Shown here in pieces: positions 1 through 64,000 of a DNA stretch of 64,000 bases (positions are counted from its first letter, which is position 1; each line of letters opens with the position of its first letter). The notes under the pieces were generated by a model. That model saw nothing but the letters and a program-made list of their open reading frames with translations, did no database searches and had not been told where the DNA came from. The stretch comes from Capsulimonadaceae bacterium. GTDB lineage: Bacteria; Armatimonadota; Armatimonadia; Armatimonadales; Capsulimonadaceae. Position numbers and translations under genes: made by a program. Location of the stretch: positions 5,408,001-5,472,000 of the forward strand of contig OZ244065.1 in NCBI GenBank assembly GCA_965215505.1, written 5' to 3'.

Positions 1-2159
1 AGGCTGTTCCGGGACGCCATCTGCTGTGCGTAGTAAGGCGGCATGGCCCAGACATGGTCCGGTGTAAAGAATATCTGCCCCTGGTCCCATCCGTTGTCAT
101 TCTGCCGCCACGGCTGCAAGCAGTTCGCCGGGCAGTCTGCCAAGACGAAGTCCCCATGCCTTCGCACCGCGTTCAGTACGGAAGCATGGCCGAGGGCGCG
201 CTGCATGTCGTGCAGGCTGCCGTTCTCCTCGAAGATGACGGCGTGCATGGCTGTCCCAAGAACCCACTCCTCGAACCTGCGCTGCATCCGTGTCAACTGC
301 TCGTCAACACCCGCCCCGGAGCGCACATCGTCCGCCCCGACATGGAGGTCCCAGCAGGCACATTCGCCGTTGATCGCCTTGAACACCTTTTCCACACTGG
401 GCGAGTCCGGACGCCACCAGGCCGCGCAGACCAGATTGAGGCGGGAGTCCCGCCCGTGCATCGCTCTGGCGAGCTGCATGAACCGGTCGCTGTAGTGAGC
501 GTAAGCCGCCGGGTCGTCTCCTCCGAGGACTTCCTCGTTGCCGATCTCGATATAGCGTACATGGTAAGGACGCGGGTGTCCGCCGTCGGCGCGCTTCTTC
601 CCCCATACGGTTGTGGCGGGGCCATTCACATAATCTACGAGGTCCGCCGCGTCCTGCGGCGTTTCTTCCGCGTTGATGGCGAACGCCGACTCGATGCGGC
701 CCGCCTCGCAGAAGTTCAGGAAGTCCACGATGCCGAAGCCGTTGGTCGAATACGGATACCAATGTCCCGCATAAGGCGGACGCCGGTCTGGTCCGCCGAC
801 CATGTTCTTCCAGCGGTAGCCGGGTGCGTTGACCATCGTGCCGCCGTAGCGCAGGAACGTCACACCTCCCCGGACTAAAGCATCGGCAATATCTGCGCGG
901 ATCGGCAGGCCGTGAAATCGCTCTGCCCCGACCCCCATCAGCACCGCCTGGTCGGCCCAAAGAGTTCCGGGGCGGTCGATCCAGACAGCAAAGCGTGCGC
1001 TCCTATCCGAAGCGTCCGATGTCAAGGTGAACGGATACTTCGCCCAATCACCTGTGATGTGGCGGAAGGCACGCGCCGCATAAGTCCTCTTCCCATCCGC
1101 GCTCTGCAAAGCGACGGTGACGGGGCCTTGCAGACCCCGGGCGCGGAAGTAAATTCGTCCCGCGAAGGTCTGCCCCTGTTTGACGGCGATCCCCCAGCGA
1201 TTCAAGCCCCGGTTGGCGATTCCCGCCCGGCCCGTTCCAGGCCCATGCTGTATGCGTTGGCAGTACGCCCCGTTAAACGGGCGGCTGTCGTCATGCAGGA
1301 AGTTTGCCGCCGCACCCCCCGTCTGGATGGCGTCCCACCGGCCGCTGACGGAATAACCCGGCAGCGCCTGGAACGGACTTTGGATCACGGCCCGCCCGGT
1401 CTGGATGCGTATGTTCTGATAGCCGGCCTCCGCATTCCAGGTACGCAGGGCCATCCTGCCGGTGAGGATGGGAGCGTCCGTGTCAGTGAAGTCAATGGAA
1501 GGGAGGGTGCTGCCCCCCTCAAAGATGCGTACCCTCGGGCCTTCCAGGACGACCCGCAGGTGATGCCATCGGCCCGCCTCGATGCGCGCCGCCACCGACT
1601 CCAGCGGCCGCCAGTCCTGCCGGTGCTTGCCCAGGATGAGCTGCTGGCTGCTCGCGCTCAGGCTGACCTCGTACCCGGTGAAACTGTCCGCGCCGACGGC
1701 GGGGTGCTGGACGCGCACGAGCAGCCCGGCATTCCCTCCTCCCGTCCCTGGCATCTCGATGTCGGCCTCGACGGTCCCGTCCGCAAAGTCCGGCCCGTCC
1801 CACACCAGCTTCCCACCCGGATCGGCGGCGACCCGGCAGGCCCGCCCGTCCGCCCGCCACGCGCCGCCGTATGCCGTCCAGCCCGCGAAATTCGTTGCCG
1901 CCGGTGGCTCCTCAAAACCCTCCCCGAACAGCTTCTGGTCGTACAGGCCGCCATAGATCTCGTGATTGACGTCCTCGATGCATGAACCGTATAGCCAGGG
2001 GGTGACGTGGTTGATGACGTGCCCGGCGTCTACCATGATGTGGGTTTCCTGGCATCGAGCGGGGGCAGGGACAGCAAGCGCGGCAAACGCCAGGGCCGCG
2101 AGGCAAAAAACTTTAACTGCCCACTCCCCTGCCGCCTCCTGACACGCGCTCCCCCTCAT
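1..2159 (-). CDS. GH51 alpha-L-arabinofuranosidase-like protein, secreted (runs off window start)
   Basis: Not in ORF track because there is no stop in the window. Manual minus-strand translation gives a signal peptide, then PWLYGSCIEDVNHEIYGGLY, LRYGG, YIEIGNEE and IFEENG. The ATG overlaps the halogenase TGA (ATGA). Confidence 0.85.
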   Translation of the reverse strand, partial: MRGSACQEAAGEWAVKVFCLAALAFAALAVPAPARCQETHIMVDAGHVINHVTPWLYGSCIEDVNHEIYGGLYDQKLFGEGFEEPPAATNFAGWTAYGGAWRADGRACRVAADPGGKLVWDGPDFADGTVEADIEMPGTGGGNAGLLVRVQHPAVGADSFTGYEVSLSASSQQLILGKHRQDWRPLESVAARIEAGRWHHLRVVLEGPRVRIFEGGSTLPSIDFTDTDAPILTGRMALRTWNAEAGYQNIRIQTGRAVIQSPFQALPGYSVSGRWDAIQTGGAAANFLHDDSRPFNGAYCQRIQHGPGTGRAGIANRGLNRWGIAVKQGQTFAGRIYFRARGLQGPVTVALQSADGKRTYAARAFRHITGDWAKYPFTLTSDASDRSARFAVWIDRPGTLWADQAVLMGVGAERFHGLPIRADIADALVRGGVTFLRYGGTMVNAPGYRWKNMVGGPDRRPPYAGHWYPYSTNGFGIVDFLNFCEAGRIESAFAINAEETPQDAADLVDYVNGPATTVWGKKRADGGHPRPYHVRYIEIGNEEVLGGDDPAAYAHYSDRFMQLARAMHGRDSRLNLVCAAWWRPDSPSVEKVFKAINGECACWDLHVGADDVRSGAGVDEQLTRMQRRFEEWVLGTAMHAVIFEENGSLHDMQRALGHASVLNAVRRHGDFVLADCPANCLQPWRQNDNGWDQGQIFFTPDHVWAMPPYYAQQMASRNS

Positions 2160-3736
2160 GGTTCCGCTCCCTGCTGGAGATCATTCGGCTGCGCCCATGG
2201 GGCGGTCCGCAGAACGGCCCGCATGGCGTCCGGCGTCATGCCCAGCTTATCCGCATTGGTCACCACGTCGCCGAGGTCTACGCCGTACCAGTTACGCTTG
2301 TGCGGGTCGGCCAGCCCGGCGACGTTCAGGCAGGCGATCTCGTCCGCGACCTGGGCACTGAAGCCGGGCCCCGCCGCTCCCCGCCGGACCCGCGCTGCCG
2401 CACACCGCAGGTTAGGCCCAAATTCAGCGTGGCCGGAGGCCAGGAAGCGGGTAACGAGGTGGGGTCGTTCCAACCGCCGGGCCATCTCGCTGTAGCTGGC
2501 CGCCGCGAAGTAGAACTGCGACAGGGCGGCGAAGATGGGGAAACGCGGCATGGCCGCGTAGCAGGCCCCGATGAAGTCCGCCGTCGCGTCCGCCTCTTGC
2601 AGTGTCAGTGCGCCGTACTCCGCAAGCCTCGTCCCTAGCGTCTCCGTGTCCCAAGTTTCCTCGAAAATGCGCCCCAGGCGCTCGACGCCAAGCAGGGTGA
2701 GTGGAATGCCGGTGCTGAACAGCGGGTCCACGAAGGCCGCCGCCGAGGGCAGCAGCGCCCAACCCGACCCGGCGGCGGTGGGCGCGCGGTATGCGATTCG
2801 GGGCGTGTGGGTGAAGGGCCGCATCGGCACGGCCTCGGCGAACTGCGCGCCAACGGACGGGAATCGTGCCAGGAATCGACACCAGGCTGGCTCGCCTTCC
2901 GCTAGGTTTAGCTCTGCCGCCAGCGCACCCGTGACGGCGATGCCCGCACTCGTGACACCCGTGTCAAAGCGCAGTATCCACATCCATCCGCCCTCAAAGA
3001 CATGATGCACGGCGGCATCGTCGGCGGGGTAGGGGGGCGTGTCTGGATGCGAGAACTCCGGCATCGTGTCGCACCGCCGGACGCCGGCGAAGTGGGAGTA
3101 GAGGCTCTGCGTGGCCGGGTATTCGGCGAAGCCGGCTTCGGGCAGGCCGAGCGCCCTGCTCAGAAACCCGCGTGGCCCCGTCGCATCTATGACCAGCCGC
3201 GTCCGCACGGCGAACGCCTCCCCGGCTCGCTCCCCGGCCACCGTCGCCGTGCCGTCGCCGTGCCACACGGGCGCTGTCAGCGTCACCCCGTCCCAATACT
3301 CCGCCCCGACGCCGACCGCCTCACCCACCAGGAACTCATCCACATCGGCCCGCAGCCAGTGCGTGTCCGCCGCCTCATCGTGCGGGCTGGCCGCGACCAT
3401 GAGCTGGTCGCTCCGGTCCGGCGTAGCCCGAAATGCCTGCCCCTGCTCGTGGTGGAAATAAGTAAAACCGCGCTTCAGCCCACAGCCGACATGTGGGTAG
3501 GCGCGCTGCCACGGCCCATACGCGGACAGCGGCAGCAGGCGGGGGAGGTCATAGCGCGTGGCGAGCTGTTCCAGAAGCAGGTTCGCGAGCGGGGAAGTAG
3601 ACTCGCCGATGGCGAAGCGCGGGTGTTTGCCCTTTTCGAGCAGTAGCACGGACAGGCCGATGCGGCGGGCGACCATCGCCAATAGCGAGCCGCCGTAGCC
3701 GGAGCCGATGATCGTCAGGTCATAGTCGGTGTTCAT
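2156..3736 (-). CDS. Flavin-dependent halogenase, PrnC/CtcP-like
   Basis: GSGYGG FAD motif, HPRFAIGES, GLKRGF (catalytic Lys position), GGWMWI (WxWxI), AFVDPLFSTG. Confidence 0.85.
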   Translation of the reverse strand: MNTDYDLTIIGSGYGGSLLAMVARRIGLSVLLLEKGKHPRFAIGESTSPLANLLLEQLATRYDLPRLLPLSAYGPWQRAYPHVGCGLKRGFTYFHHEQGQAFRATPDRSDQLMVAASPHDEAADTHWLRADVDEFLVGEAVGVGAEYWDGVTLTAPVWHGDGTATVAGERAGEAFAVRTRLVIDATGPRGFLSRALGLPEAGFAEYPATQSLYSHFAGVRRCDTMPEFSHPDTPPYPADDAAVHHVFEGGWMWILRFDTGVTSAGIAVTGALAAELNLAEGEPAWCRFLARFPSVGAQFAEAVPMRPFTHTPRIAYRAPTAAGSGWALLPSAAAFVDPLFSTGIPLTLLGVERLGRIFEETWDTETLGTRLAEYGALTLQEADATADFIGACYAAMPRFPIFAALSQFYFAAASYSEMARRLERPHLVTRFLASGHAEFGPNLRCAAARVRRGAAGPGFSAQVADEIACLNVAGLADPHKRNWYGVDLGDVVTNADKLGMTPDAMRAVLRTAPWAQPNDLQQGAEP

Positions 3737-3749
3737 GGCGCGCGCCGTT

Positions 3750-4790
3750 CTAATTAAGCCTTCGTACAGAAGGGCGGGGGCCCTCCCCTACGCCGCCCGT
3801 GTAGGGGCGCGATTCATCGCGCCCTCTTGTCTCATCTTCCGCCTGTTCACACTCCGCGCATACCACCAGCGGTGGCACCTGCTGCGTCCGGTTCATCCCG
3901 GCCAGCCGCGCCGCGCGGGCTGGGGAGCAGGCGCAGGTGTAAAACTTCTCGATGTCCCACAGGTCGGCGAAGACGCAGCCCCGTTTTAGCCCAAGGCCGT
4001 ATTCCTGCACCGCTTCCAGCGAGGGCAGGGTCGGCGGGGAGTAGTCGCCCGAGGCGGCCAGCGCCTCCATCGCGCCGTTCCCGGCCCGTGTCGGGATGAC
4101 GCAGCAGACGGACGCGCCGCCTTCAAAGGCAGCGTCGAGGGAGCGTTTGGCCCAAATGATGCCCTCGGCTTCGGTCAGGAACGGGGGGCGCAGGAGCAGG
4201 AAGACGCGCAGGGCGATGTCATTATCGGCAAGGAAGGCCGCCGCGCGCTCAAAGTCCGCGACGGTGAACCGCTTGTTCAGCCGGGCCAGGACGTCCGGGT
4301 GAACCGTTTCCAGGCCGACGGCGACTTCCAGACGCGCGGCCAGCAGATCACGGAAGCGCAGGCAGTGGTCGCCCAGCAGGGCGGGATGGCACTCGACGAC
4401 CACGCGCTCGAAGCCGCGCACGGCCTCGGCGATCTCGGCGTAGTCTTCGGGCGGGACGGCCTGCGGGTCGAAGAAGCTGCCCGCGTTGTAGAGCTTGACC
4501 TGCCGCGCAGGCGGCAGCCGGTCGAGCGCATAACGGATTTGCGCGGCGATGGCCCCGCTCGGGACGCGGGTGTCCAGCGTGTTCTGCCATAGATCGCACA
4601 TCAGGCACCGGTACGGGCACTCGCGGTTCGTCAGGAAGACCGTCGCCGTCGGGATGGTTCCCCCCAAAGGCCCCGCCTCCTCCTCCCACAAGAAGGCGTA
4701 GGAACGCATCGGGTCGAGCGCGTTCTTCGGGCCGCGCCTCCCAACAATCCAGCGGGTGCGCTCGCTCGGGGAGGCAGGATAGGCGGTCAT
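3750..4790 (-). CDS. Radical SAM protein, RaSEA (TIGR01210)-like
   Basis: CPYRCLMC motif; KLYNAGSFFD, VECHP, EVAVGLET and LLLRPPFLTE match archaeal RaSEA-type blocks. Start MTAYP overlaps the upstream stop. Confidence 0.85.
   Translation of the reverse strand: MTAYPASPSERTRWIVGRRGPKNALDPMRSYAFLWEEEAGPLGGTIPTATVFLTNRECPYRCLMCDLWQNTLDTRVPSGAIAAQIRYALDRLPPARQVKLYNAGSFFDPQAVPPEDYAEIAEAVRGFERVVVECHPALLGDHCLRFRDLLAARLEVAVGLETVHPDVLARLNKRFTVADFERAAAFLADNDIALRVFLLLRPPFLTEAEGIIWAKRSLDAAFEGGASVCCVIPTRAGNGAMEALAASGDYSPPTLPSLEAVQEYGLGLKRGCVFADLWDIEKFYTCACSPARAARLAGMNRTQQVPPLVVCAECEQAEDETRGRDESRPYTGGVGEGPRPSVRRLN
3770..3824. repeat. GTAG-type REP doublet inside the 3' end of the radical SAM ORF
   Basis: GTAGGGGCGCGATTCATCGCGCCC at 3801-3824 and inverted GTAGGGGAGGGCCCCCGCCCTT at about 3770-3791. 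Confidence 0.65.
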
Positions 4791-6199
4791 CGGGCGACGG
4801 GGAACGGGCGCGACAGGTCGTTGCCGGAGAAGCGCTCGCCGGCCGGGTCCCATGCTTCGCGCAGGCGGTCCTGCCACTGGCGCAGGAAGACCGACCGGCA
4901 CCACGCCTTGCTGACGCGCCACTTGCGGTAGGTGTCGCCGCCTGCCCCGTTTACGTCCCCGCCGACGCCGTCCTGGAACCGGCGCTTGGGCGGGGTGGGC
5001 ATTGTGATCCCGGTCACGGCTAAGACGCCTGCACGGACGATGTCGGCCTTCAAAGTGTACAGCCGCTCGACGCTGCCGTCTAATATCTCCTCGAAGGGAA
5101 TAGCGAGCGAGGCGGCCAGGGCCGCCCGGTCGGTGTAGGGGGAGAAAGCATCAAAGCCGAAGTGCTGCCCCGGCGCGTAGGTGCGGACGTAGGAGCGCGA
5201 CAGGCCGCCCGAGTAGGTCAGGCTGTGCTTGATGGCGTCCACGCCCCAGCCCTCCTGGTACAGCAAGGGGTTCCGCAGGACGCTGGACAGGGTCAGATCG
5301 GAGTCCTCCAGCGGGTAGTCCTTCAGGTTTTCGTCGCCGCCGTCGCCGTCGAGCAGGTACTTCATCGCCGGGTAGCGGTCGCGGATGCCGCGCAGGAGGC
5401 ACAGGGCGACGGCGGCGCACTCGACATCTAAGGGATGGTAGTCCTCGATGACTTGGATGGCTTCTTCCATGTCAACTGACTCGGCACTTGCCTTGACGAC
5501 TTCCCACTGGCCCGCCAGCCCCAGTTCACGCACGATGCCTTCGGCCTGGGCGGCGTCCTGGCCGCCGCCGAGGTCCAGGGTGAAGCCGCGGACCATGTCC
5601 GGGTCACGGCCCATCAGCGTCAGGGCGTGGCGGGCCAGCAGGAAGACCGAAGTGCTGTCCACGCCGCCCGAAAAGGCCAGCCCGATCGGCTCGCCCTCGG
5701 GGATCGTGCCGAGCCAGCGCGTCAAGGCTTCCAGGGCCGCCGCGACGTAGGCCGCGCCCAGGGCTTCCACGTCGGCGGGACCCGTGCCGATGGCGGGGTG
5801 GAAGAACCGGTGGTAGCGCGGGGCCGGGTCGGGGCAGCCGATCTGGTCTATCTCGATCAGGTAGTGGGCGGGCACCATGCGCGTGTAGAGCGGGTCGAAC
5901 TGCCACCCGATCTTCTCCGAGCGGCACCACTCGAACAGCGAGTCGATGCGGTCCGAGGCGATCAGGAACGGCCCGTGGAACATCTTGGCGACGAAGTAGC
6001 GCAGGGGGGCGCCGACCGTGCGCGCCATCCGCACCGTCTGCCCGTCGCGGGCCGTGGCCGCGAAATGTCCCTGCGCCCGGCCCAAAGTCTCTACATCGCC
6101 CGCCCGCACCGCCTCAGTCAACTGCGTCGGCGTCAAGGCCGGCATCGCGGACTGCTGTGGGCCGACCAGGTCCACCAAACGCTCCACACCTAATAACAT
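4787..6199 (-). CDS. Asparagine synthetase-like ATP-dependent amide ligase (no N-terminal Cys)
   Basis: AFSGGVDST PP-loop, DGDGGDE, KRRFQDG; degenerate Ntn domain. Confidence 0.85.
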   Translation of the reverse strand: MLLGVERLVDLVGPQQSAMPALTPTQLTEAVRAGDVETLGRAQGHFAATARDGQTVRMARTVGAPLRYFVAKMFHGPFLIASDRIDSLFEWCRSEKIGWQFDPLYTRMVPAHYLIEIDQIGCPDPAPRYHRFFHPAIGTGPADVEALGAAYVAAALEALTRWLGTIPEGEPIGLAFSGGVDSTSVFLLARHALTLMGRDPDMVRGFTLDLGGGQDAAQAEGIVRELGLAGQWEVVKASAESVDMEEAIQVIEDYHPLDVECAAVALCLLRGIRDRYPAMKYLLDGDGGDENLKDYPLEDSDLTLSSVLRNPLLYQEGWGVDAIKHSLTYSGGLSRSYVRTYAPGQHFGFDAFSPYTDRAALAASLAIPFEEILDGSVERLYTLKADIVRAGVLAVTGITMPTPPKRRFQDGVGGDVNGAGGDTYRKWRVSKAWCRSVFLRQWQDRLREAWDPAGERFSGNDLSRPFPVAR

Positions 6200-6282
6200 T
6201 GGAAGGTCTCCATCCTAACGGGACGATAATGATAGGCTTGATTATACCTGCACGGACCGGCTATTTGACCGACGATGCGGGC

Positions 6283-6603
6283 CTAGACGGTCAGCCCGGC
6301 CAGCGGGTTCCCACCAGCGGTGGGCGGGGCAACCGCTGTGACGCTGTCGGAGTCCTGGCTGATGCGCCCAATCGCCGCCACCGTCTTGTTCAGTGACGCG
6401 CCCGCAATGGGCGGGGCCGCGCCCGGCGGCAGCGGCATCTTTTCCGCCGCCACTGTCAGCGCGACCTCCCCCTCGGGTGGCCTGACGGCGGCCAGCGCGG
6501 CGGCGAGTGTGAGCGGCTTGACGGGTGCAGCCTCCTGGGCCGGGGCCGCCAGTGGGAGGAAGGCCAGGACCGGCAGCAAGGGGGCGAAGCGGGCAAGGGC
6601 CAT
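6283..6603 (-). CDS. Short secreted hypothetical protein, possibly a gene fragment
   Basis: Signal peptide MALARFAPLLPVLAFLPLAAPAQE; AGGAGG RBS upstream. Confidence 0.5.
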   Translation of the reverse strand: MALARFAPLLPVLAFLPLAAPAQEAAPVKPLTLAAALAAVRPPEGEVALTVAAEKMPLPPGAAPPIAGASLNKTVAAIGRISQDSDSVTAVAPPTAGGNPLAGLTV

Positions 6604-6613
6604 GGAAGACCTC

Positions 6614-8554
6614 CTAAGAAGCGGGCGGCGCTTGGAACCGGCGCACATGATAGGTGGGCAGGCTGCCGAAGTCGCGGGCCAGGTCGAGCGTGCCGATGTA
6701 CTCGCAGGCGAAGGCGGGCCGCCACTCCCGCCCCGCCTGTCGGGCCTCATGGGCGGCGGCCTGCTGCTCCGCCGTCAGCAGGGCGGCGAACTGCTCCGAG
6801 GCGTAGATGTTGCCCGGAACCGTGACCGGCTCGATGCGGGCCGCCCGGTTGACGTGCGAGCCGTAGTAGTTGAGCGCGCCGGTGATCGGGTCTATCCCCT
6901 CGAAGACCGGCCCGGCGTGCAGGCCGATGCGGATGCTCATCTCGCGCGGCAGGCCGTACTCGGCCCAGTCGGTGTCGCAGACGACCTCCTGGAGCGCCAG
7001 GGCGTATTCGGCCAGCCGGGTGGCGTCGTCCATCAGGACGAAGATGGCGTCCCCCCAGGTGTTGACGAACCCGTCCGTCGGCGGCAGGCTCCCCGCCACG
7101 CGCTCCAGGAAGCTGAACATGAAGGCCGGCATCCGGTCCTCCTGGAGCTGGCTGTAGCCGACCACGTCGGCGAAAAGCAGCGTCTTGACCTGACGGCGGA
7201 TCGCGGCTTCGGTGCGCGGGGCGTGTGGCTGCGGAAGGTGCGGGGCGGGCGTGACGCCGGGCTGAGACGGGGGGCCGAGCGGGATGACGCGGCGGCGGGC
7301 TGGGTCGGGCCAGCCCGCCACCAGGTCGGCCGTCCCGCCTGCCAATGCGCTCTCCCGGCCGTCCCAGACCGCCAGCAGGACGGGGGCGGCCCCCAGCGGC
7401 TGGGCGGCCAGCGTCGCGTACCCGAGCAGCATCCGGCCCATCCAGGCGAAGAGGCTGTCATCGCCCTGCACCGACTCTTCACTGAGGTACTTGACCGAGG
7501 CGGCCCGCCCCAGCGCCGCCTCGAAACGGGCGACCCACTGCGGGCCGGCATAGCGGACGCTGGCGTCGAGGAAATCAGCCGGGGAATAGGGCAGCACGAG
7601 ATGGACCTCGGCACCGCGCGCCTGCATCGCCTCGATGAACAGCAGGTCCGACCCGCAGGCCGCCGAGCAGTAGCCGATCCGGGCGTCCGTCTCCTCCAGG
7701 TGCCGGACGATCTCGGCCCGCACGGCCTCTTCCTGGGACTCGGGGAATCGCGGGACGGCTCGGCCCGGTCGGTCCAGCATGTGGCCGACGAACACCAGTA
7801 CGGCGGGAGGCGTCATCATCTGAAGGAGCGGGTCGGGGACGGGGAACCCGTGGGCGGCCAGGAGTTGGAGCTGCCGGCGGGAGGCGGCGACGGCCCCGTA
7901 GCGCCGCCCCGCCAGCGAGGCGGCGCGCGCGTAAGCCGCCTGCGCTTCCGCCCCCCGGCCGAGCAGCAGGAATGCCTCGCCGCGCGTCGCCCAATGCCAG
8001 TACCGGTCGGCTTCGGAACCGGGAGCGGCCTGCCCGGTGGCCTCCAGCACCGACCCGGCGAGCCGAGCCGCCTGCGCCCGGTCGCCGACGATCCAGGACA
8101 GCGTCGCGGCATTGATGCCGGTCCAGGAGCCGCCCGACGCCTCGAACCCGCGCCCGTAGGCGTCGCGGGCGCATCGGGCGTCCTCCACCCGCCCCGAACG
8201 ACGCCACACGTCCTTGTAGACGCGGGCGATCAGCCCCAGCGTCTCCTCGTCCGCCTCCGCCCCATGGCGCAGGGGCACGCTGTCCCTCCGCATCGGCGCG
8301 GGGTAGAGGTCTTCCAGAACGCCCTGGGCCTCCGCCAGTGCGCCCGCGCGCAGCAGGGCCAGGGCGGTCGCCTGACGCAGCCGCGCGCTGTCCGGGAACC
8401 GGCGCAGCGCCTTCTGCGCCAGGTCGTGCGCCCTAAACGTCTGGCCCTGGTCGAGCATCGTCCGGACCGCCGCCTCGGCCTCCGCCTGGGAAGAAGGAAA
8501 GTCGGGCGGCTGCGGCGAACGGGGATCTAGCGACTGGCTGGGAAGTAAAGGCAT
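6614..8554 (-). CDS. TPR (TRAF-binding/TPR-S-like) + SLOG-like + class III nucleotidyl cyclase
   Basis: TPR: EETLGLIARVYKD, GINAATL, YWHWATRGEA. SLOG-like: FVGHMLD...SAACGSDLLF...VHLVLP. Cyclase: LFADVVGYS, NTWGDA, RIGLHAGPV, GSHVNRAARIE. Confidence 0.9.
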   Translation of the reverse strand: MPLLPSQSLDPRSPQPPDFPSSQAEAEAAVRTMLDQGQTFRAHDLAQKALRRFPDSARLRQATALALLRAGALAEAQGVLEDLYPAPMRRDSVPLRHGAEADEETLGLIARVYKDVWRRSGRVEDARCARDAYGRGFEASGGSWTGINAATLSWIVGDRAQAARLAGSVLEATGQAAPGSEADRYWHWATRGEAFLLLGRGAEAQAAYARAASLAGRRYGAVAASRRQLQLLAAHGFPVPDPLLQMMTPPAVLVFVGHMLDRPGRAVPRFPESQEEAVRAEIVRHLEETDARIGYCSAACGSDLLFIEAMQARGAEVHLVLPYSPADFLDASVRYAGPQWVARFEAALGRAASVKYLSEESVQGDDSLFAWMGRMLLGYATLAAQPLGAAPVLLAVWDGRESALAGGTADLVAGWPDPARRRVIPLGPPSQPGVTPAPHLPQPHAPRTEAAIRRQVKTLLFADVVGYSQLQEDRMPAFMFSFLERVAGSLPPTDGFVNTWGDAIFVLMDDATRLAEYALALQEVVCDTDWAEYGLPREMSIRIGLHAGPVFEGIDPITGALNYYGSHVNRAARIEPVTVPGNIYASEQFAALLTAEQQAAAHEARQAGREWRPAFACEYIGTLDLARDFGSLPTYHVRRFQAPPAS

Positions 8555-8593
8555 TCGGTTCTCCGCGCCCGCGAGAATGAGTACAGCAATAGT

Positions 8594-8932
8594 ATGACTG
8601 CAAGACCGGAAAAACGCAAGGCCGCTTTCTCCAAGGCAGCACAGTATGTGCCGGCCCCGCGCGACACCTCCGCCGTCCACCTCACCGCCGAGATGAGCGC
8701 CCTGACGGAAGACCTGGCGAAGAACACGCACGAAGTCTGGGCGGCCCAGCGCATGGCCGAGGGCTGGCGCTACGGGCCGTGCCGGGATGAGGAGCGCATG
8801 GAACACCCCGGACTCGTCCCCTACGAGGACCTGCCCGACTCGGAGAAGGAGTACGACCGCAGCACCGCCCTGGAGACCCTGCGGCTGATCCTCGCCCTGG
8901 GCTACAGCATCTGCCGCGCCGACCCCCCGTGA
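8594..8932 (+). CDS. Stand-alone RyR (ryanodine receptor repeat) domain protein
   Basis: YVPAPRDTS...LAKNTHEVWAAQRMAEGWRYGPCRD...HPGLVPYEDLPDSEKEYDR...LALGYSI is the RyR domain signature. Confidence 0.9.
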   Translation: MTARPEKRKAAFSKAAQYVPAPRDTSAVHLTAEMSALTEDLAKNTHEVWAAQRMAEGWRYGPCRDEERMEHPGLVPYEDLPDSEKEYDRSTALETLRLILALGYSICRADPP

Positions 8933-8955
8933 TACCCCCAGGATGAACGCCTGGG

Positions 8956-8998
8956 CGTGAAACATGTCACACCCGGTGCGATGTTTCTGCTGTATAAT
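8956..8998 (+). promoter_or_regulatory. CRP/FNR-type box with class II promoter geometry
   Basis: CGTGA-AACATG-TCACA at 8956-8971 (9/10 to TGTGA-N6-TCACA) and TATAAT at 8993-8998. The box centre is -41.5 from the predicted +1 at 9005. Confidence 0.65.
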
Positions 8999-9021
8999 GT
9001 ACCGGAAGAGAAACACATCCC

Positions 9022-9900
9022 ATGAACATCCTCGCCAAGTTCAACCTGATGATGGTGACCGTCTTCACGCTCGGGCTGATCGCCGTGTGCCTAGTGACGA
9101 ACTCGCTGCTCGAAGGCAACGCCCAGCAGCAGGTCGTGGACAACGCGCGCATCATGATGGAGACCGCCCTCGCGATGCGCCAGTACACCAGCAAGCAGAT
9201 CAAGCCGCTGCTCGACGGCCAGAACGTACACGGGTTCCTGCCGCAGACCGTGCCCGCCTATGCGGCCACGCAGGGATTTAATGCATTACGCGAGAAGTAC
9301 CCCCAGTACACCTACAAAGAGGCGACGCTCGACCCAACCAACGTCCTGCAAGACAAGGCGACGGACTGGGAGGCGGACGTCGTCAGCCAGTTCAAAAACC
9401 AGGGGGAGACCAAGGAGATCATCGGCATCCGGCAGAGCGCGACCGGTCCGTCGCTCTACCTGAGCCACCCCATTCGGATCACCGACGCCGCCTGCCTGAC
9501 CTGCCACAGCACGCCGGCCGTCGCCCCCGCCTCCATGATCCAGAAGTACGGGCCGGACCACGGGTTCAACTGGCACCAGGGCGACGTGGTCGGGGCGCAG
9601 ATCGTCTCGGTCCCGATGTCGCTGCCCGAGGCCATGGCCCGGCGAGCCTTTCTGGCCGTACTCGGGTCGCTCGTCGCCGCCTTCGCCGTCACCCTGCTCC
9701 TGCTCAACGTCATGCTGACCCTGCTCGTCATCCGCCCGGTCACACGACTCGCGCGGGTCGCCGACCAGATCAGCCAGGGGAGCCGCGAGGTGGAGGACCT
9801 CCCGGTCCGGGGGCATGACGAGATCGCCGGGCTGGCCGTGTCCTTCAACCGGATGCAGCGCTCACTCAAGAAGGCCATGACGATGCTGGATGAGGTGTAG
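9022..9900 (+). CDS. Membrane sensor with periplasmic heme-c (DUF3365/Tll0287-like) domain and HAMP, no output domain
   Basis: TM helix, QTVPAYAAT/YKEATLDPTN blocks, CLTCH heme motif, second TM, HAMP (IRPVTRL...DEIAGLAVSFNRM), then stop. Confidence 0.9.
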   Translation: MNILAKFNLMMVTVFTLGLIAVCLVTNSLLEGNAQQQVVDNARIMMETALAMRQYTSKQIKPLLDGQNVHGFLPQTVPAYAATQGFNALREKYPQYTYKEATLDPTNVLQDKATDWEADVVSQFKNQGETKEIIGIRQSATGPSLYLSHPIRITDAACLTCHSTPAVAPASMIQKYGPDHGFNWHQGDVVGAQIVSVPMSLPEAMARRAFLAVLGSLVAAFAVTLLLLNVMLTLLVIRPVTRLARVADQISQGSREVEDLPVRGHDEIAGLAVSFNRMQRSLKKAMTMLDEV

Positions 9901-9908
9901 GGGGGAAG

Positions 9909-10832
9909 ATGACGCACCACGACGTTTTCATCAGCTACTCGACGCTCGACAAGCCGATCTCCGATGCCGTCTGCGCGGCCCTGGAAGGTCAAGGCATCCG
10001 GTGCTGGGTGGCCCCGCGCGACATCACGCCCGGCCAGGACTGGAGCGACGCCATCATTGACGCCATCGCGGACTGCCGCGTCTGCCTCCTGATCCTGTCC
10101 ACAGCCTCCAATCAGTCGGACCAGGTCAAGCGGGAGGTGCAGAACGCGGTGAGCGAGGCGAAGCCCATCCTACCGTTCCGCATCGAGGATGTCGCCCTGT
10201 CCAAGCACATGCGCTACTTCATCGGCACGCCGCACTGGCTGGACGCCCTGACGCCGCCGATGGAGCGCCACCTCCAGAGGATGGTGGAGACGGTGTCCGG
10301 ATTGATCGCCGCGCTCGACGACAAGGCGGGCGAGGCCGAACCGCCCCCCGCCCTGCCGCGCGCCTGTTTCCTCTGGGATGATGCGCGCCTCGCCCGCATC
10401 GAGGCCGAATTGCGCCAGTTCGTGGGGCCGCTGGGCCGCACCCTGGTCGCGGAAGCGGCGGTCGCTGCGAACGGCTACGAAGACCTGGGCCGCCGCCTGG
10501 CGGAACACATCCTGTCCGAACGGGAGCGCGCGACCTTCCTTGCCCGGTGTCAGGCCCTGACGCCCGCCGCCCCACCGCCCGCGTCTCGCCCGGCCCCGGA
10601 CGCTGAGGTCATCAGCCCCGAGGCCGTCGCCGCCGCCGAGAAGGCGCTGGCACATTACGTCGGCCCGCTGGCCCGAACGCTGGCGAAACGGGCGGCGCGC
10701 ACGGCGGCGGGGCCGGCCGAGTTCTACCGCCTGCTGGCGGATGAACTCCCCGCGCCCGCCGAGAAGGCCGCGTTTCTGGCTCAGTTCCAGGGCGGCAGGG
10801 GCGGCGGGGCGGCGGGCCGGGCGAACAGGTAG
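9909..10832 (+). CDS. TIR domain protein with two C-terminal helical repeats
   Basis: DVFISYS...CWVAPRDI...SDQVKREV; repeats LRQFVGPLGRTLV...ERATFL and LAHYVGPLARTLA...EKAAFL. Confidence 0.9.
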   Translation: MTHHDVFISYSTLDKPISDAVCAALEGQGIRCWVAPRDITPGQDWSDAIIDAIADCRVCLLILSTASNQSDQVKREVQNAVSEAKPILPFRIEDVALSKHMRYFIGTPHWLDALTPPMERHLQRMVETVSGLIAALDDKAGEAEPPPALPRACFLWDDARLARIEAELRQFVGPLGRTLVAEAAVAANGYEDLGRRLAEHILSERERATFLARCQALTPAAPPPASRPAPDAEVISPEAVAAAEKALAHYVGPLARTLAKRAARTAAGPAEFYRLLADELPAPAEKAAFLAQFQGGRGGGAAGRANR

Positions 10833-12010
10833 CCCTGCACGAAGTCCGCGCCGTTCGCCTTCGCCCATTCCCATTCTTCGCGGCGCTCGATGCCTTCCGC
10901 GACCGTTTTCAGCCCAAGCCCCTGCGCGGTTTCGAGCAGCTTCCGGGCGACCAGCGCCTTGTCCTTCTCACGGTCCACGCAGTCGAGTAGGGCGCGATCT
11001 ATCTTGACATAATCCGGGCGTAGTTCCAACAAAGCAGACAGCGAGGAGTAGCCTGCCCCCACGTCGTCGAGCGCGACACCGAAGCCGTTGTCGCGGTAGT
11101 ACCCCACAATCCTCTGCATCAGTGCCATTTCGGGTAGGTGTTCGCTCTCGATGATCTCGAACACGATGCGCCCACGCTCCAGCCCCAGCTCGTCCACCAT
11201 GCGGACCGTGCTGTTGAGACACGAGTGGGGCGAGTAGATCGCATTGGGCGTGAAATTAATGAATGTCTTAGCGGGGAGCCTGTGCTTCGCCGCCGAAACG
11301 ACGGCCGACCGGCGGGCGGCGAGGTCGAGCTGGAAGAGCAGGCCCGCCCCGTCCGCCAGGTCGAGCATCAGGCCGGGCGAAACCGCACTCCCCTCGACCT
11401 CGGCCCGCATCAGGCACTCATGCCCGTGCAGGATGGAAGGGTCCGTACAGTCCAGGATCGGCTGGAAGACCGAATACAGCCGCCCGCCGCGCAGGATGTC
11501 CAGCAGCCATTCGCTGCGTGCCTTGGCGGCGAAGTCGGGCAGCGAGTCGATCTCAAAGCGGTCGCCCCACTGTGGCAGCAGGCCGTCGGGCTGGAAGTGG
11601 GCGCGCGCGTCGCGCTGCTCGGTGGAAGAGAGCCTGGCTATGATCGGGGCCAGCAGCGGCGCGAGGCTTCCGCCCCCGACGCGGACGCGGATCGTCCCCT
11701 CCTGCTCCTGGTGGTCCCAGCGCGACTGGGTCAGAAACTCCAATATCTTGCCGAGCGAGTAGGTGTGAGGCAGACGTATTTCCAGGGTCCCCGGCCCCCG
11801 CAAGGGCGTGGGCAGCACCTCGCACCTTTGGCAGCCCGGCGCCCCTTCGGGGACGTCTTCCTCATTGGGCAGCGTCATCCCATGATAAACGCCCTCGAGT
11901 GCGTCCGCCTTCAACAGCTCCTCGGCGGGAGTGGTCGGTATGGCCGTCGGCACAGGGCCGTGCGTGTAAATGATCTTGTCCGCGTTCTTCCGATCGGGCA
12001 TCTCGCCCAT
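10781..12010 (-). CDS. EAL-domain c-di-GMP phosphodiesterase
   Basis: FQPI, ECLMR, FINF, FEIIE, ALDDVGAGYSSL, VKID, AEGIE, QGYLF. Confidence 0.9.
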   Translation of the reverse strand: MGEMPDRKNADKIIYTHGPVPTAIPTTPAEELLKADALEGVYHGMTLPNEEDVPEGAPGCQRCEVLPTPLRGPGTLEIRLPHTYSLGKILEFLTQSRWDHQEQEGTIRVRVGGGSLAPLLAPIIARLSSTEQRDARAHFQPDGLLPQWGDRFEIDSLPDFAAKARSEWLLDILRGGRLYSVFQPILDCTDPSILHGHECLMRAEVEGSAVSPGLMLDLADGAGLLFQLDLAARRSAVVSAAKHRLPAKTFINFTPNAIYSPHSCLNSTVRMVDELGLERGRIVFEIIESEHLPEMALMQRIVGYYRDNGFGVALDDVGAGYSSLSALLELRPDYVKIDRALLDCVDREKDKALVARKLLETAQGLGLKTVAEGIERREEWEWAKANGADFVQGYLFARPAAPPPLPPWN

Positions 12011-12095
12011 AATTTCGCACCCTTTTCCCTTCCTACGTCGGCCCTTCTACCCGTGAGAGCGCTTACGGTAAACATCCCGCCGGAGGTGCGGTGGG

Positions 12096-12124
12096 TTGAG
12101 TTTATGCCGGTTTTCTGATATACT
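12096..12124 (+). promoter_or_regulatory. Sigma70-type promoter of the M42 peptidase operon
   Basis: TTGAGT-N17-TATACT. Confidence 0.55.
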
Positions 12125-12153
12125 GAGGTTCTGGACTGAGAGGAATATGATCT

Positions 12154-13203
12154 ATGCCCATCAACTTTGACCTGCTGAAGCGGTTATGTGAGACGCCCGG
12201 CGTCCCCAGCCGCGAAGACCGGGTGCGCGACCTGGTGATCGAGGAGCTGCGGCCCCTGACCGACGAGATCAGCGTGGACACCATGGGCAGCGTCATCGCC
12301 GTCAAGAAGGGGGCGGGCGGGCCGCGCGTGATGCTGGCCGCCCACACCGACGAGATCGGGTTCCTGGTCAAGTTCGTGGAGGAAAAGGGCTTCCTGCGCG
12401 TGCAGCCGGTCGGCGGCTGGGACCCGCGCACGATGGTCGCCCAGCGCGTCCACGTCCACGGCTTCGGCGGCCAGACGCTGTTGGGGACCCTGATGCCCGC
12501 CGCCAAGCCCATCCACCTGCTGACGGCCGACGAGCTGAACAAGCCGCCCAAGATCGAGGAGTTCTTTGTGGACCTGGGCCTGCCAGGCGCGCAGGTCAAG
12601 GAACTCGTGGAGGTTGGCGACATGGTGACGATGGCCCGCACGACCGAGCGGGTGGGGGACATGGTAGTCAGTAAGTCTCTGGACGACCGCCTGAGCGTCT
12701 TTATCATGATCGAGGCGCTGCGGGCGGTCGGCCCGCACTCCGCCGAGATCATCGCGGTCGCCACGACCCAGGAAGAAGTCGGCCTGCGCGGGGCGACGAC
12801 GGCCGCCTACGCCTTGCAGCCCGACATCGGGATCGCCCTCGATGTCACCCTCGCCAATGATTTCCCCGGCGTGATGGACTACGACCAGGTGACCAGGCTG
12901 GGTAAGGGCTGCGCGCTCAAGATCATGGATTCGTCCATGCTCAGTCACCCCAAGCTAGTCCGCCACTTCCGCGACCTTGCCGAGAAGAACGACATCCCCT
13001 ACCAACTGGAGATCCTGGCGCGCGGCGGCACCGACGGCGGGGCGATGCAGCGGTCGCGGGCGGGTATCCCCACCTTCACCCTGTCCACGCCGACCCGCTA
13101 CATCCACACCGTCAATGAGATGGCCCACACCGCCGACATCGAGGGGGCGATCGCCCTGCTCGCTCGCTACCTGGAAGACGCGCACACGCGGGACTATCGC
13201 TGA
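12154..13203 (+). CDS. M42 family aminopeptidase
   Basis: AAHTDEIG, KSLDDR, QEEVGLRGA, GGTDG, RYIHT. Confidence 0.95.
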   Translation: MPINFDLLKRLCETPGVPSREDRVRDLVIEELRPLTDEISVDTMGSVIAVKKGAGGPRVMLAAHTDEIGFLVKFVEEKGFLRVQPVGGWDPRTMVAQRVHVHGFGGQTLLGTLMPAAKPIHLLTADELNKPPKIEEFFVDLGLPGAQVKELVEVGDMVTMARTTERVGDMVVSKSLDDRLSVFIMIEALRAVGPHSAEIIAVATTQEEVGLRGATTAAYALQPDIGIALDVTLANDFPGVMDYDQVTRLGKGCALKIMDSSMLSHPKLVRHFRDLAEKNDIPYQLEILARGGTDGGAMQRSRAGIPTFTLSTPTRYIHTVNEMAHTADIEGAIALLARYLEDAHTRDYR

Positions 13204-13206
13204 CCC

Positions 13207-14172
13207 ATGCCGCTCGCCCACACCAACCCGGTCTGGCCCGGCTACCTCGCCGACCCTTTCGTCCTGAGATACTCGGGCGAGTACTACGCTTACGGCACCG
13301 GCAGCGACGGCGGGGATCTCCTTCAGCCGGACGGCAACGTCTTCCCCGTCCTGCATTCCACTGATCTCGTGCGGTGGGAGCAGGTCGGGGGCGCGCTCCA
13401 TCCGCTGCCGGGTGCCGAGGCGTACTGGGCGCCCGAGGTCGCCGCGCGGGATGGGCGCTTCTACCTCTACTATTCGGCGGCGGGCGGAGACACGGACGAC
13501 ACCCACCGCCTGCGCGTCGCCGTGGCGGACCACCCCGCCGGCCCGTTCACCGACTCGGGTCGCCTGCTCCTGCCCGATGAGGGTTTCACGATAGATGCCC
13601 ACCCGTTCCAGGACCCCCAGGACGGACGCTGGTATATCTTCTTCGCCAAGGACTTCTTCGACGCCCGCGTCGGCACCGCCCTCGCCGCCGTGCCGCTGGC
13701 CGACGACATGCTCTCGGCATCGGGGCCGGTGACGACCATCCTGCGCCCCTCCGCCGACTGGCAGATCCACGCCCGCGACCGCGAGATTTACGGCCGGACG
13801 TGGGACGCCTGGCACACCGTCGAGGGCGCGTTCGTCGTCTTCTATGAGGGCCTCTACTATTTGTTCTACAGCGGAGGCGCGTGGCACACCTCCGAGTACG
13901 GCGTCGGCTACGCCGTCGCTGACTCCGTCCTGGGGCCGTACCGCGAGCCGGAAGCCGGGCCGGTCGTCCTGCGCGGCGTGCCGGATCATGTGCTGGGGCC
14001 GGGCCACAATTCGGTCGTCCTCGGCCCCGACGACCGGACGCCGTTCCTCGCCTATCATGCCTGGGACTTGGACCAAACGGCCCGCCGCCTGTGCCTGGAC
14101 CCGCTGGTCTGGACGGCGGACGGCCCGCGCTGCGCGGGGCCGACTTGGACTGAGCAGGTGATCAACCTTTGA
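13207..14172 (+). CDS. GH43 glycoside hydrolase
   Basis: ADPFVL, WAPEV, IDAHPF, VEGAF, GPGHNS. Confidence 0.9.
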   Translation: MPLAHTNPVWPGYLADPFVLRYSGEYYAYGTGSDGGDLLQPDGNVFPVLHSTDLVRWEQVGGALHPLPGAEAYWAPEVAARDGRFYLYYSAAGGDTDDTHRLRVAVADHPAGPFTDSGRLLLPDEGFTIDAHPFQDPQDGRWYIFFAKDFFDARVGTALAAVPLADDMLSASGPVTTILRPSADWQIHARDREIYGRTWDAWHTVEGAFVVFYEGLYYLFYSGGAWHTSEYGVGYAVADSVLGPYREPEAGPVVLRGVPDHVLGPGHNSVVLGPDDRTPFLAYHAWDLDQTARRLCLDPLVWTADGPRCAGPTWTEQVINL

Positions 14173-15377
14173 GTGAAAAAGACAACGTCAGCCCTGCCGC
14201 CGTGCTGGATGCGCTCTGGGCGGTCCTGAAGGATAATTACCCCGCCTTCGAGTTCGTCGTCGGGGCCACTGGGGATGCCTGGCGTGACGAGTTCCACGCC
14301 CGCCTCGCCGATGTGTCTTGCCTGCCGGACGCTTACCCGATCTTGGAGGAACTGGTCAACCGCTTCCACGACTACCACACGCAGCTTCACTGGCCGGACA
14401 AGCCTTTGTGCTACACGCCGATGGGTATTCGGCTGGGCTGGGTCGAAGGGGCAGTCGCCGTCACCCACGCCCTGACCCCCGCCGCGCTCCTGACGCCGGG
14501 TGACGTGCTGCTGACGGTTGACGGGGAAGACGCTGACCACCTCTATCGGCAGCGTCTCGCCGTCGCGCGGGGCGCGACACGGTACGCCCGCCAGTCCTGG
14601 GCCTGCGACAGCCTCCTGGAAGGCGATGCTGGAACGACGGTCAATGTCCGCGTCCGGCGCGGCGGCGAGACGCTGGAACTGGAATGCGCCCGCGCCATGC
14701 CGTCGCCGCGCGAGTCGCTCGCCTTTCTCATGCCCTCTGGCCTGCCCATCGAGGCGCGGCATGAGGCCGCTGATGTCGGCTGCATCCGCGTCCCGAGCTG
14801 GTCGGTTTCGGACGAGGCCGACCTGCTGGCCCGCTTCGATGCGGCCCTGGAAGAGTTCCGCGACCTGCCCTTCCTACTCATTGACGTGCGGGACAACCGG
14901 GGCGGCTCGGATGCCCTGGCCGACCAGGCGACGGGCCGGTTTCTCCGCGCCCCCATCGTCAGCAGCATCAGCTTCCACCGTGAGGCGGGCACGAACCGCT
15001 ACGAGAAGACGGTCGAGGTCGCCCACGCGCGCGGCCCGTGGCGCTATCCAGGCCGGGTCGCCGTGCTGACCAATGAAGATTGTGCAAGCGCCTGTGAACA
15101 CTTCGTCAGCGGGATGCGTGCCTCGGGCGCGGCCCTTCTAGTCGGGCGGCCCACGACGGGCGCGTGCGGATGGAGCAAGCGGGTTCCGCTGCCGGGCGGG
15201 GCGGCCCTCCGCTGCTCTTTGACCATCCCATTTCATGGCGCAGAGCCGTCGCCGCTGCACGGCATCGAGCCGGACCTGCTGGTCCTGCCGACCCTCGCCG
15301 CCCTCCGCGCCGGGCGCGATGTGGTGATCGAGCAGGCCGTCGCCGCCCTGCGCTCAGGAAGATCGGAGACAGAATGA
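14169..15377 (+). CDS. S41 family peptidase
   Basis: PDZ-like segment, IDVRDNRGG, ASACEHF, GRPTTGA, GIEPD. Confidence 0.85.
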   Translation: MSEKDNVSPAAVLDALWAVLKDNYPAFEFVVGATGDAWRDEFHARLADVSCLPDAYPILEELVNRFHDYHTQLHWPDKPLCYTPMGIRLGWVEGAVAVTHALTPAALLTPGDVLLTVDGEDADHLYRQRLAVARGATRYARQSWACDSLLEGDAGTTVNVRVRRGGETLELECARAMPSPRESLAFLMPSGLPIEARHEAADVGCIRVPSWSVSDEADLLARFDAALEEFRDLPFLLIDVRDNRGGSDALADQATGRFLRAPIVSSISFHREAGTNRYEKTVEVAHARGPWRYPGRVAVLTNEDCASACEHFVSGMRASGAALLVGRPTTGACGWSKRVPLPGGAALRCSLTIPFHGAEPSPLHGIEPDLLVLPTLAALRAGRDVVIEQAVAALRSGRSETE

Positions 15378-17077
15378 TGAACGAGTTTTCGCGCCGCGAG
15401 ATGCTGCGCCTGATCGGAGCGATGATGGCCCTTTCACCCGAGTTGCGCCTGGAAGCCGCCCCCACTACTGAGCCTTTCCCCGTCACCATCGGCATAGACG
15501 CGGGCAGGCCGCAAGGGCAGCTTAAGCCGATCTGGCGGTTCTTCGGCGGCGACGAGCCGAACTACTCTTATGCCAAGAACGGCGAGACGCTGCTGGCGCA
15601 TCTTGGTCAGATGGACCCGCACCACGTCTACTTCCGGACCCACAACCTTCTGACGACCGGTGACGGTACGCCCGCCCTGAAGTGGGGGTCTACCAACGCC
15701 TATACCGAGGACGCGCAGGGCAACCCCGTCTACGACTGGACGATCACGGACCGCATCTTTGAGGCAGGCCTGGCGCGCGGTGTCAAGCCCTACGTCCAGC
15801 TCGGGTTCATGCCCGAAGCCATGTCCACCAAGCCCCTCCCATACCAGCACCACTGGACGCCGCACGCGCGCTATGAGGAAATCTACACCGGCTGGGCCTA
15901 TCCGCCAAAGGACTACGCCAAGTGGGGCGAGCTGGCCTACCAGTGGACCAAGCACTGCGTTGGGAAGTGGGGGCGGGCCGAAGTCGAGACGTGGTACTGG
16001 GAAGTCTGGAACGAGCCGAACATCGGCTACTGGCAGGGGACGGCCGAAGACTACTTCAAGCTCTACGACTACGCCGTGGCCGGCGTCCGCCGCGCCCTGC
16101 CGACTGCCCGCGTCGGTGGGCCGGAGGTGGCGGGCGGGCCGGGCGGGGACTTCCTGCGCCGGTTCCTGGAACACTGCGCGCGCGGCGTCAACGCGGTTAC
16201 CGGGCAGACCGGCTCGCCGCTGGACTTCCTCTCGTTCCACGCCAAAGGGGCACCCAAGTTCGTGGACGATCACGTCCGCATGGGCATTTCTAATCAGCTC
16301 AACGACATTGACGCGGCCTGCGCGGTCATCGCGCGCTTCCCCGAGTTCAAAGACAAGCCCATCGTTATCGGCGAGTCCGACCCAGACGGCTGCGCCGCCT
16401 GCCAGGGGCCTCAACTCGGCTACCGCAATGGCACCCTGTACGCCTCCTACACGGCGGCGACGTTTGCCCGGAAGCAGGAGATCGCCGACAAGCACGGCGT
16501 CAATCTGGAGGGCGCGGTGACCTGGGCCTTCGAATTCGAAGACCAGCCCCTCTTCGCCGGGTTCCGCCAGCTCGCGAGCGGCGGCCTGGACCTGCCGGTC
16601 CTGAGCGTCTTCCGCATGCTCAACAAGATGCACGGGCGGCGATTGCAGGTCTCAAGCACGTCCGATGCGGGCACCGACGCCATTCGAAAGAGCGGCGTCC
16701 GCGCCGCGCCGGACGTGTCCGCCCTGGCCGCGCTGGACGCCAAGACAGTAACCGCGCTGGTCTGGCACTACCACGACGACGACATCCCCGGCCCGGACGC
16801 CGCCGTCGCCTTGACCCTCAGCGGTCTGCCCCACACCGGGCCGGCGACGCTGACGCAGTTCCGCATTGACGACGCCCACTCCAACGCTTTCACGGCCTGG
16901 AAGGCGATGGGATCGCCTGCGACGCCGACGCCGGATCAATACAAGGCGCTGGAAAAGGCCGGCCTGCTCGCGCGTTTCGCGGCACCGGAGAAGGTGCATG
17001 TGGCGGGCGGGGTGCTGGCAACGCAGTTGACACTGTCTCGGCAGTCGGTCGCGCTCCTCGTCCTGGAATGGGCGTAA
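15374..17077 (+). CDS. GH39 beta-xylosidase, Tat-exported
   Basis: SRREML signal, WEVWNEPN, DFLSFHAKG, IGESDPDGCAAC. Confidence 0.9.
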   Translation: MMNEFSRREMLRLIGAMMALSPELRLEAAPTTEPFPVTIGIDAGRPQGQLKPIWRFFGGDEPNYSYAKNGETLLAHLGQMDPHHVYFRTHNLLTTGDGTPALKWGSTNAYTEDAQGNPVYDWTITDRIFEAGLARGVKPYVQLGFMPEAMSTKPLPYQHHWTPHARYEEIYTGWAYPPKDYAKWGELAYQWTKHCVGKWGRAEVETWYWEVWNEPNIGYWQGTAEDYFKLYDYAVAGVRRALPTARVGGPEVAGGPGGDFLRRFLEHCARGVNAVTGQTGSPLDFLSFHAKGAPKFVDDHVRMGISNQLNDIDAACAVIARFPEFKDKPIVIGESDPDGCAACQGPQLGYRNGTLYASYTAATFARKQEIADKHGVNLEGAVTWAFEFEDQPLFAGFRQLASGGLDLPVLSVFRMLNKMHGRRLQVSSTSDAGTDAIRKSGVRAAPDVSALAALDAKTVTALVWHYHDDDIPGPDAAVALTLSGLPHTGPATLTQFRIDDAHSNAFTAWKAMGSPATPTPDQYKALEKAGLLARFAAPEKVHVAGGVLATQLTLSRQSVALLVLEWA

Positions 17078-17240
17078 AGTCATGCGTCCCGTCTGTGCGG
17101 GCGCGTCCCGCCTGGCCCTTCACGCGCGTCTCTCCCAACCACTTCGGGCAGCCCGTCGCGCCGCCCTGCGTCTTCGTGCAGGACGCCCCGCTGGGCGTTG
17201 AGGTCGTGGCACCGTTTTCAATAAGCAAGGGGGCAGAGTA

Positions 17241-17897
17241 TTGGACGAAAATGGGAGTGGGGCGGCGGACGAAGTCTCCACGGGATGGACCGCGACTGAC
17301 GGCCTCGTGACCGGCATGCTGTCGTCGGATGCCTCCACGCGCGAGGGGGAGTGGGCGGAAGCCCTTACCGGGGAGAAACTGGAGAGGAAGTTCCAGGCCG
17401 CCTGGCAGTTGTTTCAGAGCGTCGAGGCGCAGGTGCAGGTGGCAGACCGTAAGGTGCAGGCGATCTTCGCGGCGAACACGCTGCTGGTCGCTGCCGTTTC
17501 CTTCCAGAATCAGGGCATCATGCCGGCCCATGCCCACAACCTCAGCCTGTCGGCGGCGGTGGGTCTGGCCGCGCGCCTCCTCCTGCTGGCCTGCATCTGC
17601 GCCTCCTACCTTTCCGCCATTGTGGCCCTCTTCCCCCGCCTGCGCCCCGTAAAGACACGAACGCACTCGCTGCTCTTCTTCGGGGACATCGCCGCCCTGC
17701 CGGGGGCGGAGTTTGCGGAAACCTTCCTGGCGATGACGACGGCGGACAAGGTCCGGCAGGTCCTGCGTCAGACCCACGACGTCTCCCGCGTGGTCGCGGA
17801 GAAGTACAAGTGGACGCGCCGCTCCGGGACCGCCCTCGTCTTGTCTCTCCTGCTGTGGATCGTCGTCCAGGCCGTCACCATCCTCGCCGGGGCTTGA
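17241..17897 (+). CDS. Pycsar effector family membrane protein (DUF5706/PycTM-like)
   Basis: ADRK + TM, second TM, FPRL...SLLFFGDIA, VSRVVAEKY + C-terminal TM. Start uncertain. Confidence 0.8.
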   Translation: MDENGSGAADEVSTGWTATDGLVTGMLSSDASTREGEWAEALTGEKLERKFQAAWQLFQSVEAQVQVADRKVQAIFAANTLLVAAVSFQNQGIMPAHAHNLSLSAAVGLAARLLLLACICASYLSAIVALFPRLRPVKTRTHSLLFFGDIAALPGAEFAETFLAMTTADKVRQVLRQTHDVSRVVAEKYKWTRRSGTALVLSLLLWIVVQAVTILAGA

Positions 17898-17939
17898 CGG
17901 GCGGGTGCCCGACGTGAGTGGAGGGACGGCGGCTTTGCC

Positions 17940-18770
17940 CTATTCTTTCCCGCCGCTGAACTTGGCCCCCTCGACGATGTAGCGCTGCATGACCAGGAAG
18001 ACCAGGACGAGCGGCAGGACGCCGACGGCGGCGGCGGCGAAGAGCTGGGCGAGGTTCAAAGTCTGCGAGCTGAGGAAGGTGGACAGCACGATCTGGACGG
18101 TCCACGCCGACGGGTCCTGGCCGATGACCAGGGGCCACAGGAACGAGTTCCAGCTCCCGATGAAGGTCAGGACGCCCAGGGCCACCAAGATAGAGGTGGA
18201 GTTCGGCAGCAGCAGACGCCAGTAGACGCCGAAGTAGCCCAGGCCGTCCAAGCGGCCCGCCTCCTCGATCTCGGTGGGGAAGCGCAAATAGAACTGTCGG
18301 AACAGGAAGATGGAGAAGGCGGAGAACAGGCCCGGCGCGATGATGCCCCAGCGCGTGTTCACGCCGCCCAGGTAGGCGGTGACGGCGAAGGTCGGCACGA
18401 ACGTCACGGCGCTCGGGATCATCAGCGTCGCCAGGATGGCGGAGAAGACGACGCCGCGCCCGCGTGCGGGGATGCGCGCCAAGGCGTACCCGGCCATGGA
18501 GGAGAAGAGCATCTGCAAGACAAGCGTGACGACCGCGATGACGGCCGAGTTCACCAGCCCGGTCAGCATCGGGGCCGTCGGGTCCACAAATAGTTTGGCG
18601 AAGTTGCCCCACTGCGGCGCGGCGGGCAGCCAGGCCCAGTGCGGCGAGGTGATCTGGTCGTCGGTCATCAGCGCGTTGCGGACGATCAGATAGAACGGGA
18701 CCAGGAACACCACGGCCAACAAGAACAAGAGGACATAGCGTGGGGCTTCGGCCAGGGAACGGGGCTTCAT
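17940..18770 (-). CDS. Carbohydrate ABC transporter permease (MalG-like)
   Basis: EIEEAGRLDG EAA loop, WNSFLWPL. Confidence 0.95.
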   Translation of the reverse strand: MKPRSLAEAPRYVLLFLLAVVFLVPFYLIVRNALMTDDQITSPHWAWLPAAPQWGNFAKLFVDPTAPMLTGLVNSAVIAVVTLVLQMLFSSMAGYALARIPARGRGVVFSAILATLMIPSAVTFVPTFAVTAYLGGVNTRWGIIAPGLFSAFSIFLFRQFYLRFPTEIEEAGRLDGLGYFGVYWRLLLPNSTSILVALGVLTFIGSWNSFLWPLVIGQDPSAWTVQIVLSTFLSSQTLNLAQLFAAAAVGVLPLVLVFLVMQRYIVEGAKFSGGKE

Positions 18771-18780
18771 AGGGTGCCTC

Positions 18781-19767
18781 TCACTTGTTCGACTCGCCGA
18801 ACCCGAACACGCGCCCCTGCACTAATGTGATGGCGACGATCAGCGCGGTCAGGATGAAGCCGCCCGCCGCGCCGCGCCCGAAATCCTGGCTGCTCAGGGC
18901 CAGCGTGTACAGGTAGACGAGCGGCGGGCGGGCCAATGAGGCGTTGCCGACGGACGACCCCGAGCCGCCCAGGATGTTGTAGAACTCGTCGAACGCCTGG
19001 AAGGCCGCGATGAGGTTCAGCAGCAGGACCGAAACCGATGTGGCGCGCAGTTGGGGCAGGGTGATGTGGCGCAGGACCGGCCAGCCCGAACTCGCGCCGT
19101 CCACGGCGGCGGCCTCGTAGAGCGACTTCGGGATCTCCTGCAAGCCCGCCAGGAAGATGATCATGAAGAACCCCACCTGGAGCCACAGTCGCACCGTCAC
19201 CAGCACGAGCCAGTACCACGGCGGGTGGGCCGTCCCGATCCAGGCGATGGCAGGGACTCCGAACAGGCCGAGCAGGTGGTTGGCGAAGCCGAACGGCAGG
19301 CCGTTGAAGAGGCTGATGCGCCAGATGAGCGACGCGACGACGTAGGAGACGGCGGAGGGGATGAAGAAAACGGTCCGGAAGAACGACTTGCCCCAGCCGA
19401 CGCGATGGACCAGCAGGGCCAACCCTAGGGAGATGGCGAACGTCAGCGGCACGATGAACAGGGCGAACAGGACGGCCGTCACCAGTGACTTGAGGAATGC
19501 CTCATCGGTCAAGAGGTCGGTGTAGTTCCGCAGGCCGATGAAGTGCTGCGGGTGGATCGTGTTCTGGGCGCGCGACAGGCTCAGGAGGAAGCCCCAAACG
19601 ATCGGCACGACCGTGAACATGAGCAGGCCGATCAGGGCGGGGGCCATGAATCCCCAGAAGGCCAGCGTCGCCGACCGGTCGCCCGTCGGCCTGCGCCTCG
19701 GCGCGGGCGGTCGCCGGAGGGCCGTCACCGCCGCCGATGGCTGTCTTGGGTCTTCGTTGAGGGTCAT
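18781..19767 (-). CDS. Carbohydrate ABC transporter permease (MalF-like)
   Basis: LAGLQEIPKSLYEAAAVDGA. Confidence 0.95.
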   Translation of the reverse strand: MTLNEDPRQPSAAVTALRRPPAPRRRPTGDRSATLAFWGFMAPALIGLLMFTVVPIVWGFLLSLSRAQNTIHPQHFIGLRNYTDLLTDEAFLKSLVTAVLFALFIVPLTFAISLGLALLVHRVGWGKSFFRTVFFIPSAVSYVVASLIWRISLFNGLPFGFANHLLGLFGVPAIAWIGTAHPPWYWLVLVTVRLWLQVGFFMIIFLAGLQEIPKSLYEAAAVDGASSGWPVLRHITLPQLRATSVSVLLLNLIAAFQAFDEFYNILGGSGSSVGNASLARPPLVYLYTLALSSQDFGRGAAGGFILTALIVAITLVQGRVFGFGESNK

Positions 19768-19821
19768 GTTGAGTCATCCGCAGGCTCGCTGCGTCAGAAA
19801 GAAGGGGCAGACACGTCTAAG

Positions 19822-19895
19822 AAGGGCGAACACAAGGTTCGCCCCTACGGGGATGAAGATGCCATATCGTAGGGCCAAACCTTGTGTTCGCCCTT
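19822..19895. repeat. GTAG-type REP doublet (REPIN-like)
   Basis: AAGGGCGAACACAAGGTTCGCCCCTAC at 19822-19848 and the inverted copy GTAGGGCCAAACCTTGTGTTCGCCCTT at 19869-19895. Confidence 0.8.
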
Positions 19896-19944
19896 TTGCC
19901 CGCCCTTTTGCCCGTACATTCGCCCGCATCCACTAATCGCTCCC

Positions 19945-21213
19945 TCATTCCAAAGCCCGCCGCAGTTCCCGCTCGCACTTCTCGGCGGCGGCCTGGACCT
20001 CGGCGGCGGCGGGGCGGCCTTGCTTCAGGATGTTCGTCATGGCGTCGGTCAGGGCCGTGCCCATGGCGGCGTTCCAGGTGGTCGGCAGGATCTGGCCGTA
20101 GGCGGCGAGGTCGGCGACCGCCAGGGCCGGGACCGGGGCGTGGAGCGCGGTCGCCGTCCGGGCGACGCTCTCCCGCGGCGGGACGTGGAAGCCGTAGGAC
20201 AGGCACCAGTCCTGCTGGAGACGCTTGTTCTCGACCCAAAGCCACCGGACGTAGTTCTTGGCCTCCGCCACCTGCGGCCCCTGCGCGTTGACCATCGCCG
20301 ACCAGCCGCCCAGGAAGGTCGCGGGCCGACCGGCAGCATCGAGCGCGGGCCAGGCCATGCCGCCCACGTCGTCGCCCAATGCCTTCTTGATGGCCGGGTA
20401 CGACCACAGGCCCCCCCACTGCATGGCGGCCAATCCCTGCGTCAAGGCGGACGGGTCCCACCAGTCCGTCGGTGCCCCGATCAGCAACGACCCAGACTCG
20501 TTCAGCTCGCGCACCTTCTCGTAGGCGAGGGCCGTGCGCGGGGTGTTGAAGACGATCATATTATCTACAAGGAAGTCGCAGCCCGCCGACCAGGGGGCGA
20601 TGCTGATGAGCGCATACACGCCGCCGTCGTTGCCGACGAACAGGCCCTTGCGGCTGCCTGTGGAGAGCTTCTTTGATGCCCGGATCAGCTCGTCCATCGT
20701 CTGCGGTGGCCCCAGCCCGGCGGCCCGCAGGAGGCTGGGGCGGTAGTAGAGGATGCCCGCGTCGTCGAGCATCTTGACGCCGTAGACTTTGCCGCCGACG
20801 CTGTTCATCGCCAGGTCACGCGCGGGGAAGTCGCGGCGCACGCCCGGCGGGAACAGGTCGTCCAGCGCGGCCACCTGGCCCGCCTCCACCATCGCCACCG
20901 TCAGCGAGCTGCTCTCAAAGATGTCTGGCCCGCCCCGAGTCAGCAGCGCGGTCGAGAGCTTCGTGCCGTAGTCGCCCGGCACCCAGACGACCTGGATGCC
21001 GATGTCCGGGTGCAGCCTCATGTACTCGTCGGCATACCGCTGGACCGCCTGCTGCGTCCCCTCCTCGCCGTACTGGTGGTACCACTGGGTCAGCGTGACG
21101 CGCTTGCCGGGCATCGCCGGCCGGCCGCACCCGGCCAGCAGCGCGGCGGCACCGGCACCCGCTGCCGTCAGGAACTCGCGGCGGCTGCCTTGCCATAGCG
21201 GAAACGCGTTCAT
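19945..21213 (-). CDS. Sugar ABC transporter substrate-binding lipoprotein (Tat)
   Basis: SRREFL, LAGC lipobox, SBP family 1 features. Confidence 0.9.
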   Translation of the reverse strand: MNAFPLWQGSRREFLTAAGAGAAALLAGCGRPAMPGKRVTLTQWYHQYGEEGTQQAVQRYADEYMRLHPDIGIQVVWVPGDYGTKLSTALLTRGGPDIFESSSLTVAMVEAGQVAALDDLFPPGVRRDFPARDLAMNSVGGKVYGVKMLDDAGILYYRPSLLRAAGLGPPQTMDELIRASKKLSTGSRKGLFVGNDGGVYALISIAPWSAGCDFLVDNMIVFNTPRTALAYEKVRELNESGSLLIGAPTDWWDPSALTQGLAAMQWGGLWSYPAIKKALGDDVGGMAWPALDAAGRPATFLGGWSAMVNAQGPQVAEAKNYVRWLWVENKRLQQDWCLSYGFHVPPRESVARTATALHAPVPALAVADLAAYGQILPTTWNAAMGTALTDAMTNILKQGRPAAAEVQAAAEKCERELRRALE

Positions 21214-21307
21214 GCTCCTTTAGTTCGAGAGGCGCACTGATATTTCCTCCCACCCAGGGAGGAAACTATTCTAAGGACGTTGAATGTAAGACAAGCGTAT
21301 GCCACCC

Positions 21308-22615
21308 ATGAAACATTCCCCTATCATTACCACTTTATCGTTACTGGCCGCCCTCTGGCTAGCGTTTGTCTGCGCTGGCTGCTCCCATCCACCCACCGAG
21401 CGCGGCGTGGACAAGGACGCGCAGGGCCGCATCGTCCTGAACTACTGGAACGGGTTCACCGGGCCGGACGGCAAGACGATGACGGCGATGGTCGAAAAGT
21501 TCCAGCAGGAGAACCCGGACATCCAGGTCAAGATGCAGCTCATCCCGTGGGGGACGTACTACAACAAGCTGACCCTGGCCCTGGCCTACGGCGGGGCACC
21601 CGACGTGTTCATCTGTCAGGCGCATCGGATGCCCGAGTTCGCCTCGTTCGACACGCTGCTCCCACTCAAGAGCCTGTACGACTCGTCCCAGCCGCCACTG
21701 ACCGCGTCGCAGTTCGCCAAGGCGCCCTGGCAGTCCTCGTTCTACAAGGGGGTCCAATACGGGCTGCCGCTGGACGTCTGGCCGATGGGGATGTACTACA
21801 ACGTCAAGCTGTTCAAAGCGGCGGGCATCGTGGATGCCCAGGGGAACGCCCTGCCGCCGCGCACCTGGGAGGAGTTCCTGAAGGACGCCAAGAAGCTGAC
21901 CAAGGACACGACGGGCCGGGGCCGGCCCGACCAATGGGGCTTCGTCGTCACCAACCAGGAGACGATCTTCCTGGCGATGACCGACCAGTTCGGCGGCGAC
22001 ATCCTCACGCCCGACGGTCGCCGCGGCAACCTGTCCTCGCCCGCCTGCATCGCCGCCATAAGCCGGATGCACGACCTGATCTACAAATACCATGTCGCCC
22101 CGCGCCCCGAGGGCATCGACTCCTGGCTCGCGCTCCAGCAGGGGAAGGTGGCGATGGGGCTGGAAGGGATCTACATGCTGTCCTCGCTCCAGGAGCAGAA
22201 GACTCAGGACTTTGCGGGTGCGCCGATCCCGCAGTTCGGGCCCGACACGGCCACCTGGGGCGGCTCGCACCTGCTCTGCCAGCCGCGCGGGCTGTCCGAG
22301 GAGCGGTCCAAGGCGGCCTGGCGGCTGATGCGCTATTTGTCCGACCACAGCCTGACCTGGGCGGCGGGCGGGCAGGTGCCCGCCCGCGAGGACATAGAGA
22401 AGTCGGCGCAGTTCCAGGCGCTGCCGGTGCAGGCGCAGTTCGCGCGGCAGCTCCCTTATGTGCATTACGCGCCCCTCGTGCCCTCCGACAACTCGCTGTT
22501 CCAGTTCGTGGACCCGGCCGTGGAGGCCGTGCTGCTGAACCTGCAAACCCCGGAAGCCGCCATGCGTGACGCCGACCGGCGCATCAATCAAACGCTGGAA
22601 AGGGAGCGTCAATGA
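21308..22615 (+). CDS. Sugar ABC transporter substrate-binding lipoprotein
   Basis: CAGC lipobox, WNGFTGPDG, GAPDV. Alternative start at 21299. Confidence 0.9.
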   Translation: MKHSPIITTLSLLAALWLAFVCAGCSHPPTERGVDKDAQGRIVLNYWNGFTGPDGKTMTAMVEKFQQENPDIQVKMQLIPWGTYYNKLTLALAYGGAPDVFICQAHRMPEFASFDTLLPLKSLYDSSQPPLTASQFAKAPWQSSFYKGVQYGLPLDVWPMGMYYNVKLFKAAGIVDAQGNALPPRTWEEFLKDAKKLTKDTTGRGRPDQWGFVVTNQETIFLAMTDQFGGDILTPDGRRGNLSSPACIAAISRMHDLIYKYHVAPRPEGIDSWLALQQGKVAMGLEGIYMLSSLQEQKTQDFAGAPIPQFGPDTATWGGSHLLCQPRGLSEERSKAAWRLMRYLSDHSLTWAAGGQVPAREDIEKSAQFQALPVQAQFARQLPYVHYAPLVPSDNSLFQFVDPAVEAVLLNLQTPEAAMRDADRRINQTLERERQ

Positions 22616-23598
22616 GCATCCCCATCGCCTCTCCCATCACCGTCCCCGTCACGCCCCACGCGCGGGCGGGCACGAGGACACGGCCCCAGCGCGCAGATAC
22701 GGCCGTCGGCCTGCTGTTCGCCCTGCCGCACCTGGTCCTGTTCACCGTGTTCCTGCTGGCCCCGACCGTGTACGGCTTCTGGATCTCGCTGCACCACTGG
22801 CACATCCTGGCGAAGACGCACCCCTTCATCGGCCTGGGCAACTACGGGCAGGTCTTCTCCGACGACATCTTCTGGATGGCCCTACGGAACACCGTGTATT
22901 TCGTGGTCCTGGTCGTCCCCGCCGGCAACCTGGTGTCCCTGCTGCTCGCGCTGGGGCTGGTCTCTTTGCGGCGGTTCCAGACGTTTTACAAGATCGTTTT
23001 CTACCTGCCGGTCATCATCTCCATCGCCGTCGTCGCGACGCTCTGGCAGTGGCTCTACAACACGGACATCGGCCTGCTGAACCTCTACCTGGAGAGCGTC
23101 GTGGGCGGCCTACGGCACCTGGGCCTGCCCCTGCCGCCGTTCGCCCCGATCCCCTGGCTGTCTAGCCCCGCCAACGTCATGCCCTCGGTCGCCCTGCTGT
23201 CGGTCTGGTGGGGCGCGGGCGGCAACATGATCCTGTACCTGGCCGGCCTGAACAACATCCCGGACGACTACCAGGAGGCGGCGCAGATAGACGGGGCGGG
23301 CGCGTGGCAGCGTTTCAAAGCCATCACCTGGCCGCTGCTGAAGCCGACCACTCTTTTTTGCCTGGTCTTCTCCGTCCTCGGCGCGTTCCAGGTCTTCGGC
23401 CAGACCTATGTGCTGTACGGCGGCGGGTCGGGGCCGGGCCGGGCGGGGCTGACATTAGCCCTGTACATGTTCCAGCAGGGGTTCGGCGAGTACCAGATCG
23501 GCTACGGCACTGCGGTCGCGTATGTGCTGTTCGCCATCGTCCTGCTGCTGACCCTGGTTCAGTTCCGCGTCCTGGCCCTGGGCGGCCAGAAAAACTAA
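22612..23598 (+). CDS. Carbohydrate ABC transporter permease (MalF-like)
   Basis: LAGLNNIPDDYQEAAQIDGA. Confidence 0.95.
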   Translation: MSIPIASPITVPVTPHARAGTRTRPQRADTAVGLLFALPHLVLFTVFLLAPTVYGFWISLHHWHILAKTHPFIGLGNYGQVFSDDIFWMALRNTVYFVVLVVPAGNLVSLLLALGLVSLRRFQTFYKIVFYLPVIISIAVVATLWQWLYNTDIGLLNLYLESVVGGLRHLGLPLPPFAPIPWLSSPANVMPSVALLSVWWGAGGNMILYLAGLNNIPDDYQEAAQIDGAGAWQRFKAITWPLLKPTTLFCLVFSVLGAFQVFGQTYVLYGGGSGPGRAGLTLALYMFQQGFGEYQIGYGTAVAYVLFAIVLLLTLVQFRVLALGGQKN

Positions 23599-23608
23599 GG
23601 GGAAACTC

Positions 23609-24451
23609 ATGGATACGATACGACGCGGGCAGTGGGGCCTGCACGCCCTCATGCTCATCGCCGCTTTCCTGTTCGCCGCGCCGCTGCTGTGGATGCTTTC
23701 GACGGCCTTGAAGTCGCCCGAAGACATCATCAACGGCCTGGGAACGGCGCGGTGGCTGCCGCACCCCGCGACCCTGGAGAACTTCAGTAATGTGCTGGCG
23801 AAGACCGAGGAGTTCCCCATCTGGCGCTGGACCGGCAACAGCCTGCTGATCTCGCTGGCCGTGACCCTTCTTGTGCTTGTCGTGGACTCGCTGGCGGCGT
23901 ATTCCTACGCCCGCCTGCGCTGGCCGGGCCGCGACCGCCTGTTCGGCGTCCTGGTGGCGACCATGCTGGTGCCGGGCCAGGTGCTTCTCATCCCCATGTA
24001 CCTGATCATCCGGGGGCTGGGGTGGTTCGACACCTATTGGGCCTTGATCGTCCCCGCCGGGGCTAGCGCGTTCGGCGTCTTCCTGCTGCGGCAGTTCTTC
24101 CTGACGATCCCCAGTGAGCTGGAGGATGCCGCCCGCATGGACGGCTGCGGGCCGCTCGGCATCTTCTGGAATGTCATTTTGCCGCTGTCCAAGCCCGCCC
24201 TCGCGACCCTGGGCATCTTCACGTTCATGGGGACCTGGAACGCCTTCGAAGGGCCGCTCATCTTCACCGACAGCAACGAGATGCGGACCCTGCCCATCGG
24301 CATCACCATCTTCCAGGGGCACTACAGCGCCGAGTACGGCCCGATGATGGCCGCCGCCGCCCTCGCCGCCATTCCGGTGACATTGGCCTTCCTGCTGCTG
24401 CAAAAGCAGATCATCAAGGGCATCTCGCTGACGGGTCTGGCCGGGCGGTAG
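23609..24451 (+). CDS. Carbohydrate ABC transporter permease (MalG-like)
   Basis: IPSELEDAARMDG. Confidence 0.95.
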   Translation: MDTIRRGQWGLHALMLIAAFLFAAPLLWMLSTALKSPEDIINGLGTARWLPHPATLENFSNVLAKTEEFPIWRWTGNSLLISLAVTLLVLVVDSLAAYSYARLRWPGRDRLFGVLVATMLVPGQVLLIPMYLIIRGLGWFDTYWALIVPAGASAFGVFLLRQFFLTIPSELEDAARMDGCGPLGIFWNVILPLSKPALATLGIFTFMGTWNAFEGPLIFTDSNEMRTLPIGITIFQGHYSAEYGPMMAAAALAAIPVTLAFLLLQKQIIKGISLTGLAGR

Positions 24452-24484
24452 AACACAGACTGCTTCCCTAAAGGGCAGACAGGC

Positions 24485-24877
24485 ATGGCACAAACGCGGA
24501 TCAACACGCAGGACTCTCGATTAACGCTGACCGTCATGCGCGCACCGTCACTGCTCGGCAAGGCCTTGGACCTCTTCTCCCATGATGAACAGGCAGGCAG
24601 CGTCTTTGTCTTCGACCGCAGCGACGACTCGCTCCGGCGTAACGGCAAGGCGCTCTGCGCGCTCAGTCAATTCCAGTCGGCGCGCATTGACAAATGGCTG
24701 GGCATGGAACCGGGCGGCGACCCGTCCGGCAGCCGCTACGGCCTCTCCCTGCTGCTGGTGGATGGCCGAAAGATCACACTCGCCGAGGCGTTTCAGGGGG
24801 AGAGTCTGGAGGAGATGAACCGGGTGGCCGATGCCGTTTCGCGGTATACCAACGTCCGCGTTCATCGGGAGGAATGA
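24485..24877 (+). CDS. Hypothetical protein
   Basis: Plausible ORF in operon orientation, coupled to the next gene. Confidence 0.6.
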   Translation: MAQTRINTQDSRLTLTVMRAPSLLGKALDLFSHDEQAGSVFVFDRSDDSLRRNGKALCALSQFQSARIDKWLGMEPGGDPSGSRYGLSLLLVDGRKITLAEAFQGESLEEMNRVADAVSRYTNVRVHREE

Positions 24878-25320
24878 AAATCCTGTCATGCACATTGGTG
24901 TTGATAGGCCTGTGCTTCATCCTCGGCCCTAGCTTCGGGCAGGACGGAGCGCATCACAGGTCTGCGCGTCCTGCCGCCCACGCGCGGCTTGCCGGGACCT
25001 ACACGCGCGTCAAGCGCTATGGGGATGAGAGCCGGAGCGCGATCCTCGCCATAAAGCAGAGCAACCCCGGCACTGTCAGGTTCGATCTGACGGCGCTCTG
25101 GTGGCCGGTAGGACGGAGCGATTCGCCGCATAACGGGGAGATCAAGGCGACGGTTCCGCTGCATGATCATATCGCGGTCTACAAGAATGGTGACTACCGC
25201 CTGACGTTAAAGTTTCGAGCGCGCACCGTTGTGGTGACGGAGAGCGGCAGCAACCCCGATTTCGGCGTGGGTGTCAGCGCGGCAGGAACCTACCGGCGCA
25301 CGAAAAGGGTATCTCGCTGA
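24874..25320 (+). CDS. Secreted hypothetical protein (beta-rich)
   Basis: GGAGG RBS, ATGA overlap, signal peptide MKILSCTLVLIGLCFILG. Confidence 0.65.
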   Translation: MKILSCTLVLIGLCFILGPSFGQDGAHHRSARPAAHARLAGTYTRVKRYGDESRSAILAIKQSNPGTVRFDLTALWWPVGRSDSPHNGEIKATVPLHDHIAVYKNGDYRLTLKFRARTVVVTESGSNPDFGVGVSAAGTYRRTKRVSR

Positions 25321-25370
25321 AGGACCTGGTTGGACGATAGGAGAGGGCGCGGTCAGGAGCAGGGATGAGG

Positions 25371-25445
25371 AGGGTCGGGACAAGCCCTACCCCTACCCCT
25401 ACGGTTGCGGGGCGTCCGGGTAGGGGCGGGGTTTACCCCGCCCTT
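25371..25445. repeat. GTAG-type REP doublet between convergent genes
   Basis: AGGGTCGGGACAAGCCCTACCCCTAC(CCCTAC) and GTAGGGGCGGGGTTTACCCCGCCCTT. Confidence 0.7.
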
Positions 25446-25453
25446 TCCGCCGT

Positions 25454-26179
25454 TTACCACGGAACAATGCCATCCTCGTCGAAGTAGCCGCCTGTCGGAC
25501 CATCGGCGGGCAGCGTGGCGAGGCGCACGGCGGCGGTCGCGCCCTGTTCGACCGTGCGCGGGCCGCTGTTCTGGTTCAGGTCTGTGGCCGTGTAGCCGGG
25601 GTCGGCGGCGTTCACCTTGATGGGCGTGTCCTGTAGCTCCGCAGCAAAGATCACGGTCATCATGTTCAGGGCGGCCTTGGAGGAGTTATAAGCCAGCGGC
25701 TTGACGCCTGCATATTGCCCGTTGGGATCGCTGTTCTGGGTGAGCGATCCCAGCCCGCTGGAGTGGTTGACGATGCGGCCCGCCTCGGACTTCTTCAGCA
25801 GCGGCAGGAACGCCTTGGTCACGGCGAAGACGCCGAAGACGTTGGTTTCGTAGGTGCGGCGCAGGGTGTCCATATCAAGGGCGCTCGCCGGGCCGCCGTC
25901 TAGGGCGATGCCGGCGTTGTTGACCAGCACGTCCAGCCTGCCGTGGTTGGCCTCGATCTGATGCGCGGCGGCCTCAATGCTGGCCGCGTCAGTCACGTCA
26001 AGGCGGACCGCGTGCGCGTCCGCCCCGCCCGCCGTAAGCTCGGCCGCCGCCTCTTCGCCGCGCCCCAGGTCACGCGCCCCAATCAAGACGGTCATGCCTT
26101 GCGCCCCGAGCTGCCGGGCGATCTCCTTGCCGATGCCTTTGTTCGCGCCTGTGATGAGGGCGATCTTCTTTTCTGCCAT
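25454..26179 (-). CDS. SDR family oxidoreductase
   Basis: TGANKGIG, NNAG, YNSSK. Confidence 0.95.
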   Translation of the reverse strand: MAEKKIALITGANKGIGKEIARQLGAQGMTVLIGARDLGRGEEAAAELTAGGADAHAVRLDVTDAASIEAAAHQIEANHGRLDVLVNNAGIALDGGPASALDMDTLRRTYETNVFGVFAVTKAFLPLLKKSEAGRIVNHSSGLGSLTQNSDPNGQYAGVKPLAYNSSKAALNMMTVIFAAELQDTPIKVNAADPGYTATDLNQNSGPRTVEQGATAAVRLATLPADGPTGGYFDEDGIVPW

Positions 26180-26291
26180 TGTGTCGGTTCTCCTTCTTGT
26201 TCGGCCAATTCCACAAACAGTATGGCACGAGGCGGAGCAGGCCGTCAGTCAAGTTTTTGCCCCGGTCAATCAGATTCCTGCTCTCTTCCGC

Positions 26292-27125
26292 CTACAACGA
26301 CATCCGGCGGCGGAACGCGGTAGGGGAGAGGCCGGTCGCCCGCTTGAAGTGCCCCGCGAGGTGGCTCTGCTGGGCAAACCCAACCTGCCCGGCCACCTGT
26401 CCGACCGAAAGGCCGTTTCGGCGCAGCAGGCGTTTGGCGGCCTCGACGCGGCACCCGATGACGAACTGATGGGGCGTACCGCCCGTCGCCCGCTTCCAGA
26501 GCCGGGCGAAGTGGAACGGGCTGATGTTCACAACGCCCGCGATCTCGGCCAGGGTGAGAGGGGAGGTGAGGTTTTCGCGCACATACTCACCGACCCGCCG
26601 AATCTCGCCGTCTGACAGGCCGTGTCCCGGCAACGGAGTCTGAGGGGAGCGGCCGTATTGCCGCAGCAGGTGCGCGGCGAGCGCCGTCGAAAGGCTTTCC
26701 GCGAACAGCGAGCCGTTGCCGCCGCCCGTCTCCGCTTCTGCTCTGAGTGCCAGACCCAGGTGCAGGAGGCGTGGGTCCGCCGCCCCGAAACTGTTGACGA
26801 GTTCGGGCGTCTCCCCGCCGGCCTGCCCGGCGACCCGGCGGAGGAGGCCGGGCGGAATCAGGATCTTCAGGGCATCGGCGGGGGTCTCCCAGCGCCAGCG
26901 ACTCGGCTGACCCGCCGGCATGAACAGCACATCGCCGGGAGGCTGCTGCCGCAAGAGCGCCTTGCCGCCCCGCTCCTGCCAGAGCGCAGAGGGTGCCCCG
27001 AGATTAATGTAGACGAAGTGCTGCTCCAGAGGCGGGAAATCGCCCTCGGCGGGGTCTTTGTGTTCGGAGGTGAGTGTCAGGCCGTCTAGGACGATCTCCG
27101 ATAATATCTTCAAGCCTTGCACCAT
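26292..27125 (-). CDS. AraC family transcriptional regulator
   Basis: C-terminal double HTH (SPFHFARLWK...VGFAQQSHL...F); start MVQGL. Confidence 0.9.
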   Translation of the reverse strand: MVQGLKILSEIVLDGLTLTSEHKDPAEGDFPPLEQHFVYINLGAPSALWQERGGKALLRQQPPGDVLFMPAGQPSRWRWETPADALKILIPPGLLRRVAGQAGGETPELVNSFGAADPRLLHLGLALRAEAETGGGNGSLFAESLSTALAAHLLRQYGRSPQTPLPGHGLSDGEIRRVGEYVRENLTSPLTLAEIAGVVNISPFHFARLWKRATGGTPHQFVIGCRVEAAKRLLRRNGLSVGQVAGQVGFAQQSHLAGHFKRATGLSPTAFRRRMSL

Positions 27126-27152
27126 GCGTGGATTGTACCCCCGTCGCACGAG

Positions 27153-27184
27153 AAAAGCCCCGCCCTGAATTGGGCGGGGCTTTT
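27153..27184. terminator. Rho-independent terminator (bidirectional)
   Basis: AAAAGCCCCGCCC-loop-GGGCGGGGCTTTT. Confidence 0.8.
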
Positions 27185-27310
27185 CACATTGTGACAGACT
27201 ACAGCGTGAAGGTGCCGTAGAAGGCGCTGTTCTCGCCGCCGCGTGTCCAGGCGTCGCCGCCCGTCCGGGCAGTGGCGCTGGCGGCCTAGGTGTAGCCGAC
27301 TCGGCGGTCG
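27153..27310. repeat. 158-bp imperfect direct repeat, copy 1 (decayed 3' end of DUF1326 gene plus terminator)
   Basis: Ungapped match to 29388-29545 at offset 2235; CAG>TAG nonsense at 27286-27288. Confidence 0.9.
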
Positions 27311-27480
27311 TCAGCCTTTCCGTGAACAGCGACCTGTTCCTTCTGCCTGTTTCCGCCTCGGTTTTCAATGTCAGGCCCAGGTGCAGGAGGTGCGGGTCGC
27401 TCGGTCCGAAGATGTTGACCCGTTCGGGGGCGGCCGTGCCGCCTCAAAGTCCCTGCACATCAAGCCCGTTAAAATCCTCT
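27311..27480 (-). pseudogene. Remnant of an AraC paralog
   Basis: Translates as PERVNIFGPSDPHLLHLGLTLKTEAETGRRNRSLFTERLTTA versus PELVNSFGAADPRLLHLGLALRAEAETGGGNGSLFAESLSTA in the adjacent AraC. Confidence 0.8.
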
Positions 27481-28070
27481 TACCGGGAGCGCCGCGCCTC
27501 CGTCACGGTGAGCGCCGATGACAGCCTGCATAGCTCATCGAAGGCGTTATCCAGGTGCGCCCCCAGTGGACGCGATGGGTCGGCAAACCAGCACACGACC
27601 GCATAATGGAAAGCGGCCCATCCAGTTTGCGCTGCCAGGGTCGCTAACCGTTCGTCAACACCACGATGGCTCAGTGCCAGAACCAGGTCCCCAGTCAGAG
27701 CGGCTTCCTTCGCCAACTCGCGCTCTTGGAGTGCGGGGGTATCCGCAATCACTTGCTGCCGGGGGACCGAGAAGGGCCGATTGTCCTCCAACACCTGCTC
27801 GACAGAACAGAAAGCCCAGTACAAGACTTCCAGCGGCTGGAGTGTCTCCGGTGCTTCGGCGATCGCGCCGGTCAACGCCGCCCTCAGCGTGATCTGACCA
27901 TCGAACAGAACCTCGCGCTTGTCGGGGAAGTGTCGGAAAAAGGTCCGCTCCGTGACGCCCGCTCGGGCGGCGATCTCAGACGTGGTGGTCTGCTCATAAC
28001 CGCGTTCGCCGAACAACTCCAGGGCTGCCTGCTGAAGACGTCGGCGTGCTGGTTCTCCGTTTCGGGGCAT
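27480..28070 (-). CDS. TetR family transcriptional regulator
   Basis: ALELFGERGYEQTTTSEIAARAGVTERTFFRHFPDK. Confidence 0.95.
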   Translation of the reverse strand: MPRNGEPARRRLQQAALELFGERGYEQTTTSEIAARAGVTERTFFRHFPDKREVLFDGQITLRAALTGAIAEAPETLQPLEVLYWAFCSVEQVLEDNRPFSVPRQQVIADTPALQERELAKEAALTGDLVLALSHRGVDERLATLAAQTGWAAFHYAVVCWFADPSRPLGAHLDNAFDELCRLSSALTVTEARRSR

Positions 28071-28076
28071 GATCCT

Positions 28077-28162
28077 ATTATATCCTCTAACTTGACATAT
28101 TTAATGTCACCAGGGTATTGACATTTACTGTCGCTATCAACTATAATGTCATAGACTGACAT
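28077..28162. promoter_or_regulatory. Divergent promoters with TetR-type operators
   Basis: Plus strand: TTGACA(28118)-N18-TATAAT(28142). Minus strand: TATAAT at 28077-28082, 6 nt from the tetR ATG (leaderless). Palindromes TGACAT-N5-ATGTCA (28093-28109) and ATGTCA-N5-TGACAT (28146-28162). Confidence 0.8.
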
Positions 28163-28359
28163 AATAATGGTCGCCGGAGAGGCTGATAAGCCCTTTCTAC
28201 TGACCGTCGTCGTGAACAGAAACTACTGATGTTCATGTAAACCGCTAAACTTTTTGTGGCCTCGCTACAGAGTGAAATGGCCGCTAAGGACTTTAGTTCT
28301 TTATCCGAAGATCAGTAATAGAGCGCAAACTACGCCCTACGAGGAGAGGAAATTCAGCC

Positions 28360-29358
28360 ATGTCACAAGACCCAAGTACAAATATAGTAAAGAAGATGAA
28401 GGCGATGATGCTGCCTCAGTTTGGAGGAGGCGATCAGTTTCGCCTGGAAGAGATCGAGCGGCCATCACCGGGACGGGGGGAAGTCCTCGTTCGGATCGCA
28501 GGAACGAGTGTGAACCCTGCGGATGCCAAAGCCCGCGCCGGTGAACTGCCACAGATGTTCCCGGCGGAGCGCCTGCCGTTGCTGCTCGGTTTCGATGCAA
28601 GCGGTCGTATCGAAGAGGTGGGCGCGGGTGTCACGGACTGGCAGCCCGGAGATGCGGTCTATGGCTTTCCTGGAGCAGACCCAGGCACCTCCATGACGTT
28701 TAGCCGGGGCACCTTCGCGGAGTATGTCTGCCTTCGTACAGACGAAGTCGCCGCCGCTCCTAAGTCCATTCCGCTCGCCGATGCGGGGGCGATCCCGCTG
28801 GCAGCGATGACGGCCTGGCATGGTCTGATGACTCAGGGCGAAATGCAGCGCGGCCAACGTGTGTTGATCCAGGGGGGATCAGGAGGGGTCGGCCACTTCG
28901 CCGTCCAGTTCGCGCATCGGCTCGGCGCGACTGTGTACGCGACCGCATCCGGGGGGAACACAGAATTCCTCCGGGAATTAGGTGCAGACGTGGCGATTGA
29001 CTACGGCACGGATCAGCTTGAATGGCTTGAGGGCCAGATGGATCTGGTGTTCGATCTGGTAGGCGGCAAGACCGAGGAGCAATCGTGGGCTGCCTTGAAA
29101 CCGGATGGGATGCTCGTCCTGGCGGCGGGGCTGCCGAACCTCGCCTTCGCACGTTCACCCGGCCAGCGCGCCCGCTTCGCCATGGCACAGCCAACCCCCG
29201 ATGACTTGGGGCGCATCGCGAGAATGCTGGACGATCATCATCTGCGCCTCACCATCTCCGGGCGCTTCGTGTTAGAGCAGGTCGGTGAAGCGCATTCTCG
29301 ATTGGAGTGTGGCGGTTCCAGAGGCAAATTGCTCGTGACCGTTTCTCAGGATGCATGA
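28360..29358 (+). CDS. NADP-dependent oxidoreductase (MDR/quinone reductase family)
   Basis: SVNPAD, GFDASG, GGSGGVGHFAVQ, RGKLLV. Confidence 0.95.
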   Translation: MSQDPSTNIVKKMKAMMLPQFGGGDQFRLEEIERPSPGRGEVLVRIAGTSVNPADAKARAGELPQMFPAERLPLLLGFDASGRIEEVGAGVTDWQPGDAVYGFPGADPGTSMTFSRGTFAEYVCLRTDEVAAAPKSIPLADAGAIPLAAMTAWHGLMTQGEMQRGQRVLIQGGSGGVGHFAVQFAHRLGATVYATASGGNTEFLRELGADVAIDYGTDQLEWLEGQMDLVFDLVGGKTEEQSWAALKPDGMLVLAAGLPNLAFARSPGQRARFAMAQPTPDDLGRIARMLDDHHLRLTISGRFVLEQVGEAHSRLECGGSRGKLLVTVSQDA

Positions 29359-29387
29359 GGAACGCCATGATGTTCCAGGCCGCTCAA

Positions 29388-29545
29388 AAAAGCCCTGCCC
29401 TTAGTAGGGCAGGGCTTCTTGCATTGTGTCGGCCTACAGCGTGAAGGTGCCGTAGAAGGCGCTGTTCTCCCCGCCGCGCGTCCAGGCGTCGCCACCCGTC
29501 CGGGCGGTGACGCTGGCGGCCTGAGTGTAACCGACTCGGCGGTCG
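29388..29545. repeat. 158-bp imperfect direct repeat, copy 2 (includes terminator 29388-29420)
   Basis: Matches 27153-27310. Confidence 0.9.
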
Positions 29546-30084
29546 GTGACGGGGGCCAGGGGCGTGTACCAGACCAGGTTCGGCTGCTTGCAGCACTCGC
29601 GGTTGGGCAGGGCATCCACGGAGAGTGCGGCGATCTGCGGGGCGGAGACGCGGTAGCCGGTGGCAAGGTGCTTGAAGTTGATCGTCGCCGTGCCGCCCGA
29701 CGTGACCGTGCCGAGCGTGGCGGCATAGCGGGCGTTGAGGGCCTCAGCCAGAGCCTTCTGCTGGGCCGGGGTGGCATGGGAGTCAACATAGAGCAGGGTC
29801 GAGCGATGGGCGCTCGTCTCAGCCAGGTTGTTGTCCGCGCGGACGACGGCGACGGCGGAGACGCCGGCCATGGAAACGCCGTGCCAGTCGCCGCCCTTGA
29901 AGTGCCAGGCCAGGACTGCCTCGCGCCCGTCGCTAAGATACTCGCCGTTGTAGTGGCAGGCCCCGGCGAAGACGCTGGCCGTGCGCGCCTCGACGTAATC
30001 GCCGGTCGGGGCCGAAGCTGACGCGCCCAGCGCGGTGCCGAGAACGCCGGTTGAGAGAAGCGCGGTGAAGATGCTCTTGTTCAT
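29434..30084 (-). CDS. Secreted DUF1326-like protein
   Basis: Signal peptide; GDYVEARTASVFAGACHYNGE. Confidence 0.75.
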   Translation of the reverse strand: MNKSIFTALLSTGVLGTALGASASAPTGDYVEARTASVFAGACHYNGEYLSDGREAVLAWHFKGGDWHGVSMAGVSAVAVVRADNNLAETSAHRSTLLYVDSHATPAQQKALAEALNARYAATLGTVTSGGTATINFKHLATGYRVSAPQIAALSVDALPNRECCKQPNLVWYTPLAPVTDRRVGYTQAASVTARTGGDAWTRGGENSAFYGTFTL

Positions 30085-30105
30085 CGGGAACCTCCTACGA
30101 GATGT

Positions 30106-30360
30106 CTACGAGAAGTGTGACTCGTAACACTTGCGGCCCGCGCCGCAGAGTTCGGGGCGGGCCTTGCCGCCGTCGGGGCCGACCACCTGTTGGGTGTGCC
30201 GACACCAAGTGTGGTTGTCCAGGCCGATCATATCGGACGCCTCCAGCGGGATGGAGTCGCGAAAGAAGTACTTCTTGCTCCGCAGATTGCGGCACATCGG
30301 GCTTTCCAGCACGTCCGTTTCCGCGATCACTGCCGTTTCTTCCGGGTTGGCTGTGTTCAT
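30106..30360 (-). CDS. Small Cys-rich protein in the molybdoenzyme operon
   Basis: CRNLRSK...WCRHTQQVVGPDG...C...RKCYE; overlaps the FAD subunit stop. Confidence 0.7.
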   Translation of the reverse strand: MNTANPEETAVIAETDVLESPMCRNLRSKKYFFRDSIPLEASDMIGLDNHTWCRHTQQVVGPDGGKARPELCGAGRKCYESHFS

Positions 30361-31394
30361 GCGACGCCTCCACTTCCGCCGTCAAACGCCTTGCGCGGGC
30401 CGGCGACCAGGGCGGCGGCGGCGCGGCGGACCATCGTCTGCGTCAAAGGCACTTTGTACCCGTTCTGCGCCAGCGGTTTGGCCCCCTCGGTGGCGGCGAG
30501 GGCGGCAACTCGGATCGTCGCGTCATTCAGCGGCTTACCAACCAAGGCGGCTTCGGCGGCCCGCGCGTGCCATGGGATCGGGGCGACCCCGCCCAGCACG
30601 ACACGCGCCGACTTCACGATGTTTCCGTCCGTCTCCAACGCCAGGGCGACCGAGGAGAGCGCCCAGTCGAGCGAGTTCTTCTCGCGGAATTTTAGGTAGG
30701 TACTCCGCGTCGCCATCGCCGAAGCCGGCACGAAAACCGATGTCACCAGCTCGCCTGGCTTCAGCACGTTCTCGTGCGTTACGTCCGCCTCGCTCGGCAG
30801 CGTGAAGAACTCGGCCAGCGGGAGCTGCCGCGACTTGCCGCCCGGCCCGGTGATGGTCAGCACGGCGTTCAGGCACAGGAGGGCAGGGGCCAGGTCGGAC
30901 GGATGAACGATGTAAGACGGCCCGCCGCCTAGGATGGCGTTGTACTTGTTTTCCGCGCTGTCGGGCGCGGCGTAGCACTTGGTCCCGCCTTTTTTCAGGC
31001 AGACGATGCGCTCGTTACGGTAGTACCAACACCGGGGCCGCTGGCAGAGGTTCCCGCCGACCGTCCCGACGTTGCGGATCTGGATCGTGGCGATGGACCC
31101 GGCGGCTTCCGCCAGGACGGGGTACGAGGCGAGGATGACCGGATGCTCTTCCACCTCGGTGATCGTGACCAGTGCCCCCAGATGAAGGCCCTTGCCGTCA
31201 ACAGTGATCTTGTCCAGATTCGGGATGCGCTTCAGGTCCACGACGGTGGCCGGGGTCAGGATGTAGTCCTTCATCGTGCCCAGGAGGTCCTGCCCGCCGC
31301 CCATCGGGCGGATGGAGTCGAGGCCGCCGCCTCCGGCGAGCAGCCGGGTCGCTTCCTGAACGGTGGCCGGGTGAATTAGGTCGAATGCTTTCAT
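30357..31394 (-). CDS. Xanthine dehydrogenase family FAD subunit (PaoB/YagS-like, with 4Fe-4S insert)
   Basis: GGGQDL, QIRNVGTVGGNLCQRPRCWYYR...CLKKGGTKC, HPSDLAPAL. Confidence 0.95.
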   Translation of the reverse strand: MKAFDLIHPATVQEATRLLAGGGGLDSIRPMGGGQDLLGTMKDYILTPATVVDLKRIPNLDKITVDGKGLHLGALVTITEVEEHPVILASYPVLAEAAGSIATIQIRNVGTVGGNLCQRPRCWYYRNERIVCLKKGGTKCYAAPDSAENKYNAILGGGPSYIVHPSDLAPALLCLNAVLTITGPGGKSRQLPLAEFFTLPSEADVTHENVLKPGELVTSVFVPASAMATRSTYLKFREKNSLDWALSSVALALETDGNIVKSARVVLGGVAPIPWHARAAEAALVGKPLNDATIRVAALAATEGAKPLAQNGYKVPLTQTMVRRAAAALVAGPRKAFDGGSGGVA

Positions 31395-33595
31395 GCGGCC
31401 CCCTTCTGTTGCAGTGCGATCAGGCCGTTCAGCACCTTGTCCGGGGTGATCGGCAGGGTGCGGATGCGGACGCCGCAGGCGTTGTAAATGGCGTTCGCCA
31501 GTGCGCCCGCCGTGGGGATCGTCCCCGGCTCGGCCATGCCGATGACGCCGCGCGGGTCGTCCTCGATGATGGAGGTGAACTCGGGCATTTCCAGTGCGCC
31601 GGGCAGCTTGTACTCTTCAAAGTTCGCGTTGAGCATCAGGCCGGTTTCGCGGTCCGTCACCTTGCCCTCGTACAGCCCGTAGCCCATGGCCTGGATCAAG
31701 CCGCCGTTGAGCTGGCTCTCAATGGCCAGGCGGTTCAGAGGCAGGCCGCAGTCCTGGACGCCGATGAGCCGCAACACCTGCACCTTGCCGGTTTCGGTAT
31801 CCACTTCCACCTCGGCCAGATGGACGCCGTGCGCGCCCTCGGAGGACAGGCCCGGCTTCCACTCGCCCTCGGCGGTGACTCCCTGCGTCCCTAGGGCGGC
31901 GCAGGCCTGTTTCCAGGAGACGGTCTTGCCGCCTGTCGCGATGATGTTCCCCTCATGTGCGGTCAGGTCTTCCGGCTTCGCGCCGAGGGCGGGCGCGATG
32001 CGGGCGAACATCGCCACGCGGGCATTATACGCGGCGATCTTGACGGCGGGCGCGAGCGACGGGGTCGTCGTGCTGCCGCCCGAAGCGTTGGCGCTGCCCA
32101 GGCGCGAGTCGCCGATGTGTGGCCGGACGGCGGCGATGGGCAGGCCCAACTCCTCGGCGACGATTGCCGCCGTGTAGGTGCGCGTCCCTGTCCCCAAGTC
32201 CTGTGTCCCGGACAGGACATCCACGCCCCCATCGGAGGCGATCTTGACCGTCACCTTGCAGGCGGGGCCGCCCCCTCCCCCCCATTCGGCCAGGCCCAGG
32301 CCCATGCCGCGCTTCTTGATGCCTGTTTGTCCCAGGCCGGGCTGCTTGTTGCGGCCCGTCGCCCAGCCCGCCTCTTTGGCGGCAAGGTCCATCTGCCGGC
32401 CCCAGGCGGGGTCGGGGATGTTCTGCTTGCGGACATCAATCGGGTCCATGTCCAGCTTGTAGGCGATGTCGTCCATCAGGGACTCCATCGGGAACGAGGC
32501 CTGCGGGCTGCCCGGCCCACGGAAGGCACGGGAACTGTCAATGTTGGTGTGGACCGAGTCCATCGAGCGGTAGACGTGCTGTACGCGGTAGATGTAGGGC
32601 AGGCCGCGCTGTGTGCCTTCCCCTAGGCCGCCCAGTCGGTGCTGCTCGGCGCTGATCGCGAGCAGCTTGCCGTCCTTCGTCGCGCCGAGCTTGGCGCGGA
32701 CCAGGCTCGCACTGCGGTTGCCAGCCATCAGGAACTCGTCTTCGCGCGTCAGCAGCAGGTGTACAGGCCGCTTGGCCTTCAAGGCCAGTTTACAGGCGAC
32801 CGATCCGGGCAGGTCCAGGCCGAATTTGGACCCGAAGCCGCCGCCCATGTGATGCACGATGGAGACGACGTTGGCCTCGGGGATGCCAAGCTCCTGGGCG
32901 GCGTCGCCGGGGATGCCGTGCGTCCCCTGCGTGGAGGCGTAGACCGTGGCCGAGTCGCCGCCGTTGTAGTCCACGACGACGCCGTGCGTTTCAAGGCAGC
33001 TATGGTGCTGGAAGGCGGTACGGAACTCGCCCTCGACGACGGCGGCGCACTGAGAAAACAGGGCCTCGACGGCGGCCTTGTCGCCGCGCGTCTGGGCGGG
33101 CTGGACGTTGGAGGTGTCCTGATGCACCCGAGGCGAGGCGTCCGTCATCGCGTAATCCGCGTCCACGACATGGGGCAGCGGCTCGTAAACGACTTTAATC
33201 GCCCGGATGGCGTCTTCGGCAAGCTCCGGGGTCCGGGCGGCGACGGCGGCCACCGGGTCGCCTTGATAGCGCAGAGTCTTGTCGGGGTAGGTGATGACGG
33301 CGGCGACGCCCGGCATCTTCTCCACCGCACTCGCGTCAAGACTCGTGATCTTGGCCGCCGCGTAGGGGGAGGCAAGGATGCGCCCGTAGACCATGCCGGG
33401 CAGGCGGATATCGTGCGAATACTTGGCTGCCCCCGTCACCTTGTCCGGCCCGTCCAGGCGGGGGATGTGGTGGTTCAGGAGCCGCATCTGCGACCGGTCG
33501 CCCCAGTCGGGACCGGCAGAGTCGTCCACCTCGATTTCGACCATGGTTTCCAGGCCGTTGACAACTTTGGGGACTTTGATCTTGCGTTTCGCCAT
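31391..33595 (-). CDS. Xanthine dehydrogenase family molybdopterin-binding subunit (PaoC/YagR-like)
   Basis: KVTGAAKY, GGGFGSK, AFRGPG, QDLGTG, SGGS, GMAEP. Confidence 0.95.
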   Translation of the reverse strand: MAKRKIKVPKVVNGLETMVEIEVDDSAGPDWGDRSQMRLLNHHIPRLDGPDKVTGAAKYSHDIRLPGMVYGRILASPYAAAKITSLDASAVEKMPGVAAVITYPDKTLRYQGDPVAAVAARTPELAEDAIRAIKVVYEPLPHVVDADYAMTDASPRVHQDTSNVQPAQTRGDKAAVEALFSQCAAVVEGEFRTAFQHHSCLETHGVVVDYNGGDSATVYASTQGTHGIPGDAAQELGIPEANVVSIVHHMGGGFGSKFGLDLPGSVACKLALKAKRPVHLLLTREDEFLMAGNRSASLVRAKLGATKDGKLLAISAEQHRLGGLGEGTQRGLPYIYRVQHVYRSMDSVHTNIDSSRAFRGPGSPQASFPMESLMDDIAYKLDMDPIDVRKQNIPDPAWGRQMDLAAKEAGWATGRNKQPGLGQTGIKKRGMGLGLAEWGGGGGPACKVTVKIASDGGVDVLSGTQDLGTGTRTYTAAIVAEELGLPIAAVRPHIGDSRLGSANASGGSTTTPSLAPAVKIAAYNARVAMFARIAPALGAKPEDLTAHEGNIIATGGKTVSWKQACAALGTQGVTAEGEWKPGLSSEGAHGVHLAEVEVDTETGKVQVLRLIGVQDCGLPLNRLAIESQLNGGLIQAMGYGLYEGKVTDRETGLMLNANFEEYKLPGALEMPEFTSIIEDDPRGVIGMAEPGTIPTAGALANAIYNACGVRIRTLPITPDKVLNGLIALQQKGAA

Positions 33596-33600
33596 GGGTG

Positions 33601-34299
33601 TCAGGCTTCCTTCCCGGCGCGCATCTTCTGGGCGGCGGCCAGCGCGGCTTCGAAGACTTTTGGGTATGTCCCGCAGCGGCAGGTGTTGCCGGCGCAGGCG
33701 TGCTTGATTTCGGCTAGGGTGGCGCGCGGGTTTTTATCGAGGCAATTACGCACGGACATGACGAAGCCGGGCGTACAGAACCCGCACATCAGGGCGTCAT
33801 GCTCGACAAACGCGGCCTGGACCGGGTGCAGGTGGTCTTCATCGGGGGACACGCCTTCAACGGTGGTGATCTTCTTGCCCACGGAGTCCGCCGCCAGGGT
33901 CATGCACGAGTAGACGGTCTTGCCGTCCATCTCGACGGTGCAGGCCCCGCAGGCCCCCCGGTCGCAGACGATCTTCGGGCCGGTGACCGGCGGCTCCAGA
34001 TGGTTCCGCAGGGCGTTCAGGAGGGTGGTGCGCGGCTCCATCAGGGCGGTGCGCTTCGCGCCGTTGACGTTCAGTGTCAGCCGGATCGTCCCCCGCTGCA
34101 CGGCCGAGCGGCTGTCGTCGCGGACGGCTTCGGTGGCGGCCTCCCCGCGTTCCGTCAACCCTGGCAGGGCCGGCGCGAGTGCGGCGGCGACGGAGGCCGC
34201 GCCCGCCCCGCGCAGGAACTGGCGGCGGCTCAGGGGCGGCGGCTCGGGCCGCATCTCTTCCCGCGCTTCTTCTGCGTGTTCCTCTTCCGATTCCGGCAT
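33601..34299 (-). CDS. 2Fe-2S subunit with Tat signal (PaoA/YagT-like)
   Basis: SRRQFL, CDRGACGACTV, CGFCTPG, CRCGTY. Confidence 0.95.
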   Translation of the reverse strand: MPESEEEHAEEAREEMRPEPPPLSRRQFLRGAGAASVAAALAPALPGLTERGEAATEAVRDDSRSAVQRGTIRLTLNVNGAKRTALMEPRTTLLNALRNHLEPPVTGPKIVCDRGACGACTVEMDGKTVYSCMTLAADSVGKKITTVEGVSPDEDHLHPVQAAFVEHDALMCGFCTPGFVMSVRNCLDKNPRATLAEIKHACAGNTCRCGTYPKVFEAALAAAQKMRAGKEA

Positions 34300-34347
34300 G
34301 GGATGGTTCCTTACTCTGGAGGGCGATTCGGGCGAACTGTGGGCTAT

Positions 34348-34377
34348 ATTATACTGCTTACACGCCTTTCGTGTCAA
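34348..34377 (-). promoter_or_regulatory. Consensus sigma70 promoter of the molybdoenzyme operon
   Basis: Minus strand TTGACA-N18-TATAAT. Confidence 0.7.
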
Positions 34378-35115
34378 CCTCGCGCATCCCCTCCCACTCG
34401 CGCCAGATGTCGGTCATGCACTCCCAGTGCAGGCTGTCATGGTCCACATGGCTGAGGCGGAAGAAGACCATGGTGCGCGTGTATGGGGAGACGTTCGGCC
34501 CGACCCCATGTGCCACCTGGTAATGCACCAGGACGATGTCGCCTGCCTTGCCCGTGACCGGCTCCGGGGCGGGCAACTCGACCGGCGGCATCCCCTGGAG
34601 GAGCGACTGCGGGCCGTGTTCCTTGAAGTATTCCTCGTACAGACGGTGGGTACCGGGCCAGACGTGCAGGTTGCCCATCAGCGGCGCGGGTACGTCGCTC
34701 AACATCACGCCGAGCAGCATCGTGAAGTTACCGATGGTGCCTTCCTTGACGCCGTTGGTCGGCGAGTACATGCCGTCTAGGTGAGGCCGCGCCGACCCCG
34801 GCTCGTCCAGGGACGGGAACCGGAGCGCGATCTGCCCGCCCCCGGCGGCTTGATCCGCCCCGCCCCGATGACCGACTCGACCAGATCCCAGGCCGGAGTC
34901 TTCTTCAGGAGGTCGGTGATCGGCGGCGTGTTCTGGATCTCGGGGCAGTACGACTGCGCCCGGAAGCGGGGCATGTCGGCGACGTTCATGCCCTGCCCGA
35001 CCGCGTGGTTGATGGCCCGCAGGGCCGCCTCGACCATCAGGGGCGGCACGACGCCCGGCACCTGCACATAGCCGTTGTCCCGCAGTTCCTGTTTCTGTCT
35101 TGCGTTCAGTTCCAT
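34358..35115 (-). pseudogene. Phytanoyl-CoA dioxygenase (PhyH)-family Fe/2OG enzyme, frameshifted
   Basis: Two ORFs join if one G is added to the G5 run at 34839-34843, giving KPPGGGQIALRFP...RPHLDG...GNLHVWPGTH...AGDIVLVHYQVAHG. Confidence 0.8.
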
Positions 35116-35130
35116 CTTATCCCTCCCCCG

Positions 35131-35454
35131 CTATGCCTTCCCCGATTTGAGTTCGATGACGAAGTTGCGGTACGGTTTCGTGCCGACGTTGGTGAGGCGC
35201 TGATGGACCGTCCCGCCGTTCGCCTCGATGAAGACGACCTGGTCGTCCTCGTAATCGAACTCGGGGGCGGCGTCCGGGTCGTCGGGGTCAACCATCTTCA
35301 TGTGGCCGCCGTTGACGACGATGAAGAAAAAGTCCTCACGGTGGATGTGCCGCTCCAGCCACTCGCCGGGGGCCAATGCCAGGTCCCAGACCCGGACGCG
35401 GTCGTTCTCGAACATCAGGTGGGTGCCGACGTTCTCGGTCGGTTCAAAGCTCAT
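35131..35454 (-). CDS. Cupin domain protein
   Basis: VGTHLMFENDRVRVWDLALAPGE...HIH...VHQRLTNVG...IELK. Confidence 0.85.
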   Translation of the reverse strand: MSFEPTENVGTHLMFENDRVRVWDLALAPGEWLERHIHREDFFFIVVNGGHMKMVDPDDPDAAPEFDYEDDQVVFIEANGGTVHQRLTNVGTKPYRNFVIELKSGKA

Positions 35455-35561
35455 GGTGTCGCCTCTCGCTTGCGCTGTTGGTCTAGGACATTTATACCCG
35501 GCGTTAATGCGCCGCACGCCCAAGTCGGAACTTTCCGGGCCGCCCGATTGTCTAATATAGC

Positions 35562-36260
35562 ATGATGACACACTTGAATCTAAGAAAATTCCTTGGGCGG
35601 CTGTGCGTCCCCGCCCTGCTCGCCCTCGCCGTCTGGGCCGTGATGCTCACCGGCTGCGCGACCCAGCCCGCGTACTCGGACAGCGGCGAGGTGACTCAGG
35701 GGCCGATCCAGCCGGTGAAGACGCCCCCAGGCCGCGAAGTCGCGACCTTCGCCGGCGGCTGCTTCTGGGCCAGGGACGCCATGTTCCGGCACCTCAAAGG
35801 CGTGGACACCGTCGTCTCGGGCTTCTCGGGAGGCCACACCGCACACCCCTCCTATGAAGAGGTCTGCACCGGGACCACGGGGCACGCCGAGACCGTTCAG
35901 ATCACCTTCGACCCCAAGGTGATCTCGTACCATGACCTACTGGACATCTTCTTCCACACGCACGACCCGACCACCTTGAACCGGCAGGCACCGGACGAGG
36001 GGACGCAGTACCGCTCCGCCGTGTTCTACCACAGCGCCCAGCAGAAGGCGATGACCGAGCAGGTCATCCACGACATCACCAAGGATGGCCTGTACTCCAA
36101 CCCGATCGTCACACAGGTGGTGCCGTACACGGGCTTCTGGCCCGCCGAGGCTTACCATCAGAACTATTTCGCCTTGAATCCTGATAACGGCTACTGCGCC
36201 AACGTCGTCGCGCCGGAAGTGGCGCACTTCCGCAAGCTGTACCATGCGCGCCTGAAATAG
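35562..36260 (+). CDS. msrA: Peptide-methionine (S)-S-oxide reductase, lipoprotein
   Basis: LTGC lipobox, AGGCFW, YEEVCTGTTGHAE, HDPTTLNRQ, AEAYHQNY. Confidence 0.95.
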   Translation: MMTHLNLRKFLGRLCVPALLALAVWAVMLTGCATQPAYSDSGEVTQGPIQPVKTPPGREVATFAGGCFWARDAMFRHLKGVDTVVSGFSGGHTAHPSYEEVCTGTTGHAETVQITFDPKVISYHDLLDIFFHTHDPTTLNRQAPDEGTQYRSAVFYHSAQQKAMTEQVIHDITKDGLYSNPIVTQVVPYTGFWPAEAYHQNYFALNPDNGYCANVVAPEVAHFRKLYHARLK

Positions 36261-36283
36261 TCCTACCGAGCCTGCATGGAATC

Positions 36284-36311
36284 GGGGCCGCCGGCAGATG
36301 CCGGCGGCCCC
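36284..36311. terminator. Hairpin between convergent genes
   Basis: GGGGCCGCCGGC-AGAT-GCCGGCGGCCCC. Confidence 0.65.
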
Positions 36312-36317
36312 TTCGCT

Positions 36318-36869
36318 TTAGTGGACGGCGACCGTGAGTGGACCCGCCGCTGGGGTCGCCGAGGAGTCCGCACCCCGGAGTGCCGCCGATGCGCTGTAGA
36401 CGCCGGTTCGGGTGAGCGTGTAGGCTTCCGTCGCGGAAAGCGACTGGCCCGGCTGGAGCGTGACGGTGACCGGGAGCGGCGGTGCGATCGGCGGGTAGCC
36501 CGACACCGTGCCGTCGTGTGCGATCAGGCTCCCGCCGGGGTCCTGGACGTGAAAACTGCCGCTGTCGTAGGGGATCAGCAGCATGCCCAGGGTGACCGGC
36601 CCGCCGCCGTGATAGCCCTGATAGGTGTCGGTGATCGGGGCCGCCGTCGGGTTGGTCAGGGTGATCCGGTACGTCACCGTGCCGCCCGCCTTGAGGCTCG
36701 TCTTGTCCTGCGACAGCCCGAGCGTCAGGTGGTCCGCCAGCGTCGCGGACGCCTGCGCCCCGGTCTGGACGCTCGGACCCCCGCCCCCGCCGCAGCCCGC
36801 CGCGAGAGCCAGGGCGCAGGCGAGGATGCCCGCCCCGCCGTGGACTGTCCGCCGCCGGTGCTTTGTCAT
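36318..36869 (-). CDS. Hypothetical lipoprotein (Ig-like fold likely)
   Basis: AAGC lipobox, AGGAGG RBS, VTYRITLTNP. Confidence 0.75.
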   Translation of the reverse strand: MTKHRRRTVHGGAGILACALALAAGCGGGGGPSVQTGAQASATLADHLTLGLSQDKTSLKAGGTVTYRITLTNPTAAPITDTYQGYHGGGPVTLGMLLIPYDSGSFHVQDPGGSLIAHDGTVSGYPPIAPPLPVTVTLQPGQSLSATEAYTLTRTGVYSASAALRGADSSATPAAGPLTVAVH

Positions 36870-36980
36870 GGCTTGCCTCCTTCGCGGCCCGCTTTGCGCC
36901 TCCTTGCCTGGCCGCCCTTGCTTCCTTCTCCACCGTCCGCCGCGTTTCCTCCTCACCCGGCGTCACTTTCCCGGCCAGTG

Positions 36981-37009
36981 TAGACACAAGCGCCCGCGTC
37001 TGGTACAAT
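36981..37009 (+). promoter_or_regulatory. Sigma70-type promoter
   Basis: TAGACA-N17-TACAAT with extended TG. Confidence 0.6.
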
Positions 37010-37061
37010 TGAGTGTCACCAAGCCGCGACCTTTCCCTGCGCCTCACCCGTTGCCCCGCCC

Positions 37062-38651
37062 ATGAAGAAAATCATTACCCTGCTCGCCCTGCCGCTCGTC
37101 CTGTGCTGCGTCCTCGGCGGGCGGACCGCCGCCGCGCCCTCGGACATCGTGCCGCGCGGCAGTTCGCTCCTGGACGCCTTCGCCAAGCTGGCGCAGGCGG
37201 ACGCCTTCGGGGCCGCAGACACCCCCGAAGACTTCCTGGGCGAGCCGCTGTATACGCGCGGGCAGCTCGCGCACCTCCTGGAAGTTCTGCTCCAGGGCGA
37301 TCCGAAGCGGCTGGCCCGCATCCAAAAGGAGGACGCCGACAACGCCGCCTTCCAGGCCGCCCTCCAGATGCTCACTCCGGAGCTGGCGGCGGATGGCGCG
37401 GACCTTTCCGAAGTGAACACCATCCCGGCGCGCGGGACGTCCGTGAGCGGGTACGTCCAGCCCGAAGTGCGCTCGGGGTCGGGCGGCGGGGGGCACTCCG
37501 GGGGCATCGGCGTCTACCGCGTTACCGCCCTGGGTAACCTGCGGTCTAACGTGCGCTACACCGTGTCCGCCTCCAACTGGGCGGAAGACTACCGGCGTAT
37601 CTTTGACAACGACATCGGCCCGCACGACTTCTCCGCCGTCAATGAGGCCTATGTGGAACTCGACGGCGGGCGCGGCCTGCGGGTGGACCTGGGCCGGATG
37701 CAGAACCGGTGGGGGCCTGGCACGCGGGGCGCGGCCCTGCTGTCCGACAACGCGCCGCCGCTGGACCAGCTCCAGGTCCGGTTCCCCTTCAGCCTCGGCC
37801 CGCGTTTCGGCCGGGGCTACCAGTTCTCCCAGCTTCTGGGCCAATTCTCCGAAGGCGGCTCCGTCCGGTACTTCGCCGCCCGCCGCATCGAGCTTGCAGT
37901 AAACCCGCGCCTGACCGCCGACCTCCAGGAAGCCTATAAGGCTTCCACCTCGCGCGCACTGGTCGTGTCCCTGCTCCCCGACTTCTACAGCGGCAAGAAC
38001 GCCAACCTTGCTCCGGCCTTTCCCGGCGTGGCGATCCGGAACCTGGAGGACTACTACAACGCCGTCCTGGGCCTCGGCCTGACCTACGACGCGGGGGGGG
38101 CGGGACGTGTCTATGGCCAGTTCGCCCTGGACGACCTGCGCTCGCCGGGCCGGCACAGCGGGAAGACGCCGCGCAAGATCGCCTACCTCGTCGGCTTCGC
38201 CGCCCGCCCGTTTGCCCGCACCGGCGTCACAGCAGAATACCTCTTCGCGGACCCGACGACCTATTCGTTCCACACCACGGCGGTCCAGTGGCAGGAGGGG
38301 CTTTACGACGAGATCGGGCTGCCGAGCGGCCCAAACACGCAGGAGGTCTACGTCCGGGTGGAGCAGAAGCTGACCCGGAAACTCTCGCTGGCCCTGTCCG
38401 CGCGGGACCGCCGCCGCCACGACGACTCGTTCCCCGCCCCGACCGCCCGCGACCTCGCCGCCACCGCCTCCTATGCGCTCGACGGGCGTAACGCCGTCCG
38501 GCTGACCTTCCACGACTACCGCCAGGACCCGTTCCCGCTCGCCCCCACGGCCACGGTCGGCAACAGTTTCCAGCCCAGCAATGTGGAAGGCGACTACGGC
38601 CAGTTGCTCCGCATCCGCCAACTCGACGTGGCCTATCAGGTCTTTTTCTAG
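37062..38651 (+). CDS. Capsule assembly Wzi-family outer-membrane beta-barrel
   Basis: Signal peptide, GRMQNRWGPG...LLSDNAPPLD, YGQFALDD, C-terminal Phe. Confidence 0.75.
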   Translation: MKKIITLLALPLVLCCVLGGRTAAAPSDIVPRGSSLLDAFAKLAQADAFGAADTPEDFLGEPLYTRGQLAHLLEVLLQGDPKRLARIQKEDADNAAFQAALQMLTPELAADGADLSEVNTIPARGTSVSGYVQPEVRSGSGGGGHSGGIGVYRVTALGNLRSNVRYTVSASNWAEDYRRIFDNDIGPHDFSAVNEAYVELDGGRGLRVDLGRMQNRWGPGTRGAALLSDNAPPLDQLQVRFPFSLGPRFGRGYQFSQLLGQFSEGGSVRYFAARRIELAVNPRLTADLQEAYKASTSRALVVSLLPDFYSGKNANLAPAFPGVAIRNLEDYYNAVLGLGLTYDAGGAGRVYGQFALDDLRSPGRHSGKTPRKIAYLVGFAARPFARTGVTAEYLFADPTTYSFHTTAVQWQEGLYDEIGLPSGPNTQEVYVRVEQKLTRKLSLALSARDRRRHDDSFPAPTARDLAATASYALDGRNAVRLTFHDYRQDPFPLAPTATVGNSFQPSNVEGDYGQLLRIRQLDVAYQVFF

Positions 38652-38744
38652 GCGGGTGCCCGTTCGCGTTTCCCGCAGCGCCGGTGGGGGAATGGTGTGG
38701 AAACACAACCCCCTCACGCTAGCAGCTTGCGCTAAAGGACCGCC

Positions 38745-40715
38745 ATGAGACTCGTTGACAGACTGCTGGGCCGGCCGCTGACCTCCTCGGAGGAAGGGGA
38801 ACAGAAGATCGGCGTCGTCGCCGGCGTCCCCTCCCTTGGATTGGACGGCCTCTCCTCCGCCGCTTACGGCCCCGAGGCCGCACTCACCCTGCTGCTGCCC
38901 CTGGGCGTTCTGGGCCTGAACTACATCGGGCCGATTACCGGGGTTATCCTCGCCCTCCTCCTCATTCTCTACTTTTCCTACCGTCAGACCATCACGGCCT
39001 ACCCCAACGGCGGCGGTTCCTACACCGTCGCCCACGAAAACCTGGGCATCAAGTTCGGACTGCTGGCCGCCGCCGCCCTGATGCTCGACTACACCCTCAC
39101 CGTCGCCGTCGGCATCTCGGCGGGCGTCGGCGCGCTCATCTCCGCCGCCCCCGGCCTGCATAAACACACGTTAGGGCTGTGCCTCGGGTTCCTGTCCCTG
39201 ATCACGGTCGTCAACCTGCGCGGGGCGCGCGAGGCCGGGGCCATCTTCGCCCTGCCCACCTACCTGTTCGTCCTCAGCCTCGGGGGCGTCCTCGTCTACG
39301 GCATCGTTCAGGCCATCGGGCACGGCGGCCACCCGCACCCGGTCCTCGCCCCGCCCGCCGTCCCCAGGGCCGTGGAGGGCGTCAGCCTGTGGCTGCTGCT
39401 GCGCGCCTTCGCCTCCGGCTGCACGGCGATGACCGGCGTGGAGGCCGTCTCCAACGGCGTTACCATCTTCGCCGACCCCATAGTCCGGAACGCCCAGCGG
39501 ACTCTGACGGCCATCGTCATCATCCTGCTCGCCCTGCTGGCCGGCATCGCCTACCTCTGCCGCGCCTACGGCATCGCGGCCATGGACGAGGCGCGGCCGG
39601 ACTACCAGAGCGTGATCTCGTTGCTGCTGAACGCTGCGGTGGGGCGCGGGGTGATCTACTACGTCACCCTGGGCAGCGTGCTGGCCGTGCTCGTGCTGTC
39701 GGCGAACACCAGCTACGCGGGCTTCCCGCGCCTGTGTCGGCTGGTCGCCCTGGACGGCTACCTGCCGCGCGCCTTCGCGCTGCTGGGGCGGCGGCTGGTC
39801 TACACGGTCGGCATCCTGTTCCTGACCGGCCTGTGCGCCATCCTGCTGGTCGCCTTCAAGGGCATCACGGACAGGCTGATCCCGCTCTACGCCGTCGGCG
39901 CGTTCATGGCCTTCACGCTCTCGCAGGCCGGGATGGTGATGCACTGGCGGCGGGAGTCGCAGAGCGGGGAAAGCAGGAACAAGGCTGGGGCGGGCGGCGC
40001 GCTGTTCATCAACGGGCTGGGGGCGCTCTGTACGGCCCTGGCCCTCGGGGTCATCCTGGTCGCTAAGTTCGTCGAGGGGGCGTGGATCACCGTCCCGGTG
40101 CTGGGCGGCCTGATGGCGCTCTTCTTCGGCGTCAGGCACCACTACGACGCCGTGGCGCAGCAGATCGGGCACCCGTGCGCGCTTGACCTGAGCCGCAACG
40201 ATCCGCCCGTGGCCGTGGTGCCGCTGGGGGCCTGGAACATCGTCACGGAGCGCGCCCTGCGCTTCGGGATGCGTCTGTCGCCGGACGTGTACGCGGTCTA
40301 TGTCCGGCTGCCCGACGCGAACGGCAAGGACGAAGAGGGAGAGAAGAAGGCGGAAGAGCTGCGTAAGCAGTGGGCGGAGCAGGTGGACAAGCCCGCCCAA
40401 GCGGCGGGCCTGCCCGCACCGCATCTGGAGGTGCTGTCGTCGCCGTACCGGAAGGTGACGGGGCCTCTAAAGTCCTACCTGAATACGTTGAAGACGCAGT
40501 ACCCGGACCGGCTGATCGCGGTGATCATCCCGGAACTGGTGGAGACGCGGTGGTGGGACTGGCTGCTGCACAACCACCGGGCGACGGCCCTGAAGGCGAA
40601 CCTGCTGCTGCTGGGCGACCCGCGCATAGTGGTCATCAACGTCCCCTGGTATGTACAGTACGGCAAGGCGGCGCAGAAGGCACCGCCGCCGAGTAAAGCT
40701 GGGGCCGCTTTCTAA
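38745..40715 (+). CDS. APC family permease, KimA/YdaO-like K+ transporter
   Basis: DGLSSAAYGPE, YPNGGGSY, GCTAMTGVEAVSNG, cytoplasmic SPYR...LHN domain. Confidence 0.9.
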   Translation: MRLVDRLLGRPLTSSEEGEQKIGVVAGVPSLGLDGLSSAAYGPEAALTLLLPLGVLGLNYIGPITGVILALLLILYFSYRQTITAYPNGGGSYTVAHENLGIKFGLLAAAALMLDYTLTVAVGISAGVGALISAAPGLHKHTLGLCLGFLSLITVVNLRGAREAGAIFALPTYLFVLSLGGVLVYGIVQAIGHGGHPHPVLAPPAVPRAVEGVSLWLLLRAFASGCTAMTGVEAVSNGVTIFADPIVRNAQRTLTAIVIILLALLAGIAYLCRAYGIAAMDEARPDYQSVISLLLNAAVGRGVIYYVTLGSVLAVLVLSANTSYAGFPRLCRLVALDGYLPRAFALLGRRLVYTVGILFLTGLCAILLVAFKGITDRLIPLYAVGAFMAFTLSQAGMVMHWRRESQSGESRNKAGAGGALFINGLGALCTALALGVILVAKFVEGAWITVPVLGGLMALFFGVRHHYDAVAQQIGHPCALDLSRNDPPVAVVPLGAWNIVTERALRFGMRLSPDVYAVYVRLPDANGKDEEGEKKAEELRKQWAEQVDKPAQAAGLPAPHLEVLSSPYRKVTGPLKSYLNTLKTQYPDRLIAVIIPELVETRWWDWLLHNHRATALKANLLLLGDPRIVVINVPWYVQYGKAAQKAPPPSKAGAAF

Positions 40716-41140
40716 GCCTGCTTGAAGTGGAAGCGCGTCTCGTGCTGCTGCGCCAGCAGCAGGGCGCGCTCGATAGCTTCCAGGTCGGCGATGACCTCTT
40801 CGGGCCGCAGGCTCGGGTCATAGATGGCGGCAGCGATGCCGCCCGGCTCGGCCCGGACGGCGTCCAGGGCGCGGCGGACGACGGCCAGCCCCAGGGCAGG
40901 CTCATACCAGTCCGGCGGGCCGAAGTCAATGTCCTGGAGGTCCTCCGCCCCGTCTTCCTCGTAGGGGTACACCATCCCCACGGCGACGGCCATCTGAGTC
41001 GGGTCCACGCTGACGAAGTCCGTCAATGCTTCCAGGTCCGGGTGCGCCTCCACGACGCGCGCCAAAGCCGACCCAGGGACGGCTGAACTGTCAAAGCCGG
41101 GGACCCGCTGCTCCAGCACGGGGATAAAGTTCGCGCTCAT
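40712..41140 (-). CDS. Hypothetical protein
   Basis: GAGGTG RBS, GC3-biased ORF. Confidence 0.7.
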   Translation of the reverse strand: MSANFIPVLEQRVPGFDSSAVPGSALARVVEAHPDLEALTDFVSVDPTQMAVAVGMVYPYEEDGAEDLQDIDFGPPDWYEPALGLAVVRRALDAVRAEPGGIAAAIYDPSLRPEEVIADLEAIERALLLAQQHETRFHFKQA

Positions 41141-41287
41141 GGGACACCTCTTTCTCCCCGGACTTGAAGTAGGGGGTCAGCACATTCTACCCACGCCCGC
41201 CGCCTGCCTGACATACCGGACGGCTGTTGTGGGAAAGATAACGCGGCCCGCCCGGAGCAGGGCGGGGCAGTAAGGGAGGGTTTCGCG

Positions 41288-42181
41288 GTGACGGTCACTC
41301 ACGAAGAAGAAACAGTGGAAAGCGCGCTGGACGGAACGACGACGGCGCTGACGGACAGGGGAGTTCTTGACCCCGCCCGCTGGGCGGCGACATTGGTGGC
41401 CGCCGTGCTGGACGTGCCGCATGTGGAACTGCCCGACCGGCGGGTGCAGCCGCTGACGGGCACACAGGCCGGCCGCCTGCGCGGTTTGATCGCACAGGTG
41501 ACGCCGGACGCGCCGGTCGCCTATCTGGTCGGGCGCGCGCCCTTCCTGGACGGCGACTTCGAGGTGACGCGCGACACCCTGATCTGCAAGCCCGACACGG
41601 AGCTGTTCGTCGTGCTGGTGCTGGCGCAGGTCGCCGCCGAGCCGCTGTCTGCCTCCCCGCGCGTCCTGGAGCTGTGCGCGGGCAGCGGGTGCGTTGCCAT
41701 CACCTTCGCCAAGCGCCTGCCGGGCGCGCGCGTCGCGGCGACCGACATCTCCCGCGCCGCCCTGGCGGTCGCCCGGCGCAACGTCACCCGGCACGGGCTT
41801 GATGGCCGTGTCGTGCTGGGACAGGGGGACCTGTGCGCGCCGCTCCCCGCGCTGTCCGAAGGCCGCCCGTTCGACCTGATCGTGTCCAACCCGCCCTACA
41901 TCCCGACCGATCTCATCGCGGGCATGGGCCGGCACGTCGCCGATCACGAGCCGCATCTGGCCCTGGACGGCGGCGCGGACGGCCTGGACCCGCACCGCCG
42001 CATCCTCGCCGATGCCCTCCCGTTCCTTGCGCCCGGCGGCCGGATGTTTCTGGAACACGAACACTACCACGGCCCCGCTGCGCTGGCCCTGGCCGCCCGG
42101 CACCCCGAGTACGAGGACGCGCGCATCCTCCAGGATGCCAACGGCAGAGACCGTGCCTTGTTCGTCCGCCGCCGGGCGTGA
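41288..42181 (+). CDS. prmC: HemK/PrmC-family N5-glutamine methyltransferase
   Basis: PVAYLVG, LELCAGSGC, VSNPPYI, EPHLALDGGADGL. Confidence 0.8.
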   Translation: MTVTHEEETVESALDGTTTALTDRGVLDPARWAATLVAAVLDVPHVELPDRRVQPLTGTQAGRLRGLIAQVTPDAPVAYLVGRAPFLDGDFEVTRDTLICKPDTELFVVLVLAQVAAEPLSASPRVLELCAGSGCVAITFAKRLPGARVAATDISRAALAVARRNVTRHGLDGRVVLGQGDLCAPLPALSEGRPFDLIVSNPPYIPTDLIAGMGRHVADHEPHLALDGGADGLDPHRRILADALPFLAPGGRMFLEHEHYHGPAALALAARHPEYEDARILQDANGRDRALFVRRRA

Positions 42182-42190
42182 CGGGTTCCG

Positions 42191-43819
42191 CTACCCTTTG
42201 AGAGCCGCCAGTATCTTCTGCCCGTCCGGCGTCCCCAGGCCCGTGCAGGCGTCCCAGCCGACCGTCGCCGCATAGCCGACGCCGTTCGGGCCGACCTTGT
42301 TGTCGCCCTGTGTGATGTCGTGGAAGGCCCCGGCCGCCTTCACCTTGCTGTAGAGCAGGGTGTTCACGAAGCCGGCCCGCGCGCCCAGGCTCTGGTTGAT
42401 CAGGGCGATCAGGCCCGCCCACAGCGGGGCCACCGCGCTGGTCCCGCCGAAGCCCTGGAGGAACTGGCCGTCCACCTGGATGTCGTAGCCCGTCGCCGGG
42501 TCGGCGTCCCCGGCCACATCCGGGACGCCCCGGCCCGGTTTAAGTCCCGCCCCCGCCGGGGCCGGGAGCGCGACTCCCTGCTGATAGGCGGGGACGGGGA
42601 AGAACTGGCTGATGCCGCCGCCCGTCGCGCCGAAGCCCTGGCTCTGCGGGTCGGCCGAGTGCTGGTTCCAGACGGTTTCCGAGGCGATCACGCCGCCCGA
42701 CGCTGTGAGCGAGGTGCCGCCGCAGGCCAGCGCCCAGGGGCTGGAGGAGGGGAAGTCCACATGCGGCTGGCCGTCCCAGGTGTTCGAGTCCTCGTCGGCG
42801 GCCCCGCTGTCCCCGGCCGCCGTGCAGACCGTGATGCCGAGCATGGCCGCCGACTGGAGCGCGGCGTCGAACTGCTGCATGAACGCCGCCGTGCCGGCCG
42901 ACTCGGGTCCGCCCCAACTAATCGAGATCACCGAGGGGCTGTTCTTGGCGTCGTGGATCGCCGTCGTCAGGGCGTCCAGGAAGTTCTGGTCGCTCCCGTT
43001 CGGGGCGAAGTAGGCCACGACGCTCGCCCCCGGCGCGACCGCGCCGGCGACCTCGATGTCCAGCAGCACCTCCCCGTCGGCGCTGTCGGGCGAGCCGGCC
43101 GGATGGTTCCGGGCGTGATCCACCGAGACGGATGTGACGCGCGGGAGTCTGACGCCCAGCCTCTGGAAGTAGGCCTTCAGGTCGGCGGGCTTGTAGCCGC
43201 CGCCCAGCTCGATGATGCCGATGGTCTGTCCGGTCCCGTCCACCCCCGTGGGGAAGTCGTAGAGTTGGGCTAGGGCAGGCGGCGTGAAGGTCGCTGGCTG
43301 GGCCGCCGCCGGGCGGCGGCGGGAAAGGTGCGACTTGGCGAACGTCCGGTTGTCCAGGCCGAAGACGCCCTCGACGACGCCCTCCAGATCGTCCGGGATG
43401 GAAACCATGCCGGTGCGGCCCCGGTAGGTGCCGTGCGGGTATTCGTAGTCGCTCAGTGTCACCCCGAAGGCCGCCTCGGCGGCCCGGACGGTCCCGGACA
43501 GGACGACCGACCGGCGGCCCGCGCTCTTCTCGACGACGTGGAGGCCGTGCTGGCGGGCGAATGCGGCGACTCGCTCCATGTCCGCCTCGTCCGCCCCGTA
43601 CTGATGCTCGAACTCTCCCGCCGTCATGTACCGGCGCTCCGAGGGCAGTTGGGCCGCCATCGCCGCCATCTCTTCGGGCGAAGGCAGGGGCTGACGGGGC
43701 CGCACCCGGACCGTCACTTCCAGCCGCTCGTTCGGGTCCGCCGGGGCCGTGACGCTGGACTCCGGCAGCGGGTGGCGCTCGCTGCCGGGAAGGCTGACAT
43801 ATCCTGCTTTTGCGCTCAT
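42191..43819 (-). CDS. S53 peptidase (kumamolisin/sedolisin)
   Basis: Prodomain, EVLLDIE, AAGDSG, GGTSAVAP, WDACTGLG. Confidence 0.95.
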   Translation of the reverse strand: MSAKAGYVSLPGSERHPLPESSVTAPADPNERLEVTVRVRPRQPLPSPEEMAAMAAQLPSERRYMTAGEFEHQYGADEADMERVAAFARQHGLHVVEKSAGRRSVVLSGTVRAAEAAFGVTLSDYEYPHGTYRGRTGMVSIPDDLEGVVEGVFGLDNRTFAKSHLSRRRPAAAQPATFTPPALAQLYDFPTGVDGTGQTIGIIELGGGYKPADLKAYFQRLGVRLPRVTSVSVDHARNHPAGSPDSADGEVLLDIEVAGAVAPGASVVAYFAPNGSDQNFLDALTTAIHDAKNSPSVISISWGGPESAGTAAFMQQFDAALQSAAMLGITVCTAAGDSGAADEDSNTWDGQPHVDFPSSSPWALACGGTSLTASGGVIASETVWNQHSADPQSQGFGATGGGISQFFPVPAYQQGVALPAPAGAGLKPGRGVPDVAGDADPATGYDIQVDGQFLQGFGGTSAVAPLWAGLIALINQSLGARAGFVNTLLYSKVKAAGAFHDITQGDNKVGPNGVGYAATVGWDACTGLGTPDGQKILAALKG

Positions 43820-43973
43820 CGTACTCTCCTGTGTCGCTCCGCCGCCGTGCCGCCCGGCGGGAAAGCCTGTGGCATGGCGCACACACGCTGGTGCCGTTAT
43901 GATGACACATCTACGGTAAGGAGTCAACCGCGATTCGGCAGGATTCTCGGCGCGGGCCGTCGTACAAAAGGGC

Positions 43974-44660
43974 ATGACACCCGAGTTCTCGCCGGCCGGT
44001 GATCTGGCCGTCCGCGCTGCCTTCGGGGCGGAGATCAGCCCCCACACCAACGCCCTCATCAGTCGCTTCTGCCGGCACCTCCAGGCGGAGCCGATCCGGG
44101 GCGTGACCGAGTGGGTGCCGGGCTACGCAACCGTGACCGTCTACTACCGGCCCTGGGACATCGGCTATGACGCGCTCTGCGAGGAGCTGACCCGGCGCAC
44201 CGGCGGAGTGGGGGCGGCGCAGACGCCCGAAGCGCGGCGGGTCGAAATCCTCGTCTGCTACGGCGGTGAACACGGGCCTGACTTGGACGAAGTCGCCGCC
44301 GCGCACGGTCTGACTCCTGCCCAGGTGATCGAGCGGCACGCGGGCGGGGAGTATCTGGTCTACTTCCTCGGCTTCCTGCCCGGCTTCCCTTACCTGGGCG
44401 GGCTGGACCCCGCGATCGCGACGCCCCGGCGGGCGACGCCGCGCCCTTCCGTCCCCGCCGGGGCGGTCGGCATCGCCGGGGCGCAGACCGGCGTCTACCC
44501 GCTGGAGACGCCCGGTGGCTGGCAGATCATCGGGCGGACGCCGCTGCGCCTGTACGACCCGGCCCGGCAGCCGCCCGCACTGCTGGCGGCGGGCGATTAT
44601 GTCCGGTTTGTCCCGATCCCAGAGCGGCAGTTTGAGGAGATGGCTGATGGATCGTATTGA
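43974..44660 (+). CDS. pxpB: 5-oxoprolinase subunit B
   Basis: GFLPGFPYL, GVYPLETPGGWQIIGRT. Confidence 0.95.
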   Translation: MTPEFSPAGDLAVRAAFGAEISPHTNALISRFCRHLQAEPIRGVTEWVPGYATVTVYYRPWDIGYDALCEELTRRTGGVGAAQTPEARRVEILVCYGGEHGPDLDEVAAAHGLTPAQVIERHAGGEYLVYFLGFLPGFPYLGGLDPAIATPRRATPRPSVPAGAVGIAGAQTGVYPLETPGGWQIIGRTPLRLYDPARQPPALLAAGDYVRFVPIPERQFEEMADGSY

Positions 44661-45411
44661 CCTGAACGCCGACATGGGCGAGAGCTTCGGTGCCTACACC
44701 CTGGGCGACGATGACGCCCTGCTCCAATCCGTCACGTCGGCGAACATCGCCTGCGGCTTCCACGCGGGCGACCCCAGCACGATGGCCCGCGCCGTCGCCT
44801 CATGCGCGGCGCGCGGCGTCGCCCTGGGCGCGCACCCCGGCCTGCCGGACCTGGCCGGGTTCGGCAGGCGCGCGCTGGCCGTCACGCCCGCCGAGGTCCG
44901 CGATTTGGTCACCTACCAGGTCGGGGCCTTGGCCGCCTTCGCCGCCCGGCACGGGCAGCGTCTCCAGCACGTCAAGCCGCACGGCGCGCTCTACAACATG
45001 GCCGAGCGCGACCCCGCCATCGCGGCGGCCATCGCCCAGGCCACATCCGAGGCAGATGCGGCCTTGATTCTGATGGGCCTGTCAGGCGGGCGGCTCGTCG
45101 CGGCGGGGCGTGAATTGGGCCTGCGCGTTACCCAGGAAGTGTTCGCCGACCGCTCCTACGCGCCCGATGGGACGCTGACGCCGCGTGGCCTGCCCGGCGC
45201 GGTCCTGCACGACTCCGCACAGGTCGCGGCCCGCATCGTCCGGCTCGTGACGGAGGGGAAGATCGCGGCGTCGGATGGCTCCGAGCTAGTGCCCATTGCA
45301 GACACGATCTGCCTGCACGGCGACTCGCCCGCCGCGGCCGGGCTTGCCGCCGCCGTCCGCAAGGCGCTCGAAGCCGTCGGCGTCGCCGTCCGGCCCTTGG
45401 GGCTGCCATGA
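44647..45411 (+). CDS. pxpA: 5-oxoprolinase subunit A (LamB/YcsF)
   Basis: DLNADMGESFG, ANIACGFHAGD, HVKPHGALYN, ICLHGD. Confidence 0.95.
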   Translation: MDRIDLNADMGESFGAYTLGDDDALLQSVTSANIACGFHAGDPSTMARAVASCAARGVALGAHPGLPDLAGFGRRALAVTPAEVRDLVTYQVGALAAFAARHGQRLQHVKPHGALYNMAERDPAIAAAIAQATSEADAALILMGLSGGRLVAAGRELGLRVTQEVFADRSYAPDGTLTPRGLPGAVLHDSAQVAARIVRLVTEGKIAASDGSELVPIADTICLHGDSPAAAGLAAAVRKALEAVGVAVRPLGLP

Positions 45412-46358
45412 CCCCAACGCCCATCCTGCGCGTCGAGTCGCCCGGCCTCCTGACCACGGTGCAGGATGAGGGCCGGTGGGGGCACCAGCGGGACGGCATG
45501 GTCGTAGCCGGCGCGATGGACCCGTTCGCGTCGGCTGTGGCGAATCTCCTGGTCGGCAACCCGCGCGGGGCGGCCGTCCTGGAGATCACGCTGCTCGGCC
45601 CGACCCTGCTGGCCCTCGCCGACCTCCGCCTGGCCCTGTGCGGCGGCGACCTGTCGCCGGCCGTGGACGGTCAGCCCGCACCCCTTTGGAAAACATTCAC
45701 ACTGCGCGAGGGGCAAACGCTCACCTTTGGCCGCCGCCGTGCGGGCGCGCGTGCCTACCTCGCCGTCATGGGCGGCTTCGCCGTTCCCGCCATACTCGGC
45801 AGCCGCGCGACCTTCCTGCGCGCCCAGATCGGCGGTTTCGAGGGGCGGCCCTTGCGGAAGGGCGACGTGCTGGAAGCCTGGCTTCATCCCCTCCCCCCCG
45901 GCGAGCGCGGCCTGCGCCCCGCCGACATCCCAGACTATGCCCAACCCGCTGTCCTGCACGTCCTGCCTGGCCCGCACTTCTCCGCCTTCGCCGACGCGGG
46001 CCGCAGCACCTTCTTTTCGTCCCCTTACACCGTCTCGCCGCAGTCCGACCGGCAGGGCTACCGGCTCACCGGCCCCGCCGTGGCACGCGCCGATGCCGCC
46101 GGCCTCCTCTCCGAAGCGATGCCCTGGGGGGGAGTCCAGGTCCCCCCGGACGGCCTGCCGATCCTGCTGATGGCCGACCGCCAGACGACCGGCGGCTACC
46201 CACTCGTCGGCGTCGTCATCTCCGCCGACCTGCCCCGCGCCGGCCAGCTCGCGCCGGGCGACTCGGTCCGCTTCGAGGCCGTGACACTGGCCGAGGCGCA
46301 TGAGTTGGCCTTGCGCCAGGAGCGGTGGCTCCGGGTGGTGGAGCAGGCGCGGCCCTAG
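45408..46358 (+). CDS. pxpC: 5-oxoprolinase subunit C
   Basis: TTVQDEGR, SDRQGYRL, DRQTTGGYP. Confidence 0.95.
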   Translation: MTPTPILRVESPGLLTTVQDEGRWGHQRDGMVVAGAMDPFASAVANLLVGNPRGAAVLEITLLGPTLLALADLRLALCGGDLSPAVDGQPAPLWKTFTLREGQTLTFGRRRAGARAYLAVMGGFAVPAILGSRATFLRAQIGGFEGRPLRKGDVLEAWLHPLPPGERGLRPADIPDYAQPAVLHVLPGPHFSAFADAGRSTFFSSPYTVSPQSDRQGYRLTGPAVARADAAGLLSEAMPWGGVQVPPDGLPILLMADRQTTGGYPLVGVVISADLPRAGQLAPGDSVRFEAVTLAEAHELALRQERWLRVVEQARP

Positions 46359-46478
46359 AGGGCCGGGTAAATCTAGCGGCCTGAGCCACCCGACGTCTCC
46401 CCGCCTCTTCCCTGCCCCTCCGACCCTTCCCTCCGAGGGGAGGGTGGCGAGTTTGCGAGACGGGAGAGGATCGGGGAC

Positions 46479-49400
46479 TTACGGCCGCAACGCTTCGTGG
46501 AACTGCCGCTGGGATACCCAGCGGGTCTGGTATTCCGCCCAATCCTGTTTGTGCGCTTTGTAGACCGGGTCATCCGCCAACTGGCCCGGTGGCGTGTTAT
46601 AGGCGGGGCGGGAGTGCGAGGGGAGGGGCAGGACGGTCCGCGAGAAGCCGGTGTTGAAGTCACCGTCTTTCACCCAGCCGTCGCCGATGAGGACATAGTC
46701 GCGCGTCCAGCCCGGCGGGGGCGGGGCGGGGGCGGGGAAGCGCAGGACCATCTCGTCGCCCGCGTTCATGATGACGTAGCGGTCGTCGGTGCGCGCCAGT
46801 AAGGCCCGCACGTCGCCGTAGCGGGTGTAGTAGCCCTCCAAATCCAGCCAGCGCGGGCCGGTCCGGGCCAGGTGCGCGTAGTCGGGGACCTCGGGCGAGG
46901 AGTGGCCGGCCTGACTTGTCGCCGAGAAGCCCCGATAGCGCAGGGTCGCTTCGGTGGGGGGCAGGGTCTGCTTTCTTATGATTGTTGGGGGCAGCGCCTG
47001 GGCAGTACCGAGGAAGTCCCAATAGATCTCCATGTTAGTCCGCAGGCGGACCTGACGCGGCTGCCCTAGTTGGAACAGGCCGGTCAGGGGGATGAGGACT
47101 GTCTTGTTCTTGCCTTCGGGGAAGCCGAGGTGCGGTAGGGCCGCCTTCCAGCCGCCCCTGCCGTCGGGGACTTCCAGGCTCAGGTCGTGCGGCGGGATGT
47201 GATGACCCTGGCCCAGAGCGACGTTGATGGAGCTGTCGGTCGGGTGAATCCAGCCGACGCCCACCAGCCACGTTTTGCCGGTCGGCGGGGTGGGACCGAG
47301 GTCGAGCGTCACCCAATGGTCGCGCGTCACGCCCTGATAGTCGCCGACGCCGAACGTATCCAGATACTTCCCGTCGCGCGCCCGCACCGCCTCCGTCACG
47401 TCCAAGCCCCTGTCGTCGGTGGCATGGGCGACGGGTTGGGGCGGGGTCATGGCGTCCACGGCAAGCGGCGGGGGCGGGATGGAAAACCTTTCGTCCACGT
47501 TCACTTCGGTGCCGACCGGGTGGTCCACGGTCATCAATTTGACCTCGTCGAAGAAATGCGTTTCCCACAGGTCCGCCGTGATGCGTAGATTGTAATACCC
47601 GTCCCGCGCCTTGAGCTGGTCGCCCCGGACCTTCACCCAATCCCGCGTCTGCACCACGCCCGCCGTGTCCTGGGCGTTGATCCGCAGGCCCAAAGGCGAG
47701 CGCCAGATGAAGTCGGTGACGAACTTCATGCCCATGTCGGAGTTTTCCCCCGTGCCGTCGTCGGCCAGGAGCCACGGGCAGGAACCTTTCAGCCGCTCGG
47801 GTGCCTCGGCCAACTGGTCGGCCTTCAGCTCGAACTCCCCCTGCGGGCTGCCGTTGGGCCAGACGATGCGGATGCTGTCCGCGCGCTTGTTCTCGCCCAG
47901 CCCGAAGTGTGTCACAGGGCCGGCGACGACCTGCGTCTCGAACAGCAGCCCCGCCCGCAGGCCGATCTCGCCGCCCACGCCGTAAGTATTGTTGCGCTTA
48001 TCGCCTTGCGAGGCCGCGTGCAAACGAACTTCCTGCCAGGCGTAGTCTTTGCCGCCAGTGTTGACGAGGCGGACCGGCTGGCCCTGGGTGTTCAAGCCGA
48101 TCAGGTCTAACCTGCCCTTGACGGCCTGCGCGTCAACGCCGGCGTTCCGGGCGTCGGTGGGCGCGGCCAGGGGTACGAGTTTGCCCGCCGCATCGCCTAA
48201 GAGGACCTGACTGCCCGACGAACCCGTCACGACCAAATCCAAGGCCCCATTGTTGTCCAGGTCGGCCCACTGAAGGCGCGCGCTGCCGTTTGCGGAAGGA
48301 GCGGTCGCGCGTCCCAGGTCGGCCGCGTCCCAGCCGCCGCCGTCGGCGCGGCGCGACAGTCGGCGGACCGCGCCGTCCGCCGTCAGGATGACCACGTCCT
48401 GCGTTCCATCTCGGTCGGAGTCGGCTGCCGAGAGGGCCGCGACTTTGCCCACATCAGCGGGGAGGGGCCAGGGGGCGAACGCGCCCGCGCGCTTGTTCTG
48501 CATGACGACCAGCTTTCCCTGACCGTCCAGGAATGCCGCGTCGGCCAGGCCGTCACCGTCTAAGTCCGCCCACGCCCATTGCGTTAGGCCCGACTTCGCC
48601 GCCCCGAACGCGTGCAGGACGGCCCACGTCCCGTCGCCGTTGTTGCGGAGAACGGTGGGCTGACCGGTCGCCGCGCCCAGCACAAGGTCAAGCTGTCCGC
48701 CCGTCACGATGTCCGCCGCCCAGACGCCGGTGTAGACGCCGCCGACGATGTTCGGCGGCAGCTTGGACGTGCCGGTCACGTCCGTGAACGTCCCGTCCGT
48801 CCCCTGCTGATACAGGCGCAGGCCGCCCGCGCCAACGCAGGCGAGGTCCAGGAGGCCCGTGTTGCGCGAGTCGAACGCGGCGATGCCGTCCGGACCGGGC
48901 GGCACGGCCTTCGGCCCGCCGGGGAAGGGCAGGGGGGCGCTGCCGATGCGGACCTCTTTGCCGTCCGCCACCAGCAAGGCCGGGGTGCCGGTGCCGTTCA
49001 GCAGGACCGTCCGCGCCCAGGCCCACGGGCCGGGCGCGGGGGCGGGGAGCGGCTGCGGCGTGAACTTCAGGGCCGTGTCAGGCGCGGCGGGCGTCGGGGA
49101 GGGCGAGGGGAGGCTGATGAAGCGGTCCAGAGGGGTGCCTAGAGTATTGGGAGGGCCACTGATCGCCGCCGCGTCGTCCTGATACTGCGGGGTTTCCTTC
49201 AGCACGTTTTGCAGGAACTGTAAGTGGATCGCCTCCTGGCGAACGTCCGTCCCGGCCACGGCAGCCTGGGCCTGTTTCAACTCGTCCTTGATCTCCGGCG
49301 ACCAGGAGCCGGAGTGGGCTGCCGCGCGCGCGACCATGCGCCGCGCCGTGTCCACGTCCCCGGCTTTCGCGGCGGGGATCGCCAGCTCAAGTTCGGCGAA

Positions 49401-49952
49401 CAGGTTGTCCGGGGCGGCCTCCTCGATGGCCTGGAGCTGTTTCCGCATCGCCGCGTCGGCCCCCGGCCCCGCTTGCTGCTCCAAAGCTTTGACCAGCGCG
49501 TAGCGCGCTTTTAGGTCAGTCGGGTCCAGGCCGACCGCCTTCTGATAGGCGGCGACTGCCTCGTCGTACCGCTGGCTCTGGACGGCAAGCAGGCCGAACA
49601 GGGAGGCGACCTTGGCGTTCTTGGGCGCGAGGTCCTGGGCCGTGGCCAGCGCCTTGCGCGCCTCGTCTGAGCTGTTGTGGCGCAGATAATACAGGCCCAT
49701 ATCCGCCCAGGCGGCCGGCTCCTGGTCGTCGAGCTGGGTGGCCTGGGTCAAGGCGGACTGCGCGTGTTCGTCGTCGCCGACCTGGAGCGCGATGACGCCC
49801 GAGTAGAAGGCCGAAACCATGTCCCGGTAGTTGTCGCCGCCGGAGCGTTGATGCTTCCAGATGAGGAAACCGACCGTGATGACCAGGAAGACGGCCGGGA
49901 TGACAATGAGGAGTCTGCGGAGTAGGATTTGGGAACCGGAGGGAGGAGTCAT
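46479..49952 (-). CDS. TPR + FG-GAP + ASPIC/UnbV (CRTAC1-like) membrane-anchored protein
   Basis: N-terminal TM, TPRs, DLDGDGLAD/DLDNNGALD repeats, HFGLG...IVWPNG, KGSCP. Confidence 0.9.
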   Translation of the reverse strand: MTPPSGSQILLRRLLIVIPAVFLVITVGFLIWKHQRSGGDNYRDMVSAFYSGVIALQVGDDEHAQSALTQATQLDDQEPAAWADMGLYYLRHNSSDEARKALATAQDLAPKNAKVASLFGLLAVQSQRYDEAVAAYQKAVGLDPTDLKARYALVKALEQQAGPGADAAMRKQLQAIEEAAPDNLFAELELAIPAAKAGDVDTARRMVARAAAHSGSWSPEIKDELKQAQAAVAGTDVRQEAIHLQFLQNVLKETPQYQDDAAAISGPPNTLGTPLDRFISLPSPSPTPAAPDTALKFTPQPLPAPAPGPWAWARTVLLNGTGTPALLVADGKEVRIGSAPLPFPGGPKAVPPGPDGIAAFDSRNTGLLDLACVGAGGLRLYQQGTDGTFTDVTGTSKLPPNIVGGVYTGVWAADIVTGGQLDLVLGAATGQPTVLRNNGDGTWAVLHAFGAAKSGLTQWAWADLDGDGLADAAFLDGQGKLVVMQNKRAGAFAPWPLPADVGKVAALSAADSDRDGTQDVVILTADGAVRRLSRRADGGGWDAADLGRATAPSANGSARLQWADLDNNGALDLVVTGSSGSQVLLGDAAGKLVPLAAPTDARNAGVDAQAVKGRLDLIGLNTQGQPVRLVNTGGKDYAWQEVRLHAASQGDKRNNTYGVGGEIGLRAGLLFETQVVAGPVTHFGLGENKRADSIRIVWPNGSPQGEFELKADQLAEAPERLKGSCPWLLADDGTGENSDMGMKFVTDFIWRSPLGLRINAQDTAGVVQTRDWVKVRGDQLKARDGYYNLRITADLWETHFFDEVKLMTVDHPVGTEVNVDERFSIPPPPLAVDAMTPPQPVAHATDDRGLDVTEAVRARDGKYLDTFGVGDYQGVTRDHWVTLDLGPTPPTGKTWLVGVGWIHPTDSSINVALGQGHHIPPHDLSLEVPDGRGGWKAALPHLGFPEGKNKTVLIPLTGLFQLGQPRQVRLRTNMEIYWDFLGTAQALPPTIIRKQTLPPTEATLRYRGFSATSQAGHSSPEVPDYAHLARTGPRWLDLEGYYTRYGDVRALLARTDDRYVIMNAGDEMVLRFPAPAPPPPGWTRDYVLIGDGWVKDGDFNTGFSRTVLPLPSHSRPAYNTPPGQLADDPVYKAHKQDWAEYQTRWVSQRQFHEALRP

Positions 49953-49957
49953 AATCC

Positions 49958-51061
49958 TTATGATACCTGAAAGCACCGCCGCGCGAAGTCGCCCAAAGCG
50001 GCGCTGACCTCGGCGTGGCATTCCAGCAGGCTCAAGTGCCCGCACTTCTCGATCAAGATGAGCTGAGGGCGGCGGAGCCGCGCGGCCATCGCCCGCTGGA
50101 TGTCCGGCGGCATGTTCCGGTCGGACGCGCCCGTCAGCAGCAGGGTGGGGACCGTGACCGCCTTCATCGCCGCGCGGGCGTCGTGGGCGAAGCAGGCCAG
50201 CGCGCCCGCGCCCGCCGCCCGCATCGAGAAGGTGGCGCAGCGGTATGCCAGCAGGTCGTCCTGCCCCCGGCTCTCGTGCCCGACGTGGGTCCCGAACATC
50301 AGGGCGGCGTGAACGCACCCCATCTGCCGGCACAGGCGCGCGAACATCTCGAACGGGCGCGGGAAGCGGACCATCGTCCGGGCCAGCGGCTCCCAGAACC
50401 AGGGGCGCATCGGGACCAGCAGCCGACGCCCCCACATCGTCTCCAGCATGGGGGCGTCCGTACCGCCCACCAAAGCCAGCCCGCGCACGCGCGTCATGTG
50501 GTCGGGGAAGCGTTCGGCGAACAGGGGCAGGACCATCGCCCCGACCGAGTGGCCGGCGAGGACGCAGCCCAACGGGTGACGGCCCGCGTCCGCGGCGTCG
50601 AAGACGGCGGCCAGGTCCTCCGTTACGGCCTCCATCGAGTAGTCCCGGTCGGCAGGGGCGTCTGACCGGCCCGCCCCGCGCATGTCCCAGACGATGACGC
50701 GGAACTCGCCCGCCAGCGCCTTCTTCTGGTAATACCAAGTGTCGTGGGTCAGCGACCAGCCGTGTGAGAGCAGCAGGGCGGGCGCGGCGTCCGGCCCGAA
50801 CTGCTCCCATCCCAGCCGGACGCCGCCCCAGCCCTCCGCCGTCCCGGACCGGTCCGGGGTGAGCGGCTTCGGCTCGTCCGGGTCTGCCCGGCGCAGGAAG
50901 CGTATCCACCAGTGCCCGGTCAGGATCAGCGCCGCCAGAGCCAGCCGCTCCCAGCGGATGGGGCGGCGGCCCCGCGCGGCCTGCACGGCTTCTGCCAGCC
51001 CGGCCAGGAGGCCGAGCAGGGACGGGACGGAGAAGAGGCCGGTAAAGATGCCAATCCACAT
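49958..51061 (-). CDS. Alpha/beta hydrolase with N-terminal membrane segments
   Basis: HGWSL, DMRGAGRS, GHSVG, CGHL. Confidence 0.9.
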   Translation of the reverse strand: MWIGIFTGLFSVPSLLGLLAGLAEAVQAARGRRPIRWERLALAALILTGHWWIRFLRRADPDEPKPLTPDRSGTAEGWGGVRLGWEQFGPDAAPALLLSHGWSLTHDTWYYQKKALAGEFRVIVWDMRGAGRSDAPADRDYSMEAVTEDLAAVFDAADAGRHPLGCVLAGHSVGAMVLPLFAERFPDHMTRVRGLALVGGTDAPMLETMWGRRLLVPMRPWFWEPLARTMVRFPRPFEMFARLCRQMGCVHAALMFGTHVGHESRGQDDLLAYRCATFSMRAAGAGALACFAHDARAAMKAVTVPTLLLTGASDRNMPPDIQRAMAARLRRPQLILIEKCGHLSLLECHAEVSAALGDFARRCFQVS

Positions 51062-51062
51062 G

Positions 51063-53843
51063 TCATCGCGCCCGCAGCGACAGCCGGGCCGAAGCCAGGC
51101 CCGGCGCACTGGCTGTCAGCCCGATGTCGCCTGCCTTCTCGGTCGCGCCGACGATGACCAGGCACTTGCCGTTGAACGCCTTGCGGTGCGTCCCCTTGTC
51201 CGGGTCATGGTCGCCGGGATCGCCATTGCCGACGCCCGCGATGACGCCCGCGCCCTTCACCGAGAACGTGACCGGGGCATCCGCCGTCGGCACGATGCGG
51301 CCCGAGGCATCTACGACATCCACCTCAATCGGCGTCAGGTCCTCGCCGTCCGCCGCCAGCGTCGTCCGGCCCGTCGTCAGGCGCAGGGCGGCGGGCGCAC
51401 CCGTCGTCGCGACCGTGTCCGTCGCGGTGACCGCCGTGCCGTTGTAGCCGCGCGCCGTCAATGTGCCCGGCGCATAGGGGACTGTCCAGTCCAGGTGTTC
51501 GTTGCGGGGCATCGGCTTCCGGCCCAGGCTCCGCCCGTTCAGGAACAATTCCACCGCCTCGCAGTTGCTGAAGGCAATCACGCGGACGGGCAGCCCCTCC
51601 TTGCCGGGCCAGTTCCAGTGCGGGAAAATGTGGACGAGCGGGGCGGACTTCCAGGCGGCCTGGTAGTAATAATAGTTGTCCTTGGGGAACCCGCACATGT
51701 CCAGGATGCCGAAGTGCGAATTGACGTCCGGCCACTGGTAGGGCGTCGGCTCGCCCTTATAGTCGAACCCCGTCCAGGCGAAGCCGCCCGCGACGAAGGG
51801 CCGGTCGGCGATAGGCTTCCAGGCTCCTTCCGTCAGGTTGTAGGACGTGACAAAGACTCGCTCTTTCTTGTTCTCGTACTCGCCGCGCGTGGTCAGGGTG
51901 CTGGCCGTCTCACTGCCGAACAGCGGTAGGGTAGGGTACATCGCGTGGAACTTGTCGTAGACCTCCGGGTAGTAGTTGACCCCCATCAGGTCCTCGACGT
52001 TCCGGAAGCCGGGATCGAACCAGCCGCCGTTCATGGCGCTGGAAACCATCCGGGTCGGGTCGTTCTGGAGGACAGTCTGACGCATGGCTTTGAAGATCGC
52101 CGCGCCGGTCTCCTTGCCCTGCTGCCCGTTCTCCTCGTTCGCCATAGACCACAGGATAATGCTGGGGTGGTTGCGGTCGCGCTGAACCAGGCTCGCCACT
52201 TCCTTCAGGTTGTCCGGCGAGTCGCCGAGGTGCCGGTTCTCGTCCATGACCAGCATCCCCAGCCGGTCGCAGGCGTCCAGCAGTTCGGGCGTGGGAGGGT
52301 TGTGGGACATGCGCCAGCCGTTGCCGCCCATCTCCTTGAGCTTCGCAACGCGCCACGCTTCCAATGTATCCGGGACGGCGATGCCGACGCCCGCGAAGTC
52401 CTGATGGTTGCACGTCCCCTTGATCTTGACCGGCCTGCCGTTCAGGAAGAAGCCCTTCTCGGCATCAAAGCGGATGGTACGGATGCCGAACGGCGTATCC
52501 GTGGCATCCACAACGCGGCCGTTCTGCCGTATCTCCGTGTGGAGCGTGTAGAGGCGCGGCGTCTCGATAGACCAGAGCGCGGGGCGCGCGACGCCGATCT
52601 GCTGCGTGATCTCCTGCCGGCCCGTCGCATCACTGGCCCTGATGACGTGCGCCGGTGCCGTAGCCGTCTCGACGACCACGCCCGCCGGATCAAGGACGCG
52701 GGAGACGAGCGTGAAGGCCCCATTCCCGTAGAAGCGCATCGGGTACTGGATGGCCGTCTTGACCTCAACGGTCGCCAAAGCCGCTCTGCCGTCCGGCCCC
52801 GGCTCGGCCATCTTCGTGCTGACGAACGTCCCCCACGGCGCGACATGGACCGGCGCGGCCTTGTTCAGCCAGACATGGCGGTAGATGCCGCCGCCCTCGT
52901 ACCACCAGCCTTCCGTGTGGGTCGGGTCCACATGCACCGCCAGCACGTTCCGCCCGCCGTAATTGGCATACGGGGCGATGTCGTACCGGAACGACGTGTA
53001 GCCGCTGGCATGGCGGCCCAGAAAGTGCCCGTTGAGCCAGACCTTGCTGTCCCGGTATACGCCGTCGAAATCCACCCAGAGGCTCCGCCCTTTGTCCGAG
53101 GCGGGCAGGTCAAACGCCTTCCGATACCAGCCCATCGTCGTCGGCAGCGACCCGTGCCCGGCGTCCGCCGTCGGGCTGAACGTGCCCTCGATAATAAAAT
53201 CGTGCGGCACATGCACCGTCCGCCACGTCCGGTCGTTGAACTCGGACAGCGTCACTGCCCCGGCGGGGGCCGTCGCCCCGCCTTGCAGAAACACCGGTTT
53301 GGTGATGCCGCCTCCCCCCGCCGTGTTCTCCACCAGCACCGCCAGCGCGTTCGGCCCGCCCCGCTTCCACGCTTTCGCTAGGTCCACGTCAAACGGATCA
53401 TCCCAGCCCTCATGGCGCAGGAGCATTTCCCCGTTCAGATACACCGTCGCGTTGTCGTCTACGCACTCGAAATGCAGGGAATGGACCGCGCCGGGTGCAT
53501 CGGGCAACATCGTCCGAAACCAGGCGAAGCCGACGCGCCCGCCGAACGTCTCCTGCCCCGTCGCCGCGTCCTTCCACTCGGCCCCCATCGTGTCCAGCCC
53601 CGCATCGACCATCCTCGCGGCATCGGCAGGTTCGCCGGCGATGTACCGCCAGCGCGTAATCGGCATCCCCGTCGGCGCGGCGGCGGTGCCGGGGACCTCC
53701 CCCCGCAGGAACTTCCACCCGGCGTCGAGCGAAAGGCGCTCCCGGCCCAGCGCTGCCGCCTGCGCGCTGAGTGTCGTCAGCAACAGAAATAGGAGGCTCA
53801 AAATCAGGAGGCTGAGTGCCGGGAATGTTGTCTGTCTGCTCAT
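51063..53843 (-). CDS. GH2 beta-galactosidase, secreted
   Basis: WWYEGGGIYR, KGTCNHQD, RDRNHPSIILWSMANEE, FAWTGFDYKGEP. Confidence 0.95.
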   Translation of the reverse strand: MSRQTTFPALSLLILSLLFLLLTTLSAQAAALGRERLSLDAGWKFLRGEVPGTAAAPTGMPITRWRYIAGEPADAARMVDAGLDTMGAEWKDAATGQETFGGRVGFAWFRTMLPDAPGAVHSLHFECVDDNATVYLNGEMLLRHEGWDDPFDVDLAKAWKRGGPNALAVLVENTAGGGGITKPVFLQGGATAPAGAVTLSEFNDRTWRTVHVPHDFIIEGTFSPTADAGHGSLPTTMGWYRKAFDLPASDKGRSLWVDFDGVYRDSKVWLNGHFLGRHASGYTSFRYDIAPYANYGGRNVLAVHVDPTHTEGWWYEGGGIYRHVWLNKAAPVHVAPWGTFVSTKMAEPGPDGRAALATVEVKTAIQYPMRFYGNGAFTLVSRVLDPAGVVVETATAPAHVIRASDATGRQEITQQIGVARPALWSIETPRLYTLHTEIRQNGRVVDATDTPFGIRTIRFDAEKGFFLNGRPVKIKGTCNHQDFAGVGIAVPDTLEAWRVAKLKEMGGNGWRMSHNPPTPELLDACDRLGMLVMDENRHLGDSPDNLKEVASLVQRDRNHPSIILWSMANEENGQQGKETGAAIFKAMRQTVLQNDPTRMVSSAMNGGWFDPGFRNVEDLMGVNYYPEVYDKFHAMYPTLPLFGSETASTLTTRGEYENKKERVFVTSYNLTEGAWKPIADRPFVAGGFAWTGFDYKGEPTPYQWPDVNSHFGILDMCGFPKDNYYYYQAAWKSAPLVHIFPHWNWPGKEGLPVRVIAFSNCEAVELFLNGRSLGRKPMPRNEHLDWTVPYAPGTLTARGYNGTAVTATDTVATTGAPAALRLTTGRTTLAADGEDLTPIEVDVVDASGRIVPTADAPVTFSVKGAGVIAGVGNGDPGDHDPDKGTHRKAFNGKCLVIVGATEKAGDIGLTASAPGLASARLSLRAR

Positions 53844-54262
53844 CGCGCTTCCTTCGTTGGTACTTGTCACTGATGTTCCGCCAGCTTTTCATTGTTGACA
53901 GTTCGTTTTGACGATTTTGACCGCTTTCACGATCTTTATAGGCTTTGCTCCCACTGACCCGTTTCTGCTCGGGAGGAGCGCAAAGGGGTGTTGAGGGAGT
54001 TCGTTTTCACACTTTTCGGCCCTATTTCCCCTTGTGTCTCCCTCCTTCGCCTGGGATTTCCGCGCTGCCATCCTCACCCACCGACCTTTCCTGTTGATGT
54101 GTTTGTCTACTATTATACCTGAGTTACATTCCGAAAGCGACAAGCACATCAAGCCACTAGAAGGAACGGTCTGACAGGAAGTGTCCAGAAGTGAAAGACC
54201 GAGTTAAGGAAGTCTAAGGAGGAATGATGGTGCTTACGGCGGCGTGGGTTGCCAACAGGAAA

Positions 54263-54293
54263 GGCAGCGGCTCCCTTCTATGGAGCCGCTGCC
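54263..54293 (-). terminator. Rho-independent terminator
   Basis: GGCAGCGGCTCC-loop-GGAGCCGCTGCC followed by TTT on the minus strand. Confidence 0.7.
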
Positions 54294-54315
54294 AATCGTT
54301 CATGCCCCAAGTATC

Positions 54316-54526
54316 TCATTCAGCCGCCGTCAACTCTTCCTCGGCCATTGTCTGCTCTTCGGTAGGGTCCAGCTTGGCGCACTCCTGGGCCAGCCGACGG
54401 AAGACCTTTTCCTGAACGGCGGCTTGTACCGCTTGGCTGCGGCTGGCGAACACGCGCTTGAACCATCAGGTCCAGACGGTTCAACAACTGTCCATCAATG
54501 GAGATGGTGATTTCGGCAACGCCCAT
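54316..54526 (-). pseudogene. Frameshifted CopG/RHH antitoxin-like gene
   Basis: MGVAEITISIDGQLLNRLDLMVQAR / FASRSQAVQAAVQEK...RLAQECAKLDPTEEQTMAEE, with a frame change near 54450. Confidence 0.75.
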
Positions 54527-54609
54527 GCCGAAGCGATAACCCAAGGTCATACCCTGCTGTCAAGGCTCAACTTGCACAGGAGACGGATCGCGTTGGATGC
54601 AGCGCATTA

Positions 54610-54990
54610 TCAGGCCGATGCTTGGTCTGGTTTCTGTAATAAGGGCAAGAGCGACAATAATACCTTCTCGTCGGAGCGATCAGGCTTGCATATGGCTGGC
54701 AGCATTATACTCTGCTCCTGAAAAACAAAGGGGAACTCACCCTTTTGGTAGACGCGCCGCGCTAACGTATTCATGCCAGATACGGCTTTCAGATACTCCA
54801 TGATTTCCCAACCCTCGTCGCGCAAACCCCTCCATACATTGACACCAGACATATCGCGTGAGAGAACAATCAACAGGGAATGCTGTCCCAGTTTGAAATG
54901 AACAGTGTTGGCCTGTACCTTGACCCCTTCAAGTATAACCCTCTCCACAAAAGTTGCGGCAGTTTCTGAGTTGGCTTTCTTGAGCATCAT
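54610..54990 (-). CDS. Hypothetical protein or fragment in low-GC segment
   Basis: 126-aa ORF with atypical composition. Confidence 0.35.
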   Translation of the reverse strand: MMLKKANSETAATFVERVILEGVKVQANTVHFKLGQHSLLIVLSRDMSGVNVWRGLRDEGWEIMEYLKAVSGMNTLARRVYQKGEFPFVFQEQSIMLPAICKPDRSDEKVLLSLLPLLQKPDQASA

Positions 54991-55244
54991 TTCCCATCAC
55001 CGGCCCTTGTGCAACAGCCTAGTTCAGTACTACGCCGCATGAATGAGCCAAAGCATACTATTGTAGCGGCTCTTGCCAAATTTTGGGTGGCGTGAGAATT
55101 GCTGAACACTGCCTGTCATACGCAACGCTGGAAGGCCTTCAGCCTTTTGCAGGCATCGTAGCAAACAAAGAAAACACAAGGACTGCCCCGAACATTACCT
55201 TTGACACGGCATTGGAAGCCTGCCGGATTCATCGGTGCCGCATC

Positions 55245-57347
55245 TCAGCCTCCCTTAACAGGGGAAGGTCGCCGCTCGCGGCGGGGAGAGGCCGCCCGCC
55301 TTTTATACGCTTCCCCCAAAACGCCCCGCGCGGCCTGCACCATCTCTGGGTAAGGCGTGTCGGTGACGGTCACGAAGCCGATGTTGTAGTTCTCGCCGTC
55401 CAGCGTCCGGCCCGTCAGCGGCTCGTCGGTATACTGGAACCAGTGCGCGCCGACGAAGGCGGGGTTGTCCGTGACCGAATGGATGTAGTCCCGGAACATC
55501 GCCGCCCGCGCTGCCTGATTGGGCGTCGAGACGAGGCCGGGGTGGAACAGGCCCCGGTCGAGCGCGCCGAAGTGGAACTCGCCGATGAGGCAGGGCTTGT
55601 TCAAAGCCCCGGTGAAGGCCCACGCCTTGGGGTCCAGGCGCGGGCGGTAAATATTGAAGGAGACGACGTCACAGACCTCGGCGCAGGCCCGGACGACCTC
55701 GGGCGTGTAGTTCGCCAGGCGGCAGCCGAGGTAGAGGTGGTTCGGGTCGTACTTCTTGAGCGTGTCGCGGACTGTCGTGAAGTAGCGCAAGGCGAAGGCG
55801 TGAACGAACTCCGCCATGTCGGCTTTCTGGGCGTCGTTGGGCCTCTGCGTGGCCTTGTACGGCGTGTTCAGATCATCCCAGCCTGCCAGCGCCGTCCCCC
55901 AGGCGGCGTTGAGCTTGCCGACCGTCCCATACTTGGCCGTGAGCTGTGCTTGGAACGCCTTCTTGGCAGGCTGGTCAGCGGGCGCGGCCAGTGCGCCGTA
56001 GGCCAGGCCGTAGCGTCCGCCTTCCACGCTGCCGCCGCTCCAGGACAGCTCGTTGTCCACGAAGTAGCCGAGGCACCAGGGGTCGGCTTTCAGCCGCGTG
56101 GCCTTGTCCCGGAACGAGGCGTCGCAGTCGGTCGCGAACTGCGGGTCGAAGGGGTCGTGCATCTTGCCCCAATAGTCCGAGCCGGAGGCGATCCGGGCGT
56201 GGTCGCCGCCGACGCCCAGCGTGCCGACGTAGGGGACGAGGTGGGCCGCGCCCAGCGCCTCGTCGGACCAGTTGCCGACCGTGTTGAAGCCCCAGGACTT
56301 CAGCCGGGCCAGCGTCGTCTTGCGCCAGGCGGCTTCATAGTCCGGCCCGTCTTTGCGATACAGGTTCGCCCGGTAGAAGTCGAACGTCTTGCCGGATTTG
56401 TAGGGGCCGTACAGGACGTGATCGGTCTGCCCGTAGAAGCGCGCCAATGGGTCCGCCGGCGCGGGGAGGTCGGTGAACAGGGCGGCGCGGGGGTTGACGA
56501 TGGTTTCGCCGCGCAGCTCCATCGTGTCAATGCCCCAGGAAAGGAACAGATGCCCGCCCGGCGTCACCAGCCACCAGCGGCCGTCACGCCTGGTGGTCGT
56601 GAAGTAGTAGGATCGCGGCAGGGTGGGGCCATCCGCCCATCCGCCCCAGACGTCGCGGCCCGGCAGGGTGGGCGCGGCGGCAAGCGCCCGTTCCTCGGCA
56701 CGGCGGCGCTTGCCGAACTCCGCTTCGGTGTGCAGCTTGCCCGGCCAGTCTGCCCGCGAATACTGGCCGAAGCGGTCCACGATGCCTTTGTAGAGATCGC
56801 CCGCCGGGACCGTCGGCAGCAGGCGCAGGCGGCTCAGGCGCAGCGTGACCGGCGCGGCGGGCTGGTGCAGGAAGATCTGGAACGTGGTGATGTGGCCCGC
56901 GTCCACCACGCCGCTGCCGCTCATGGCAGTCATCCCGGCGCGGCCCGGAGTGGGCGGACCGCCGTTCATGCCCATCGTCGCCTTCGAGTCGGGCGTTCCT
57001 AAATCCACGAAGAACGTGCCGGACTTGCCCGCGCCGAGGCTGGCCGACGCCGTGTGGCAGTGCTGAACGCCGTCCGCCTTCGGGTCGTCGTCGATGCGGA
57101 CGTTGAAGTCAACCACATCCGGGCCGGGGTTGGCGGCGTCAAAGGCCAGCGTCGCGTGACCGCGCCAGTCCCACGCCTGCCCGCTGCCCGCCGACCACGA
57201 CACATGAGGCCATTCGGTAGGCTGGAAGGCAACGCGGATGCCGTCTTTGGCGGGCGTCACGGCCGCGTTCACCCCGGCCGGCGGCCCGAAGGACTGCGCC
57301 TGTACGACGCCGACTAAGGACAGCAGAAGCACCAGCACACTTCTCAA
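55245..57347 (-). CDS. GH50 beta-agarase-like glycoside hydrolase, secreted
   Basis: WGFNTVGNWS, GYFVDNELSW, IGEFHFGALDRG, GAHWFQY...DGENYNIG. TTG start overlaps the upstream TGA. Confidence 0.9.
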   Translation of the reverse strand: MRSVLVLLLSLVGVVQAQSFGPPAGVNAAVTPAKDGIRVAFQPTEWPHVSWSAGSGQAWDWRGHATLAFDAANPGPDVVDFNVRIDDDPKADGVQHCHTASASLGAGKSGTFFVDLGTPDSKATMGMNGGPPTPGRAGMTAMSGSGVVDAGHITTFQIFLHQPAAPVTLRLSRLRLLPTVPAGDLYKGIVDRFGQYSRADWPGKLHTEAEFGKRRRAEERALAAAPTLPGRDVWGGWADGPTLPRSYYFTTTRRDGRWWLVTPGGHLFLSWGIDTMELRGETIVNPRAALFTDLPAPADPLARFYGQTDHVLYGPYKSGKTFDFYRANLYRKDGPDYEAAWRKTTLARLKSWGFNTVGNWSDEALGAAHLVPYVGTLGVGGDHARIASGSDYWGKMHDPFDPQFATDCDASFRDKATRLKADPWCLGYFVDNELSWSGGSVEGGRYGLAYGALAAPADQPAKKAFQAQLTAKYGTVGKLNAAWGTALAGWDDLNTPYKATQRPNDAQKADMAEFVHAFALRYFTTVRDTLKKYDPNHLYLGCRLANYTPEVVRACAEVCDVVSFNIYRPRLDPKAWAFTGALNKPCLIGEFHFGALDRGLFHPGLVSTPNQAARAAMFRDYIHSVTDNPAFVGAHWFQYTDEPLTGRTLDGENYNIGFVTVTDTPYPEMVQAARGVLGEAYKRRAASPRRERRPSPVKGG

Positions 57348-58948
57348 AACGGCGACGCCCCTTCCGGCCCTACCCAGGCGTAGCGCACTTCCTGTTCCCC
57401 GAAGCGCCACCGGCAGGGCAGCAGGGTCTCCTGCCAGTCCAGCGGCTCCCCTAACGGCTGCACTTCGGAGGCCAGCGCGAAGGCGGCGCGCAGGTCGCGC
57501 TCCTCGTCGGGGCCGAGGGCTTTCGGGTCGAGTGACACCAAAGTCATCGTCCCGCTGCGGGCCAGCAGGTCCAGCCACTGCCGGTTGAGGTCCCACGGGA
57601 CGGCCTTCGTGATCCCCACGCAGTCCGCGTCGGCGACGAAGAACGCGCCGTGCTGCGGGGCGCGGAAGGCGAGGCTGTTGACGCCCATCTTCCGGGTCCG
57701 CGCCCACTCCTGCCCGCTGGTGTCGTCGCCGATGCGGCTCATCTCGAACAGGCCTGCCGACAAGTGCCCGACCGTGTTGCAGCCAACGATGAGTGCGCCG
57801 CCAGCCGCCGCGCGGATCGTCCGGTACAGGTCCAAGATCACCTCGGCCGTCGTGCGCCCCTGCCCCTCGGCGAACGTCCAGCCGTCATCGGTCAGCGCCG
57901 CCCCCATCTCGAAGCCCCAGCGCCCGAAAATGTCATCCGTGGTGAAATCGTGTTTAATCAGCCCGTACCCCCATGCCGTCAGCCGGGCGATGTCGGCGGC
58001 GATCTTCTCGCGCACCTCGGGGACCGTCGGGTCGAGAAACTTCGGGTCACGGGACAGCCGCCACCCGGCAGGCGCATCCAGGGCAGCCGTCAGGGGCCGT
58101 ATCCAGAGGCCGGGCCGCGCCCCGATCCGCGTGATGTCGGCGGCCAGGCCCGCCATGTCCGGGAACTTCTCGTTGCCCCGGTCCCAGATGCCGCCGTCCG
58201 AGCCGCCAAAATTGTCGCCGGGATACCACCCCGCATCAACGACGGCGTAGGGCCGGTTCGCTCCGCCCGGCGACAGGTCAACGACGCGCTCGGCGTCCTC
58301 ACGGACCTGCATCGCCGAGATGTTGCCGTAGGCGTAATACCAATCGTTGTGGCCGTAGACCGGGTGGTCGGGGAGGCGCGGGACGGGACACATCTGCCGG
58401 CAGAAGGCGCGCAGGGCGGCGAACGGCGATTCGCCCTCCGCACCCGTCCGGCACAGCACCTCGCAGACGTCCAGGATGCGCGCCCCGAGCTGCACCCCGC
58501 GCCCGCCGCTCCGCACGTCCGCCCACAGGCTGACGCCCTCCGAGTCGGCCTGCCAGAAGCAGAACGCGTGCGGCAGGGTGCGGACGCCGTAGCCGTGTGT
58601 CCGCGTCCCGTCCCAGGCCGCCCAATACCAGGGCAGGATGCGGTCGGGCGTGACCCCGCGCCACTCCAGGTCGCCGTAGCCGCGCTCCCAGGCATCCCCG
58701 AGAATCAGGCGGACGCCGTCCGCCCGGCCGTGCCAGCGCAGCCGCAGGCGATTGACGGTGGACGTGGGGGCGGACAGCGTCACGCGCAGGCCGTCGTCAG
58801 CGGCGAGAGTCGTGACCTCAATGTCCGCGTCCTGCCACCGCCCATCAGGGGCGGCCCGGAGCGTCTGCTCCCCGGCCTCGGTGAACACGGTGATGCCGTC
58901 GGGCGCGCGGCGCAGGTCGTGGAAAGTGTCGGGGACGGGCTGTTTCAT
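57344..58948 (-). CDS. GH36-like alpha-galactosidase
   Basis: YGHNDWY, VDAGW, KFPDM, PGLWIRP, IKHDF, RIGDD. Confidence 0.8.
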   Translation of the reverse strand: MKQPVPDTFHDLRRAPDGITVFTEAGEQTLRAAPDGRWQDADIEVTTLAADDGLRVTLSAPTSTVNRLRLRWHGRADGVRLILGDAWERGYGDLEWRGVTPDRILPWYWAAWDGTRTHGYGVRTLPHAFCFWQADSEGVSLWADVRSGGRGVQLGARILDVCEVLCRTGAEGESPFAALRAFCRQMCPVPRLPDHPVYGHNDWYYAYGNISAMQVREDAERVVDLSPGGANRPYAVVDAGWYPGDNFGGSDGGIWDRGNEKFPDMAGLAADITRIGARPGLWIRPLTAALDAPAGWRLSRDPKFLDPTVPEVREKIAADIARLTAWGYGLIKHDFTTDDIFGRWGFEMGAALTDDGWTFAEGQGRTTAEVILDLYRTIRAAAGGALIVGCNTVGHLSAGLFEMSRIGDDTSGQEWARTRKMGVNSLAFRAPQHGAFFVADADCVGITKAVPWDLNRQWLDLLARSGTMTLVSLDPKALGPDEERDLRAAFALASEVQPLGEPLDWQETLLPCRWRFGEQEVRYAWVGPEGASPF

Positions 58949-59089
58949 GATGGCCCCATTGTATCACGTTCCTGGAAGAAGTCAAGGCCGGCGCGGGCGG
59001 GGCACGGGGCCGTACCCCCCAAACACGGAATCAGCGGCTCCTGGGACATAGGAGCCGCTGACTGCTGCTGATCGCCTCGGAGCTGATTT

Positions 59090-59314
59090 TCAATCCTGCG
59101 GCTCCTGCCAGTGCCGCTCCATCGCCTGCTCCCAGAATCCCAGCGAATCCGGCCCCGCCGGGGCCTCCTCCGCATCCCGCCGCGCCAGGGCCTCTGCCAC
59201 CAATGCGCTCAGATACTCCTCGACGCTCTCCCCGCGCGTCCGTGCCTGCCGCGCCGCCATCTTCTCCGACTCAGGTGGCAGTGTGACCGTGTAAGTCATG
59301 GGCGTTTGGCTCAT
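59090..59314 (-). CDS. Small ribbon-helix-helix/antitoxin-like protein
   Basis: YTVTLPPESEKMAARQARTRGESVEEYLSALVAEAL; ATGA overlap with the upstream gene. Confidence 0.6.
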   Translation of the reverse strand: MSQTPMTYTVTLPPESEKMAARQARTRGESVEEYLSALVAEALARRDAEEAPAGPDSLGFWEQAMERHWQEPQD

Positions 59315-61101
59315 CGGGCGGCCCCCGCGTCTGCTTTCGGCGTCAGACGCCAGACCGGGCCGCGCGGGCTGTGCCAGGCGGGGGCGAGGGTGTAAGGCGA
59401 CAGCAAGGCTTTGATGTCCGTCTGCGTCAGATGGTGGCGGGCGGCGAGTTCGGCCAGCGTGTGCGGGTTGTGGGCAGGACCCAGGTTCAGGCCGGCGGGG
59501 ATCAGCTCGTCCAGGGCGTAGACGGCGTGGCCCCCCGCCAGGGCGGCGGCGATCTGCGCCCGCGCCGAGGGGGGGGCGTCCGGCCCGGCGGGGCTTGCCG
59601 CAGTGAGCGCGGCGGCCTTGTCGTTGCGGGCCTTGGTCAGCAGCCCGTGCAGGGAGATGACCTGACGGTCGGCGAAGTAGGGCAGGGCGACCTCGCACGG
59701 CCCGCCGTCGCCCGCGCCGGCCACCAGGATGACGTCGCCCGGCTGCGTGTGCGCGCGGACATCGGCGGCGATGCGCCGGAACGGGTCGGAGTTCGGGGCG
59801 AGGTGCGGCAGGACGCTGGCCTGGGCGTTCAGCAGCCCGTACAGGACGATCCACGTCCCCAGCAGCCAGTTCGCCGCCAGGCCCCCGCGCCGTGCCCGGT
59901 AGTGGGCCAGGGCGAGGGCCAGCATGACGGCGGTGGGGACCAGCACGGGCACCCAGAAGACGAAGTAGCCGGGCGACCAGACCGTGAAGAAGGCGGCGTA
60001 GACGACGATCCACAGGACGCAGACGATCATCATGCGCCGGTTGTGCGAGCGCCAGAGCAGCGGCAGGGCGGCGAGGAAGGCGTAGGCCGCTCCCAGCCAG
60101 CCGAGCAGGGTGGCATAGTAGAGGGTCTTCAGGGCGACCGGGATGTGGCGGCCCACGCGCAGTGTCCCCTGCCGTCCGGGCAGGTCGGCGATGACGGCGT
60201 GGAGGAAAGCCTTGACGTCCAGGCCGAGGTTTGCGAGGATGTGGAAGTCCCACCACCAGCCAAGCTCGGCGTACTCGCTGGACCAGTGCCGGAAAGCGGC
60301 GACCGAATGCAGGTGCAGGGCCAGGACGCCGACGCCGAGGTACGGCAGCGCCGCCGCCGCGCCCCAGGCGGCGAGGTAGGCCAGGGCCATCCGCCGCCGG
60401 CGCATCTTCATGGCGGCGGGCAGCAGCAGAGGGTCCTCCTCGGCCAGCAGGACGCCCGCCAGACCCACAACGACGAACAATCCCGCGCTCTCGTGGAACA
60501 GGACCGCCCCGCCCGCCAGCGCGCCCACGGCGGCGGCCGAGCTGACCTGGGGACTCTGCATGGCCCGGCACAGGACGGCGAAGGCGCAGAGCATCAGGAA
60601 CACGCTCGGCATGTTCACCCGGCCGTCGGCGGCGCAGATCCAGTAGCCGAAGGAGAAGGCAAGGCCCAGCGAGATCAGCAGGGGCAGCCACCGCGACCGC
60701 TGCAAGAGCCGCCGCAGGGTCAGGTAGAACACCGCGACGCCGCCCGCCCCCAACGTCGCGTTCAGGCTTTGCAGCACGACCAGCGAGCCGCCCACATAGC
60801 CCAAAGCCTGCGCCGCCCGCCACAGGACATAGCCGAGGGCGTTAAAGAGCAGGTGGTGCGGGTGGAAGAGCCAGCGCGGGTCGCCGGTGCGCGGGTAGAG
60901 GTGCGCGACCTGGTTCGCGTAGGAGACGGCGTCGAACGTGTTCGCCTGGGTCCGCGTCGCCCAGTAGACGACCAGAGTGCTGAGGAACAGCAGGCCCGTC
61001 GGCAGCCAGAGCGTCCAGAGCGCGTGCGAAAGGGCGGAAGCGCGCGCCGCATCGTGCCGCGCCGCCGGGCGGCTGGAAGCCTGTTTCGCCTGTGTCGCCA
61101 T
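59311..61101 (-). CDS. Polytopic membrane glycosyltransferase (GT-C/PMT-like)
   Basis: TFDAVSY, HPHHLLF, many TM helices, LFHES. Confidence 0.7.
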   Translation of the reverse strand: MATQAKQASSRPAARHDAARASALSHALWTLWLPTGLLFLSTLVVYWATRTQANTFDAVSYANQVAHLYPRTGDPRWLFHPHHLLFNALGYVLWRAAQALGYVGGSLVVLQSLNATLGAGGVAVFYLTLRRLLQRSRWLPLLISLGLAFSFGYWICAADGRVNMPSVFLMLCAFAVLCRAMQSPQVSSAAAVGALAGGAVLFHESAGLFVVVGLAGVLLAEEDPLLLPAAMKMRRRRMALAYLAAWGAAAALPYLGVGVLALHLHSVAAFRHWSSEYAELGWWWDFHILANLGLDVKAFLHAVIADLPGRQGTLRVGRHIPVALKTLYYATLLGWLGAAYAFLAALPLLWRSHNRRMMIVCVLWIVVYAAFFTVWSPGYFVFWVPVLVPTAVMLALALAHYRARRGGLAANWLLGTWIVLYGLLNAQASVLPHLAPNSDPFRRIAADVRAHTQPGDVILVAGAGDGGPCEVALPYFADRQVISLHGLLTKARNDKAAALTAASPAGPDAPPSARAQIAAALAGGHAVYALDELIPAGLNLGPAHNPHTLAELAARHHLTQTDIKALLSPYTLAPAWHSPRGPVWRLTPKADAGAAR

Positions 61102-61134
61102 TGCCTGAACCCCCTGCCTTTAGCCCGTCCGGAC

Positions 61135-63063
61135 TCAGAGTGCGTGAACGACGAGGGAGGCCGGATACGCCGAGCCGTTCAGGAGAATCGTGCGGACCCG
61201 CACGGTCCGCGCCTCGCCCGCATCCAGCCGGATGCGCGTCAGCTCCCGCTCGCCCGGCGGTGGCAGGGGATCGAACTGGAGCAGCGGCTCGCCCGAGATC
61301 TGGAAGACGCCCGCCGCCAGGCCCGCCTCCGGGGCGAAGAACAGCCCGACCGTTTGCGCCTTCGCGGTGGGGTTGGTCAGGTGCAGGGTGACGAAATAGG
61401 AGACGCCGTAGTTCCCCCAGAGCGTCTGCGTCCCGGCGGCGTTTTTCAGCGATTCGGCGTTGCCGAGCCGGAGGTAGGCCCACAAGCCGCCGACGGCGTA
61501 AGCGCCCGCGAGCGAGACGCGCGGTGCCCCAAAGACGTAGGGGGAAACCTCGCGCACGGCCCCCGTCGCGAGCGGCGCGGCGGGGGCGGAAACGAGGCGC
61601 GCGTCGGCCCCGTCCGCCCCGGCCACCGTACTCGCCAGGTGGCTGGGCGACGAGACCAAAGCCTGTCGATCGCCGTCGGCCACCACGCTCAGGCTCAGGG
61701 CACCCGCCGGCCCGCTGATCTGCTGGAGCTGGACGATGCCGCTGACCGTCAGAAGGGGCGCGAAGCGCTGCACCAGGAGCGGGACTCGCGCGTGCGGCGG
61801 CACGTCCACGACGACGCCGGTGCCGCTATCCAGGGCCTGGAGGAAGGCGACGCCCGCCCGCCGCCCGATCTGGACGGTGTCCACTTCGGGGTCGGCGACG
61901 CCCTCCATGATGTGGACCGAGGTCTTCTGGTCGGAGGCGTTCACCAGGTCCGCGTGGAAGACCAGGGGGAGGCCGGTCTCGTTCTGGTGGTGGTAGTCCA
62001 GCCGGACCGCCCGGAAGGGCGACAGCGGCCCCGTGAACAGCGTCTGGGCCTGCTTGACCTGTTCCGGGTTGTTGGAGTAAAACGTCGTCTCGGCCCGCGC
62101 GGGCGCGAGCGGCTGGTTGACGACGGTGACGATGGGTGTGGCCTCGACCGGCAGCAGGTCCGGGCCGGCCACGCGCAGCACCAGCCGGCGCGTGACGGAC
62201 GCACCGGGGCGCAGGCTGCCCGCGGCGCGGGGCGTTTGAAGCAGGCGGAGCTGCGCGCCGTCGGCGGCGGTGAGTGCCTGTTCCAGACCCAAATAGAGGG
62301 CCGTCTGCACCAGCGCGGCGGGCGCGAAGGGCCGCCCGGTGACGCGCACGATCACGCTGGGCCGGACGAGCGCGGCGTACCGGCGGACCGAGACGGTCAG
62401 CGGCAGGGATGCCCCGTTGGCCTGCACCAGCAGCCGTGCCTCGCCCGCCTGCGCCCCGCGCAGGGTGATGCGCCGCGAGTGCGGCTCATAGGCCGCCGGG
62501 CTGACCAAGCTGTCGCCGCCGGTCAGCGTGATGTCGGCGGCCCCGGCCGCCCCGCCGACGAGGACCGTGCGGGTCGTGCCCAAGGGCAGCACAATCTGAC
62601 TCTGGGCAAGGGACAGGGGCGGCTCGCCCAGCCGCGTCTTCAGCGTCTTCGCCCAGGCACGCGCCAGGTGCCGGGCGGACTGACCCTCCGCAGACCCGTC
62701 GCGCGCGCTGACGAGGATGATTCGCGCGCCCCGCCCCTGGATCTCCCAGCCCGCGCGGCCGAGGGGGACCAGGGCGACCTGGGCGGGCGTCAGGCCCGCG
62801 TAGACCAGAGCGGTTAGGCGGTCCTTAATCGCCACCGCCCGCGCGGCAGGGGTCAAGCCGCCCGAGGCGCTCCGCAGGGTGGCGAGCGGCTGGTCATTGA
62901 CCGTCAGGCGGGCGACCTGACCTCGCCGTGTGGCCCAGGACTTGGCACCGATGCGCGCGTGGAAACCCGTCTGGGCTGCCGCGGGCGTGGGCGAAATCAG
63001 GCCCGCCGCCACGCACGCCCCGCCCAATGCCGCAGCGATGCGGGCTACTATCGCGTAGTGCAA
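61135..63063 (-). CDS. Secreted hypothetical protein
   Basis: GAGGAG RBS before TTG at 63063, signal peptide, YSNNPE and GNYGV blocks. Confidence 0.75.
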   Translation of the reverse strand: MHYAIVARIAAALGGACVAAGLISPTPAAAQTGFHARIGAKSWATRRGQVARLTVNDQPLATLRSASGGLTPAARAVAIKDRLTALVYAGLTPAQVALVPLGRAGWEIQGRGARIILVSARDGSAEGQSARHLARAWAKTLKTRLGEPPLSLAQSQIVLPLGTTRTVLVGGAAGAADITLTGGDSLVSPAAYEPHSRRITLRGAQAGEARLLVQANGASLPLTVSVRRYAALVRPSVIVRVTGRPFAPAALVQTALYLGLEQALTAADGAQLRLLQTPRAAGSLRPGASVTRRLVLRVAGPDLLPVEATPIVTVVNQPLAPARAETTFYSNNPEQVKQAQTLFTGPLSPFRAVRLDYHHQNETGLPLVFHADLVNASDQKTSVHIMEGVADPEVDTVQIGRRAGVAFLQALDSGTGVVVDVPPHARVPLLVQRFAPLLTVSGIVQLQQISGPAGALSLSVVADGDRQALVSSPSHLASTVAGADGADARLVSAPAAPLATGAVREVSPYVFGAPRVSLAGAYAVGGLWAYLRLGNAESLKNAAGTQTLWGNYGVSYFVTLHLTNPTAKAQTVGLFFAPEAGLAAGVFQISGEPLLQFDPLPPPGERELTRIRLDAGEARTVRVRTILLNGSAYPASLVVHAL

Positions 63064-63179
63064 AGAAGTCTCCTCAAGCCGGCCGCCCGCCTGGGGCAAG
63101 CGCGCCGACTTGGAATTATAGGCGTTCCGGGGGCCAAAAGTCAAGCCGAAACGCTCATGCGTAGGGTAGAATACCATCA

Positions 63180-64000
63180 ATGTCTACCCCGCAAGCCCCC
63201 CCGCCAGCCGACGCCGCGCCCGCAGAGATGCCCGCACACCGCCTCCGCCGGGCGCAGGAGCCGCCTCGTGCCGCCGTCCTCGGCGGCGGCCCGCTCGGCC
63301 TGGAGGCCGCACTCTATGCCTCCCGTCTGGGCCACTCCGTGTGGCTGTTCGAGCGCGAGGCCGAGATCGCGCCCGACGTGCGCGCCTGGGCACACGTCAG
63401 CATGTTCACCCCCTGGGCCGCGAACCGCAGCCCGCTGGGCGAGTTGCTTCTGCGCGAGGCCGTCCACAAGGAGAGGCTGGTGGTGCGGAAGTTCCCGCCG
63501 GGACGACTCTACCCCACCGGCGAGGAGTTCATCTCGCTCTATCTGGAGCCGCTCGCCCGGCTGCTCGGCGAGTCCGTCCTACGCGAAACGCGCGTGGTGG
63601 CCCTGGGACGCTCCTACCTCTTCCCCGAGGAGCATTCGGATGACCCGCAGAAGCGGGCCGCGCGCCGGTTCCGCCTGCTCACGCGCAGCCCACGCGAGGA
63701 GCGCATCTACACGTCCGACTACGTCATAGACGCGACGGGCGTGACGCACACGCCGCGCTGGCTCGGCGCGGGTGGCCTGCCCGCGCTGGGCGAGATGGGC
63801 GGCTACCACCAGATTTTTCACCACATCCCCGACGTCAAGGGCCGGGACCGCATCCACTTCCTGGGCAAGCGGACGCTGCTGGTCGGCGACGGCCCCTCGG
63901 CGGCGACGACTCTGGCCGACCTCCTGGAAGTCGCGGGCCTGGAGCCGCACGGGGAAGTGATCTGGGCCACCAAGTCTCGCGCGGAGATGCCGCTGCCGCT
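63180..64000 (+). CDS. FAD/NAD(P)-dependent oxidoreductase (flavin monooxygenase-like), runs off window end
   Basis: Manual translation from ATG 63180: VLGGGPLGLEAA, WAHVSMFTPW, YPTGEEF, VIDATG, LLVGDGPSA. Confidence 0.85.
   Translation, partial: MSTPQAPPPADAAPAEMPAHRLRRAQEPPRAAVLGGGPLGLEAALYASRLGHSVWLFEREAEIAPDVRAWAHVSMFTPWAANRSPLGELLLREAVHKERLVVRKFPPGRLYPTGEEFISLYLEPLARLLGESVLRETRVVALGRSYLFPEEHSDDPQKRAARRFRLLTRSPREERIYTSDYVIDATGVTHTPRWLGAGGLPALGEMGGYHQIFHHIPDVKGRDRIHFLGKRTLLVGDGPSAATTLADLLEVAGLEPHGEVIWATKSRAEMPLP

Follow-up and report, generated by a model that had tools for sequence, protein, structure and literature searches.

A Cys-less AsnB-like ligase, a RaSEA-like radical SAM enzyme and a PltM-like halogenase as the possible core of an accessory system with UnbU/UnbV-like envelope proteins

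Results and Discussion

Three adjacent genes near the start of the window (the 64,000-nucleotide stretch of DNA analyzed here) encode a ligase (AsnL), a radical SAM enzyme and a flavin-dependent halogenase, and our leading, though tentative, reading, held at slightly less than even confidence, is that this trio is the enzymatic core of a conserved accessory system that is found in multiple phyla and also includes envelope proteins. The enzymes form a strongly conserved set over Armatimonadota, Acidobacteriota, Planctomycetota, Verrucomicrobiota, Bacteroidota and others, and, in bacteria, they link an ATP-dependent ligase with a radical SAM enzyme of the RaSEA type. Our observations cover the families of the enzymes, how well these are conserved, and how all the parts are linked and co-occur. 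The system is uncharacterized; in agreement with the initial annotation, which knew of no pathway with this trio, our literature search found no published description of it, nor any paper mentioning "TIGR01210".

Organization of the locus

The trio lies co-oriented on the minus strand, in the order ligase (4787..6199; 470 aa), radical SAM enzyme (3750..4790; 346 aa counted from an ATG, the longest ORF beginning at a GTG at 4922) and halogenase (2156..3736; 526 aa). The ORF coordinates agree with the arrangement described in the initial annotation: the ligase and radical SAM genes overlap by 4 nt (4787-4790), the stop of the former and the start of the latter being joined as ATGA, and a 13-nt gap (3737-3749) separates the radical SAM and halogenase genes. 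A TATAAT had also been pointed out upstream, and this -10-like hexamer (6241..6246, minus strand) is indeed present on the coding strand (read 6246-6241), 41 nt upstream of the AsnL start, but it is not part of a full sigma-70 consensus; as a sigma-70 scan of positions 1-7000 returned no full promoter (shuffled sequences gave a mean of 0.5), the TATAAT box alone is weak evidence.

A fourth co-oriented gene, missed initially, encodes a secreted 3-keto-disaccharide-hydrolase/arabinofuranosidase-like (glycoside-hydrolase-like) protein by Pfam (3..2159, minus strand, running off the window) and overlaps the halogenase stop by 4 nt. Among the relatives, three loci (L028-L030) extend far enough downstream to be informative, and none has a homolog of it beside the trio; lacking conservation there, it was ruled out as a member of the system and is probably a lineage-specific passenger. 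A small secreted ORF upstream of the trio (6283-6603) was rejected as a precursor, as it gave no tblastn matches in 109 other loci. The earlier statement that no NRPS, PKS or carrier protein is nearby held for the annotated parts of the window, 1-14 kb and 42-54 kb. None of the trio enzymes has a signal peptide, and all three are predicted to be cytoplasmic.

The three enzymes

The ligase had been described as lacking the N-terminal Cys while keeping an SGGxDS PP-loop, and both features extend to its family: the PP-loop reads FSGGVDS (residues 176-182), with S177, G179, D181 and S182 invariant in 30 aligned members, and the N-terminus reads MLLGVERL, so that the Cys nucleophile of the AsnB glutaminase domain is absent, as it is from all 30 aligned members, none of which has a Cys after Met1. 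Mean column identity of the ligase across phyla is 63%. Pfam Asn_synthase matched residues 170-304 only (47.7 bits), the TIGR01536 (AsnB) score of 40.5 bits was below the curated cut-off of 267, and a sequence search against PDB chains gave no matches at E ≤ 0.01. Foldseek with the AlphaFold model (pLDDT 83) placed beta-lactam synthetase, AsnB and CarA on top (1mc1, 1jgt, 1ct9, 1q15), with TM values of 0.53-0.59 over 450-490 columns. Judged by this model, the ligase appears to be a Cys-less AsnB homolog with a two-domain fold and an inactive N-terminal domain. Identity as a lasso-peptide/macrolactam cyclase was considered and rejected, the NF033561 (lasso/macrolactam cyclase) score being 15 bits vs a cut-off of 300, with no conserved short ORF at 80 loci.

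Among curated families, the radical SAM enzyme resembles RaSEA only (TIGR01210, 104.1 bits, E 8.5e-30, model positions 2-238 of 313). Of the initial call of a RaSEA-like enzyme, kinship with the family stood and orthology did not, since the score is under the equivalog cut-off of 212.15 bits, which was exceeded in 3 of 14 control genomes; we take the protein to be a RaSEA relative and no orthologue. CPxxCxxC (cluster cysteines C58, C62 and C65) is invariant in 27/27 sequences. A fold search with the model (pLDDT 92) returned generic radical SAM enzymes (PFL-AE, Elp3, LipA, HydE, with MiaB also among the Foldseek matches listed) and no specific structural relative, and there were no sequence matches to PDB chains at E ≤ 0.01. 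A complex prediction for the ligase and the radical SAM enzyme, run without controls, scored 0.00 and speaks neither for nor against a complex.

For the halogenase, Pfam Trp_halogenase scored 51 bits vs a gathering score of 21, and the closest solved relatives were PltM and tetracycline 7-halogenase (CtcP), at E about 1e-46. The initial identification of the three enzymes is thereby upheld, although the halogenase had been called PrnC-like and the relatives with which we compared it are PltM and CtcP. The Lys and WxWxI motifs noted earlier are kept: K88, W251 and W253 are invariant in 30/30 sequences, along with G11, G13 and G16 of GxGxxG. In the last position of WxWxI(P), Pro is replaced by Arg (GWMWILRF). 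There were weak NCBIfam matches to QhpG (1.2e-12), GoxB and LodB. In the alignment with PltM, K88 falls on the catalytic residue Lys87 (numbering of PMC6424973), whose context is CGIKLGF. From its sequence, this 526-aa protein is classed as a putative PltM/CtcP-like flavin-dependent halogenase.

Conservation and envelope partners

A gene-neighborhood check found the trio conserved: of the 80 best loci, which come from several phyla, 58 have the genes in the order ligase, radical SAM, halogenase, and in 70 the ligase and radical SAM genes are adjacent; trio loci span Armatimonadota, Acidobacteriota, Planctomycetota, Verrucomicrobiota and others, and the radical SAM gene occurs in at least 579 species genomes. 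Among 61 relatives, for which counts of co-occurrence overstate the statistical weight (related genomes are non-independent samples), 24 have the radical SAM gene, 22 the ligase (all inside those 24) and 24 the halogenase (23 shared). In one family of relatives the trio genes are unlinked, on different contigs (e.g., in G038), yet still co-occur, and distribution within one genus is patchy (7/23). Cultured carriers among the loci are Singulisphaera sp. PoT (L053), Acidobacteriaceae bacterium KBS 96 (L061) and Acidobacterium sp. S8 (L040). The trio did not hold as an obligatory unit: among five Bacteroidota genomes carrying the ligase/radical-SAM pair, the halogenase family profile matched in none and an UnbU-like gene was present in one, and therefore the pair is the core and the composition of the system varies.

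Nor is the operon self-contained: it travels with UnbV/UnbU-like envelope proteins that were overlooked initially. These comprise beta-propellers of the FG-GAP/UnbV type (two or three, either anchored in the membrane or lipoproteins), an UnbU-like polytopic membrane protein that resembles RnfD/NqrB, and a large TPR-propeller protein. A gene for a protein of the last kind lies in the window itself (46479..51059, minus strand, 1526 aa; TPR, FG-GAP and UnbV_ASPIC by Pfam). This protein matched an Acidobacteria neighbor (L051:3020-6538) in BlastP, colinearly over about 1170 aa (E 5e-76), and corresponds to the protein of roughly 1170 aa encoded beside the trio in other phyla. Its C-terminal domain occurs in 27/61 relatives and in 23/24 genomes with the radical SAM gene, and the UnbU-like gene in 25/61, 22 of them shared with the radical SAM gene. 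In a Terriglobia sample of 151 genomes, six had the radical SAM gene and seven a strong UnbU-like match (E ≤ 1e-94), all six included. Within 8 kb, FG-GAP/UnbV neighbors were found at 43 of the 80 best loci and UnbU-like ones at 28, an FG-GAP neighbor being absent at 37; at L033-L035 every part plus an ABC importer is co-oriented in one gene string. In the genome studied here the parts lie at three places, the trio, window positions 46479-51059 and an operon about 680 kb off, and one prepilin-like gene stands between the UnbV and UnbU homologs. Counting against a single system, the envelope proteins are also present in three relatives (G040, G041, G049) that lack the ligase/radical-SAM pair.

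Proposed function and alternatives

As to how such a system might work, every chemical step is our inference, as are the sequence of the steps and whether material moves from cytoplasm to envelope or the reverse. The "ligate, radical-cleave, halogenate" chemistry is an analogy. AsnL would adenylate a carboxylate via its PP-loop and couple it to an amine, forming an amide-type C-N bond like beta-lactam synthetase and CarA; as the glutaminase nucleophile is missing, this co-substrate would be a pre-formed amine. The translationally coupled RaSEA-like enzyme may then act on the AsnL adduct and, after the example of RaSEA, break a C-N bond by radical chemistry, leaving just the nitrogen in place, an analogy that may not transfer because the enzyme is below the RaSEA cut-off. 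Where present, the PltM-like halogenase could halogenate an electron-rich ring as a tailoring step, and the UnbU/UnbV-type envelope module might receive the small-molecule product or its precursor, or supply it. The N-termini of the propellers are of the Sec or lipoprotein type, not Tat, which counts against handover of a cytoplasmic product. Such a scheme hints at a general glutamine-free nitrogen delivery in which an amine carrier is attached and then cut off radically.

The same enzymes could be imagined to mature a protein or peptide, modifying a ribosomal peptide or an envelope protein before export, with the AsnB-like enzyme making a lactam or isopeptide, as the AsnB-like lasso cyclases do, the radical SAM enzyme a crosslink, and the flavoprotein hydroxylating or halogenating Trp or Tyr. 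We consider this unlikely, if deserving of attention: QhpG, LodB and GoxB act on Trp/Tyr for protein-derived quinone cofactors, and the weak flavoprotein matches to them (1.2e-12 for QhpG), the weak match to the macrolactam-cyclase family and the strict co-occurrence of the trio with secreted proteins would all fit. However, there is no conserved short ORF beside the trio in 80 loci, where the recurrent short-ORF clusters are only antisense shadows of the neighboring propeller gene, and ORF 6283-6603 is without tblastn matches in the 109 other loci. The halogenase moreover keeps its Lys and WxW in 30/30 sequences and has closest relatives that use free phenolics, the lasso/macrolactam model scored 15 bits vs 300, and the propeller signals are Sec or lipoprotein, not Tat.

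Rather improbable to us is uptake and processing, i.e., that the envelope proteins and a binding-protein-dependent transporter capture an external compound which the enzymes convert, in salvage or catabolism, instead of making a product to be exported. NMT1/SsuA-type ABC importer genes do occur at 12-17 of 80 loci, and in L033-L035 they separate the envelope genes from the trio; the first gene of the Bacteroidota operon encodes a LivJ-type binding protein, and NqrB/RnfD-type proteins have a channel-like fold. But the transporters are found in a minority of loci and belong to differing families, no hydrolase or dehydrogenase recurs with the trio, and an ATP-dependent ligase combined with a radical SAM enzyme and a halogenase is typical of biosynthesis, not breakdown. 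We give very little credence to RNA or nucleoside modification by a bacterial ArcS-RaSEA analog, in which the PP-loop enzyme would adenylate a base and attach an amino acid, the radical SAM enzyme trim it and halogenation be added. While many PP-loop ATPases act on tRNA, RaSEA is the curated family matched, and Elp3 and MiaB are among the Foldseek matches, the ligase has an AsnB/beta-lactam-synthetase fold rather than a TilS, TtcA or QueC-type one and no detected RNA-binding domain, the patchy distribution in one genus (7/23) and the tight link to envelope proteins are at odds with a tRNA enzyme, and we know of no halogenated nucleosides in RNA.

Comparison with known systems

Read as the core of an envelope-linked accessory system, the trio has partial counterparts in several characterized ones. 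With ArcS-RaSEA, which makes archaeosine in Euryarchaeota, it shares the pairing of a TIGR01210-type radical SAM enzyme with a partner that adds an amine-bearing group: here the genes are translationally coupled, and in archaea, going by the account of the complex in PMC11298593, RaSEA associates with ArcS, the enzyme that makes its lysine adduct. The gene adjoining the radical SAM gene here encodes an ATP-dependent ligase of the Asn_synthase fold instead of ArcS, which is TGT-related; the system occurs in bacteria, and its genomic link is to envelope proteins and not to tRNA. Beta-lactam and carbapenam synthetases resemble the modelled ligase in their two-domain fold with a dead glutaminase-like N-terminal domain and intact PP-loop, a likeness known from fold and PP-loop, whereas identity is only 15-18% and the genomic context differs. 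The FAD fold of PltM and CtcP aligns with halogenase residues 4-359 (E about 1e-46), with the catalytic Lys and WxW kept, but the C-terminal third (about 360-526) does not align; this third shapes the substrate pocket in PltM, an enzyme using chloride, bromide and iodide, according to passages of PMC6424973.

The envelope proteins lead to the enediyne warhead cassette (PKSE, thioesterase, E3/UnbL, E4/UnbV, E5/UnbU). An automatic atlas name, "UnbU" (score 0.92), was the lead, which we then tested by BLAST. Matches to the Streptomyces globisporus C-1027 proteins were full-length, that of the propeller to SgcE4 at E 4e-42 (26% identity over 540 aa) and that of the UnbU-like protein to SgcE5 at E 9e-19 (28% over 280 aa), and 28 of 30 plasmid tblastn matches were Streptomyces loci, many annotated as enediyne UnbU beside CRTAC1/VCBS proteins. 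In both systems the UnbV and UnbU homologs are neighbors. The genome studied here, however, lacks a PKSE, as a search with SgcE gave three fatty-acid-synthase-like matches only (best E 8e-28, 272 aa), and the cassette annotated in the C-1027 record has no ligase, radical SAM enzyme or halogenase. PF08012 (DUF1702; E3/UnbL) had no matches in this genome, nor in the control genomes. The roles of E3-E5 are still described as unproven in the portions of PMC10760148 and PMC8341276 that deal with them. Our literature search found nothing on UnbU/UnbV homologs outside enediyne clusters.

The cassette reportedly yields iodinated polyene and polyyne intermediates, and we know of no recognized halogenase in it. 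As a long shot, we venture that UnbU/UnbV, rather than being an enediyne specialty, might be a general envelope machine, which among soil and water bacteria from at least five phyla would work with the ligase/radical-SAM pair, with or without the halogenase, in place of a polyketide synthase. Because of the iodinated intermediates, it might moreover handle halide or perform oxidative or halogenating chemistry at the membrane, with the PltM-like halogenase here as its cytoplasmic partner. The system described here holds homologs of E4 and E5, two proteins that have had no explained function ever since the cassette was first defined, and allows them to be studied where no PKS is present; if the idea is right, this simpler system would reveal what E4 and E5 do.

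Organization of the gene trio and its neighbours

The initial annotation had described three co-oriented genes with a 4-nt overlap and a 13-nt gap, and the ORF coordinates bear this layout out. The genes for the Cys-less AsnB-fold ligase AsnL (470 aa, 4787-6199), the RaSEA-like radical SAM enzyme (346 aa counted from its ATG, 3750-4790) and a PltM/CtcP-like flavoprotein halogenase (526 aa, 2156-3736) are all on the minus strand, the first two overlapping by 4 nt (ATGA) and the second and third being spaced by 13 nt. The TATAAT reported upstream is indeed present, 41 nt ahead of the AsnL start, but a consensus scan upstream of AsnL identified no complete sigma-70 promoter. The three proteins are without signal peptides. 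A gene at 3-2159 (minus strand) shares 4 nt with the stop end of the flavoprotein gene and encodes a secreted protein with Pfam matches to 3-keto-disaccharide-hydrolase and arabinofuranosidase-like domains; as there was no homolog of this product beside the trio in L028-L030, the three loci of relatives whose downstream flank was long enough, we treated it as a local passenger. Upstream of the trio are a small secreted ORF that is not conserved (6283-6603) and a run of signalling genes (6614-12010) encoding a TPR-S adenylate/guanylate cyclase (6614-9016, minus strand), a Tll0287-like/HAMP protein (9022-9900, plus strand), a TIR-domain protein (9909-10832, plus strand) and an EAL phosphodiesterase (10781-12010, minus strand).

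Features of the three enzymes

No Pfam or NCBIfam curated family specifically names any of the trio proteins. The Pfam Asn_synthase match to AsnL is confined to the surroundings of the PP-loop (residues 170-304); however, its predicted model (pLDDT 83) superposes on beta-lactam synthetase, AsnB, human ASNS and carbapenam synthetase (TM 0.53-0.59), and as this superposition on AsnB-type enzymes runs over ~480 columns, the N-terminal 170 residues are a predicted glutaminase-like domain. The earlier description of a ligase that keeps the PP-loop and lacks the N-terminal Cys extends to its family, in which the PP-loop is invariant and the Cys nucleophile occurs in 0 of 30 members.

The radical SAM enzyme has an invariant CPxxCxxC motif. 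Its proposed likeness to RaSEA stands in so far as TIGR01210 (RaSEA) is its sole curated relative, but at 104 bits the enzyme falls short of the 212-bit cut-off and represents a sister family, not an ortholog. A fold search with its model (pLDDT 92) gave generic radical SAM folds only. Towards the C-terminus (residues ~286-314) the enzyme also has a conserved arrangement of Cys residues (CxC ... CxxC), with near-invariant C288 and C311 and a conserved R292; another metal or cluster may be bound here.

Residues 4-359 of the flavoprotein align with PltM and tetracycline 7-halogenase (E ~1e-46), and K88 aligns with Lys87 of PltM, given as catalytic in an excerpt of the PltM study (PMC6424973). 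The Lys and Trp motif noted previously is constant, GxGxxG, K88, W251 and W253 being invariant in 30/30 homologs from several phyla; the C-terminal third, which shapes the pocket in PltM, does not align, however.

Conservation of the trio

The radical SAM family comprised 381 clusters (50% identity) at E-values of 1e-30 or less in a representative library, and a scan with one genome per species identified relatives in at least 579 genomes. In the 80 best loci, which come from Armatimonadota, Acidobacteriota, Planctomycetota, Verrucomicrobiota, Bacteroidota, Methylomirabilota and others, the order AsnL, radical SAM, halogenase was kept in 58, and the trio is thus conserved in other genomes; in the remainder the radical SAM gene was accompanied by AsnL but no halogenase (12), by the halogenase but not AsnL (8) or by neither (2), several of these incomplete loci being truncated by contig ends. 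Among the 61 nearest genomes the radical SAM gene was found in 24, AsnL in 22, all within those 24, and the halogenase in 24, of which 23 were common to the radical SAM set. As only 7 of the 23 genomes of the window's own genus have the trio genes, the trait is accessory. Genomes of the sister family have the three genes on separate contigs (e.g., G038), yet the genes co-occur, and such co-occurrence despite unlinked genes is stronger evidence of shared function than adjacency alone.

Individual relatives show further arrangements. At L024, L026 and L027 (sister-family genus g15) a GDSL lipase/acylhydrolase gene is located between the AsnL and radical SAM genes, with the halogenase elsewhere in the genome. 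At L029 (G026:C1:1710510-1712083) the trio-adjoining halogenase matches in two pieces with two TAG inside one, and judging by this may be a broken gene in that relative.

Envelope proteins associated with the trio

The initial annotation presented the trio as a three-enzyme biosynthetic operon; the three genes are linked, but they travel with envelope genes that it had missed. When the ORFs of all 80 loci were clustered and representatives scanned against Pfam, FG-GAP/UnbV_ASPIC beta-propeller proteins were neighbours in 43/80 loci, a ~290-aa membrane protein, weakly matching RnfD/NqrB, in 28/80, and an NMT1/SsuA-type ABC importer in 12-17 of 80; a ~1170-aa TPR/FG-GAP/UnbV protein was also recurrent. 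The propeller N-termini carry a membrane anchor or lipoprotein signal. Loci L033-L035 have a co-oriented string of propeller, membrane protein, ABC permease, ATPase, binding protein, AsnL, radical SAM and halogenase genes. Of the 61 relatives, 25 have the membrane protein, and 22 of these are among the 24 radical-SAM carriers; 27 have the C-terminal domain of the large TPR-propeller protein, with 23 of the same 24 among them. Of 151 Terriglobia genomes sampled evenly, 6 carry the radical SAM gene and 7 have a strong membrane-protein match, those 7 covering all 6. In three relatives (G040, G041, G049) the envelope proteins occur but the ligase/radical-SAM pair does not.

Five Bacteroidota genomes, which were assembled from metagenomes and may be incomplete, have an operon of binding protein, TPR-propeller, propeller, AsnL and radical SAM genes; in these genomes the halogenase family profile found 0/5 at E-values of 1e-10 or less and the membrane protein was present in 1/5. 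From sequence, this pattern says that the ligase/radical-SAM pair and UnbV-type propellers would be the core, and halogenation a tailoring step. The radical SAM gene of one Bacteroidota locus is followed by a gene for a multihaem cytochrome c-like protein (L098:6498-8579), and further on by those for another FG-GAP/UnbV protein and a TPR protein.

The genome to which the window belongs has these parts at separate places: 46479-51059 in the window encodes the large TPR-propeller protein, and ~680 kb away lies an operon for two propellers, the membrane protein and a prepilin-like product. In that operon the prepilin-like gene (DUF1559/N-terminal-methylation, L117:10797-11660) separates the UnbV-like propeller genes from the UnbU-like gene, and a 1732-aa GH2-like protein comes after. 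The genome encodes nine UnbV_ASPIC-domain proteins (L124-L132); as only some are beside the UnbU-like gene, this family has further roles or paralogs. Adjoining the large TPR-propeller gene is a 5-oxoprolinase-type pair (44515-46358) made up of LamB/YcsF and carboxyltransferase (CT_A_B) genes; a kumamolisin-type peptidase (42191-44059) and a GH2 beta-galactosidase-like gene (51063-53870) are also encoded there.

Similarity to enediyne cassette proteins

An atlas look-up of the membrane protein gave, as a lead for BLAST tests, a cluster carrying the name 'enediyne biosynthesis protein UnbU'. A tblastn search against plasmids matched 30 records, 28 of them Streptomyces, and many of the matches coincide with genes whose annotation is enediyne UnbU and which adjoin CRTAC1/VCBS proteins; the C-1027 producer plasmid has the annotated order DUF1702, DUF1702, CRTAC1 family protein, RnfD-type protein and polyketide synthase (PKS). 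The own-genome membrane protein matched the RnfD-type SgcE5 (E 9e-19, 28% identity, 280 aa), and one own-genome propeller matched the CRTAC1 protein SgcE4 (E 4e-42, 540 aa). We identified no enediyne PKS in the window's genome, and a DUF1702 search there gave no match, its control being silent too. An excerpt of one review says of the activity proposed for an enediyne cassette protein that it 'must still be proved' (PMC8341276).

Proposed function and comparison with known systems

Our proposal builds on the observed families, motifs, translational coupling, linkage and co-occurrence. Since AsnL cannot make ammonia from glutamine, it would adenylate a carboxylate and couple it to an amine, and the RaSEA-like enzyme would work on the resulting adduct; archaeal RaSEA, according to an excerpt of PMC11298593, converts a lysine adduct from its complex partner to an amidine. 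The halogenase would then modify an electron-rich ring, and the product or a precursor would go through or to the UnbU/UnbV-type envelope module. We put forward this whole four-step scheme tentatively, at a little under an even chance. That the trio instead matures a peptide or protein seems unlikely, given that no conserved short ORF was identified beside the trio in the 80 loci and that the flavoprotein has the hallmarks of a halogenase; uptake and conversion of an external compound is rated slightly lower again, and RNA modification is very improbable.

In a full-text library that covers a minority of subscription papers, we identified no published description of the trio or of UnbU/UnbV homologs outside enediyne clusters. 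The radical SAM partner AsnL is not homologous to ArcS, so the system does not count as a variant of ArcS-RaSEA. With the enediyne cassette it has two of five families in common; however, the defining one is absent here, and without a PKS the system is not a variant of that cassette. Being neither, the system, whose function is predicted only, is classed here as one of a new kind.
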